A stretch of DNA of 64,000 nt from Podarcis melisellensis (Eukaryota): the NCBI GenBank assembly GCA_964234715.1, contig OZ174287.1. One strand, 5' to 3'. How positions within the stretch are numbered: the stretch's first letter is position 1; each line of letters begins with the position of its first letter. Under the pieces are notes generated by a model. It ran no database searches. It saw nothing but the letters and a program-made list of their open reading frames with translations, and had not been told where the DNA came from. Made by a program: the position numbers and the translations under genes. Shown in pieces: positions 1 through 64,000 of this stretch.

Positions 1-404
1 AAAAGGCTTATTCCGTGCAAGAAAAACCGCTGTAGCTTGGTGCCTCCCCCTCAAAAAAACACACCAGGAAAACAGCTACCTCACTTCCAAAATAAAACAC
101 AAATAGTAAAGTCACCACCCTGAGAAACAAGCCATCCAGCTCAAAGAGAAAGAAGTTCAAACATTTCTAAAAGTAAAAGATAAAAATATATATATTTGGG
201 AGCTGCAAGGGATCTTGGCAGGCCCCAAGGGGGTGCCTGAGGCTGCCACAGAGTCCATATTGGGGACCCCAGTAATAGTGGGTATTATATACACATAGCT
301 ATAAGGGATCAGGGGTGTGTGAGGTGTTAGGGGAGTAGTACCTCTGGTGGGGGACATGTTATGCTCCTTCTGGGGCACTTTGTCCTTTCATCCCTACCCT
401 GCAC

Positions 405-965
405 TGCGCTCTCACCTGCGGCTCCTAGAAGCTGCCAGTATGTGATAGAGGCCACACCTGGGAATGTCTTCGACTGGCTGGCTAAGCCATGTGAGGGGAG
501 CCAAGGTGTCTCAAACCCTCAGTGAGTAAGGGACTTCCTCTGCGTGTGAATACAGGCTCCAGTGGACTGAGTGGATGAGATCAATAGCAGGTCCGATGGT
601 CAAGAAGGCGGTTGCAGAAGTGAGGGGCAGATGGGGCTCCTCAATTTGGGAAAGTAGCCCATCTAGGAGAAGGAAAACTCTGGTCCTAAACCTCCGCTGC
701 ATTGTGGGACATCTTCAGGGGAAGAAAAGGCAAAAGAGTAAACCCTACACAAATCCACTAAAACACAGTTATGCCTCCTTGCGACAACTCCTGTTGCCAA
801 ATATTTTGCTCTGCTATCCTCTGGACCACATCAGCGAGGCCGAGAGGGAGGCCTTGTTGTCTGGGCAGCCCAGGACCTCCATGCGCACTGCCCAGGCTTG
901 TGCCCCGAGGAGCTCACTTTAGTGCTGCTTACATAGCAATTTGACTTCAGCCCCGGAGGTGTTCT
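405..965 (+). mobile_element. RTE-clade LINE 5'UTR-like interspersed repeat
   Basis: Contains GAAGGAAAACTCTG...AAACCTCCGCTGC, recalled from RTE-type 5' regions. Boundaries approximate; not database-verified. Confidence 0.4.
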
Positions 966-2375
966 CCATCATCTCTTGATACAGACGGCTGCCAACAACA
1001 ACATAATGGATCAGCACACATTTTTGGATTCTCTCTGGGGGTGTAGCGCAGAGGGTTGTCACGGGGAGCTCCTGAAATCCACCACAACAATTCTGATGGC
1101 AGCTGCTGCAATCGCCACCGCCTCCCCTCCCTCCCACCATTGCTGTCCCCAAGCTAGAGAGAGGGAGCTGTTTGCAAGGCGCTTTGTTCCCCAACAGGAA
1201 TGGGGTGCGGGTGGGGAGTGGAGATGGTGGCCACGGAGCAGCTGGCCAGGAGGAGGAAGAGGGGGCTGCAACAGATGCCAGCATTTGATACGCTGCTATA
1301 CGCAGCTCAAAGCACATTTGCAGTTCTGGGGGCCTCTTTTTGACTGACGTCTGTTATGTCATAGAGCTTCACTGATTACTTTAGGCTTGCATACATACCC
1401 CATCAGAAACACATCCCCCCCCCCACAAACAAAAATAATATTTGGAACTGTATCTCTGTGATAGGAAAACTACAGCTCCCAAGATTCTTTGGAGGTGGGA
1501 TGTATGCTTTCAATTTCCTTTTAGTGCATGGTGTGTGGGCAGCCTAGGAGAGACTGCCCACGGAATGATCCAGAAGAGAGATGATCCACGAGGACTGAGA
1601 AAATACACACCTCAGTGTTTGGATTGAGAACTGTAGCAGAGCTGAAAAGCTGCCGTGGAGAATTCTAAACATCCTCCCCCAGTGTTCAATATATCACAAA
1701 ATTCCTTTGTACCTTAAGCAATAGCCTAGGGGGGTTCTGAAACAGTTAAAGAATTCTAAAAACAATCGCAGTGAAAAACATCTAAAAGCAGTTACAGCTG
1801 AAAACATTCTAAATGCAATGACAGTAAATAGCATTCTTCTGTCCAATGATCACAGAGTTGCCTGGAACAATATTCTTGAACCACCAAATGCCTAGGTAAA
1901 CAGGCTTGTTTTCATATTCCTCCGGCTATTTAATAATGATGGATGCAGGCATGCACCTCACGAGGGAGGACATTCCACAACAAGGGGGGGGCTACAGCTG
2001 AAAAGGCCCTGTTAGTGTGAGTTGCTGGCATTGTCAGCTGCCTCTTCAGACTCTCTGGAGCCTTCTGTACTTCTGCTTGAGCTGCTCTCCAGGGACTGCT
2101 CACTGTTGATGGGTAGGACCCCCATGCTCTCTTCTTGGGGTTCTTTGATGGGAAAAGAGAAGAAGGGAGTCTCTGTCAGCTCCGGGCTGTAAGCATCCTT
2201 TCCAACATGTAAGGCTGGGCCACTAGGGTGAGTGGAGTGCTGCCTCGCCAACTTCAGTGTGCACTCAGCCCATTTTCTTACTTGCAACCAGCCCAGAGGG
2301 TGGCCCTGGCTGCCAACATCCTCCTTAAGCCACATTTATGCCCTACGTTTTAAGCACCATGATATTACTTTAACC

Positions 2376-2622
2376 CATGGGTAGGCAAACTAAGGCCCGG
2401 GGGCTGGATCAGGCCCAATCGCCTTCTAAATCCGGTCCATGGACAGCATGTTTTTACATGAGTAGAATGTGTCCTTTATTTAAAATGCATGTCTGGGTTA
2501 TTTGTGAGGCATAGGAATTCATTCCCCCCCCCCTTTTTTTTCAAAATATAGTCCAGCCCCCCAAAAAGGTCTGAGGGACAGTGGACTGGCCCCCTGCTGA
2601 AAAGGTTTGCTGAAAAAGTTTG
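2376..2622 (+). mobile_element. hAT-type (Charlie/MER58-like) MITE
   Basis: 5' end catgggtaggcaaactaaggcccggggg; 8-bp target-site duplication CTTTAACC at 2368-2375 and 2623-2630. Confidence 0.7.
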
Positions 2623-2751
2623 CTTTAACCCATCATTCTTCCCTCAAAGAATCCTGGAAGCTGTAGTTTGTTATGGATACTAAGAAAAGTTGGGAGACAC
2701 CCCACCCATATTCCACTTGCAGAGCTACAGTTCCCAGAGTTTCCTGTGAAC

Positions 2752-3104
2752 GTAAAGGTAAAGGGAACCCTGAACATTAGGTCCAGTCGTGACCGACTCT
2801 GGGGTTGCAGCGCTCATCTTGCTTTATTGGCCGAGGGAGCCGGCGTACAGCTTCCTGGTCATGTGGCCAGCATGACTAAGCCGCTTCTGGCAAACCAGAG
2901 CAGTGCATGGAAACCCCGTTTATCTTCCCGCCGGAACGGTACCTATTTATCTACTTGCACTTTGACGTGCTTTCGAACTGCTAGGTTGGCAGGAGCAGAG
3001 ACTGAGCAACGGGAGCTCAGCCTGTCGCGGGGATTTGAACCACCGACCTTCTGATTGGCAAGTCCTAGGCTCTGTGGCTTAACCCACAGCACCACCCGCG
3101 TCCC
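2752..3104 (-). mobile_element. Sauria SINE
   Basis: Reverse complement of the copies at 4185, 15330 and 30125; (ACCTTT)n tail and tRNA-like head. Confidence 0.9.
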
Positions 3105-3573
3105 TTTTTTCCCCGTGAAGAGGGATTGCCTATTACTCCACTCTAGGAATTGGCCCAAGGGGCTCTGGGCATCACTGCTTTCCACCACACCACAGATGAA
3201 AACAGCAGCATGTTGTAGTATTATTTTGTTAAGATCTTCCTATTCACTCTTCTGGAAGGGGCAAATATTTGTGTATATCTTTTGCAGGGTGTGGAGCAGG
3301 GAATGGTACACCTGGTGCCTGTTAAGTACCAGCTGTCTGGATGCCCTCAAAGAAGGTGAGCTGAATAGCCAATTGAACAACAGTAACAAAACTTCCCAGG
3401 ATTCACAGGCGGCCTTTGTGTGATGCCTGATCACCAGGCCGGCCAAATCATCCCTGCCAAATTGCCAATTCAAACTCAGCGTTTTGTACTGGGAAGCCTG
3501 ACGGAGGCAAAACGGCTTTTTATTGACACATGGCACTCAAACGTACAGACTGGCTGTCGGGTTTCAGGCACCA

Positions 3574-3639
3574 TTAAGGAGAGCGGAGTGGACCGTAGCC
3601 AGAACTGACCCAGGAGCCGCCCTCTGCCAGGAAGATCAC
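3574..3639 (-). CDS. Candidate small-ORF gene, coding part of terminal exon
   Basis: Acceptor ...tcctgtacag; VIFLAEGGSWVSSGYGPLRSP*; AATAAA about 50 nt downstream (3524-3519). Confidence 0.3.
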   Translation of the reverse strand: MIFLAEGGSWVSSGYGPLRSP

Positions 3640-3797
3640 CTGTACAGGACTTCAGGGAAATGAATGAGAAATGCACAAGAACTTGGCAAAATTATGCTTT
3701 CCCCCCCCCTCCTGCATTTCCAGTTCATTTATGTGGGGCTTGCTCTAGAGATCTTCCTAATGCACCCCACTGGGTGCTGTAGGCTTTTACTCCTTAC

Positions 3798-3881
3798 ATG
3801 CTGCCCAGGCTTGCACCCCAGAGAGGTCATTTGGGTGCCGCTAACACAGAAGTTTGGCTTCATCCTGGAGGCACACTCCAT
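3798..3881 (-). CDS. Candidate small-ORF gene, coding part of exon 2 (exon 3798-3917)
   Basis: Polypyrimidine acceptor ttcttttgctttctaag, Kozak acaATGG, donor CAT|GTAAGG in phase 0. Encodes MECASRMKPNFCVSGTQMTSLGCKPGQH. No homology recognised. Confidence 0.3.
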
Positions 3882-4184
3882 TGTCTCTTGAGACAGACAG
3901 GTGCCAACAAGCTTTTCCTTAGAAAGCAAAAGAAAGTAGTTCAGCGCATCTGTTTTGTATGCAGAGGCTCCCAGGTTCAGACTCTGGTATCTGCAGATAA
4001 GAGTGGAAAATCTAGAAGGCCAGTGCTCTGACCAAGTGAAAAGCATCTTTTTATATTCCTATTAGAAATAAAGGGTGGTGGTCCCGGATTTTTAGGGGCA
4101 GCTGCAATCCAGTGGTTGACCACCTGCTTTGCATGCAAAAGTTCCTGTGTTCAATTCTTTGGCATCTCCCTACATGACCTGAAA

Positions 4185-4523
4185 GGGATGCAGGTGGCGC
4201 TGTGGGTTAAACCACAGAGCCTAGGACTTGCCGACCAGAAGGTCGGCGGTTCGAATCCCCACGACGGGGTGAGCTCCTGTTGCTCGGTCCCTGCTCCTGC
4301 CAACCTAGCAGTTCGAAAGCATGTCAAAGTGCAAGTAGATAAATAGGTACCGCTCCGGCGGGAAGGGAAACAGCGTTTCCATGTGCTGCTCTGGTTCGCC
4401 ATGCTGGCCACATGACCCGGAAGCTGTATGGCGGCTCCCTCGGCCAATAAAGTGAGATGTGTGCCGCAACCCCAGAGTCAGCCACGACTGGACCTAATGG
4501 CCAGGCGTCCCTTTACCTTTACC
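4185..4523 (+). mobile_element. Sauria SINE
   Basis: gggatgcaggtggcgctgtgggttaaacc...GGTTCGAATCC B box...cctttacctttacc tail; TSD TGACCTGA (4175-4182 and 4524-4531). Confidence 0.92.
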
Positions 4524-4644
4524 TGACCTGAGGTGGGAAGGAAAAAAAAATTCCTAAAACCCTGGAGAGCCAGCCAGTACAGACAGTTCTGAGCTAAATG
4601 GACCTGTAGTCTAACTTTTATCAGGCACTACGGCTACCTGTCAT

Positions 4645-4733
4645 GGATGCTTCAATTGAGATTCCTACATTGCAGGGGGGTGGACTAGATGGCCCTTGGT
4701 GGTCCCCTTCCAACACTATTTTTCTATGATTCT
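4645..4733 (+). mobile_element. CR1 LINE 3' end fragment
   Basis: ggactagatggccctt...cccttccaac...ttctatgattct terminal motif. Confidence 0.7.
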
Positions 4734-4835
4734 GTGTTCCAGCTAAGAAGCTCAAATGCCTCCGTCATCCTACAAGCCCAGCAACCTCACCACCTGCCAC
4801 CCAGCCTCTCCTCCTTTCTCTGAAGACACCCTTAC

Positions 4836-5050
4836 TTTTCCTGCGAGAGAAACTAGGTCAAGGAAAGATACCTCCTTTTGCAAATGACGTTTCGCACTTG
4901 TCACGGCTTGGGATCCTCATAGCAACAGCCGCCGTACTCTTGAGATGGCCTCCCCGCCCTCCGGCTCTCATCTCATCTGCACTTCCTGTATGCTCCAGCC
5001 GGGGGCAGCATTGTCTATCTGCCTGGATGTCTCGCATCCATGCGCATGTA
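4836..5050 (-). promoter_or_regulatory. Promoter-like element and candidate first exon
   Basis: Local CpG enrichment; TGACGT (4885-4890), RFX X-box half site CATAGCAAC (4918-4926), ETS cacttcctg (about 4980), NRF1-like CATGCGCATG (5039-5048); minus-strand donor AAA|GTAAGG at 4836/4835. Confidence 0.4.
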
Positions 5051-5360
5051 GACGGAAGGAGATCAAATTGCTTGCAGCCCCCTTTTAAAAATAAAAATGC
5101 TTAACTATTTAACAAGCAATGCTTCGCGAAACAAAAACAACAACAACACACACACTCCACCAATGCTTTAAGCAGCACTTCAGCTTGTGGTACATTATAC
5201 TTTCGGAATTGACTGAAAAATAACAACAGTTAGATGAAATCATAGTTTAAAATGATGTCCTTGTGTTCTCCTCCATCATCATCATCATCGTATGCCAGCT
5301 GTGGAAGGACGTAGGACGTGGTAGGGTCTCCTTGATCACAAGCCCCCCAACAGTCGGCAT

Positions 5361-5362
<2 letters not shown>

Positions 5363-5402
<40 letters not shown>
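5363..5402. repeat. (TG)n microsatellite
   Basis: About 20 TG units. Confidence 0.95.
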
Positions 5403-5407
<5 letters not shown>

Positions 5408-6662
5408 CCATCACATCAGACAAACGTGTTACTTTGGACAATGATTGCCCGCATCATTCCTGGTTAGAGCGCTGGGCTGGGGAGGCCCGGGTCGCGGGTC
5501 CCATCCCTTCTTGGATTCATGGCTTGCCTGGTGACTTTGGGACAGTCAGTCTCCTCAGCCTAACCCACCTCGCAGGGTTGCTGCGAGGATTAAATGGAGG
5601 CCGGTGGTTTCCATGTGTTCTGTCTGAGCTCCCTGGAGGAAGGATTGGATCAAAACGGAATGCCGCCCCCACTCTCAAAAAGGATAGAAAGAAAAGTGCA
5701 GGGGCTTAAATTCTGTGACCTGGTTCCTCTCCTATGGGAAAGGGAAGCACTCGGCATGACCTCAGAGGCACTCTTTCTTCTTCAAATATCCCTAGGGTGT
5801 GAAGGTATGGAAAACTGGCAGCGGGTGTGGGGTCGGGAATGATTTCAAGTATTTTCTAGGGCTAAGATCCTGTTCAGATTAAGCGCTGGCTGGCTGGATG
5901 AGGCATTCATCATCATCATCATCATTCCACCCTTCACCCCAAGGTTCTGGTATCAGATGTGTCCGGGGTTAAATCTTATCCACCGCCCTAGCTGTCGTTC
6001 CCTTCTTAGATGCACGAAGAATCAGTAGTAAAGCGTTCTGCACATGCTCAGAGGCACCCTCTTGGCTTCACATATTATACAGACGAGCCCTTGCATTGAA
6101 AAAAAATGGTTCTGGGGCAAAGGCTTCAATCTCATCCGATGCAGCCTTAAAACGGGGTGTGTTGGGGGGGGTGGGCGTGCGAGCTCTCCGGCCACCCTCC
6201 GCCTGGCGTTCCTCCCCACCCGCGACCCTCCCTTTGCCCCACTCTCCCCAAAGCCCCGGGGAGCGTTGCTGCTCCTGCCGCCGCTGCCTCCGCGTGTGGT
6301 TATTGCTGTTTAGCATTCCATCACGCACTCGCTTCCCCCTAATCACTGCTAGGAAAGCGGTGCCTTTACCGGCAACTTCAGACCTGCCAGGAACAGCTAA
6401 CGGCCCTGACTGCGCATGATTAGCTCATAAACACCACCCAAGCCAGGAAGAGAGAGGGAGAGAGCGCAGGGCCAGGACGCCTGGGTTCTCTGGCCAGGGA
6501 GCGAGGGGTCCAGAGCGCTGCTGTGTCAGGATGCCGAGGCTCTCTCACCAAGGGGGAGTGGCGAGTCGCGGCTGGCTCCGTGGCTCCATTGGGGCGGGTG
6601 CCTTGAGGGTGTGTGTACTGGATTGCTGTAAAATAGAGATACATCTCTCTGTCTCTCTCTCT

Positions 6663-6663
<1 letters not shown>

Positions 6664-6697
<34 letters not shown>
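6664..6697. repeat. (CA)n microsatellite
   Basis: Direct read. Confidence 0.95.
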
Positions 6698-6700
<3 letters not shown>

Positions 6701-8221
6701 CACACTCTTCCCTGCCCCCAGCCATTGATATTGGTTGTACTGACTCCATTGTTCTCTACTGCACACACAACTGATCGGGGATGGACAAGAGATATTGCAG
6801 CAGCAACCAGCACCTATTCTGCATCCCTGACGCAATGTGTATACTCATTAAGCTCACACTTCTGGGAGCTACTGTGAAAAGGAGGGAGAGTGCCAGTCGC
6901 TGTAACCATTAAGAGGGATTTGCAAACGATGAAGGATGTAAAACTGATCATTATACGTCAAGCATGCCACTTTTTGCAGACTCATTCAGCACTGCATGCA
7001 CACCTACATATAAACACATCTGCGCATGGGTAACATTGCCCATACGGACCCCACGTGCTCCATAAGCACTTGCCAGGATGCCATCGCAGTATACATTCAA
7101 AACAGGATATGTACATATAACACCATGTGTGCAAACTGTGTACACCACCCCAAAAATGTACACAGACACTGTACTGATGCACACAATCATATTTGTGTGC
7201 ATGCTCCTCATGTGTCAGATACAGGGAGAGAAATAAACACACCCACGTTGGGCATCATATATGAAGGCATTTTAATGCATGTGCACACACCAAGGGGACA
7301 CACACACATATGTACACCTTACATTGCAGTAATATGCACAGACAAACCATAGGTATGCCTTCACAGTATTTACCCTTAAGGAATGATCCACCCAAAGAGA
7401 CACACACAAATAAATAGATACAAGACAGCACAGATTTATGCATGTCTACTCAGAAGCAAGTAAATGTGCATAGGAATACAGCGCTATGCACACACTCAAG
7501 GGCAAATCCACAAGCTCCATGCACATGCCAATTTTGCACATGTATCCACCTATACATATGGCATGTCTGCACCTGCCCAAATTGTGTATATCTGGTACTG
7601 GTGTTACAATGGTTCTGTAAAATCGAGAGGTACAGTACAACAGAAATATATTAAATAAAACTAGCAAGTGACCCCCCCACCTATATATTGCCTTGATTTC
7701 TTTTTCACATTTGTACAGTATCATATCAGGGTCAAGGTGGCAGACATGGGACCGTCGCTTCTACATCACAACAGCCCTACAAGGTAAGTTACGAAGAACA
7801 GAAGAAACTGGCTTGCGTAGAGTTGACCCACCTAGCCCAAGTACACTGGCTGGCAGTGTAGGGCTGGGAGTGAGTGTCCAGGGTTTCAAACACAGGTCTC
7901 TCCCAGCTGTACCTGGAAATGGCAGGGGTTGAACCTGGGACCTTCTCAATGGAATGCATGAGCTCAGCCACGGAGCTTCAGCCCCTTCCTAAATTAGGCT
8001 CAAAGCCAGCAACTAAACTAAGGATAATCTCCAAGCTCATTCCAACCCAGGTATCTCCCTGGCCCAAGTCCACCACTATATGTGTAAGACTTGCAGCACT
8101 ATAATCCTATATCCAAAATCCACAGGATCAAACATAATGTTGCTGCATAGTGAGCAAGCTTTGGAGCATTTTCTGAACTCTTTCATCAGCCTAGATGTTA
8201 GGCAGATAAAGGAACACAATA

Positions 8222-8448
8222 CAGTCATACCTTGGTTGTCAAACGCCTTGGTACAGGTATGTTTTGGCTCCCGAACGCCGCAAATCCGGTTTACGAATGT
8301 TCTTTGGAAGATGAACGTCCAACGTGGCTTCTGATTGAGTGCAGAAAGCTCCTGCAGCCAATTGGAAGTCGTGCCTTGGTTTTTGAACATTTTCGGAAGT
8401 CGAAGGGACTTTCAGAATGGATTCTGTTCGAGAACCAAGGTACGACTG
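8222..8448. mobile_element. Tc1/mariner-type MITE (family A)
   Basis: TIRs cagtcataccttgg / ccaaggtacgactg flanked by TA; related copies at 42995-43244 and 46614-46847. Confidence 0.85.
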
Positions 8449-8772
8449 TATCTGCAGGTTGTAACAAAAAATGTATGTGTAATGTATATGGAGCTTTAGG
8501 GGCAAATGAGGGCCAGCAGATTTATCCTCACATGAACCCTGTGAGGTAGGTTGGGCTGAGAAACAGCAACTATTACCAATATTACCTAGCTAGCCATCAT
8601 TGCAACTGAGTTTGAATTCGCACCCTGGACTCCCCAGTCTTAACAAAACACCAGATCACCACACTGTAAAGTACCATTTATGTTCATCTCCAGCTTCACT
8701 GCTGAACAGGAATATGAACCCAGATCTTCATTCCACACTCTTCCCAGAACACCACACTGTAAAAGTAGTAGG

Positions 8773-9155
8773 AGGTAAAAGGTAAAGAACCCCCGGACGG
8801 TTAAGTCCAGTCAAAGGCGACTATGGGGTTGTGGTGCTCATCTCGCTTTCAGGTCAAGGAAGCCGGCATTTGTCCACAGACAGCTTTCCGGATCATGTGG
8901 CCAGCATGACTAAACTGCTTCTGGCACAACGGGACACCATGACGAGCACTAGAGCGCACGGAAACACTGTTTCCCTTCCTGCCACAGCAGTACCCATTTA
9001 TCTACTTGCACAGGTGTGCTTTCAAACTGCTAGGTTGGCAGGAGCTGGGACAGAGCAACAGGAGCTCATCCCATCCAGCGGATTTGAACCGTTGACCTTC
9101 TGATCAGCAAGCCCAAGAGGTTCAGTGGTTTACACCACAGCACCACCAGCTCCCC
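8773..9155 (-). mobile_element. Sauria SINE (second subfamily)
   Basis: Reverse-complement match to the 44452-44848 copy. Confidence 0.88.
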
Positions 9156-9321
9156 TTAGTAGTAGTAGTAGTAAGTAACAATAACAATAACACATTTGTA
9201 TTATTTATTACTGTATATTTATGAGATGCATCCCTATAAAACTGCAATAAACTTAAGAGACAACCAGCCTACGAACTCAGAAAGCAAAACCAGTGCTGAT
9301 ATTCAGCAGTAAAATACTATC

Positions 9322-9588
9322 TATAGCACTTCCAAGTGTTCAGAGCGTTTCTCCGTGCGCCAAGCAGTTCTAACCCCTTTAACAACTCTGTTAGCCAAGT
9401 CAGTATTATTACCATCTCTCCTCTCTGAGTTCACAGCCTCGGCCTCTATTTTACAGGGAGCGATGGGGCGGGTGGAAGTCAGTGCCTGGGTAAGACCGCC
9501 TAGCGGTTAGCTCATGGCAGAGCCGAGATTCGAACCGGGTACTTGGTGGCCCGCGGTCCCGTCGCTTAGCCGCTGCGCTACACCGGCT
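9322..9588 (-). mobile_element. tRNA-derived CORE/MIR-like SINE
   Basis: Minus-strand A box TAGCGCAGCGG (9580-9570) and B box GGTTCGAATC (9536-9527); MIR-like tattattaccatc...tattttacag body. Confidence 0.6.
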
Positions 9589-9599
9589 CTCATTGGATG

Positions 9600-10999
9600 T
9601 TCCTCTCCCTGTTCCGCGCACAAGAAGCTCTACCTACACCGCCTAATAGGTGCGCACGCACAAAAACTCCTGCTCCGTGCACGCGCGTCAGTGCAAACTG
9701 CCCATGTGCAGAGGGCAACCTCATGCGCAAAGTGAAGGCGGCGGGCGGGTGGCTGGAGTGGAAGCCGCCACGGGCCACTTGGGGGAAGGTTTTCCCACTT
9801 CGTCTCTTGGGACGCCCGGCCACGAGGGGGTTAACCGGGTCTCGCGTGGCTGTTGTTTTTTCGCTTTTCGGCCCGCGGGATCTCCCTGCAAGCCCCTGGA
9901 TCACCTTACCCAACCTCTCTTCCCTCTTCTGCAGCAGGGATAGGCGGGGACCAGCTCGCTTTCCCCTCCTCCTTACCAACAGTCCCCTCCACACTTCCAG
10001 GAATCACCCAGGAAAAAAAAAAAAGGCAGGAGGGGGAGGGCGAGGGGGAGGGAGCCTAGCGGGGTTTACACAGCCACTTCCTGCCAATCAGGAGCCTGCC
10101 AGCCACCTCCGGCGGCCAATGAAAGTTCTGACCATTCATAAAAATAAATACTCTTGCCACACTCCACCCCAGCCACACACAGGCACCAGGAATCCAAGCC
10201 TCTCTTTCCCCCAGCGTGTCAGTTTCCCCGTGAAACATACAAGCTCCTCTTGGAACCGGAGCAGCTCAAATATTATTCTTGTAGCTCTCGCTCTCTTTCC
10301 CGCCCTTCTCCGTCCCTCCAGCTCCCAGCACGATGCAGCCAGCAGCAGCCACACGCTGACATGAGATGCGAGTTCACCGGCTCTCGCTCTCTTCCTCCTC
10401 CTCCTCCTCCCACCGCCGACCAGCCCCGCTTTACTCCGCTAACGGGAAAAGCGCTTCAGAAACGCGCGCGCACATTCACACGCACTTCCAGGAAACCAGA
10501 AAGACGCTGCGATTCTTGGCGAGAGGAAACGGATCGGTCGGCCTTTCTGCGCGCACACTCCTCCCCCCTCCTTCTCCTCCGCCCCGAGCAACTTCCACCA
10601 CTTTCGACTCCTCTTGAGTAGTCCTAATCCGGGAGGTATCCGGTGTGTGTGTGTGTGCCGGGGAGGGGAGGGAAATGTGGGGGGGAGAGAGAGATTAATT
10701 GGCCCAGCCTGGGAACAAGCCTTCCATCCGGTGCGCCCCAGGCGCGCGGGGCGTTTGCAGACTCTGCTCGGCGCACCGCTTCGCCCTCCCGACCGCAACC
10801 CGCCCCCCTCGCCGGCGTTGCAAGTATGGCAAAGGCAGGAGATCGGACTGGGCTCGGTTTCGGCAGAGGATCCCGCGAAGGGAAGAGCATTTTTAAATTT
10901 TGATCCCCCCCGCACCCCACCCGTTTCCTCCCTCCCTCTCTTTTCTTCCACTCTTGGAGAGACACACACAGGCACCTCGCTGCTTTCACGCCGCCAGAG
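9600..10999 (+). promoter_or_regulatory. CpG-island promoter and candidate non-coding first exon, probably of the SOCS3-like gene
   Basis: High CpG density. TTCCAGGAA at 9995-10003 and 10486-10494, ETS cacttcctg at about 10075, CCAAT at about 10084 and 10116, TATA-like CATAAAAA at about 10137, and a strong donor GAG|GTAAGT at 10999/11000. The link to the acceptor at 17772 is inferred. Confidence 0.6.
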
Positions 11000-13900
11000 G
11001 TAAGTGAGTTTAAAATAACGACGACGGCGAGAGCATTAATAACCCCCATCCCACTCCCTGTTTTATATTGTTGATGCCAGAAGTGGGGGGACAGGGCTGA
11101 GATTGCAAAGGTGGGGGAGAAGACGACGAGAAGACAGGACCAGCCCGCCCAGAGCTAGAAGCGAGGAGTAGTCAGTGCCTGGGTAACTTTGGCTCCTGCA
11201 GTATTCTGGTGGTTTTCATGTCGGGCGCTAGTCAGCCTAGGGGAAATAACTTTCTCCAAGTTTAATTTTGTTTCCTCGTCATAGAGGATTAATTATTATG
11301 ACGGTTATTAATTATTTAGGGAAATAAGGGGAATCCAGATTATAGGCAAAGCAGCACGGTGGTTTAGGTTGGTTGGGAGGGGGGGGGGTAAACAAGGACT
11401 AGAATCTGTACAAATTGGAAATCTGACCAAAAAAAAAATATCAAAGAAAATGCAAACTTCCAAAACATTTAACATTTTGCTTTTGAGAGCTGGAGGACAT
11501 TAATGTTCTATCTTTGTGGCTGTTGTAATTAAAACAAAACAATATGCACAGCCAACTTGCTACATTCAGGACTTTTCCATTTCCACCACACACGCCTTAA
11601 GAAAACCTAGTGGGATTGCACAACTGGGAGTATTGGGAAGGAAGTGGAAAATCAGCAGGATTTTTAAATTCAGCTAACCCAACAGAAAATTTATTTAGGA
11701 GCTGGTTTTCGAACCATAGCAAAACCTTGCTTGGAAGCCCCAGCTTATTTCCACATATTCCCCTTTTAAAGATGAACAGTGTTTCTTTGCTATTTTGTGG
11801 AATTCTATCCCTAGTATCATCAACATCATCGTTATTTGTTATCGCCATCATCAAAATAGGTATTGATTGCCTTTCCGTAAACCATCCTGAAGGCATTGTT
11901 GCTGCTTGAAAAATGAAGGAGACAATAACATGTAATTAAGAGCAGCGAGAAAAGGAGGGGCCTTTTGGGGTAAAGGCTGCAGCTCAGAGGAAGAGCATCT
12001 ACTTTGCGTTGCAAAAGGTTCCCTGGTTCAGGTGCGGCTGGGCATCTTCCGTGTCTGAAACCCTGGAAAACCACTGCTAATGGTGCTAATACTGAACTAG
12101 ACGGACTAATTGTCTGACTGTGTTTAAGGCTTTTTACTGTGTTCCTACAGTCCAACCCAAGATGTGCATATTTAAGTCCTGTCTATTTAAGTGGAAAACT
12201 TATGCCCATGCTTAAGCCTTCCGTTTTAAATGTGATCCCCTTTTCTAAAGCCTTCAAGTCCAAAGCGATTGCAAAAAAGTTTTGCTAACAAGAGAGAAAG
12301 AAAGGCAATGAGGTGTGGCCAGCTTGGCAGGGTGTTCTGCCATTGCGATGCCACTGTTGAGGAGACTCTTCCTTAAGTATAGAGGAAAAGGTGTGTGGGA
12401 CTTGGAGTAAAACTGCCTTAGAGGATCACCGGTGCCAAGAATGTTCCTATGTGCCTCTTGTTTATGGTTAACCGTCAAGGACTTGATTTGAACCCATGCA
12501 GAGATTCAACAGGTAACCTCCTCCAGGGGACCATTCTGCAGCTCCCCCTCCCCCTTGGGAGTGAATTGTCCAACTGCACCCAAGGCAGAAGGAAAACCCA
12601 GAGCGCCGACTCACACAGAGATATGACAGGCAACACCCATCTGACAGCAGCTCTTGTATGACTGGAAGCTGCTAGCACAGCTGATCCAAGGAGGATTTCT
12701 CTCCTCCAGCAAAGACTGGAAAGCTAGAGCAGTGACTCACAGCCTTATTGTGGATGGGTACTTCAGGCTCACAAAAACAGTCACTCATTTACTTTCTATG
12801 TTATGGGGGGAAAACGAACATAGGAAGCTGACCTATGCCTGGTCAGGCTTTTGATCCATCCAGGATGTAGATCGACCTACTGCCTTTCCCATCACCTGCT
12901 ACCTGATGTTTTTAAGTGGGGGTCCAGGAGTTGACCCTGGGACCATCTCAATCCGAAGCTTATGCTTCACCCACTGAGCCAGTGTCCCCTTCCCCAGTTT
13001 CCTAATGGCAGGGCTTGCAGTTTCTTCATAGTGTTTGTTGCGCTTAGGTAATTTTAGACTCTGGACACTAATGGGCTCGCAGCCTGCCCCACTTTAGGCG
13101 GTCATGTGTTTTGCTTCCCTTTCTTCAGAATGTGGCAAGCCTTTCACCCCCTGTTCCTGCTGCCGAGGGAGACAGCTGGACCTCTGGCACAAAAACTTGC
13201 CCCATGGCAGCCACTGTTTGCTTGTGGCACCCAAGTTGGCAGGGACATTGATGGGCAACTTAACCGTTTCAAGGCCTGGACACAAAGGCAAATGTTAGCA
13301 TAACATTTGCATGTGCTAATGTATATGTAAAGATGGGAACATCTCTAGGGATTGAATCTGATACTTTCTGCGGGTGCTCCAACCACTAAGCTGACAGACC
13401 TCACCCCTTAAAAAAAACCAAAAACCCACAAACAGATTTCTCACCCAAATCATCCCAGATAAATTTTTCAGTTAATTTGGAGCAGAGGTTGCCTCTACTC
13501 AGTTCCTCTTCAGATTCATTTATCCCCATTGATTTCTCACAGGCCCTTCTCCAAATCAATTCTTTTTGCCCAAATCAACTCTAGATAAAGTAGTCTTAAA
13601 TTAATTTATTTCCCAAGGTGAGTATCCTACACAATAACCTAGAGCTCTCTCACACGCATGCATTCAATTTCCCTTGAATTCATTACCTGGCTTCAAACAC
13701 TAGGGGGCATTAGAAAAAGGTTGAACCCCCATAACTCATGGGCCCACCTGTATCAACTCTACAGTTTGGGAATTACTAAATTCCCAATGTTTGTGTGGGG
13801 GTGTGGAGGTTTTATTTCTGCATCAGAACCTTAACACAACCCTGCCAGCCTGTACAGGGTGCTTTGGTGAGGGGTGTGTGTGTGATTTCTGCCTCAACTC

Positions 13901-15329
13901 AATTTTTTCCCAGGAAAGATTGGGAAACAGGGTACTGTACTAGAATCCTGCTGCCACATCCAAGCTTGTGCATCTGAACAACAGAACTGTGCTCTAATGT
14001 AATATAAATCCCCGCCCTCCCTCTCCGTATTATTCACAGATGCCTCCTTTAAAAAATAAGAAGAAATTCCATATATTGTTTAATTTTTCTGGAGTAGCAT
14101 TCGCCACGTCGATTCTGCTGTGGGAATGAAGGCTTCCAAAAGCACTTTTCTGGCAGAGGTTCTTTGTAAACACTGGCATAGCATAGCTACCCTCCCGTCC
14201 CCCCAAAAGCAAGTTAACCACACCCATCCCACTTAGTCTCCTCCCCCTAACTTTTGCAGAGGGCCTTGGGAAGCAGCTACAGTGGGATGATAAGATCTTC
14301 CAAGATGGTGTCCAGCAGCAGAATGGTCACTGCAGCCTGGTGTGTTCTTGGGGCTGTATCACTTCAGTATCAAGGCAGGAGGAATTGAATGATGGAGTGT
14401 TTTCTCTTGCACTCTGCCCATGGAAGCTAGTATGTTGGGGGAATGATTCTTGATTTCTGTATGCAGGGATGTTTTGGTGTGGGGAAACTTGTCAAATGTG
14501 CAGCCTTCAGCTTCCAGTGGTACAGCCTTGAGGAGGCTTTACCAGGCGGAGACTGCATATTAGCTCTAAAACGGGGGTTCAGACCTTGTTGTTGCTTTCT
14601 ATGCTCACAAGCAGATACGCATCGGGTGAAGTTTCCCTATCGCTACAGCTCTCTCAAGGAAAAGCATCACCTGTTGAATTTCTGCCCACACACAGCTTGC
14701 AGAGGTATATGACGCCAACCAGAGGGGAAACAAAAAATATGGCAACCCTGGTCTAAGCCATACTTGAGTAGTCTACAAGTCCTTATTATAGGAGACTATC
14801 AGGAGGTTCAGACCTAGAGGGCACCAGCATATATTGTTCTGAGATGGGCAACAACTTTGGGGTTCTTAATGTGTGCAGTTTGCAAATCCATGGGAAATCC
14901 TAGACAGCTGGACAGTTCAAATTACTTGAGAATGTGCAATGAACATAAGAGTGATTCCTTTCCAAAGTGACAAAAAAGGTCTTTGCTTCCGCTTTCCCAA
15001 GAAGTAGGGAGTTGCAGGGTATGTTTTCTTTTAATGAAATATAAGTTACAAAGGTTTGCAGCAGGTGTTTACTTATAAAAAGACAAAAACATTTTGAGAT
15101 CAAACAGGCTTATATTTATCAGGCCCCGCAAGTGCTATTTTGGGTAGTAGACTCTCAAGGTGGTACTAGGTGAACCGCTACAGCCCACCCCAAGACTTCA
15201 CTGCCAGCTCTGTGAGATTCCTTGTATGGCTCCCTATCTCCACCCCAAACTCTGGTGGGTGTTGCATTCCAAAGGAAGGAGAGTTTTCCATCCATCAAGG
15301 ACCAGAATGCTGTTTTGACTACCATAGAA

Positions 15330-15677
15330 GCGGGTGGCACTGTGGGTTAAACCACAGAGCCTAGGACTTGCCGATTAGAAGGTTGGCGGTTTGAATCCCC
15401 GCGACGGGGTGAGCTCCCGTTGCTCGGTCCCAGCTCCTGCCTACCTAGCAGTTCAAAAGCACTTCAAAGTGCAAGTAGATAAATAGGTACCGCTCTGGCG
15501 GGAAGGTAAACGGCGTTTACGTGCGCTGCTCTGGTGCGCCAGAAGCGGCTTAGTCCTGCTGGCCACATGACCCGGAAGCTGTACGCCGGTTATCTCGGAC
15601 AATAAAGCGAGATGAGCACCGCAACCCCAGAGTTGGCCACAAATGGACCTAATGTTCAGGGGTCCCTTTACCTTTAC
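15330..15677 (+). mobile_element. Sauria SINE
   Basis: Near-identical to the 4185 and 30125 copies; cctttacctttac tail. Confidence 0.92.
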
Positions 15678-16518
15678 GTGCCTCTTACAAAATCGTTTTA
15701 TGACCAGTCATATCCATATCATTAAATCTTCAGCACATTTAAAGCACCTGCCTTTCCCCAAAGAATCCTGGGGACTTTGGGGGAAGCCACCTGTTGAATG
15801 GCTGTAAATGTGCTTTAAATGTATGGTGTTAGATGTGATGTCAAAAGAGGGATTTGAACCCAACTCTTCCAGGTCTGAATGCATTTAAGTAGGCCTGGTC
15901 CTAGGATAAATAGCACCCTGGGGTGAGGGATGCCTGCAGCACTCCCCTCTGTGGCTGGTTTTGTAGGGTTGCCAAGTTATGTACCTTGTGCAAGGTTGCA
16001 AAACCCGACGGTATAACATGCCCTTGTTGCTCCCAGGCATTCCCAGAAATGCTCATGAAAAGATCCCGGAGCTACCTGTCAATGATTTTGCCCCAGCAGT
16101 GTAGACAGAACAGTCAACAAACTCTGAACTTAGCTGGACAACAACACACACACACACACACACCTTCTTCAGCTTGGCACCCAAGGAGAGCAACAGAGCT
16201 CATCCACCACTATGTTTGAGCTACAGCCATTCGTTCCAAGTAATCACACAACCAGATCTGCTGCGAGATCAAACAGTCTTCTATGCTTCTGTCCAGTTTA
16301 GTAACAGGAAAAGCTTTGGAGATGTGTCCGCAGAACAAGGTGGGAGAGGGGTGAGGCAGTGGAAGGGAGAGTACCATTGTACACTGCAGATAAGAGGTTC
16401 CTACAAGAGCATCTTCTCAACGCTTCGTCCCTGCAGCCTATTTTGGATATACAATCCAATATATACAGATATACAGGACTATGATACAGTGGGGGAAATA
16501 TCATTGCTTCTTAGACTG

Positions 16519-16830
16519 ATGGGATTGTAGAGTTGGAAGGGACCCCAAAGATCATCTCTGCAACGCAGGAATATCTGCTAAAGCATCCACCCAGCCTCCA
16601 CTTAAAAACCTCCAAGGAGAGTCTGCCACCTTCCAATACAAGGGAGTCTGTTCCACTGTTGAACAGTGCTTGGTGTTAAAAAGTTCCTCCTGTAGATTCA
16701 GGATCTCCTTCCTTGTCACTTGAATCCACTGGTTCCAGTCCTAATCTCCGGAGCAGGAGAAAACGAGTTTGCCCCATCTTCCATGTTAACAGCCCTTTAG
16801 ATACTTGAAAATGATTATCATATCTCCTCT
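16519..16830 (-). mobile_element. CR1 LINE 3' fragment
   Basis: tagagttggaagggacccc...gggagtctgttccactgttgaacag, the reverse complement of a CR1 3' region. Confidence 0.7.
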
Positions 16831-17823
16831 GAGTAGAACTTAGTTGGATACAAATCATTGATTTTAATGGGTGTATTCACTGTATGATTAATTGGATATC
16901 ACTCAGGATCCTAATATGTCCTCCCTGCTTTGATATCTGGGCACCCAAATTTGCCTTTGTTCTTCTGGGTATAACTTTCATGAATGATTCCCATAGTGGC
17001 AAAGGTTTGTGCAAGAGCTGAATTTGCTCAATCATAGCTCAACAAACACTGGACAACATAGCTAAGGCTTCCTGCAAGAAGTTGAAAGCTGTGAAGTCAA
17101 GTGCTCTGACAAGCTTGGCGTACTGGAATGTCAACACAACATCCTTGGTTTGATCTGGTCAGCCAAAGAGGTTTTTTTCTGCCCCCACCCCCCAAGGCCT
17201 TACCAATTTTGATGATGTGGCAAAAAAATAAAAAATAAAAATTAGGTAGAGCACTAGAGTGAGCAGAGGGACCTAATGCCCTGGTTAGGTTGCAAACCAC
17301 CTCCTGCCCAGTTGGCAGATTGATCTGGTGGCCACAACCTCCCATCTCAGATGATCTGCATAGAGTTGCAAGTGTGTGAGGTGGCCACACACACACACAC
17401 ACACACACACCACTGATGGACAACACCTGAAAGTTTTTGGCCAAGGGTGAATGTGGCTCTCAAACCAAAAAAAGCTCTGCTTTGGATAAAATGCCAAAGC
17501 TACTTTTCAAACAAACTCTGCTTTGTTCAGTCGTGCCGCTCCGAGATCTTTCACAGCAAATGCACAGGAATAATATGAAGCATTTTTAGTTAGCGTGTCT
17601 CCATTTAGGCGCATATTGAAATAGACCTATTTCTCAAGTTTCTTGGTTCTGCTTTTATGCCTTGTCTCAAGCAAAGAAGACATGAGTCCAGGGGAGAGAC
17701 CTGCACCTTTTAGCTGGAGTTTGAAAGCCTGCAGGCTCCTGCTGCATGAACCGTCTCTGCCTTCCTTTTCAGATGCTGCTCCGGTAACCGACTGAGCATC
17801 TCTCCTGGCCAACTGGAGGCGCA

Positions 17824-18438
17824 ATGGTCCCCCTGTGCTGGTGCTGCCCGCCAGCACCTGCACCAGCTGCGGCGGCCATGACGGGCACGGCCACAACCTC
17901 CTACCACTTCAAGAGTTTCTGTGGGGAGTTTGAGCGGGTGGAAAGCGCCCTGGAACGCCTTGAGGCCAGCGGCTTCTACTGGGGCAGCCTGTCTGGGGCC
18001 GAAGCCAAGCGCCTTTTGACCTCCCAGCTGCCCGGCGTCTTCCTCGTGCGAGATTCCTCCGACCACCACCACCTCTTCACCCTGAGCGTCCGCACCAACA
18101 CGGGCATCACTAACCTGCGCATCCAGCAGCAGGGCTCAGCTTTCCACCTGGAGGCCTTGCCAGGCGCTGGCCACCCCCCGGCCTTCCACTGTGTGGTCCG
18201 GCTAGTAGAGCACTATCTGTGCCTGGGAGCAGTAGAAGGGGGGCCCTGCTACCTGGAGAGGGAGGGGCAGCCCCCAGTGCCTTTGGCCCTCACCCATCCT
18301 CTCTGCTGCAAAGTGCCCACCTTGCAAGAGCTGAGTCGCTGGGCAGTGCGTGCCAGTATGAGGGGCAGAGGCGATGCCAGGGCTCAGCTGCAGGGGCTGC
18401 CAGTACCGCAGGGACTCTTGAACTCGCTGTGCACCTGA
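17824..18438 (+). CDS. Suppressor of cytokine signaling 3-like (probable SOCS3b ohnolog), 204 aa, single coding exon
   Basis: ORF with a KIR-like segment (YHFKSF), ESS helix (FERVESALERLEASGFYW), SH2 (GVFLVRDSSDHHHLFTLSVRT...NLRI) closest to SOCS3 (GTFLIRDSSDQRHFFTLSVKT...NLRI), and a C-terminal SOCS box (VPTLQELSR...LPVP). Strong Kozak context gcaATGG. Upstream acceptor ttccttttcag at 17762-17772. AATAAA at 18537-18542 and 18927-18932. Confidence 0.9.
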   Translation: MVPLCWCCPPAPAPAAAAMTGTATTSYHFKSFCGEFERVESALERLEASGFYWGSLSGAEAKRLLTSQLPGVFLVRDSSDHHHLFTLSVRTNTGITNLRIQQQGSAFHLEALPGAGHPPAFHCVVRLVEHYLCLGAVEGGPCYLEREGQPPVPLALTHPLCCKVPTLQELSRWAVRASMRGRGDARAQLQGLPVPQGLLNSLCT

Positions 18439-20874
18439 AAGGCTCTTTTCCTTCCTAACATTCCTTGTACAGTACATAAGCAGGCCTGTCTGCACAGTGT
18501 ATTGCTGGGGGCGCCTGTTTATCATTATATTTGTGGAATAAACCAACTGGTATACTGGGGGCAGCCATCTCTTCATTCATCAAAAGCCTTCAAATTCATT
18601 CTGATGCTCTCAAGATGTCAAGTATCACCAGAAGCAGAGAAAAGGAAAAAAGCTGCCTATTCCAGGGCCTGGGTGGGCTTGTAACACAAGCCCCCATCTC
18701 AAAAGCACATCCAGAGAAAGGTATAAAGAACTCCTGCTTTTGGGAGGAGTTGCATCCTTGCAGGTTCACACTTGTAATCTTGATGGCCTAAGATGTAACT
18801 GTTGCCCTAGAACAGGTAAGGGTTCTCTTCTTCACCAGAAAGTCACTAGGAGATGCACTGCTCAGTGTTAAATGAGGGGTAGATGCAGTAATCTAGCAAC
18901 AATCAGAAGTGTAGTAATTTTGTCAGAATAAACCAGTCTTCTAAGTGTGAGCAACCTCCGTTCCTTCAGATGTTGAACTAAAAGCCCCCTCATCCCTGAC
19001 CACTTCTCATGCTTGTTGGGCTGATGGGAGTTGCAGTTCAGCCACATCTGAAGGGACAAAAGTTCCCCATACCTGTTTAAATGTGCCACAAGCCAAGGTT
19101 CTTAAAACGTTTAGCTAGAAATTGTGCACTATGCTACAAATGAGAAGCCCTTGCTTCCCATAGTGTGTGGGGAAGGATGTGGGCATTCCATGACCGAGGA
19201 AAAGGCATTGTTTGTACAGATCAGACTGGTGTTCTGTTGCAAAGGGATCCTTCTCCCACTCGCTTTTCATGTTTGACCACCACCACATCCCATTTTTCTA
19301 CACGTGACACAAATCTTTCCAGTCACTGCCCTAAGGGCAGGTCATTACTGTAACTTGACAGGCCTCGAGAATGTTGACACAGGAAACTAGTTGTTGAGAG
19401 AAAGACGTTTTGAGGCAAAAAGAAAGTACAAGCTCAGCTAATCTGATGCTGCATCTGGCGACTCTTTAGCTTGTGTATGTTTTCATAAACAGCCTGGTGT
19501 GTGCAAAGGCCATGTCACTGGGGAGCCTGGAAGAGCAGAGGGGGCCACAGATCTGCAGCAGTGTTTAAAGAAAGCAGTGACTTCTAGTTTATTACTAGGG
19601 ACTAGGCTATACCAGTGAGCATATATGCTCAACACTTGCCATGCACTCAAACCCTGTACATACCAGCAGGAACCTGCCATACCAGATGTGTTAAAGCTTT
19701 AAAACAAAACAAAAAAAACATTTTAGACAAAGCTACCTTTGTCTAAAACTGCACCTGACCAATTAATAATTGAAGTTAATTTTTGTATCCTGTGCTGTTC
19801 CAGTTTACCCGAACGTTAATTCGAGCCACCCTGCCCCCATTTAAATCAACTGCAGTCACGGGTTGTCTGATTTCAATCTTATTCTTGGGTTGTAGATTCT
19901 GCATTTCTTGTTGGCAAGCCAGATCTCTTACTGGAAACTCTGGGAGTCCCTGCCAATTTGTCTCCAAGGCGAGGTGACCCAGAGCTTCAAGCTGCTCTGA
20001 TGAAACTTGAAGGCTAATTTAACTTCAACTTCTGTTTGCTTGGAAGTCTCCTTAAAAGCAATGAGACACAGCACAGATGGGAGGTGCATGCAAAGTTGGC
20101 ACCCAAAGAGCTCAATTCTGCTCCCGGACCCCAAATCTCTCACTTTTCCACCTGCCATCTGTTCCCGTAGATTTGCCTCCGGGAAAGATCCCAACTTGTT
20201 TCCTGCCAATTTCTTTACTCATCACTCACCTTTATGCTATTTTCAGCAGCGATCGTTTCCATCTACTGGAGATAAGGGTTGCAATTCAGCTACACATATA
20301 TGCATGCTAATTCCAGGAATAATCCCCCTTGAGTGTACAGAAAAACAAGGGGTAGTATTATGGGTCCAGGGAATGAATGACCCAGGTGGCCAGTGGGAAT
20401 GGCCTCCTCTAGATTTGTTTCGACTTTCCAAGGCAAGGGGGAGGGGGTTGGCATAAGACAAAAAACAACTGCTCCTTGTTTATGGACCCTTCTGTGTGCA
20501 ATGGAGTCAACCATTTCATAGATGGAAAAGAGGCATGTATATGTTAAGAGTACAGTATTGGCCTCAAATGCACTGTACCCTCCTCAGCCTGTACCCTCCA
20601 CTACTAGCCCCATTCCTAACCAACAATTGGCTGCTGCTCCTTCCTATGCAGATGTCCTGTTTGCTAGGAACCAACCTCAACTGAGTTTCTCATCCGAACA
20701 GAGCGCCCCATCCAAGATCACTTGTTGCAGGTATTATCAGGTATTTTCAAGATGCACCCCCGACACTAGAAGGGCTACAATATTTTATCCACAAATATTT
20801 TTTATTGTGTAATGTTACAGTTAAGGCAGGCTTGATTCCCCACCGGCATGTGCGGAGGGGGGGCACCCCACAGC

Positions 20875-21075
<201 letters not shown>

Positions 21076-21993
21076 TTACAGACGTTCCAGCTAAACCCGG
21101 CAGCATTCTTCTTAAGAACGGTTTTTCACAGTACTAGAGAGCTACAGTGATTGACGGAAGAGAGCCAAGTGAGGAATCAAGTGATCACCCCCCAATTCCA
21201 GCACTCAGGGAGTTTAAAATTTAAAAGCTCAGCGTTTGGGAACGTAGACATTAACATCCTGCTCCTATTATCAAAGCCAGGGTTAACCTCAGCCACTTCC
21301 TTAATTAACACTGCAATGAATTCCTAAACACGACACTCGGAACTAAGTCCCACCATTCAATAGGCTTTTCTTACACATTAATAAGTGTTTTACAATACAA
21401 CTCAATGCAACTATGCCCTCACAACTTCTTACTCGCAAACTGGTCACAGAACAAAGGTTCAGAACCAACCAACAACAGGAAATGCTTGAGAGAAACTGAC
21501 TCAAGTTTGACATTTACTGCTGTTGCCCTCAGTATACAATGGCAAGATGAATGCCTGGTTATCCTGAAAACTGGGCGTAACAGCATACAATTTGCTAACG
21601 AGGGATAACATTAACACTTTGTGCCAAGAAGGAGCAGAGTTGCTAGTTGTTACCTCTACTGCCTACACGCCAAGACCTTCGCAAGGTGTACGGCTGAGCC
21701 GCAGTGAACCTTGCCGAAATTGTTGGTGCTTTTGGCATACAGCCTCATTAGGCAGACTGCAGGGCTTTTAGGTTATCCAGGGTTCCAGTCCAGGGCAGGG
21801 ATTGGTGGGGTAAAAAGATACACGGCTGGGACATGTCCACACATCTCCCTGCACAGGCCACACATAAGAGACATCAGATGCATTACTTCAGAGGTAGAGC
21901 CTGTCTTTACAGCCCACAGCAACTCAGTCATTGCTTCTGGCTTCATTCTGCTTAAGTGAAATGCCATTTCTAAACATACTCCAAGGCAACCTA

Positions 21994-22230
<237 letters not shown>

Positions 22231-23078
22231 CTAGAGAAGTGGGCAAAAGATGCATGTATTTTGGTACGTCTTATGTGGCCATGTAAAAAGCATTCTCTAT
22301 GAAATGCTAATGACGGGTGGGGGAGAGAAGAGGAAGAAATGGCACCAAGTTGACGCCAGCATTTGAAACTCCCTTTGTTCTAGGCGCATTTTGCGACAGG
22401 GAATTTCATTAGTGTGAGCAGTTTCTGAGCTCTGGGTGCAGTACTGCGCCTAAGATTTCATATTAAAATTGCCACTGCTAGAAGGAAAGGAGGACCCTTT
22501 TCTGCCTCCCCACTTTCAGCCATTCTGAAGACTGGAGAAGGGACCCTCATAAGATTATAGGGGTGGGCAGGGGAAGTATGGATTTGTTTTTTGCAGTCTT
22601 CAGATAAGGACCAGACCATGTGAAAACTGAATTTAAGATTTTACCTGCAGTTCATTCATTTTCAGCTTTGTATTCTTGTTATGAAAAAGTGAACCTAGAA
22701 ACTGTTGCAGCACCCATAACCTAGGTTTAAGGTGCCATTTAGCTCCTAGCTTTCATATCTCAGTTTCTAACACAGGTTGACACGTTTAGTTACATACTAC
22801 TAAGCAGCACTATAGTATATTACATTGACCTTGAAATCACAGTTTAAATCCCAACTCAGCCACAAATGGTGGGCAGTCTTTGAGAAGACAGTCACTCTCA
22901 GCCTTAGTCTCTGATCTGAAATATGGGACTGATTTAAAAGATTCTCAAGACAATATATAAATATAATTACAGCAGGAAAAAAGAACAATTCAACATAGGT
23001 AACTGATATTAATCCAATAGATATGGTCTATTCACTTAAATCTAACACAAGAAATAAGCACATCTGAAAGGCATTAAA

Positions 23079-23079
23079 T

Positions 23080-23139
<60 letters not shown>

Positions 23140-23154
23140 ATCATAAAGTAGTAT
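23079..23154. repeat. (CA)n(GA)n compound microsatellite in RPS9 intron 3
   Basis: Direct read. Confidence 0.95.
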
Positions 23155-23432
23155 TTACAATAATATCTATATATAACACATTGAAATCTAAAACCAGATA
23201 CCATCAACTAACCATTATGGAAAGATGTAAACATTACAACTGTCCATAACAGTAAGTTGATAATCTCTGGTTTTAAATTTAATAGGACCAGATCCAAGAA
23301 ACTGGTAGGATTCATAAAGGAAGTGAACTCACATCACAGATCCCTTAATCTGCTGGTAACTGTTAAAGGGATCCGCAACAGCAAAAGAACCATTAAAGAT
23401 GCTGAAGACTGACATGTCCAGCCCTAACATAC

Positions 23433-23555
23433 CCTCAAAGAGACGCCTCTGATCCTTCTCATCCAGGGTGAGCAGCTCTCTGGCAGCTTTACGGATCTTG
23501 GCCAAGGTGAACTTCACCCGCCACACTTCACGCTTGTTACGCAGCCCATATTCAC
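23433..23555 (-). CDS. RPS9: RPS9 exon 3
   Basis: [40 protein letters not shown]; 123 nt with AG/GT boundaries. Confidence 0.98.
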
Positions 23556-23653
23556 CTAGGAGGGGGATATAAAAGTTCAAATGTAACATGCACCTGCCTT
23601 TGGAGCGTAACTGTTTGTTTGAACAACTTATTTTTTTCATCCAGGATAAACTA

Positions 23654-23758
<105 letters not shown>

Positions 23759-25240
23759 CTAAAGGGAGTCCAGTCCTGTGGAGAAAAAAGGTGAGATCTA
23801 TAGAAGTGGCAGGCAGATGAAACAAGTGAAGCAAATGAAGTTTTGATATATTTCACAGCTACTTCTCTGTATAATTTATTACAGTCTCTCATTTCATTTA
23901 TACATTCATCCAAACCTATGACGTAGGCTAGTCCGGCCAGGAATTTCAAGTCTAATGCAAGCCTTTCCTACTTGTAAGGTCAATACTACCCAATGAACCA
24001 CACCACCCAACTGAGTTCAGGGTAAATTCAATACAAGTTTGTTTTTTGGAATCTAGCCTGACCCTTAACTGACACTACTGGACACCAGAGGGTCACAATT
24101 GTTCTTTGTAAATTTGTGTTGAAGCCCTTAAGGTGATATAAATCATGGAAGTTTACCCATTTGAAAGGGGAGAATAGTTTGTTGAAGCAATATGCCACTT
24201 TGGACCACTTGCTATATCCTAAAGAAAGCAGCTACAGTCAGCATTAAACACTGCACTAAATTTCAGTGCAGATACTGAATTACAGCAAGCAACTAAAGTA
24301 CACTTTTTACAATAAACCAGCAAGGCCCTTTGGCCCCTTTTAAAGTCCTGTCCTCCACAAACTAAGCTAAGCAAGACCTGTAATATATGTGGCACAATTT
24401 ACTGCTACTTCAGTATTTTAATATGGATATAATTTGAGCAGGAAAAAAGAGTGTGATTCCATATAACAATGGTTAAGCCCAAACGCTCCCAACTGAGCAG
24501 GGAGATATGAGAATTTGTGAAATGCTCAAAGATGTTATGGACCATGAGCAAAATAATCTCAAAGAAAGGCACATTCCCTACTCCTCATATCAAGGATGAT
24601 TTTGCATAAGCAGCATTCACCCACCCAGCCTCTGGGAAGGAAACATTTAACACTGAATCAACTCACACTGACCAAAGTTTTGAAAACGATTCCACCAAAA
24701 TTATAGAAAAAAGGGAGCACCTAGAAATAGCTGCTATTTTTTCAGCAACACGTGGGGTGACACCAAGTCATAGAATTGCAGAGTTGGAAGGGACCAAGAG
24801 GATCATCTAGTAGGCATCTTTCTGGCCAACGTGACACTTGTAAAATTCACAAGACAGGGAAGGCTAATTCCCCTTTAATTCAAATCACGTGAGACCGGCG
24901 GTTCGAGGGAGCGTGTTTAATCCCCACCATCCACGAATCCCCTGAATAGGCCGAGCAGCACCGCGGAAGCAACCACGCGACACGTGTGATCTGCGCACGC
25001 GGGGCTGCCCTAGTTCTATAACCCGCACATGCGCACTGAGCGAGTGAGGCGGGGGCCGCGCGAATAAAGGCTCCAACTCCCTGATTTAAAGTGGATTCGC
25101 AACCGCTAAGGTACTTCTAGCAGCTGGTTGCCGAGAACAATTTATTTGGAGTCACTTAAAACGTCCTTCTCGGCCACCGGGGCGCTTCTTATTCCCCGAC
25201 ACCGCGCCTCGGGTCGCCATGAAAAAAAACCTCCGCTTAC

Positions 25241-25305
25241 CTTCCGACGCGCTTGACGGCCACTACTAAAAGGAAGGGAGCGGCCTACGAAGGTTGCTTA
25301 TATAT
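25241..25305 (-). promoter_or_regulatory. RPS9: RPS9 non-coding exon 1 with 5'TOP/TCT initiator and TATA box
   Basis: Minus strand reads CTCCCTTCCTTTT (25280-25268), then donor AAG|GTAAGC at 25241/25240. TATATAA at 25304-25298. Lies in a CpG island (about 24880-25900). Confidence 0.9.
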
Positions 25306-26400
25306 GTCGTGCGGTGCTCCGCCTACCGTCACCGCTAGCCAATAGCAAGGCGACGTCTTTCCTGCCTAACCTATTGGCGGAGGGCTGCTTCGCGGCGCGG
25401 TAACCAATTAGCGCTTGCTCCAAGGATGATAGAGAAGAAGACGTAGAGTGGTCGAGGGGAGGCTAGCACGTTGCATTAACGGTCCAGGAGTCGGCCGCGT
25501 CTGTGTGTCGAGTGGAGCCGCCATTGCTTTGTGGGGGTTGGAACCCTAACAGAGCTATTCATTGAGGCCGGGGAGTTTCTCCCTCGTTGTCCGCGCCATC
25601 CCTGCCTGCGGTTTGAAGTTGGCTGAAGCGAATAAACAGGCGTCCCTGCTGCTTTCTGAAACCGACTGTCTCAACGGTTCCTTATAACGCCTCCCCCCCC
25701 CGTGCCCTGAACCATAGAGGTGCCAAAGAACCCACAATGCGTTTCCGCTCCCTTTTCGTTATAGAGATACACACAAAAAAAGTAGAGTCGAACATGCCTT
25801 CGCCGCTGTTTCTCACTTCCGGTTTTTAGACCTGCGTTCTACTCTGTTTCTAGCAAAAGAAACGTGTGGCTAGTGACGGCTTTTTCTGGTTGTGTGCGTG
25901 TGTAGTATAGGATGCGTGTCAGCTCTTAGTATTTTCTGTCTTCATGCTCTCACCCAGTAGTACCCTAGTATACAGCAACTATGGCCATTCAGTACCTTAT
26001 GAGAGGCAGAGGAGGAAAGATGGTGCTTTAGTGACAGCCGCTCTGGCTATTGGGTGATGGCAAGGAGCGTGTGTGCAGCAAAAAGTGGCTAATTGATCTA
26101 GTAAATAATAAGGGGCGGGGCGGGGGGACATGGGCAGAGAAAGTGTTGGGAGCTCAGGCAGCTTCAGACATTTCTTTTTTATAGAAAACAATATTATACA
26201 TCAGTTTACATAAACTTAAACTATATTATGTTATGTATATTAAGTTATGTATATTATACATACAATACACATTTTACTTACCTACATACTCACATACAAT
26301 ACACAATACACATACACAATACACATTTTACTTACCTACATACTCAGACATTTCTTTTTCCCGATTTGATGGGGGCAGAGATGGCATGCACTGCAGAGAC

Positions 26401-26434
<34 letters not shown>

Positions 26435-26559
26435 AGTGGCCCATCTCTCTTTGCCCACCCAGGTACTCTGCAGAACCTGGCCAGGCCTGGTGAAGCAAGC
26501 AGAAAACTGCTTGGACCCATGCTTTCTTAGGCATGGGACAAGCGGAAGTGTGGAAAAGC

Positions 26560-26960
26560 CCTAAATGTCTTTGCAGAAAACTACTCCAGAGGGTCACTCC
26601 GCTGGGAAGTGGTTTGACCATAACTAGGTGATAGACCATAACTAGGTCTAACATCCCGACCATCCTCCCCTAACCCTGAGACAAATATGAAATCCAGGGG
26701 GTGCCTTCGCTTCTGCATTAGATCAGTGACAAGCTGAGACAGCCCCATGGTTGTCATGAAAGCCATGAAGTTCAGTGCTGGGTCTTGGCATGGATGTTGA
26801 AGACCTTCAGGAACAAGGCCTTAGGGTTTTTCAGCACCACGCCCAAGACAAGCTCAGGCAGCAGAGCTTTTGGGCAGCAGGGTGCATGGTATACCTGTAG
26901 GAGGCCCCTGTATGTCTTCTAGCCTTATGCCAAATGCAGGCTCTCATCGCCTGACCAAGG
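26560..26960 (-). mobile_element. L2/CR1-clade LINE ORF2 endonuclease remnant
   Basis: Minus-strand translation includes FNIHA and MTTMGLSQLV...HPLDFIF, degenerate versions of the GDFNIH...GHTLDLVF APE motifs. Confidence 0.65.
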
Positions 26961-29409
26961 ATAGAGGGGTTTCCTGGCTGGTCAAATGGCGCTTGTGTGA
27001 ACTATTTATTTTATTTACATCCCACACCTTCCTCCCATGGTGGCAGCTCCCAAACAACAACCCTGTAGTCTGTCTTGAAGCTGCACACTCACCCAGGTCT
27101 CAGTAATACGTGCCGGCACAACTTCCTTATCCATGATTTAATAGTAGATGGGGGAGATTTCATTTTAATGTGAACTGACCTGGTATTCACCAACAGCACC
27201 ACCAGGCTAGAGGGCACAGTGGTTAGTCCACCAAGTGCCTGTGGCATGGGGAGGGAGTTTGAAAATTGGATCAGCAGTAGCTATCTTGGACCTCCACCAT
27301 TAATTTAAAATACTTTATATTACAAAAATTACCGTATATATGGCTTGATTGTAGTAAAAACCCTTAAGCGATTTACAACAAATATGAAAATTATCAATGA
27401 AAACAGTTAAAGCAATTAAAAACTTGTACAAATAATTAAAATTACAATAAAAGAAATGAAAATACATCAACGTCTAAGTGTCTGGCTCTGCTTGCCTATA
27501 TTTATTTTCCTGTATTCTAATGTCCTTCAGTATTGCTGCTTCTGACAGTGGCAAACAGTAAGACGAACATGTTAGCAAGAAAATAATAAAGCATGTCATG
27601 AAGATAATAATATATATATAAAGCGAGGCAGCAAAAAATATAAATCCTAAAAATGCCATTGCAACTTTAAACGGCCTCGGAAAATGAAGCAGTTTTCATC
27701 TAGCATAAGAGAGATCTAACTTTTCTAGATAGCTTGGGCACTGTACTTGTAGCATTGCTAACTTTGGAAGTAGACTACTGCAACGAGTTTTCTTTGGGGC
27801 TTCCCTTGTGTTTCCCAGCAACTTGTGCAGAATGCAACGGCCTGGCTCCTGATAAGGGTTTCATATCAACAGCACAGAACCCCTATCCTTAAGGATGTTT
27901 AGTGGCTGCCTATATACTACTGGGGCCAAATTAAAAGTCTTAATGCTAGCTAGTTTATAAAGCCCTGAACAGTTTGCTTGAGGGACCGCCTGTCTTCATA
28001 TCTAACTGTCCAGGTTTTATGTTTGGCAGGAAAGGCAGTCTCTGCAAGACAGAGGGCATTTTGTGTGAATGCACCTGTAGTGGAACTCCTTCCATCTGTA
28101 CTTTTCTGCTTACACAGGGGCCTTATCTGTGCAACCCATCAGTTATTGTATATCATTGCCCAGCTCAGCTGCTGGCTAAGTATTCTTATGCTATGTGTTA
28201 TGTTCAGCACCTGGGCACTCTGTTCACTATGTGGTATCTAAGCTGGTCAATCCTCCCCACTCACCTCAAGCCTCTTGGTTTGAAAAAAAAAAAGAGATAT
28301 GGTAAAGTTAAAAATATAATTCCCCGAATGGTTGGGGGCAAGTACTCTTTGGTGAGAGAGCCCCAGGAGAGATTTTAAATCACGAAACAAGCACCAAAGT
28401 AAAGCGTGGAAATATAGACTGACTTTTAAAATACCCCAAGTTGCTTCTAAAGTTCCCCACTTCCCTTAGCTTGGAATGAGGCCACCAGCTTGGTAAGCTA
28501 GAAATGGTTTACTTACAAACTCTTCAAAGGTCAGATTCATGTGCTTTTCCATGCAGTAGCAAGAAAATACAGGCAGTACAGTACAACATAGATTGCAAAA
28601 TGGCAAGTGTTTCTAAATTATTTTTTATAGAAACATAAAGATGGCTTTCTTAAGCCACATGGCTTGCAGCAACCAGCTTGGACCTCCTTACTGGTAGGGT
28701 TCACATGGTGCAATTGAGAAAACAAAGAGTTTGATAACCCTTCCTTCCAAGGTGAGGTGGAGTGATCCAGCTAAGCCTGGCAGAACAGCTTACTCTATGG
28801 TCTTAACCTCTTCATACATTAATCAGAGTTAAGCATCTTGGTTATATGAGGCTGGATATCCCGCAAGGCTCTGGTTTCAAGCTGTGGTCTCCTCTCAAAT
28901 CCATTTCTGTCTTGGGCTAGAATCAGTTTTGAAGAGAGTTGAAAATGGTCTTCCGTGTATGTGATATTTACACTGAAATTAAGATTTCTAATTGAACAAA
29001 TGGGAGCTTGCATTTCAAGGCAAATAACAGATGCACCCCCACCCCCCGCAGCCACCACCTGCCACGCCTCTGATTTACTTTCTTTAATGCCTGAAATTGC
29101 TAATTGTATGAATGATGGTGTTTCTTGCTTGGCCCTGAATGACACTGAGAATGCTTGTACATAACTATTTCCACATTAACGAATGCAAATACAGCAGAAC
29201 ATATGGAACTCAGGAAGCATGAGACATAAGGCACTAACCGCTTCATATTATTTTTTCTTTAAATGAATGATTAGGAATGCTTCACTGGACAAATATATCT
29301 TAGGGATAGACACATTTGGATGCCTCTAAGAGGTAAATACAGTCAAAGAACAATATGGAGCAAGAACCACACATTGGATGACTAGGATTTTAACTTGTTC
29401 AATGTAAAG

Positions 29410-29411
29410 TT

Positions 29412-29491
<80 letters not shown>

Positions 29492-29492
29492 T
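29410..29492. repeat. (TTTC)n tetranucleotide microsatellite
   Basis: About 20 units. Confidence 0.95.
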
Positions 29493-30124
29493 CGTGGCTG
29501 AATTTGCCCAGACAATGAGTTTCTTTCCCCTTTCTCCTGCACTGTTGTGTTCTGGGATGTAGAAAATTGCTCTTGGCTCAGGGAGCCTGAAGGCTTGTAA
29601 ATCACCCCCCTTTCATTAGACACTTTCATTTGGTAAGCAATAAAGTGCTGAGGAACAGAAAATGCTAGATAAATGAAGCTGCTAATTTACTGGGTGACTT
29701 TTAAAGCAGAGGGGAAAACAATAAAGTTAGGTTTGTGTAAGCATTTGTTTGTGGCTCAGCCTCCTGTCCTGCTTCTATCCTTAAAGCTCAGCTTTCGCTC
29801 CCTCCCTCCCTCCCTCCAAATGATCCTCTCAGAAGACATGGCTCCAGGCATCTATTTGCCTTCAAGACAAAAGTATCCAGGATTCCTAACATCTTGTCCA
29901 TTTCTCTCATGTAACTTCATGGCTGAGTGGGGATTTGAACGCAGGCCTCTCTGGTCTAAGCCCTAAGAACATTCCGTATATTACAGGACAACAAACCCGG
30001 GTTTACCACTAGGGGCTTAACTTTACATTATGTGCAAATGTGCACCAGAGCTTAAATTCCCTTTTGTTAAAAGAAGAAAAACGGTTTGAGGAGGGTGTAA
30101 CTGAGAGTCAAGAAGTGGTATCGC

Positions 30125-30504
30125 GGGACACAGGTGGCGCTCTGGGGGACGCGGGTGGCGCTTGTGGGTTAAACCACAGAACCTAGGACTTGCCGATCAG
30201 AAGGTCGGTGGTTCGAATCCCTGCGACAGGGTGAGCTCCCGTTGCTCGGTCCCTGCTCCTGCCAACCTAGCAGTTTGAAAGCACGTCAAAGTGCAAGTAG
30301 ATAAATAGGTACCGCTCTGGCGGGAAGGTAAACGGCGTTTCCATGCGCTGCTCTGGTTCACCAGAAGCGGCTTAGTCATGCTGGTCACATGACCCAGAAG
30401 CTGTAGGCTGGCTCCCTCGGCCAATAAAGCGAGATGAGCGCCACAACCCCAGAGTCGGCCACAACTGGACCTAATGGTCAGGGGTCCCTTTACCCTTCAC
30501 CTTT
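30125..30504 (+). mobile_element. Sauria SINE with duplicated 5' head
   Basis: TSD AAGTGGTATC (30113-30122 and 30505-30514). Confidence 0.92.
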
Positions 30505-30995
30505 AAGTGGTATCTAGGGAGAGGGGAGGGGAACATTCCCCTTTCCCCACTCCAGATCTCCTCTCATGCAACTCTCTCTCCACCCCCCTTCCTGGATTTT
30601 AAGGGTGTGTTTGCCTAATAGTAAAACAAAGGCAAAACATAAGTGAGAACTGTACCTTTTAAAGTGGCTTAACTGTCCTGATTTCCCCCCAGGAACTCTA
30701 GGTACTATAGTTCCATGAAGTGGTTTAGGGATTCCAAAGAGCAATTTCCCATCATGGTCCCAAAAGTACAACCCTCAAGTTCATGGACAGAAGCCAAGGC
30801 AGTTAAACACATCTCATACCAGTTCAAGTATGACATGTAGTCATGGTCTTAGTGAATTTTCATGTGATTTTCATGTGGGTTTTCTGTGCAGCGCTGTGAC
30901 AGTAACATGTGCTGACAAATTATGAAAGTTTTCCCATTGGAAAGTCTGAGAAGGCTGTGATGGCCTGTCACAGCGCTGCACATTTAAAGCACCCC

Positions 30996-31488
30996 CCAAA
31001 AGTGGAAAACTCAAGAATTACCAACAATAGAAGAATGGCAGATGAAGATGATGGATTTTTCGGAGCTAGCCGACCTAACCAGAAGAGTCCGCGACCAGAA
31101 GGAGGAGCAGTATCAGGTAGAGTGGAATAAATTTAATGATTATTTAGTTAAATTTGTTAAGTTAAACTAACTGAAAACAGCTTGCAGATACTTAATGGGC
31201 TAAGGATTTTATTTATGTTAAGTGATGAATTTATATGTTTAATTCCATAAGGTGAAGATCTAAGGATGTTAATGTTTAAGTTAAATTTCATAAAAATTGG
31301 GATTTGGAAAACCGTTAAAAGGACATGCAATGAAATTCAACCAAGGGGAAGCGAGGAAGTCACTTAACAAAGTTAATCACTGTAATTTTCAATAAGGCTA
31401 TGATTTATGTTTGTATGTTTTGTGTGTTTGTTTGTTTGTTTATAATATTGTGAAAACTAATAATTTTTGGGGGGAAAATAATAATAAT
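30996..31488 (+). mobile_element. 5'-truncated L1-clade LINE (ORF2 C-terminus plus 3'UTR)
   Basis: Translates KWKTQELPTIEEWQMKMMDFSELADLT...EWNKFNDYL; A-rich tail; TSD AAAGCACCCC; inserted into a MITE. Confidence 0.7.
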
Positions 31489-31654
31489 AAAGCACCCCTG
31501 AAAGAATCCTGGGAGCTGTAGCTTGTTAAGGGTGCAAGGAATTATAGCCTCTGTGAGGGGTAAACTAGAGTTCCCAGGATTCTTTTGCAGGGCGGAGATG
31601 CTCTTAAATATGCTTTAAATATATGGTTTGCATGCAGCACATATTTTAAAGGCC

Positions 31655-31840
31655 CCATCTGCACTATACTGTACTTTTAAAGTGGTTTTCTACTACTACT
31701 TTAAATGGTCATAGCTCTTCCCAAAGAACTCTGGGAACCCTAGTTTGCCCATCACAGAGCTATAATTCCCAGCACCTTTAACAAACTACAGTTCCTAAGA
31801 TTATTTGGGGAGGTATGCTTTAAATTTATAGTGTGCATGG
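31655..31840. mobile_element. Abundant palindromic squamate MITE
   Basis: aagaactctgggaa...ttcccagcaccttt...aaactacagttcc motif, also at about 31490-31640, 35980-36090, 36330-36500, 38545-38720 and 41920-42090. Confidence 0.65.
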
Positions 31841-32886
31841 AGCTAGCTGCCCCTCCAAAAATCCTGTTTCGAGTAGCCAACCAGTTATTGCTGGAAAGCC
31901 CACAAACCAGTCGCATGATGGCAAGGGTCCCTCTCTCACTGTATGATTTCAGTACCTGGTAGACACTCAAATTGTGTGTATTCTTACTCCACGGTGCATG
32001 AGGAATAGCACCAGGTATCTGTGCGCCACCATTTTGTGTGAGTGAAACACGGTGGCAACTGGGGTCTGCATGCATGCGATTATTTGATTATTTACTTATA
32101 AAATTTATACACCGCTTGGCTGTAATAAAAAAAAACCTCAAAGCTGTTTACGACAAAGTAAAACAATAAAACCAATAATAATTCACAGCCAACATACAAA
32201 AGTTGAAAATGCTAAAACAGATTAAAATTACCTCAACTTTCTAAGCATCTGAGCAGACTTGTCTGAACAAGGATGTTTTTAGCAGGTGCCGAAAAGAGAT
32301 AGCAAAGCCACGTGCTTGATCTCAATAGGCAGGGAATTCCAAAGTTCTGCCACACTAAAAAATCAAATTCTCACTGCAGCTTTAATGGCTGACACAGTGA
32401 AATTATTACTGTAAGCCCACAACTCACACAGGGGTTACATTCTCGGGATGGCAACTAAAGGCAAAATCACATCTAGTCAAAACCCACTGGGTTCAATGGT
32501 AGGCAGGATTGCCAAAGTTGTTTCCCCCAGAACCCCAGAACCCCTTTTAGGTTTTTTAAAATTATATTTGCCACATACGTAAAGCTAAATGTGCACAAGT
32601 TAAAGGTGTGTAAGTTGCAGGCTTACTGTATTATTTTTTAATTGACCACACTGCGTATGATTCCAAGACCGTTTCAGCATGTGTGGAAACTGCTGCCATT
32701 TTGCACTGGATTATTTATTCATCCTGTTTGCATTCTACCTCCAACAAACTCAGGGCAGAGTATTTTTCAGCATCCCATATTTTTCCTTTACAAAATCCTA
32801 GGAGGGGGCTTAGGCTGGAAGGTAGTAACTGGATCAAAACCATCCAATATGATTATCAGAGTTGAGGAAGGCTTTGAACCCATGTT

Positions 32887-32952
32887 GAAGAGTGCCTGGC
32901 GTGCTCTGGTCCATGGGGTCACGAAGAGTCGGACACGACTAAACAACAACAA
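32887..32952 (+). mobile_element. BovB (RTE) LINE 3' end, 5'-truncated
   Basis: gcctggcgtgctctggtccatggggtcacgaagagtcggacacgact(aac)n; 12-bp TSD TGAACCCATGTT (32875-32886 and 32953-32964). Confidence 0.85.
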
Positions 32953-34827
32953 TGAACCCATGTTTAAGGCTGTTCACCTTGTGGTTAGTGCACCCACTAA
33001 CTCCCCCTTCTGACACCAATTGGCCACACCCCTCATTGGTCAGAATTGTGGAGGCCTGTCTGTACACAGGCCTCTTTTCAGACCAAAGCTGAATGAATGG
33101 CTGTCAGGCAGATGTGGTCTCAGTGTCATCCAGTGTTGTGATTGTGGCTTGCAGCAGGTCCAATCCCCTACCTCATATGTTTGTTGAAAGTGGGTCATTT
33201 GAAGATTTCTTCTCTCTGATCCAAATGGGAATCTTTCTCTGGGATGCATGAGACAACGTGTATGGATGACCTTGAGAAAATGGTTCTGTGTGACATAAAA
33301 TACAGTTCATGACACCATGGGAATGGAGTCTGGTCTGCCGTTGAGATGGAGCAGGGACTTTTCAGTAGCGGCCTCTAAGCTCTGGGATTCCCTCCTACCC
33401 ATTCTGCGGTCCTTGTTCTCACATTCTGCCACCTCTTCCTTCCAGAGGACAGGGAAAACACATATTTCATTCTGCCTTTCCTGTTTGGTTGTTTATTTGA
33501 TAATTATGGGATTCTGGCACCACTGTTTCAGCAACTGTTTCCCTTTATTCAGTGTTTTAATTTTATTGTTGTTTACGTAACAATTAATTGTTTTCACAGT
33601 AATATCATTTTAAATCTTTTTATCACTGTTGCACACTGCTTGGTGGTCGAAAAGCAGCATGCAGCTACTTTAAATAAATACAGCAACACTTCCTATCTAC
33701 GTGTAAGACATTTTCTGCAAGCATGAAATATTGTGCATGATCTGTTATGTTTGTGTGTGTATGTTTGTGTATGAGAGACTCTGTTTATGCCTGTGTGTGT
33801 GAGAGAGAAGGAGATTCTCCTTATGCTTATGTGTTTGTGGAATATGACACTGAATCTGGCAGATGCTCAGCGGCGTAGCACTACTTGTGTGCAAAATATC
33901 CTCTCCCCTTTTGCAGCCCTCTCTGCCTCACTGCCCTGAACCCCTCTTTTAATCACTCCATCCTTTCACCTTCTTGCTCCTGCACTCCCTACTGCTGCTG
34001 CTGCTGCTGTTGTTACTGCTGCTGCTACCCAAGAGCAGGTCTCCATGGTGATAACACCCCCCCATCCATTCCTGCATCCTCCTCCCTTCAGTCTAAGTGA
34101 CATGCCCATTGTCCAATCCACAACCCGGGCTGCATGGGAGGGCTTTGATCTCCATCAATTTCTCTGCTACCCGAAGAGCAAGGTTTCCGAAGGGGGGGGA
34201 ACACCCAGCCTCCTTCCCCCCTTTTTCTCTTCCCCTCTTTTTCCCCCCTCTTTCCTTCCTTCCTCCTTTCAACTGGGATTTTAGGTTTTTCTCCTTCACC
34301 TCTTCCCCACCCCCCCTCTTCCCCACACATCTGCTTCCTCCTGTTCCCTCCCCCTCCCCATGTGAGATCACCTATTGTTACAATGGCTTTCTTCGCCCCC
34401 CCTCCATCCTTGCCGCCACTTCTCTTCAGCCACCTTTGACTATCCTCTGCCCTCCCCTCCCTCTTTATTTATTCCATTTCCCATCTCCTCCCCTTCCTCA
34501 GCCAGGAGAGAAGATGATGCCTGGGGATGAGATCCAGGTAGCAGCCAGCCAAGCGGTCGCACATCCTCCGAAGGATGCAGGCGACACAACGATCTGTTGG
34601 GTACCATTGTTCTTGGCGTCTTCGGCTCTGCTCCATCCCTTCTGATGACTGATGCCCACCGTGTTTCTGCTTTTCTGTGCATTGCTGGCTGGTGGATCTC
34701 TCCCTCCCTCCCTCTCTCTCTCCCTCTGTCTCTCCCCCTCTCTCTCCACTCCCCACCCCCCACCCCGCACCTACGTCTTGAGACCTCTCCCCGCCTTCCT
34801 GATCCATGATCCCAGACTCCCCCTAAG

Positions 34828-34915
34828 ATGCTAAGACAAGGCCCCTTCCTTCTCCTGGCTGCGTCCATGTCGTATTTCAACCCAGAGAAAGCTTTGGCAG
34901 CGCCTTCGGAAAACG
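34828..34915 (+). CDS. LMTK3: Lemur tyrosine kinase 3 exon 1 (signal peptide)
   Basis: aagATG start; MLRQGPFLLLAASMSYFNPEKALAAPSEN; donor G|GTGAGT in phase 1, matching exon 2. Confidence 0.8.
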
Positions 34916-35444
34916 GTGAGTCTTCTTGGCAGGTTGCGAGGGCTCCCATTCATCTGTGACAGTGGCCACCCCTCCTTGCCTTTGCCTCCCTCGCCTCCAC
35001 CATCTGCGGCCACCTGTTTGTGTGATGGGTTACCTGCCCAAATGAGACAACCATCCCACTTTCATGTGTGCAAAGCTGGGCACGGCGGCAGGGCTTGCGG
35101 GATTTCTCGCTTCCCAAACAAGAGGCTGGCGGTGTTTTCTGGGTTAATAAATTCCATTCCGGAGAGAAGGCTGGGATTCCTGTACAGACCAAATTAATCA
35201 TTGCTGGTTTTCCTCAGATGCCTATGCCGGCGGTGTTTGCTGGTTGACTGGATTCCCCCCACCCCTTCTTCCTTTCCGACCCTGGCGAGGGAAATTGAGT
35301 AGACCTAGAGGGGCTGAAGGAGTGGCAAACAAGAATAGAAGTTATTTGGGGTGTGCGAGAACAATTATGTTTTTGTACATGGTGGGGCCTATGATCAGAG
35401 CACAGCAGCAAAGATCTGGGATTAGTGTGTGAAGAAAACAAGGA

Positions 35445-35475
<31 letters not shown>

Positions 35476-35913
35476 AGAGAGAGAGAGGTGGGGAGGAGTG
35501 GGCGTGAGGTCTGTGGCATCTTGAATATATAGCATGAAGCCACATTTGGTCTGGCAGCCATCTGGAGAGAGCGGCGTGACTCACTATGGATGTGCCCTTG
35601 GCACAAGGGTCTGGTGGTGGTAGAGTTTTGTGGGAATTGGCATGTGTTGTGGGACTGCTGAAGTGCTGGGAGGGCCGGCATGTCTGAGATAGAGAAGGTA
35701 CTTGGGGCCTGAAGAGGGGTTGTGAAGATGAGCTGAAAGAGAGAGGAAGGTAGAGGTGTGTGCATAAGGGACGAAAAGCTGAAGGGAAGGGTGGGTGGAT
35801 ATGTACTGATGGACCGTACAGGTAAGAATAAGTGACAGGACCTCATCCACTGCTTACCCTTCTGTAAAATGGGAGCACTTTCCTCATAATGTTAGCTTGT
35901 GGGGTGTTTACAA

Positions 35914-35950
<37 letters not shown>

Positions 35951-38930
35951 GGTGGGGTGGGGGAGAGAGGTCACACCCACATCATACATTTAAAGCATAT
36001 GACTCCTCACAGAGCTACAATTCCCAGCACCCTTAACAAACTACACTTCCCATGATTCCTTGGGGGAAACCATGCTCTTTAAATGTATAGCGTGGCTGCG
36101 GCCAGAGATTAGGACGAGGGAACATTGCTTGTGGTTTTACTGGAAGTCTCTGCCTGGCCTGTTGCGTGAAACAGGATGTTTGCATTGGATCAACTTTTGG
36201 TGCGATCTGATAGGGTTCTTGTTTTCTGCGAGACAGAAATAATCACAAAGATTAGTTCTTCGCAGTGAATTCTGAAACACTGTTGGATCAAAAGGCCTGT
36301 CAAACAGGCCAGGAGTTTTATCTTCCTTATACCCTTAAAGGACATTCAAAACACATTCTTTTCATCAAAGAATTCTAAGCTTTGTAGTTTACCCCTCATG
36401 AGTTGCAGTTCCCAGAAAGCCTTAAGAAACTACACTGCCTCAAATTCCTTGAGGGGGAGGGGAATGTGCTTTTAATGTGCTTTAAAGCTCTAGTGTGTAT
36501 GCAGCTTTGGACAAATTCAATGTTATTCTTGACAAAGTAGCTAATGAGTTTTATTTCAGGATCCTGTCACCCCTACTGTTCCAACAGCTGGAAAGTTTTT
36601 TTCCTGAGTTATAATCAAAGCCCTTTCTCTTGCAAAGTCAGTGTGTTCCCTCATGTACAACCCTCCAATATTTCCCTCTCTTTTTCACCTCTCGCTCTAT
36701 ACATGCTCTGGTGCCATACTGCGGGCTGGAGTGGTGGGACTCAGGCTACCATTGGCTTACTTTCCATGATGTCACCCAGAGGGTAGGGCGTCCTGGGTTG
36801 AGACCTTGGACCTTTTTGGCCCAAATGCTTTCTTCTGCAGACAAGGGCAGATAAATCCATAGGGAAACAAATGATTGTTCTAGTAGCCCTTTCAAGGACA
36901 GGCTAATCAAGGCCATTTGGGTGATGTCAGAAGAAGCAGTTTGGTGGGAAGTCCCATGACTTCATGATGGGCTCGGGAGAGAGGATGTGACATTTCTCTT
37001 TGCTTCATCAAGAAAAAGTCTATGGGCTCACCACAGACTGTTTGCCAGGCTTCTCTTAATGTAGGGATTCATATATTTTCCCTGGAAAATCCAGCTGGAT
37101 TTCCATTTCTGGTATAACTTTTTCCATGTAACCACCCCCAAGCCTTCAGAAAAGAGACACCTCCAACTAGAGGATTAAACTGGTTTAACAGTCAATTCCC
37201 ATTCCAACAAAACCCTGGGAATTGTAATTATTTTGGAGGAAGGGGCTAGACACCTCAGCATCTTCACCAAACTACAGTTTCCAGAATTCTTTTTTTGGGG
37301 GGTGGGGGTGGGGGGGAGTAATGGCAGTTAGAGAGGTATAAAACAGTTTATATAGCCATGGCAGTATATTGACTGTTTTAGTTTTTTTCAGTTTTAGATC
37401 TGAAAAATACATCTGCACAGTTTAGAGTTCTGCTTCTGAGGCACCAAATGGACAGGTGGTTGGCAGTGAATGGAAAGTGGGATAGATAAAGTAATTGACA
37501 GGGAGTTGGTAAAAAGTTTCCATTGGGGAAGACCCGGCCTCAGCACCCAGCATGTCAGGGCAAATGTCAGGACCCTCCTGGATGGGTGCCACCATCCTTT
37601 CATATAAATTTTTCCTAAGCATTTCGATAGGGGAGCAACTGCTGCCACAGCCATCTTTATCACCTAGAATGTCTCTAGGCCTCAAGTCCATGGAACCCAA
37701 AGGCATTCTGAGGGGAGGGAAAGATGATGGCAGCTATAGCTGCTTTCCTCAGCTGCTGGTAACCTTCTGGGGTGTCCGAGTGAGGTTGTGGGGAATGAGA
37801 ATTGGTAGGGATGGGTGGTGGTGCTGAGCCCAACACGCAGCAGAGCAAGGGCAAGGCACTGGTGTCTTCATTTGTCTGGAAAGACCCACCAGCATGGCAG
37901 TGTGGAGGACTGGAGGAATAGCTTGCTGAGGACCCATTCACACTGGGCGCTGTAGGGCTAGATGTCAGGAGGTCTGCATGTGGGGAAAAGAGGAGACTGG
38001 AGTCACGTGGCTGGGAGGGTAAGTAGTACTGTAGTTTGTTAAGAGGATGAGGAGTGGAGGAATGTTTACGGTCATGAATGGAAGGAACGGTTTCTGCCCT
38101 AGTCTAGGGAAGTGTGTAGCCAGATTTGTGGTGGAACCGGATTAAACATGAAATAACAGATGACTGGAGAATGGTGCTGTAGGTCCTGAACAGATGTGTA
38201 AGGGCTGAAACCACAGAGAATTTGTTTACATTTGGGGGGTTGAAAAAAACACACACACACCTGACATCTGTCCTCCATTCTCTCTCATTGACTGCATCTC
38301 AGTCCCAAGATGTAGAATTCTGGAAGAAAATTTGAATGCTTGCTTATTTACTCTTACGCCCGGTCCTAGCGTTAGGCAGAGTGAGGCGGCTGCCTCAGGT
38401 GGTGGATGGTGGAAGACAGGCAATGGCAGCGAGGTGTTGGACAAAGCTGTGTGTCCCCTAGGGGTTTCTCTGCACCTCCTAAGCACGTATGCTGCCCTCA
38501 GGCAAGGTGGAGGAGGCTAGCCTGTCGCCTGCCTTCAGCTCTCAGGCTGCATATGCACCATGTCTTTAAAGCACATTGAAAGTACATTGATTCCCCCAAA
38601 GAACCCTGCGAATTGTAGTTTACCCCTCACAGAACTATACTTCCCAGCACCCTTAACATACTGCAGCGCCCAGGATTCTGCGTGGGGAAGCAAGATGCTT
38701 TCAATGTGTGATGTGTGTACAACCTAGTCTCATTTCTTCCTTACAAGTAATAGGAGGGTGCCATCTTGTATCAGGCAGCGAAAAAAGTTTGGGTCAGCCC
38801 AGCTGCTTTGGCTGATTCTTATAAATGCCATATTATGGGTTGTGGACAAACCTAGCTTTTGACATTTTAAAATGTGCTTTAGAGAAAGACCTTGTCCCCT
38901 TTCTTCCTCTGCCTCTTGCCTCCCCTGCAG

Positions 38931-39064
38931 ATGGTCTGTCCCAAGGCCGGGCTCCCCTGGCCCCTCCCTATGCTGTGGTCCTGATCTCCTGCTCAGGCTT
39001 GCTGGCCTTTATCTTCCTCCTCCTCACCTGCCTGTGCTGCAAGCGGGGCGATGTGGGGTTCAAG
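38931..39064 (+). CDS. LMTK3: LMTK3 exon 2 (transmembrane helix, palmitoylation-type CLCC motif)
   Basis: [45 protein letters not shown], recognisable as LMTK3; AG/GT boundaries. Confidence 0.97.
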
Positions 39065-40239
39065 GTGAGCCTGGTTGTGGGGATTTGAGGTGGTCATGGA
39101 ATGCTTTGGGGAAGGGATGTTGTTGTTGTTGTTATTTGCTGAAAGGCATTTGTGGCTTGTATTCTGTGAAGCTAAACAGCATCATGGTTTGGAGTGTACA
39201 GTTTCCTAAGCAAAACCTATAGCCCTCCCATTAGTCCCTGAAGGTCAGGGATGATGGGAGGGACACAAGTTCCCCATCCCTCATGTTGGTGAGAAGACCT
39301 TGTACCAGCGGTTAGCCCCATTGGGCATTTCCTGTGGGCCCCATTACTCTAAAGTGCTCCTCACCAGCCTGATCTGCTGCCCACTAGCTCACCATTGGGT
39401 CCAGCTCCACCGCATAGCAGTTGGCTAGCAACCTCCATCTCCTTGCTTGGGCACTGAGAAAGGGGCCAAAGGAGCTTTCTTCTCAGATTCTGGCATTCTT
39501 GGTGAGATGGCTAGGCATTGCCTGCGCTACTGCGGTGTGCTGTGATCGCTAAAAAGGCTTTTGAAAATCATTTATTTTTTTGAAAAAGTTAATAATCATA
39601 GACTTGTACAGTTGGGTCCAAGAGAATTGTCTAGTCCAACTCTCTGCAATGCACGATTCTTTTGCCCAAAGTGGGGCTCAAACCCACAACCGTGAGATTA
39701 AGAGTCTCATGCTGTATTAACTGAGCCGCAAGAGTAGAAAGGAGCGCCAGAGGTCAGTCCTCTGTGTTTAAAAAGTCTTTCGAGCCACCATGGCAAACCA
39801 CAGAAGTGACGGCGGAGGCATTCTCCAGGCCACCACATCACCAAAATGCTTGTGTCTATAAAGGATGTCTTTGGCCCTTTCTCAGAGCCCAGGTGCTGAG
39901 GGAGGTGCCAGCGAAGCTGTTATTGTAGCCGTGAAGAATGTTTTTAAACAGGATTAAGAGAGACGTCAGGGCGGAAGGGAAGAGGAGGGCGGCAGTGTTG
40001 TCCCACAAAGGGGAAGATCAGGTGCAGCAGGGGTACCTCTGGTGATGGTGGTGTTGCATTGGCCATGCCAAGGTCCCCATTAAACCTGGCACCAGCCCTG
40101 TTGGTGGGTTCTGATGCTTGGGGATGGCAAGGCCATGGGGAAACACTGAGGTTGCTAATTCAGGCAACAGACTGGGAAATAATGGGGAAACCAGCAGAAT
40201 ATCTTATCATCCTTACACTCACCTCTGCCCACCTGGCAG

Positions 40240-40390
40240 GAATTTGAGAACCCTGATGGAGAAGAATATTCTGGAGAATACACACCACCTGCAGAGGAGA
40301 CGTCCTCCTCTCAGTCTATCCCGGATGTCTACATTCTGCCTCTCTCAGAGGTCTCTCTCCCGTCCTCCAACCAGCAGATGCCCAAAACAG
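40240..40390 (+). CDS. LMTK3: LMTK3 exon 3
   Basis: [41 protein letters not shown]...; AG/GT boundaries. Confidence 0.96.
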
Positions 40391-40936
40391 GTAAGATTCA
40401 TTGGAGAGGGCATGCATGCACCTGCCTGTCTCTTTATCTGCTGATTTGCTACTGGGTTAGGTTCAAGGTACTTGTGTTTATCCACAAAGTCCTAAACAAC
40501 TTGGACTCAAAGTGCCTTGGGGACCACCTGATTCCTCATGCTCCACCTTGATCACTGGGATCCTCTGATGGGGCCCTTCTGTTGGCTCCCCATGGCCTTA
40601 AGGATCAGTTGGCCATCTCTAGGTCCCAGGCCTTTTGTATGGCAGACCTTGCCCTGTGGAACTGCCTACAAATGGAGGCTTGGCAGGAACCATCTCTCTC
40701 TTCCTTCAGACGTCGTTTGAAAACTTTTTCTTTTACAATATCCCCCCCTCCCCTCATAGCCAGCCAGTATTTACTGATATTTATTGCTGTTATTATGGCT
40801 CTTCTGATTTTACCCTTATATGTGTACTCTGCCTAGTTCTATTTTTATGGAAGTGTGGATTATAAATTTGTAAAAATAAACAAACAAATCCCACACCAGC
40901 TTGGCCCCATATAGATGGCAGACAAGCTAGAGGAGG

Positions 40937-41265
40937 TGAATGTTAGAAAGATGTTGGTTTAGAAATTAAGGGTTTTCAGCTGTAATGATTAAGTAAAAAG
41001 AAAAGAAAGGTTGAAAATTAAATGAAAACTAAGGGAGAGGATTTGCTGAATTAATAATTAGAAATTGGAATACAAAAAGGGGAGGTATGAGGAGGTCGGG
41101 GAAGTAAGTTATAAGAAAATAAGGGAATGAAACTTTACTTGTATTTAAATAGTTTTTAGTTTTGTATTTTTTTATATTTGTTATTTTTTGTGTTTGTGTT
41201 TTGTTTTTATTATTGTTTTTTCTGTATAACCTTTGAAACTTTAATAAATATCTTTTTTTAAAAAA
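40937..41265 (+). mobile_element. L1-type 3'UTR retroposed fragment
   Basis: AATAAA plus A tail; 17-bp TSD AGACAAGCTAGAGGAGG (40920-40936 and 41266-41282); resembles the 3'UTR of the 30996-31488 element. Confidence 0.7.
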
Positions 41266-41611
41266 AGACAAGCTAGAGGAGGAATGGGGAGCTTTTGGTC
41301 CGCCAACCCTGGCCATTTTCTGTGTTTCCTAGGGCTGATGGAAATTGTAGTTCAGCAACATTTGGAGGGCCAAAGGTTCTCCATTCTTGCCCGGAATGAT
41401 AGGTGGCCTACAAAGGGAGAAGCAGCGCTCATTATATTTGCCAGGAAGCTGGTACCATCCTGCCCCATCAGCTGCTGCTGCTAGCTTATGTCCCAGTAGC
41501 TTGTCTATTAACTTTTGAACGTGGGGGGGAAACGAAGTTGGGAGGTTCATGCTCAAGTCATTGGGCCATGACATTGACTTCTGTTACTGCCACGCTCTGT
41601 CTCTCTTTCAG

Positions 41612-41688
41612 ATCTAGTTAAACACTTGGGACTCAGCAGACAACACCTCAGTTATTTGCAGGAGATTGGAAATGGCTGGTTTGGAAAG
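41612..41688 (+). CDS. LMTK3: LMTK3 exon 4 (kinase Gly-rich loop)
   Basis: [21 protein letters not shown]; AG/GT boundaries. Confidence 0.97.
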
Positions 41689-42682
41689 GTGAGCAAAAGC
41701 TTGTTGTTGGGGATGTGATTTTTGTTGCGGGACCCAAGGTTCTTTCCTGCGGGCTTCAGTTTTATTCTGAGGGAATATGAAGAGCCACTGTAAGTTTAAA
41801 AATAGCAATAATTTGAAATATTATTATGAAGCTAACAACAACAACAACAGAGTAACAGGACACTTATGTAATGCAGATGCACAAAATGAAACAACAGTAA
41901 ATAAAACAACAACCATGGTTACATCCGCGCCATATATTTTAAAGCACATGGCTTCCACCAAAGGATCCTGAGAAGTGTAGTTTGTTAAGGTTGAAGGGAA
42001 TTGTAGCTCTGTGAGGGGTAAACGACAGTTCTGCAGATTCTTATGTCCTTTAAATGTGTGTTAAATGCTCTCTAACTGTGTAGTGTGGGTGTGACCAGTC
42101 AATTGCACAATACAGGAAAAATAAATAAATCTCAATATTGGGTGGAAAGGATAAAAGAAAACCTACAGCCATCTTACATTTAAATAACCAGGATCAAGAA
42201 GGTCCTCTCTCTCCAGTTGCCACCTGCCTAAATTTAGATTAGAGGGACATAGAGAGAAGCCTTCAAAAATGAACAGAAGGTTCAGTGAGTCTTGTGTGGT
42301 AAAAGGCGGTATCCGGACACAAAGCTGGGTAGGGCTTTATAGGTAATTACGAATTACCTTTGAATTGTGCCCAGAAATGAACTGGCAGTCAGAGTGGCCC
42401 TGTAACAACTGGTGAGATGTGTTCTGTTTAGTTGGTTCCAGGCTGCATACATATCCCTGGCTTAAATCGCTCCCAGGTCATTCTTTTTCTGAACTCTGAA
42501 GCTAGTTTGGAAGAGGAAAAAAAATGGATGTGCAATGTTTCATAAGAAATGACAGGATAGATATGGATCGTGGCCAATGTCGTGGACACCGCTTCCCTAA
42601 ACCAGTGGTAGGATCACACTGGATGGGAGCGTGTGTTCACAGCTCTGGTTAGTAACCGTTCCCCCCCCCCCCTGTTCCACAG

Positions 42683-42801
42683 GTAATCCTGGGTGAAATA
42701 TTCTCAGATTTCACCCCTGCACAGGTGGTAGTGAAGGAGCTACGGGTGAATGCTGGGCCACTGGAGCAGAGGAAATTCCTGTCAGAGGCCCAACCATATC
42801 G
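42683..42801 (+). CDS. LMTK3: LMTK3 exon 5 (VVVK catalytic lysine)
   Basis: [40 protein letters not shown]. Confidence 0.97.
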
Positions 42802-42994
42802 GTAAGAAGCAGGAGAAACTGAAGTGGGAGGAAGAAACAAGGGGCAAAATATCCCCATATAAACAGCTACCTTATTTTGAGGCGGCTGCTGCAAGAGCTA
42901 AAGCTGTCCATGATTCCAGTAAGTGTTATAACTCATGCCAGTCTCCCCAGTAGCCCATCATCATGTAATAGGGGAGACTCCAGTAACACAATTG

Positions 42995-43244
42995 CTGTTG
43001 TACCTCAGAAGTTGAACAGCTTAATTCCCAAACGTTTTGGCTCCCGAACACCCCAAACCCAGAAGTGACTGTTCCGGTTTGCGAACTATTTTTGGAAGCT
43101 GAACGTCTGACGGGGCTTCCGCGGCTTCCGATTGGCTGCAGGAGCTTCCTGAGGCCAATCAGAAGCTGTGCTTTGGTTTCCGAATGTTTTGGAAGTCGAA
43201 TGGACTTCCGGGACGGATTCCGTTCAACTTCCAAGGTACGACTG
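42995..43244. mobile_element. Tc1/mariner-type MITE (family A)
   Basis: Right TIR ccaaggtacgactg followed by TA; internal similarity to 8222-8448. Confidence 0.8.
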
Positions 43245-43353
43245 TACTCCCTGCTCTAAATAAAAAAGCCTGGCGGAACATAAGAAAAGGGAGGAGCATA
43301 GGAAAGAAGGAATCTTTTTTAAATGGATTTATACTCAACCCAGTCAAGCTTTG

Positions 43354-43608
43354 TGTTAAGTTGTGGGTGATGTGGGTGAACACAGCGATTCTTCAAACAG
43401 CTCTTGTTTATTCAGAGGCCAGAACAGAACTGAACTGAAGGGTTCAGCCAGCCTGCTTATATAGAGCTCCAGTACAACGTAACTGTAACAACTTTTTGTA
43501 ACTATCCAATCACTGAATGTTACTTTCGATCCCTTATTTGCATATGTGGACCTGAACTATCTACAGTATCCCCCTGCTGGCCCAGGGTGAGAACTTCAGT
43601 ACATAACA
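43354..43608 (-). mobile_element. Solo LTR (255 bp)
   Basis: TGTTA...TAACA termini; 5-bp TSD CTTTG (43349-43353 and 43609-43613); minus-strand TATATAA and AATAAA. Confidence 0.8.
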
Positions 43609-43793
43609 CTTTGCTTACTTTGGAATGTAGTGTCAGCTCTTTTTAATTTTATTTGCTAAAATGCAGTTGGGGTACACTTTCAGCCCTCGAAAACTGAGCA
43701 GAAACAGGTGCCGCCTCTTTGTGATGAATGGAACAAAACCTTCTTTTCCCCTCCTCTTTCTGCCCTTCTCTCCGTCCACCCACTTCCCTCAAG

Positions 43794-43881
43794 AAGCCTC
43801 CAGCATCCAAACATACTGCAATGCCTCGGTCTGTGCACAGAGACCATCCCTTTCCTGCTCATCATGGAATTCTGCCAGCTG
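43794..43881 (+). CDS. LMTK3: LMTK3 exon 6
   Basis: [29 protein letters not shown]; tandem AAGAAG acceptor. Confidence 0.96.
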
Positions 43882-44159
43882 GTAAGTATCCTTAAGCCGA
43901 GAGATGAATTTGGGTGGGAAAACACAAACGGGATAGATTGCTCTTGCCAGGGGTCCAAACAGATCGCTGTGGGGAGTGGTGGGAAAGGTTCTCCCAACAT
44001 CACTCCATCTGTTTGGCCATAGCTGCCAAGTGTCCTGGGAAAAAAGGGACATTCTGTTTTTTCACGTGAGGTTGGGGAATTTGCTTGGGTCTGTAGGAAA
44101 CTTTGTGCTAGCTTCGCTGACTTTGCTCGCCATCCCTTTTCTCACCCGTGTTCCTCCAG

Positions 44160-44308
44160 GGAGATCTGAAACGTTACCTTCGAGCTCAGCGCAAAGCAGA
44201 CGGGATGACCCCTGACCTGCTGACCCGTGACCTCAGCACACTACAGCGCATGGCTTACGAGATCACTCTGGGAGTGCTACATTTGCATAAAAACAACTAC
44301 ATCCACAG
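44160..44308 (+). CDS. LMTK3: LMTK3 exon 7
   Basis: GDLKRYLRAQRKADGMTPDLLTRDLSTLQRMAYEITLGVLHLHKNNYIH. Confidence 0.97.
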
Positions 44309-44451
44309 GTAGACCAGAGACCACGATCCTTGGGTTTTTCAGGAAATGTTGAGCTGTACGGAGCTGTGTATGGTTTAAGCTCTGGAACTCAAAAGGGTTT
44401 TGCTGATCAATGTGCATTTTAATGATTTGAAATGTAGTGGGTCGTACTCCA

Positions 44452-44848
44452 GACGGAGGTGGCGCTGTGGTCTAAACCACTGAGCCTCTTGGGCTTGCCA
44501 ATCAGAAGGTCGGTAGTTCGAATCCCTGTGATGGGGTGAGCTCCTGTTGCTCCATCCCAGCTCCTGCCAACCTAGCAGTTCGAAAGCATACCAGTGCAAG
44601 TAGATAAATAGGTACCGCTGTGGCAGGAAGGTAAATGGTGTTTCCATGCACTCTGCCTTCTATCAAGGTGTGAGGTTGCGCCAGAAGTGGTTTAGTCATG
44701 CTGGCCACATGGCTTGGAAAGCTGTCTGTGGACAAACATCGGCTCCCTTGGCCTGAAAGCAAGATGTATTCCACAGCCCCATAGTCGCCTTTGACTGGAG
44801 TTAACCATCCAGACGTCCTTTACTTTACTTTTACTTTAATTTACCTTT
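44452..44848 (+). mobile_element. Sauria SINE (second subfamily)
   Basis: Head ggtggcgctgtggtctaaacc, B box, (ACTTT)n tail. Confidence 0.9.
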
Positions 44849-45663
44849 GAGATACAAATTCAGTCCCGTTGAGTATAGCTTGAGCAGGTCGGGGCAGAAC
44901 AGATGTGTGAACCTGCCTATCTGCTAAGCTCTTCTGCTGAGGCCTTACTCGGAGTGTCTCACATTTGAAGGTGAGGGGGGCATCTAAAACAGGACTTTCC
45001 TCTGGTGCCACCCAAAGTTTGTAATGCTTTGTTGTCATTCAGCAGAGCAGTTGTAACTGGGGTGGGGAGTGATGGGTAAAGGCAAATTTTGTCTAGCTTC
45101 ATCTCAGCCTATCTTGTTTTTCGTTTGTTTTTAAACCCCTCCATAGGCTTCAGGGGTGGGAGATCAACTATGCCAGCTACAGGCTGGTATAGCTGATTAG
45201 CTTCATTCTGGGATTTTTTTGGGGGGTGGAAAAGCTTTGTATCCAGGGCCATTCCTGCTCTGCCCACCCCTGGCAAGAATGCATCATTTTACCAATAGAA
45301 TTACTGCTTTACACCATGGGATTTCCCATGGCATACAGGGGGGACACTGGGTTTGGCTCCCTGCAACAGAAAAACTCCTATCTGCCCCCTCCCTAGCCCC
45401 TTCCAACCAGTGGACCTGGTCTTGTGATGGTGTCCATTACAATTTTTTTCTACTGATTTCCCCCCCTATTTATCCAAGCTCTTGGTGGCACCTGATTAGT
45501 TAGTGCTATTCTGTTTATTTTGGGCCAATTGGCTGCATTAAATTAAATAAACAGAAAGGGAAAGCTGGTGAAGAAAGGTGCCCTTTACTCTCTCTCTCTC
45601 TCCATCCCCTGGCCCACCCACCTCCAAGCCGCCCTTACTGGGTATTTTTCTATCCCTCCCTAG

Positions 45664-45748
45664 TGATCTGGCCCTTCGGAACTGCTTGCTGACCTCTGAC
45701 CTCACAGTGCGCGTTGGAGACTACGGCCTGTCGCACAACAACTACAAG
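45664..45748 (+). CDS. LMTK3: LMTK3 exon 8 (catalytic loop, DYG)
   Basis: (S)[28 protein letters not shown]; DYG in place of DFG is typical of the LMTK family. Confidence 0.97.
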
Positions 45749-46176
45749 GTGAGGGGCGGGGCCATCCATGCCACAAGGCCCCTGCAGGTAGATTGAAATG
45801 TGTTTGCCCATGTCTGGTGACATCAGGTTTTTGAGGGTGATCCTCCGGCATAATTTCCAATCAGCGCATATATAGTAACTTCCTGCTGAAATCCCTTTTT
45901 TTTCTATCACAAAGGATCTGGTTTATTTTTGTCCTGCTTTTGTTGTTCTGTAGCAGTAAGGTGGTAGCATTGAGGAAGCATCACAAAACTGTTAATAAAG
46001 CAGACGAAATCAACCAGTAAATGCACCAATGTTGTGTCAGGGACATTTTGTGGAATATACGGTACCCACAGAAAGACACCTGCTTGGAAAGGCTCAACAC
46101 CCTATTTTCATCTGTGAAGCTTTGGAGAGTCTGCATCTCCAGTCCTGTTCCACCCATTCCTCATATCTGTTCATAG

Positions 46177-46298
46177 GAAGACTATTACATCACTCCGGAC
46201 CGGCTATGGATCCCTTTGCGCTGGGTTGCCCCAGAACTGTTGGATGAGATGCACGGAAGCCTCATTGTCGTGGATCAAACCAAGCAGAGCAATGTCTG
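46177..46298 (+). CDS. LMTK3: LMTK3 exon 9
   Basis: [41 protein letters not shown]. Confidence 0.97.
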
Positions 46299-46366
46299 GT
46301 GAGTTGCAAAGAGACACACACACCCCACACACCTGCGCTTGAGGGAATTCACAGCGCAACCCTATA

Positions 46367-46611
46367 CAGTGGTACCTCGGGTTACAGACGCTTCAGGTTA
46401 CAGACGCTTCAGGTTAAAGACTCCGCTAACCCAGAAATAGTACCTCGGGTTAAGAACTTTGCTTCAGGATGAGAATAGAAATTGTGCTGTGGCGGCGCAG
46501 CAGGAGGAGGAGGAGGCCCCATTAGCTAAAGTGGTGCTTCAGGTCAAGAACAGTTTCAGGCTAAGAACGGACCTCCGGAACAGATTAAGTTCTTAATCTG
46601 AGGTACCACTG
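46367..46611. mobile_element. Tc1/mariner-type MITE (family B)
   Basis: TIRs cagtggtacctc / gaggtaccactg with TA TSD. Confidence 0.88.
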
Positions 46612-46613
46612 TA

Positions 46614-46847
46614 CCTTGGTTCTCGAACTTAATCCGTTCTGGGAGTCCGTTCGACTCACGAAACCATTCAAAAACCATGCCACAGCTTCTGATTGGCTGC
46701 AGGAGCTTCCTGCACTCAAGTGGAAGCTACGCTGGATGTTCGGCTTCCGAAAAACATTCGCAAACCGGAACACTTACTTCTGGGTTTGCGGCATTCTGGA
46801 GCTGATTTGTTCGGCTACTAAGCCGTTCAGGAACCAAGGTTTGACTG
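46614..46847. mobile_element. Tc1/mariner-type MITE (family A), left end disrupted by the family B insertion
   Basis: ccttggttctcgaac...ccaaggtttgactg followed by TA. Confidence 0.8.
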
Positions 46848-48914
46848 TATGTCTATTCAGAAGTAAGCACCACCAAGTTTAACGGGGCTTACTCCCAGGT
46901 AACTGTGCAAAGGATTGCAACCTTAGTTTGCATTTTTGCACCCCTGGATCCAATTGGGCTAGAGCAGAAACAAACTTGGTTTTAAAATCCTCAAGGGAAT
47001 GCTCCGAACTTTGCTTACAAATATTAAAATTCATATCCACCATGTTCAGTGGTGGGGAACCACTGGCCAGTGGGCCTAATTAAGCCCAGCAGGCCTCATA
47101 TGACTCATGAGGCTGTTTCTGCTGAGTCATGACCATCTGTAAATATGTAGTAATGTGGGGTTTACAGGCACCACACGCCAGCTGATCTGTGCTTTTGCAA
47201 AAGCTGATCATCAGTACTTTGCCTGGCTGTGTGCCTTCAAAGCACATTTGCAGGCACTCTTTGGTGTCAAACCATACCTGCAAACGTGACATTTTCCCTC
47301 TTCATTTGCAAGTGCAGCCTGACTGCAACCCTCCCCTGTAAAGAAACTTCAAAGGGCGCTCTTTGAAGACGTACTGTCAGCCTCAAACAGCTGATTGGCA
47401 CTAACACCATGCCTTCAAAGGAGCTTACTCTCAGTACCCATCAGCTGATTGGTGCTGAGAGTGAGCCTTTTCCAATTGGTTACCTGATGTCATGACATCA
47501 GGTGATTGACAGGTGGGCACCCACTAGTTTAAAAATTGACCAGCAGGGGGTGAGGGGAGATAAGGGATCCAGCTGGATCCAGTTCAATTCTGACCTAGTT
47601 GATTTGAATTTTTAAAATAACATGTCTAGTTTATGGATGCTCTTTTGGTTTAGGGATTTTGTGAGAGTCTGGGAGCCTTATTGCTGTTTCACTTCTGCTT
47701 TGATTTCTGGTTGTGTTATTTTGTTGTTGTGTGCTGCTGTGTGATAATGTACTGTCAGCCTCTCTGTGGTCCCACTGAGAGAAAAAGGCAGGAAACAAAT
47801 ACAAAAAAACAAACATACACATAAATAAACCAACCCAGGGTATAGAATTTTCAATCTGGTATGTTAATACCTTATATTATTTCATGTAACACTTAGAATA
47901 ATTTATTGTTAATGCCCCTCAAAAACCAACATTTGTAATCTTGAAATTTCAGACATCTTCTTTTTTTAATGGTTACATTTGTATTTACAGGGAAAATGGT
48001 GTCTAGTGCCACCATATAAGCTCTCAATACTATCGTGTTCCTTTCCATCAGGTGTGAGGAACCTCTGGCCCTTCATATCTTGCTGAACTACAGCTCCCAT
48101 TACTTCTGACCATTGGCCATGCTTGCTGGGTCTGATGGGAGTTGTAGTCCATCAGCATCTGGGAGGGAGGGCAAATATTTTTTACCACTGCTTTACCCCT
48201 AAGGAGTGCGATAAAGGGGAAGACTGTAGTTTTGCAGACATTTAGGAAACGTACTATGTGTATTCTCAGGGACATCTTAATCTTCAGATGTTCTAAGACT
48301 CAACCCTAGGTATTGTACTTCAGTGATAGAGCCTCAGCCATAGGAACCAACTCCTAGGGGCCGAGGTCCCTTTGTCCACTCCCAAATAAATTATTCTAAG
48401 AGTAAATAAATAAACTGAGGGAGCCCTTGAATAAATTATTTGAGGATTCCCTTAGTTGATGGGCATTGCCATTCAAATGGTGTGTGATCAATTATGTGGG
48501 ATGGGACTTACCTGAACCCCCCAATATTTTATTCAAATTGGCACCCCTGGCTCTGCCTCGCATGCAGAAGCTACCAGGTTTGATCCCTGGTGTCTCCAGG
48601 TGTGAGCCTGGGAAAAGCTCCTCCCTGACACCTGCTGCCAATCAGACTAGAGGATACTGAGCTAGATGAGCCAATGGTTAGACTCCGTATAAGGCAGCTC
48701 CCTGCTTTCCTGAAACAAATCCCTGGGCTGCCATTTCCTTTATTGTCTGGGCTGAGATTCTTGGTTTTGTGGGGCTAAGCAAGAAAGGGTAAAAGGGGTG
48801 GGGTTATAAGGCCTCACCTATGGCACCTGCAATGATTTTCTTCTTTGTTTTCTGCTTGCTTTCTCTGGAGTCCATAGTTCTGGGCTTAATCTCTTTGTTC
48901 CCTTTGTTTGCCAG

Positions 48915-49064
48915 GTCTATGGGGGTGACCATCTGGGAGCTTTTTGAGTTTGGCTCCCAGCCTTACCGTCACCTCTCTGACGAGGAAGTGCTGACCTTTG
49001 TCGTCAAGGAGCAGCAGATGAAACTGGCCAAGCCACGCCTTAAGCTTCCTTACTCTGACTATTG
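48915..49064 (+). CDS. LMTK3: LMTK3 exon 10
   Basis: [50 protein letters not shown]. Confidence 0.97.
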
Positions 49065-50425
49065 GTGAGTTGATTCCCCTGTTCTCCCTCCTGCCCCCCA
49101 TAAGAAAAAAAAGGTATTTGTTGTCCTCCAAAGAAAGCAAGGCCCACCAGCTGGGATACCTTCTTCCCGAGTCTCCTCCATCCTTGACATCTGTTGGTGC
49201 CTCCTGAGCAGCTAGTGACTTGGGAGTGGCTGCTGCCCTGTGCATTAAGATTGTTCTTGTCCTCCTAACGTTCTTTCATTCTTCCCTCTCTGTGTTCCTC
49301 CAATTATTCCTCCGCCTACCTGCCCATTTCCCTACCTGCACTGTTATTCTGCCAGGTCTTCCTCTGGTTGTGTGACGTACCTTTTCCTTGCCTGCTCTTC
49401 CAGCTGCACTGGTGATCTGTGAATCAAATTCCCTCCTTCCAGATTTGTATTTTCAGACCATTCTTCTGGCAACTTTTCCAGTTGGTTGTCTGTTTTTTGG
49501 GTTATGGATCTCCTTTTGGATGTTGTTCATATCCGTATAAGGACATATCTACACCACAGGCTTATTTGTAACTTTTATTCAATATTAAGCAAAATTTTAT
49601 ATAGCGAAGAGAGAGAATCCCCACCATCCCAACCACAAGACGTATGCTCGTGAGTAGGGATGGTGGGAGAAAATAGATTCAGTTCACATTTGAAGGAGAA
49701 TCTATCACACTTTCCCAAAACAATATGTGAACTGAAACGCAGGCATCTTTTGAAGTTTGAAATTTTGCGATGCAATTCTCCAGCCAAACTATGTTTTACA
49801 AAATGCACATATTAAGAAAAGCTGTGCCTAAAAGTGAAAGTAATCGCGAAAATAACACACAAAAATACATCATAACTGGGGGGAACGCTTGGCGAAAATG
49901 TGTATATTAGGCATAAATTGCATTATGAAACATGAGTGTATTAGGAGAAATTTGCACCAAAATGTTGATGAATTTTTGCGAGGATTAAAAAAATATCAAG
50001 TGATGTGGAAGTGGGGAAAACTGAAGACTGGAAAAATGAGAAATTCCAACTGTTGCCTTTTCATGTCTGCTTGTTGTTCTGACTGTGTCTGCTAAGGCTT
50101 CCAATTGGCTTTCCGACTGTTCTCTGTAACTGCCCCACAACCCATCTCCTGACAGCTTCCCCACATATCACTGCCCATTCTAGTACTCATGCCCCCTTTA
50201 GCTTCTGCCTCTTTTTCTGTCTCCAACTCTATTCGCGGTGCCTGCAACCATCTTTTCTGCAACTCTATTATTATTATTTTTTTAAAATGTCCCCATTTCC
50301 TATCCCCACCCCAACTGTTCTCTCAGGCTATCTCCCCCCCACAACTGTTTCCCCCCTCCTCCTCCTATTTCTGCCTGTTTTTCCGACTGTTCCTCTATCC
50401 TTCCTCCGTCCCTGCCCCGCTGCAG

Positions 50426-52875
50426 GTATGAGGTCATGCAGTCCTGCTGGCTCCCGGCTTCCCACCGCCCAACCATGGAAGAGCTGCACTTGCAGGTGAG
50501 CTACCTGTTGAACGAGCGCTCCAACGCTCAGGCGGAGGAGAGCTTCGAGTGGCGCTGGAGCGCCCTGAAACCCAAGCGCTCCTCTTCGCCGCCCCCGGCC
50601 TCCTCTTCTTCCTCGGCGTGCCACCGCCGCCCCTCAGGAGAGATCTCGGCCTACCCGTTGCTGGACGGGTTCCACGGCGGCGACATGGACGACATCCTGA
50701 CGGTGACAGAGAGCAGTGGGGGGCTGAACTTTGAGTACATGTGGGAGAAGGCCCGCCTGGGGCGGTGGAAGGGCCCTGCCTCAGCACCGCCCGATTACCC
50801 CTCCAGCAACGGCGGGCTGGCTGTTCCGGGCAGCAATCCTTTCTACGAACAGGCAACGCAGCGTGGGCACAGCCTGGAGACACCCAGCGTCGTGCCCGTC
50901 ATCAGTGCCCGCAGCCCCTCGGTCAGTAGCGAGTATTACATCCGCCTGGAGGACCATGGCAGCTGCGAGGGGCCTGTCTGTGCCCCCAGCCCTGGATCCC
51001 CACCCCAGCCTCTCTTTCCCTCGGATTGGGACTCCCACGGCGCCCCCTACCGGCCGCAGGAGCAGCCCAGCACCAACCCCTTCTTGGCCGGGGGCAGCGG
51101 GGACAGCAACCCCTTCCGCGTAGACGGCGAGATCCAGGAGACGTCCCTGACGGAGACCCCGACGTCGGGGGGAGAGGCGTTCCTAGCCGAGTCCCTGCTC
51201 ACAGTGTACCGTGAGCTGGAGGACCAGCATCGCAGCTGGGATGCTGAGATGATGGAGGAAAGAGGGGCAGGGGAGACGCTGGCCGGGGACCCCTCGGAGT
51301 TCCAGGGTTCGCCCTCGTGGGAACAGGAGCCATCGCTGATGGAGGACCAGAGCTCTGGCAGCAGCACCGACGGGGGCGGGAGCAGCATTGGGGGCGGGCG
51401 CCACAACCTCCTGCCGTGCCCGCTGTGCACCCGAGCACGTTGCACGTGCGCCATCCCTCGGGGGGACATGGTGAGCGGCTGGAGCAACCACGGGCCGCCC
51501 CTGCGGCGCCCTCACCGCGACAGCTACGGCACGGAGGACGACTCCTCGCTAAAAGTGGAGCGGGGCTCCCTTTCTGACTGTCCAATGCTGCCCCCTAGAG
51601 ACTGCGATGGGGACGGCGGGGAGCGCAGAGAATTCTACGACCCCCTGATGGGCACGGCGGTGAAGACCTATGAGCTCCAAGACTACCCGAAACAGAGAGG
51701 CGGGGGGAGCGCTCGCCCACCTGGGTCGCCCTTCCCGGCCCTGCCGTCTGGCTGCTGCAATGTGATTGTTCCGGTGGAGATACCGCCATTGTCTACCCTA
51801 GCCGAAAGCAACGACGAAGAGACCATCGCGATCCTCCCGGAAGTCATCGATGGATTCTCCACTGGCCCAGTGACCTTAAGCCTCTCCCCCGCGGTACCAG
51901 ATCGGCAACGGGGAACCCTAGACTCAGTGGATTCCCTGGACATTCCTTCCAACACCAGCTCCTCAGACGTCTGCAGCCCAGCATCCCACTACTCCTCTCC
52001 AGGGCAAAAGTTTGGCGACAGCGGCTACGAAACGGAGAGCACTTTCTCACCCGAGTTCATCTTCAAAGAGGAACCGCCACCGCCACCTTCTGGAGAAGAA
52101 GAAGAGACAGAGGCAGAAGAAGATTCCGGCAAACTCCCAACAGCATCCATCTCTCAGTCCACTAGTGATCTTACCTTGTCAGTAAGTGAAGAAGGGGCGG
52201 AGCTAGAGGAGGAAATAGGGAGGAGCCTGGGGCTAGCAACACCTCACCGGGACTCGGCCTACTTCTCTGACGGGGAGGGAGAACCAGCTGAGGCACCAGC
52301 TGCTGCTGGGCCTGAGGGCAGGAAGCCCACAGAGAAGGTGACGGTAGACGGAGGCTTTGTGGTCCAAGTGTGCAAGGAGCAGCTGTTGGTCACACTGCAA
52401 GAGAATGTCACACGCAACCTACTCTGTAATCAGAGCAGGCTGCCGACTCTGAGGCTTTCTCCAGCGGCTCCCTTGAAGGAGCAGGCTGTTCTCAGGCTGT
52501 GGACCTTAGAGCCAGAGGAGAGGAAGGAGACGGAGGAGGAAGAGGCCAAGAAAAGCCATAATGGAGATGCAACGGACTCCCAGTGGCCAGAAGGTGTGGA
52601 AGATAAAGTGGAGGAAGAGGAGGAGGAGAAGCAGCAGCAGCAGCAAGAAGAGGGAAGAGGAGAGTCTGAAAAGTTGCTGTCAGAGCTGGAGGAGGAGGAG
52701 GAGAAAAGGAAAGAAGGGGAGAGGCCAAGCCAGATGGAGACCCAAAGTGTAGCAGTGCCCATCGTGGTCGAAACACAGGATGCTGCCCAGGAAGACAGAT
52801 ATGTAGCAGCTGAGCAGCCCAAAAAGGATCAGGAACCTGGTGTCCCTGCGAACCAAGCCAGTGAGGATATCAAAG
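50426..52875 (+). CDS. LMTK3: LMTK3 exon 11 (end of kinase domain plus long acidic/Pro-rich tail, 2450 nt)
   Basis: YEVMQSCWLP...; LMTK motifs DDILTVTESSGGLNFEYMWEKAR, VPVISARSPSVSSEYYIRLE, DSGYETE, TPHRDSAYFSD; donor AAG|GTGAGG. Confidence 0.95.
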
Positions 52876-53419
52876 GTGAGGGTTCCATCTGTGATTGGTG
52901 TGGAAGTAAGAACAAAGGGTTGGGATGTTCATAAAACAAACGGAGGAAGGAGAAGGCAGCTGGGAGACTGTGGCTTAACCTATAGTCTAATTGCTGATTG
53001 GCAGTTACACTGAGTGTCTTCAAGCTCATCAGCTGGTCGGTGGCACTTGCAAAGCCCTGTTGTGCCTTTGTACTGTACACCTCAACAACCAGCTGATCCA
53101 TGGGCCCTTGCAAGTGGTGCCCACAATCACTGCCTCGCTATGTCTTTCCCTGCCCCACTCCTGGCACCATAGATGATCTCAGGAGTAGGGCAGGTGGGTG
53201 TGGCTTAACAAAAAAATGTTCCCATTGGCCAAATGGGAAGACCTGCCAGAACTAATTAGACCCACAGGTCAAGTTGTGTGTGTGTGCTGTTTTGGATGCT
53301 AAGGGTATCTATGTGCAAAAACAATCAGCATCATAATGTATTCATATAAATCTGTGGTGTGGCTCCATTAGGGAATGCATTTGTGTACAGCATGGGAATG
53401 CTGACAATGAGAATACTAA

Positions 53420-53640
53420 CAACAACAACTTTATTTATACGCCACCCATCTGGATGGGTTTCCCCAGCTGCTCTGTGCAGCTTCCAGCAAAATATAAAAA
53501 CATAATCAAACATGAAACATGAAAAAATCCTGATACAGGGTTGCCCTCAGGTGTCTTCTAAAAGTCGTATAGTTCTTTATCTCCCTGACATCTGATGGGA
53601 GGGCGTTCCACAGGGTGGGCGCCACTGCTGAGAAGGCCCT
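53420..53640 (-). mobile_element. L2-type LINE 3' fragment
   Basis: gggagggcgttccacagggtgggcgccactgctgagaaggccct, typical reverse-complement L2 3' motif; similar remnants at about 1880-2010 and 40460-40890. Confidence 0.6.
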
Positions 53641-53853
53641 CTACCTGGATAGATACATTTGGGTAGAAATTCTAGGGACGTGTTCTTAATGAAGTAACCC
53701 TCTCTTTCTGTCTCTCTCATCCCAATCCTTCCATCCTCACCTTGCTTCCATACCATTTGGTCTTCTTGACTTCTGAATCTTGGCTCTTCGACCCAATCAC
53801 TCCTCCCACCTCCTGGCCATCCTTCCATTTTGACGTCTGGCTCTTTCCTCCAG

Positions 53854-54224
53854 CCAAGCTCTCCCGCTTATCTCTGTCGCTTCCCCCTCTGGCCTTGCAG
53901 ACGTTCCCCCCGCTTGGCGGGGGAAGGAAAGGGCCATTCTGGGAAGGAGCGGCTTTGGGGGAGGGTCCAGCGCTGGGAGGGAGAGAGGCTGCCATAGCGG
54001 CAGAGGATGAGGAGGAAGATGATGCTGAAGAGGAAGAGGAAGGAGGCCTGGCTGGAGGCGGAGGGCGGGGTGTCCCCATTGTGGTGAGCGAAAGCGATGA
54101 CGCCCGTAACTTGCGTGGCCTCCTCAAGTCACCACGCTCAGCTGAGGAGGCAGCGGCTGAGCTCGACCGCAAGCGGAAGATGGTCTCCTTCTTTGATGAT
54201 GTCACCGTTTACCTCTTTGATCAG
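53854..54224 (+). CDS. LMTK3: LMTK3 exon 12 (PP1-binding KxVxF motif)
   Basis: [13 protein letters not shown]...[11 protein letters not shown]...[18 protein letters not shown]. Confidence 0.95.
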
Positions 54225-54714
54225 GTGAGCTGTCAAGAGCACCAAGGTTGATGGTGTGAAAGTTTGGCCACAGTGAGGTGAGAAGGGCTTCTTTCAGTTC
54301 CCTACTCTGTCCTCCTCCCCTCAGCCATCTTGGCTCTACTCCCCTCTTTCTGTTACCACTCCTATTTTGAGGCCTGTCTTCTTACTAAGCACTCCACACT
54401 TAAGCTCCCTTGTCTACCCACAGAGCACTCATGCCCTCTTGGACTTGGTTTAATCCAAGCCATACTGACCTTTCACTTTCCCTCACGAAAACTGTTAGCC
54501 AACATTCCATAGGCAACAGATTCCTAAATAATTCAGCGAGTTAGTGAATATTCGCTGATATCGAGCAATAGTGGAAAATATATTATCCACAGGTAGGAGG
54601 CAGCAGCCCATATTTATTTGTAGTAGGAATGTCAGAAACAAATTGAAAGTGGGAGGAGCCAGAAGCGAAAGGATTGCAGTTCTACCACAATCTCTTGTCT
54701 TCTTCTGTATGCAG

Positions 54715-54826
54715 GAGACACCAACCAATGAGCTGAGTTCCCAGGGAGCTCCAGATGGTGATTCCCCCTCCCCTGGTTCAATGGCAGAACCAGGACTTGA
54801 TGCCTTCCCTTCTGCTGATGGCTTCA
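54715..54826 (+). CDS. LMTK3: LMTK3 exon 13
   Basis: ETPTNELSSQGAPDG...; AG/GT boundaries, phase consistent. Confidence 0.92.
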
Positions 54827-56501
54827 GTGAGTATTGGGTCAAGGAGGAGAGAGTAAGTGGGAAATAGTCGCCATCCCCATCAGGAATCTGAAATGCAGAA
54901 TGAGCCAGTCCAGCTGTGCAGCCAAAGAAACAGTAACCTGGTCACTTCAGTCACTGTTTGGTGTGAAAATATGAAATGAGTTTCAGGGAAATGTCCTGGC
55001 TTCCAGGAGAAGGTGGCTTCTAAGTGCGGAGGGTGAGGGGTAGATTGTGACAGGGGCATAGTCCAAAACAGACAAGGTCCAGTTCTAAAGCAAGGCCAGG
55101 ATTTGAAGCATGAGGTTAAGCTCAAGAAGATGTTGATGGAGATCAAAAGGACCAGAGCAGGGGTAGCCAGTGCAGAGGCCTTCAGAGGTGGCTGGACTCC
55201 CAACTCCCACCAACCCAAGCCAACATGGCAGATGGTCAAAGTTGGTGAGAGCCGTACTTCAACAGCGTATGGCTGTCCAACTGTGTTGTTGGGCACGCTA
55301 TTCTGCCATTGGCGGGCTGAGGGCAAGGAGGTACAGCAGAGGCAATTTGGCTGAAGGCAGGCTGGGGCCATCTTGTTATTTCATTAATGTACTTCAGCAT
55401 TGTGGAATCTGTGGCCTTCCAGACTTTTCATTGGCCATGAGGGCTGGGGCTGATGGGAGTTGGAGCCTAACTCCATGTGGGGGTTCCTCATCCTTGATGC
55501 ATTTATTGTGGCATATTAGCAACCATGTTTTGTTTTGTTTTTGAATTAAGGTTTTAACAACAGCACCAAAACCACTTTGTTTTCCTTTTTTAAAAAAAAT
55601 AAAAATAATCAAGCGATATATAAATTTTCTGAAAAAACAAACAAAAAGAAAAGAGAAGGATTATAATTAAAATAAAAACCTACAGGATTACAGGCTGTGG
55701 CTTTCTTCTCCCAGCCATTTCATTAGGATCTAAATTCAACTAATGGGCTAGTATAGATTCCACCAAGTGTTTTGAAAGCAGGTGTTACCATATAGTGACT
55801 GCCTTGAAAGATGGTGAACTTCCCTTCTTTAGAGGCTTTTAAGCAGAAGCTGGATCAGGATGGTTGCGAAGGAGTGGCACAGTTGTGGGTTTCCCACATT
55901 GGCAGGGGGTTAAGCTAGATGGCCTTTGAGGTGCCCACCAGCTTTAGGATTCTGTTCTCTTTCCACAACCTTAAAAGTAAGCCAGCTTCAGATGTATGAG
56001 TGAAGTGTGTGCTTCCTTTATTAATTCTGATCCAGTGCAATTTGGCAAACAGAACTTTGGGAAATATTGCCAGGATGTGTTTTGTGTTGATTTTTTTTTT
56101 ATTGAATTCCTGAATAGTTTATTTTTAGGAGATAAACTCCTAAAAGATTTCTGCTTGAAAGCACACAGTCTAAAATTGTCACACTCAATAAGGCAGATGG
56201 TAGCACAGAGTCTTCTTGGTTATTAAAAATGGATTCAGGGCAGCTTTGTGCCATAGCACAAATGAAGTGAAGACACGGATGCGCAAGTGATTCCTTTTAT
56301 TTTCATTTTAGGACATTTCTATTCTGCTTTCTGTGGCCCCACCGCCGTACCCTGCAAAAGGCCTCTGAGGCAGCTTCAAGACTAAAACACACATGTGTAT
56401 ACAAACAAATAAAAACGAGGAAGAAACAAACAAATATAGTACATGAATTATCTCATTGAAATAGCAGAACAGGAACATAGCATACTGCCTTAAACCGAGT
56501 A

Positions 56502-56688
56502 CAGTGGTACCTCAGGTTAAGTACTTAATTCATTCTTAACCTGAAACTGTTCTTAACCTGAAGCACCATGCAGCGCCGCCAGAGCACGATTTCTGTTCTC
56601 ATCCTGAAGTAAAATTCTTAACCCGAGGTACTATTTCTGGGTTAGCAGAGTCTGTAACCTGAAGCGCATGTAACCTGAGGTACCACTG
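56502..56688. mobile_element. Tc1/mariner-type MITE (family B), opposite orientation to 46367-46611
   Basis: TIRs cagtggtacctc / gaggtaccactg with TA TSD. Confidence 0.88.
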
Positions 56689-57070
56689 TAAGGCCTTTGG
56701 TCCATCTAGCTCAGTATTGCCCTCACAGACTGGCAGCAGCTCTCCAGGGTTTCGGGCATTTCCCAGCAATTCTTGGAAGACACGAACCATAAATTTTCTT
56801 AGAACTACTTCTATATGACCATGTTTCATTGTTTCCAGGGACCGTCGGGGGCCGGGGGAAAGGGGTGTGTGTGCAGCCTCATCAAGACTGCCTTTCTGCC
56901 ATGTTTTATCCCTGTGCATGTCAGCACCGGAAAGCGTGTGTATGTGTGTGTGTGAGAGAGAGAGAGATGATGCCAATCAAACCAAGGGAACAGGCTGGGG
57001 GAGGCTGTTTTCCTTATCGCTTCAATCTAGGCCTCCTTCCTACCCTCCCTGTTCTTCCTTCTCCACTCAG

Positions 57071-57328
57071 GTGGCAGTTTTGAGTGGGATGATGACTTCC
57101 CCCTGATGGCTCAGAACCCATCCTACGTCTCCGTGGTGCCCGACCCCAACGCAGCCAAGCCCCACCCGGTCATGTCGCCTGTGCCCATGGCCCCTGCCTT
57201 GCTGCCAGCAGCCAAGCGGGCTGAGTCCGGCCTTGTGGATGCCCTGAGGTTCTCTCGCTTCACCGTCTCTCCTGCCCTTGAGCCACACCTTTCTTCATCC
57301 TGTGACACCGAATTGGGACCCACGGCTG
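57071..57328 (+). CDS. LMTK3: LMTK3 exon 14
   Basis: GSFEWDDDFPLM...RFSRFTVSPALEP; AG/GT boundaries. Confidence 0.93.
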
Positions 57329-58200
57329 GTAAGTGGACACATGGATGCACATGGTTCTTATCCGTGGAGCGGGGCAGATGGGCCATGGCTGCGTATGTGC
57401 CATATATCTTCTCCCAAAAGATTCTGAAAATTGTAATTTTCTAGCTGGAATTGTACCTCTGTGGTGTGGGACGTTATTGCGGTCAAACCAACAATTCATG
57501 TTTTGCCAGATAGGCACATGAAGGGGCAGAGGCTCACGGAGCTTTCCTGTAAAATTTGCTAGAGAGAACTCTGTGAGATCACTTCCTTTGTCTGCCTTGG
57601 CAGGAAGCTGTAAAGCTACACACTTCCTTCCTGCCTGGGCAGCCTGCTTTTCTTCATCGTGCTTCCAAGCTGATGCATACCTGAGCTAGGCAGCTCAGAC
57701 ACCATTTTTGAACTTACATTTCGTACTTTTGTAACTTAGTAGTTGTAAACCTGCCTTCATTTTGCTACTATAATTGCTGCTTCAAGACCTAGATTATGTA
57801 AGTAAATACCACTTTTATTTGTTCACAAAACAATGCACATGTGTGATTATTGTTGTTAAGGGGGAGAAAAGGGTATATTACCAGGGAAATCCAGTCAGCC
57901 TTAAAGCATCCTGGGTTATTGTTTCTAGGAGGTTAAATCAACCTTGTTTTAGTCTCCAAGCTTAAGCTGCAAAGGATGTGAATTAGGAAAGAATAATCAC
58001 AAGCATATTATCCTCTCCTAGGGTTTAAATCCATTCTTACACGTGGTGGGCAAACTACAGTCCATCCACTGGTGCAGACAGTGGGTGACTTTCATGTACA
58101 ACAATGTGAAAATGTAATGTGAAATGCAGTAGGGTGGAGTGGGGTGACCTGGTTTTAAGTTGATAATGTGTTAAAAGAAGCTTTTTCTCCCTTCTCCCAG

Positions 58201-58217
58201 ATCCCATTGAGAACTGA
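58201..58217 (+). CDS. LMTK3: LMTK3 exon 15 (stop codon)
   Basis: Polypyrimidine acceptor ctcccttctcccag, then (D)PIEN*. Total spliced CDS 4371 nt = 1456 aa. Confidence 0.88.
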
Positions 58218-61200
58218 GACCAAGTAGAAATCGGACAACCCCGCCTCTTCTTCTCTCGACATTCAGGGACAACGCCCAGTCATCCAGTTGACTTGCCCAT
58301 GATGCCAAGATTTCACCCGCCAGTTCCTGTGGCGGACGGACAGACAGATGTGTTGTGTGTGCGTGCGTTCGCGTGCATGGTGTGTTGGGGGGGGCCATTG
58401 TTGCTAACTGGAGCCTGACATCATAGGGACTGTTTTTGCCCTTCCTCTCCTGCCCAACAACTCAGCCCCACTTCTGGGGAAGGGGCAGAACTTTTTGTAT
58501 AAACAATCATGAGCCAATGAGTGATGAGGAGGGGGGCATTTCCTCGATTTTAGGGGCCCCTGCCCAGCACTGGCTATTGAATGTATAACCCTTGTGCCCC
58601 CTCCTGGCTTCCCTTCAGCAATCTGATATGTCCCTTATAAGGACCCTCTGTGCCAAATTGAGAGGGTTGGGTTGGGAAACAGGGGTTTCCAGGAAGTGGC
58701 GTCTGACCTGCTCATGAGCCTTCTTCTGCAATTCCCCGAACCTCATCAGCTGCATCTTGGAATGTGGAACATGGCTGCCAATTTGAACAACGACACCCTT
58801 TTTGTGCCAAATGGAACTGAATAGGGCTGGTGATCCTCCCCTTTTAACCAGCGTTATATACAATAGAAAAGACCGTTGATTCAAACCTTGGGACAGAGTT
58901 TTGTCGGCAAAACGTCATCACCAAGTCAGACACACGGCCTTGGAATTACCAGCGGACAATTGGACTCCACAAGGCAGGTGGATGAGATTTGGTTGGGTAG
59001 GGGCCCTTTGATCTGACACCTCCGCAAGGGCATGATCCAGAAGTATCGTTTTTGAGAAGAGACGCACATTGGCTCAGCTCTCATTGGGATGAACCGATAT
59101 GGGAGGATGTTGACTTTGTCACAACACCTACTTGGTGGCCATATAATGGACAGCCATGGGTTAATTGTCCCAGGCTGGTTGGTGTGTCATACATGGGGGA
59201 AAAAATATCCATCGCTCATACTTAGCGTTGACGGAGATGGCTAGCTTTTATTGGGATTGGCCTTTTCCTGACCTTCCCAGCCCTCCACTGGTTGATATTG
59301 GGAGGTTAATAAAGGCTACTGGGCCCTACTGGGATACAGTTGAAATCACTGGAAGTTCCAGGGATTTGCGGAGCCACCATTCAATTGTGCCAAAAGCACC
59401 ACGTGAAGACTGAGATTGTATTAGGAGTGGAACGGGGAGCTTGGAGGGGTAGGGAAACTTCTGAAGTTATCTATTCCGCGAACATCTTGAGATGATGGAT
59501 CTGCTCACTCTCTTCTCTGCTTGTAGTGGCAATATTTGGATACGTGAAGGATCGGTGTGGGGCAGGGATGGGGAACCTGTGGCCCTCCAGTTGTTGTTGG
59601 ATTCCAACGGCCATCACCCCTAGGGAGCATGGACAACTGTCAGGGATCATGGGGGTTGGAGTCCAGCAACATCTGGAGGGTGACACAGGTTCCTCATCTT
59701 TTGTGTGAGGCGGTATGTGGGTTGGTCTTGTGGAGTGGGCAGATATATGCATGAACCTGCCTTCCAGGCTGGGTGGGTGGGATTAGATGTCGACTTCCTC
59801 CTGAGCTCTCGCAGCATTGATTTCTGAAGTAAATACTCACTGGACCACAAATGGCATATTGATGGTTTGGGTCGTGCCTACAATAAGAGGCAGTCGGTTT
59901 TTACATGGCAGTTTGATACAAGCTCATTCTGCCCTTCTAGGGGAAGGGTTGATTTAGGGTGCTAACTCCTTCCTTCCCCCACCCCTCAGAAAGAATTTTT
60001 CTGCCTAGATAAGAGACAGGTATTTAATTCTGAACTTGGGGTGGATGTGTATGGGAGAGAGATAATAAAGGTGGGAAAGAAGGTGAGCAGGAACTCAGAA
60101 TTACCTACGGGGAGGCAAGACAGATGACCAGCCAGATGCCACAGGGAGGTGCCAAAGCAAGGCATGCTGGGAATATCCATTGCTGGTTTGTGGTAGAGAT
60201 GCGCCATCTTTGAAACTAGAGCTTGCACCTGCAGGCTTGCAGAGCTAGCAGCCACAGGGAGACCCATCCTCTACTTGCTTAACCCAAGGGGTCTGGAGAG
60301 ATGGTGAAGCAAAGTCAACAAATGCACTTGACAGAGAGGAGGAGAGCCGGTATATTTCCAAGCAAGCTGATGTGCTTATGAGCATGTGAGCTGAGAGGCA
60401 GGAAACCAAGTAGTTGCAAACTGGCCTTTATCCTGAAATCAAATTGCTTTATTTGGCCAGCCGGGCAGAAGTGTGCCCTCTGACCCGCAGTGAACTAGCA
60501 GCTGCCACAGTGCCCTCTAGCTATATCGAGTGGCTAAGGTGGCAATCCTAACAATCCCTGCCTGGGAGTAAGTCCCTTTTCATTCAAGAGAGCTTACTTC
60601 TCAGCAGACACTTATGTGTACCTAAGAGCAGGCTAGCATGTGCTTCTTTTGCCAAGCTATCGCAGTGTGGCAAGGAAGATAAGGCCCTTCAGTCTGGCTA
60701 CCAGAGCCTCTCATTTGAGCCTCCTGCTGCCTTAGACCAGCCAATCCCTCACCAAAAGCATTTAAGGCACTCTGCCCTCCTGATATGTCATAGAATCATA
60801 GAATTGACAACTTGGAAAAGACCACAAGGATCTAAATGTCCAACCCCCTGCAGTGCAGGAATCTTTTGCCTGACATGGGGCTCGAACCCATGGGCCCAAG
60901 ATTAAGAGTCAGCTGAGCTATCCCATTAAATGTGTGTTAAGAAGTCCCATGCCCATAGGAGGAGTTGCCTGGAAGCACAAAAGCTCGCAACTCTCTTTTC
61001 TTACCAGCTCCTGCAAACCTCCAAAAGTTGCCCCCATGATCTTCACCCCTGGCAACACTGGCGGGACCAAGCCACATCACCTCTGGCCCTAAACTCACAA
61101 GCAGGGCTGTGTTGGTCCCCTGACTCTTTTTCTCCAGTCTTCACACGATATATGGCCACCCTTGTTGCCTCCATCAGGAGACCTGCTTGTCCACTGTGAG

Positions 61201-64000
61201 AACCCCTTTGCAGGGGTAGCCAACACAGCACCCTCTCTAGATGCTGTGGGGCTCCCAAGTCCTATCAGCCCCAGCCATCTAGGGCCAATGGTCAGGAATA
61301 AGACTGGAGTTGTAGTTCAACAGCATCTGAAAGGTGCCCTGGCAGCTACCCGTAGATTAAGGGACGATGCCTCTGAGCTAAAATGTTTCCCCTTCCCCCA
61401 AAACAGCCTTACCGATGGCATCGCATTCCTAACCTTTTCCAGGCAGTGCTAGGGAGAACAGGAAGCAGAAGAATCTAGAAAACATCCAGATTGGAAATCA
61501 GCATCCCGCTTCAGGTCTGTGTCAGGCTGGCCATCTTGGTCCTGTGTCTTGTGGGCTGATTTTAGATTCCTCACCTGCTGAGACTAAAATGGCCGCTCTG
61601 ACTCAGGGTAAAGGCTCTCCCACATTAGTACCAAGTTCCCTCTTTGTATATTCTGAGGAAAGCAGGAGATTTAAAAACAACAAGCACCACCGACCAGATT
61701 ACCACATAAAGGGAGGATAACCGTTGCCAATTCTTCTGATCTGCCAAAATGAAAGAGATGTATAAACTAAAAAGGAAGAGTAGGTGGTGGCAGGGTGGGG
61801 TGGGGAAGAGGAAATGATCTTAAAAACAAAAACCCACCACTGCACCCAACTCTCCGTCTATGTGGATGATTCTTAGGGTGGGGGTTGAAAGTAAGTAAAT
61901 AGCGGTGGGTGGGTAGATGGATGAAAGGATAGGGAATGTGACTATTCAAGGAATGGGGGTGGGAAGGGTGGCAATAGGCTGCGTAAGGATGCATTGCGGA
62001 GGATGGACTGAGGTGTCATGGACTGGGGGGGGGGAGTGGCTGGTCAGAGATGTTACTGTGGGCTGACTGTAAGGGGTGATACTTTAATGGAAGGGATGTG
62101 GGAAGGAGTATGTAAAGATGGGGAGAGCATTTAAATATCAGAACTTAAAAAAAAAAAATCTCCAAAATTCTGCAATGGTAATAAATTGTGCATATTTGCA
62201 TACATTGAATTAATTTGCCTGATTTGCCACTGGGTTCCTCCAGAGTCCGAAAATGGATGTGGAGAAGAGGAGAGCTGTATGAGCAACAGGACCATTGGAG
62301 TGTGGCCTACATGGGTGTCACAGGACAACCGTCTGAAGGGAATAAAGGGGAGAATTCAACGTAGTGCTAGCCCCTTTGTAGCGCACTAGTTGCACCAGCG
62401 GAATGGCTTGCGCAAGAGAGGGCACACGGAGTGAGCATGGTGCTCATGGCTAGTTGCGTAAGAGACTGCTGTGGCGCTGCTGCTTTTTGTTGCGCAACAA
62501 GCACTAGAGCAACACGGTTGCACCGGAATTTGTACTGCACATCCTTAATGCTTGTGCAACATGCGCTGTGAGCCAGAGAAAGGCTGAACCTGGGCTACAC
62601 TTCCTCTCTGACTTTTGGCAAGGGAAGGCCATGTCGGCTGGCCATTTCAAAAGTCACATTAGTCCTAGGCACACATTAAAAGACTCCACATGCTGCAGGG
62701 AGCTGGGGCCTATCGCAACGCTCTCTTGCTGCCTTTTCCCTGTGGTATGCACACAGCGGATGAAAGGCATGCTTCCACTTTGCACGTTGTGGGGTGGCTT
62801 GGTGGCTGTGCCCATGCTTTGATTGTAGACGGTATCGGGTTCATCTCCAGGGAAAAGGATCGGACGGTAGGGAATGTGGAAGGGCTTTCCTTGCCCAAGA
62901 CCTTGGAGAGCTACTGCCAGACGGAATAGATAAAAACACAATTTCCTAAGTGAGCAAATGCAAAATTATTTTCTTCATTTATGCATTGCATTTAGCACAT
63001 ACCTGCTAGAAATGGAACAATCTAAAATTCCCATTAATGAATTGTGCTTTTCACAGTTTCCCCCTGCTACCCATGCATACCTTGACCGGCCCACTGTGAG
63101 ATTTGGTTTCCAGAGAATGAGAAAACAGAGCAGGAGTAGGTTTATATTAAACTTTATTAATATTAGAATTAGGAAGTATCAACACGGAGATATATACATA
63201 GCTAATGAGAGACTCCCCCACACGGCCACGGATAGCTGCACACCTCATGTGTCCCTATGCAATGATGCTTCTTATACACACACACATACAAGCCCGATAC
63301 CCCCAAATGGAACACATCATATCCTTTCCACACTTTGTTCAGGGCCACACCAAGCACCCAGCTATGTACACATGCACATATTTAGAGTGCATGTGTGCGC
63401 ACACCAACACAGACTCATTAAATAAAACGAGAAAGCTATTTATTGATGGGTAACTTGCTGTGAGGTACACTTGCTGAACTAAAGGCCTTGTATTATCCTA
63501 TTGGGGAAGGGAGGAGAATTTTACTATCCAATTCTTCCCTAGATTTCTGATCTGATGCAGATGCAGCAAGAAGACTCCCTCTTTCCCCACCACTTAGGAC
63601 AAAAAAAATCCAGTTTACTCAGCTGTTACACACACATCAAGGTAAGCCACCACCTTGTAACTTAGTCACCAGCACTGACCCATTTTTGCCCTTGGAAATA
63701 TGTCAACGGAACAAAGCAGTGGGACAGGATGGATTCTTTCCACTTGGGGGCCACAGAGCACACATAAGCTGGAATGGAATTCAATTTGCTTTCCCCTCTA
63801 AATGCAAACACCAGAACTCTGATTTTGTTTGAGTGTGTTACAATGAGCGCTCCTGCAAATCAAACGCTGCCATCTCTGTCATTCCTTCAAAGCAGAATGT
63901 CCCCAAATAAAAACTCTCACATCATTTCCACTCTCAGAAAACTCTGCAATTTGAATTCACACTACAGGCTTTCCAAGTAGAAATATCCAGAATGCAAACC

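Follow-up and report, generated by a model that had tools for sequence, protein, structure and literature searches.

The SOCS3b locus

The window, that is, the whole 64,000-nucleotide stretch of Podarcis melisellensis DNA that was analysed, carries an intact gene of the suppressor of cytokine signaling family. The gene order is SOCS3b on the plus strand, RPS9 on the minus strand and tail-to-tail with it, then LMTK3 on the plus strand. The features at the level of the locus are:

16880..17140, no strand assigned: conserved non-coding block upstream of the gene, about 78% identity to Rhineura over 228 columns
17770..17787, plus strand: putative 3' splice site with a polypyrimidine tract and CAG at 17770-17772, from the sequence and five squamates
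17824..18438, plus strand: SOCS3b coding sequence (NCBI name "SOCS3-like"), a single coding exon of 204 aa, from the ORF, Pfam and the tree
18537..18542, plus strand: candidate polyadenylation signal AATAAA about 100 nt past the stop, read from the sequence
20800..24000 (approximate limits), minus strand: RPS9, with its C-terminal motif at 20949 and the last coding exon near 20900-20950
38825..57441, plus strand: LMTK3, exons matched one by one against human LMTK3, the end at 57 kb read by eye

The ORF listing shows an open reading frame at 17824..18438 that starts with ATG, encodes 204 amino acids followed by a stop and has no internal stop. Pairwise dN/dS values (Nei-Gojobori) among the window gene and its counterparts in Zootoca, Anolis sagrei, Rhineura and alligator range from 0.09 to 0.20, which indicates that SOCS3b is under purifying selection. 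The ORF is a real, intact gene under selection.

The 5' side of the gene has several conserved elements. Right behind the putative splice acceptor is a 4-codon upstream ORF (17773-17787), and both are kept in five squamates. The non-coding block at 16880..17140 is, judged by its conservation, a candidate promoter or first exon. Positions 17212-17250 were masked in the comparisons of upstream and leader sequences. An upstream scan gave one canonical GAS only, TTCNNNGAA, at 16040. The Logan contigs from alligator (L004) and a squamate (L007) are colinear with the genome and represent unspliced genomic sequence. None of the sequencing runs listed as carrying the sequence is recorded as RNA.

Downstream, gene calls place RPS9 2-5 kb from the gene and tail-to-tail with it in Zootoca, Anolis sagrei, Rhineura, Alligator and the caecilian Microcaecilia; the RPS9 calls at these orthologous loci carry the Ribosomal_S4 and S4 domains. 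The linkage is at least as old as the tetrapod ancestor. Around SOCS3b of Xenopus tropicalis and of the sharks Heterodontus and Carcharodon, gene calling gave no neighbour within 10 kb. The interval 18439-25000 of the window matched no Rfam family.

LMTK3 was identified exon by exon. The exon at about 38.9 kb corresponds to human residues 19-70 and is nearly identical, and those at 40.2 kb and 41.6 kb correspond to residues 69-115 and 118-148. A large exon at 50436-52934 covers residues 388-878; compared with the protein atlas it gave scores below 0.9 only. Candidate kinase exons lie at 43.8-48.9 kb, as read by eye. Nine long ORFs of the window had no Pfam match; they are the disordered tail of LMTK3 or non-coding sequence. 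The earlier note had placed LMTK3 16 kb from the SOCS gene. The gene is indeed in the window but the distance is larger, with the first verified exon, at about 38.9 kb, lying 20.5 kb from the SOCS stop codon. A G+C-rich stretch at 34-35 kb, which could not be verified as an exon, fits the quoted 16 kb. RPS9, which that note does not mention, lies between the two genes. The synteny with LMTK3 and CYTH2 that the same note proposed as a check held for one partner: LMTK3 is present, but six-frame motif scans found no CYTH2 motif (Sec7, PH) in the window. The scans found no SULT motif there either.

Domain organization and predicted structure

The 204-residue protein has the layout of a SOCS1- or SOCS3-type inhibitor. 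Its features, all on the plus strand, are:

17836..17847: N-terminal cysteine cluster, residues 5-8, from alignments (3 Cys in the first 8 residues)
17878..17880: second in-frame ATG, Met19, from alignments; the position is kept in SOCS3b and in true SOCS3 (Met at about residue 12)
17905..17922: KIR hexapeptide His-Phe-Lys-Ser-Phe-Cys, residues 28-33, from alignment with SOCS1 His54-Arg59
17923..17928: shortened KIR-to-ESS linker, from alignments
17929..17970: ESS (extended SH2 subdomain) helix, residues 36-49, from the AlphaFold2 model
17974..18216: SH2 domain, Pfam residues 51-131, supported by Pfam, alignments and Foldseek
18313..18435: SOCS box, from Pfam and alignments, with helices 167-178, 185-190 and 196-203 in the model

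Pfam detects the SH2 domain with an E-value of 5.4e-12. The SOCS_box match (residues 164-199) scores 24.4 bits, barely over the cut-off of 23.5. When solved structures were ranked by sequence, SOCS3 came top (4gl9_E, E 3.8e-32), followed by SOCS2 and SOCS1. SOCS3 (4GL9, 2HMH), the nearest solved structure, has the same arrangement of KIR, ESS, SH2 domain and SOCS box.

An AlphaFold2 model was built from an input alignment of 58 sequences, with a mean pLDDT of 75.6 and a pTM of 0.71. Residues 1-26 have a pLDDT below 50 and are predicted to be disordered. The rest of the model comprises the ESS helix, an SH2 fold and the three helices of the SOCS box. In Foldseek the model overlays SOCS3 from the JAK2/gp130 complex (4gl9), with a TM score of 0.87 and an rmsd of 1.5 Å over 128 columns, and also full-length SOCS2 bound to ElonginBC. 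Thus the ORF, Pfam, the alignments and the model agree on the intact KIR-ESS-SH2-SOCS box protein that had been read from the sequence at the outset.

Phylogeny and origin

A maximum-likelihood tree was computed from 68 sequences under the LG+C20+F+G4 model. The window protein groups with SOCS3-like proteins from squamates, turtles, alligator, amphibians, lungfish, coelacanth and sharks. This SOCS3b clade has support values of 92/90 and was recovered in 91% of the bootstrap trees, and its internal branching matches the species tree. True SOCS3 forms a separate clade (100/99) that leaves the window protein outside, and SOCS3 and SOCS3b are jointly supported at 100/99. The lamprey sequences are sister to the two (93/77), with SOCS1 and hagfish outside. 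AU tests rejected a grouping of the squamate sequences with true SOCS3 (p 0.0035) and one of the SOCS3b clade with SOCS1 (p 0.0027). The earlier note had asked for a phylogeny and named a true SOCS3 or SOCS1 orthologue as the outcomes that would overturn it; the tree and both tests exclude them. Its statement that the protein is clearly diverged from SOCS3 proper is borne out by an identity of 37-41% to true SOCS3 vs 51-97% to the SOCS3-like group.

With frog SOCS3 as the query, a search showed where true SOCS3 occurs. True SOCS3 was found in a lacertid Podarcis (P0269), so that the two genes coexist at the level of the lineage, and in python, tuatara, turtles, crocodile, birds, mammals and amphibians. 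Among fishes it was found in coelacanth, lungfish, sharks, chimaera, gar, bichir and teleosts. Both SOCS3 and SOCS3b are present in Microcaecilia, Latimeria, Protopterus, Pelodiscus, Pelusios, several frogs and python.

Taken together, the window gene is very probably the lacertid orthologue of SOCS3b, an ancient sister of SOCS3, and would by its motifs be a feedback inhibitor of JAK-STAT signalling. Each of the SOCS3 and SOCS3b clades holds both cartilaginous and bony vertebrates, and the duplication therefore predates the gnathostome crown: SOCS3b is older than the divergence of cartilaginous from bony vertebrates. Its most likely origin is the second vertebrate genome duplication (2R).

A duplication of SOCS3 on a small scale, equally ancient and preceding the gnathostome radiation, is an unlikely though not negligible alternative to 2R. 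The tree itself sets the duplication only before the shark/bony split and, weakly (93/77), after the lamprey; nor does RPS9 appear within 10 kb in sharks or Xenopus. Against this, the succession of SOCS1 outside, then lamprey, then SOCS3/SOCS3b fits a first genome duplication followed by 2R in gnathostomes. The neighbourhood would also fit a large-scale event. AATK/LMTK1 is the paralogue of LMTK3, and CYTH1 is the paralogue of CYTH2. SOCS3b lies beside LMTK3, and human SOCS3 presumably lies at 17q25 together with AATK/LMTK1 and CYTH1; human LMTK3 we take to be at 19q13.33 with CYTH2. Wang et al. 2019 (PMC6368001) also arrive at a 2R model.

A recent duplicate or retrocopy of SOCS3, restricted to squamates or sauropsids, would explain the intronless coding region, though the coding region of true SOCS3 is intronless too. 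The tree and the synteny refute it. Sharks, coelacanth, lungfish and amphibians have orthologues, gene and species trees agree from shark to squamate, and the splice-acceptor-like site in the 5' leader is conserved. The RPS9 neighbour, kept from caecilian to lizards, excludes a recent retrocopy. The chance that this reading is right is minimal, and the lizard-specific retrocopy that the earlier note had offered as a refutation falls with it. Practically no weight is left, finally, for a fast-evolving true SOCS3 of the lizard: SOCS3 is the top match among solved structures, NCBI calls the Zootoca orthologue "suppressor of cytokine signaling 3" and a Chelonoidis entry is named SOCS3, but the separate true SOCS3 in the lacertid Podarcis, python, tuatara, turtles and crocodile, the low identity, the SOCS3 clade without the window protein and the AU test refute it.

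Distribution among vertebrates

A word-index search returned 28 relatives, and every one above 48% identity is SOCS3-like. These come from squamates (Zootoca at 97%), an amphisbaenian, anoles, alligator and turtles, and further from a caecilian, frogs, a newt, coelacanth, lungfish and sharks. When 1.84 billion cluster representatives were searched exhaustively with HMMER, only two clusters fell below 1e-30, one from tetrapods and one from a shark (Mustelus). A SOCS3b profile was then made from 17 SOCS3-like sequences and scored on the 8000 candidates that shared the most words. SOCS3b members scored at least 240 bits; the next group, teleost SOCS3, scored at most 176 bits. The profile added two more sharks, which brings SOCS3b to six elasmobranch sharks over the combined searches.

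Among these 8000 candidates no sequence from a bird, mammal, chimaera or ray-finned fish reached 240 bits. Taken together, the two word-index searches, of which the profile search is one, and the exhaustive search, all on predicted proteins, gave no SOCS3b from a bird, mammal or ray-finned fish. The unnamed Logan matches are softshell-turtle-like and squamate, not avian. G+C-rich genes on bird microchromosomes are often missing from assemblies. The expectation that the gene was kept in lizards and is absent from mammals agrees with these searches of predicted proteins, in which no mammal or bird member was found.

Earlier description and naming

The gene class had been recognized before. Wang, Wangkahart, Secombes & Wang 2019 (Mol Biol Evol 36:393, PMC6368001) report a "2R vertebrate SOCS3b". 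They count two SOCS3 genes each in coelacanth, in amphibians and in reptiles (green anole, Burmese python), but a single one in birds, mammals, gar and elephant shark. SOCS3b is the sister clade of SOCS3/SOCS3a in their trees, and they proposed a 2R duplication with lineage-specific loss. The window gene belongs to the same class, and the present tree reproduces their topology; the SOCS3b class of non-mammalian vertebrates, mentioned in the earlier note, thus has a published counterpart. The existence of the class and its loss in mammals have been known since 2019.

The present analysis differs in the sharks, where Wang et al. list one SOCS3 in the elephant shark and SOCS3b is now found in six elasmobranchs. 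Neither the main text nor the supplement of that paper mentions the RPS9/LMTK3 synteny, and the KIR, N-terminal and C-terminal signatures are not described in it. New here are the RPS9/LMTK3 linkage, the shark members, and the SOCS1-like KIR with its two-residue deletion. New as details of SOCS3b are also the canonical Cul5 box, the shortened C-terminus and the N-terminal cysteine cluster.

The names need care. Teleost socs3b, for example of zebrafish, has only the name in common with the window gene: by the tree and by Wang et al. (PMC6368001), socs3a and socs3b of teleosts came out of the teleost-specific duplication, each being a co-orthologue of true SOCS3. The confusion grows in that NCBI gives the name "socs3b" to true SOCS3 in coelacanth, zebra shark and bichir. 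A literature search found no functional study of tetrapod SOCS3b, in keeping with its description as functionally uncharacterised, and no experimental study of the tetrapod or shark gene.

Sequence signatures of SOCS3b

The KIR is of the SOCS1 type. SOCS1 touches JAK1 through six consecutive KIR residues, His54-Arg59, among which His54 stands in for the substrate tyrosine, Phe55 occupies P+1 and Phe58 is indispensable (Liau et al. 2018, PMC5908791). The SOCS3b hexapeptide is alike: His, an aromatic, a basic residue, Ser/Thr and Phe. Tetrapod SOCS3, in contrast, has an Arg pseudosubstrate and Leu at P+1 where SOCS3b has His and Phe/Tyr. All the SOCS1, SOCS3 and SOCS3b sequences examined share the phenylalanine at residue 32.

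Second, the linker between the KIR and the ESS helix is two residues shorter in 23 of the 24 aligned SOCS3b sequences, the exception being an aberrant gene model from Pelusios. SOCS3, mammalian SOCS1, lamprey and hagfish keep the two residues. Thus a KIR with its essential Phe is present directly upstream of the ESS helix, but the Phe-to-ESS spacing of SOCS1 and SOCS3 is not matched.

Third, the SH2 domain keeps its phosphotyrosine-binding arginines and differs elsewhere. Arg76 and Arg99, the phosphotyrosine-binding residues, are invariant in the alignments and, like the KIR Phe, are common to SOCS3 and SOCS3b. Where the SH2 domain of SOCS3 has a Phe-Phe pair, every SOCS3b has Leu at the first position. 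The SH2 region lacks a long PEST insert; SOCS3 has that insert and also a C-terminal tail, both of which are missing in SOCS3b.

Fourth, the N-terminus is distinctive. The first 15 or so residues contain 2-4 Cys and no Lys in every full-length sarcopterygian SOCS3b, and the alligator model with an in-frame upstream extension shows a Cys-rich, Lys-free N-terminus too. SOCS3 has Lys6 and no cysteine cluster. Lys6 is reported to affect the stability of SOCS3 (PMC3876435). The two proteins share a Met-Val start and a conserved second Met, and Met19 of the window protein may, from its conservation, serve as an alternative start. Palmitoylation of the cysteine cluster is put forward purely as a hypothesis.

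Fifth, the C-terminal part combines a regular Cul5 box with a shortened end. The BC box always has Leu167, but its customary Cys is replaced by Ser171 in both lacertids. For its Cul5 box the window protein has a canonical Leu-Pro-Val-Pro, and the Leu-Pro-hydrophobic-Pro pattern holds in SOCS3b of amniotes, coelacanth, lungfish and sharks. The corresponding sequence in SOCS3 is Leu-Pro-Gly-Pro. The SOCS1 box, Ile-Pro-Leu-Asn, is atypical and a weak Cullin5 binder (PMC5908791). All SOCS3b proteins end about 5-6 residues short of the end of SOCS1, SOCS2, SOCS3 and the lamprey protein.

Proposed function and significance

The conserved motifs suggest that SOCS3b is an inducible feedback inhibitor of JAK-STAT signalling. 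A phosphotyrosine on a cytokine receptor or on JAK would be the docking site for the SH2 domain. The KIR hexapeptide would then sit in the substrate groove of JAK, with its His mimicking the substrate tyrosine as in SOCS1, and the SOCS box would recruit ElonginBC and Cullin5. Most likely, then, SOCS3b acts by the mechanism of SOCS1 and SOCS3, probably with different targeting or turnover. The short linker, the Cys-rich and Lys-free N-terminus, the canonical Cul5 box and the short C-terminus together suggest targets, location or turnover unlike those of SOCS3.

It is conceivable, at rather low probability, that direct JAK inhibition was lost and that the protein, in the manner of CISH and SOCS2, works only as an SH2 adaptor or Cullin5 substrate receptor, or else competes for phosphotyrosines on receptors. 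The two-residue deletion between the KIR Phe and the ESS helix, found in essentially all SOCS3b, could by its position beside the KIR alter or abolish JAK inhibition. The Phe-to-Leu change in the SH2 domain points the same way, and the canonical Cul5 box suggests an E3 function stronger than that of SOCS1 or SOCS3. The JAK-contact hexapeptide, however, has been strongly conserved for more than 400 My, including the Phe, the aromatic P+1 residue and the pseudosubstrate His. Such conservation within an otherwise disordered segment argues that binding to a partner persists, which favours the reading of SOCS3b as a JAK-STAT feedback inhibitor.

A more specific version of the inhibitor model, which we regard as speculative and improbable as a whole, makes SOCS3b a mechanistically distinct JAK brake and no mere redundant copy of SOCS3. 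It would be anchored at the membrane through a palmitoylated cysteine cluster, would resist the turnover by way of Lys6 and PEST to which SOCS3 is subject, and would have both a pseudosubstrate of the SOCS1 type and a fully competent Cullin5 box. If this is true, the independent loss of the gene in mammals, birds and ray-finned fishes would signal that cytokine feedback was rewired there.

The RPS9/LMTK3 linkage provides a positional anchor for telling the two genes SOCS3 and SOCS3b apart in genome annotation, with its muddled names. The signatures in the KIR, linker, N-terminus, Cul5 box and C-terminus offer concrete hypotheses for how cytokine feedback may operate in reptiles, amphibians and sharks.

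The SOCS3b protein

SOCS3b retains a lysine-free cluster of cysteines at its N-terminus (17836-17847 in the window, and the equivalent residues of its orthologues) across a range of species that extends from lungfish and coelacanth to lizards. In true SOCS3 the cluster is absent and a lysine, Lys6, is present. The cluster may be a palmitoylation site. The annotated alligator SOCS3b, of 189 aa, begins at an internal Met (9910-10000 of L003, the Alligator DNA stretch carrying the gene). This model is probably truncated, because starting from an in-frame Met upstream gives the protein the conserved, Cys-rich N-terminus of other sauropsids.

Two substitutions fall at or near the BC box:

18334-18336, Ser171, a BC-box position at which cysteine is replaced
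18340-18342, Trp173, two residues after Ser171

At the first position the window and Zootoca carry serine, and every other SOCS3b carries cysteine. Trp173 is unique to the window; the other SOCS3b proteins have Arg at that position.

DNA flanking SOCS3b

Three features lie around the gene:

16880-17140, conserved non-coding block upstream of SOCS3b
17770-17787, putative splice-acceptor-like site (polypyrimidine tract and CAG) with a 4-codon upstream ORF directly after it
19317-19492, conserved block flanked by the 3' ends of SOCS3b and RPS9

The upstream block is common to Zootoca and Rhineura, with ~78% identity to the latter, and may be a promoter or a non-coding first exon. The 4-codon ORF lies ~36 nt ahead of the main ATG in the window and is retained in Zootoca, Rhineura, Anolis sagrei and a Logan squamate contig, with differences in both its codons and its stop codon. 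It may act as a translational control element. The block between SOCS3b and RPS9 is conserved in the same three species and in a Logan squamate contig at 72-78% identity, and it has no match in Rfam.

Other features of the window

2629-3051, 4154-4477, 8786-9100, 15456-15707 and 30200-30496, both strands, ORF-like stretches with near-identical translation
34000-35900, stretch rich in G+C (0.53), both strands of which carry low-complexity, Pro/Ser-rich ORFs

The five ORF-like stretches probably all belong to a single SINE-type repeat family. The G+C-rich stretch, which had no match in Pfam, precedes the earliest verified LMTK3 exon and may represent an LMTK3 CpG island or 5' exon.

SOCS3b and its relatives in the databases

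The names of these genes are mixed up in public annotation (database proteins P0001, P0010, P0023, P0299, P0294 and P0320). SOCS3b is labeled "SOCS3" in Zootoca and Chelonoidis and "SOCS1" in Pelusios, and "socs3b" is the label given to true SOCS3 in coelacanth, zebra shark and bichir. The "SOCS3-like" proteins of lampreys (P0130, P0038, P0377 and P0379) are of at least two kinds, ~250 aa and ~350 aa long. In the maximum likelihood tree, where lampreys are represented by the shorter kind only, that kind is sister to SOCS3 and SOCS3b together.
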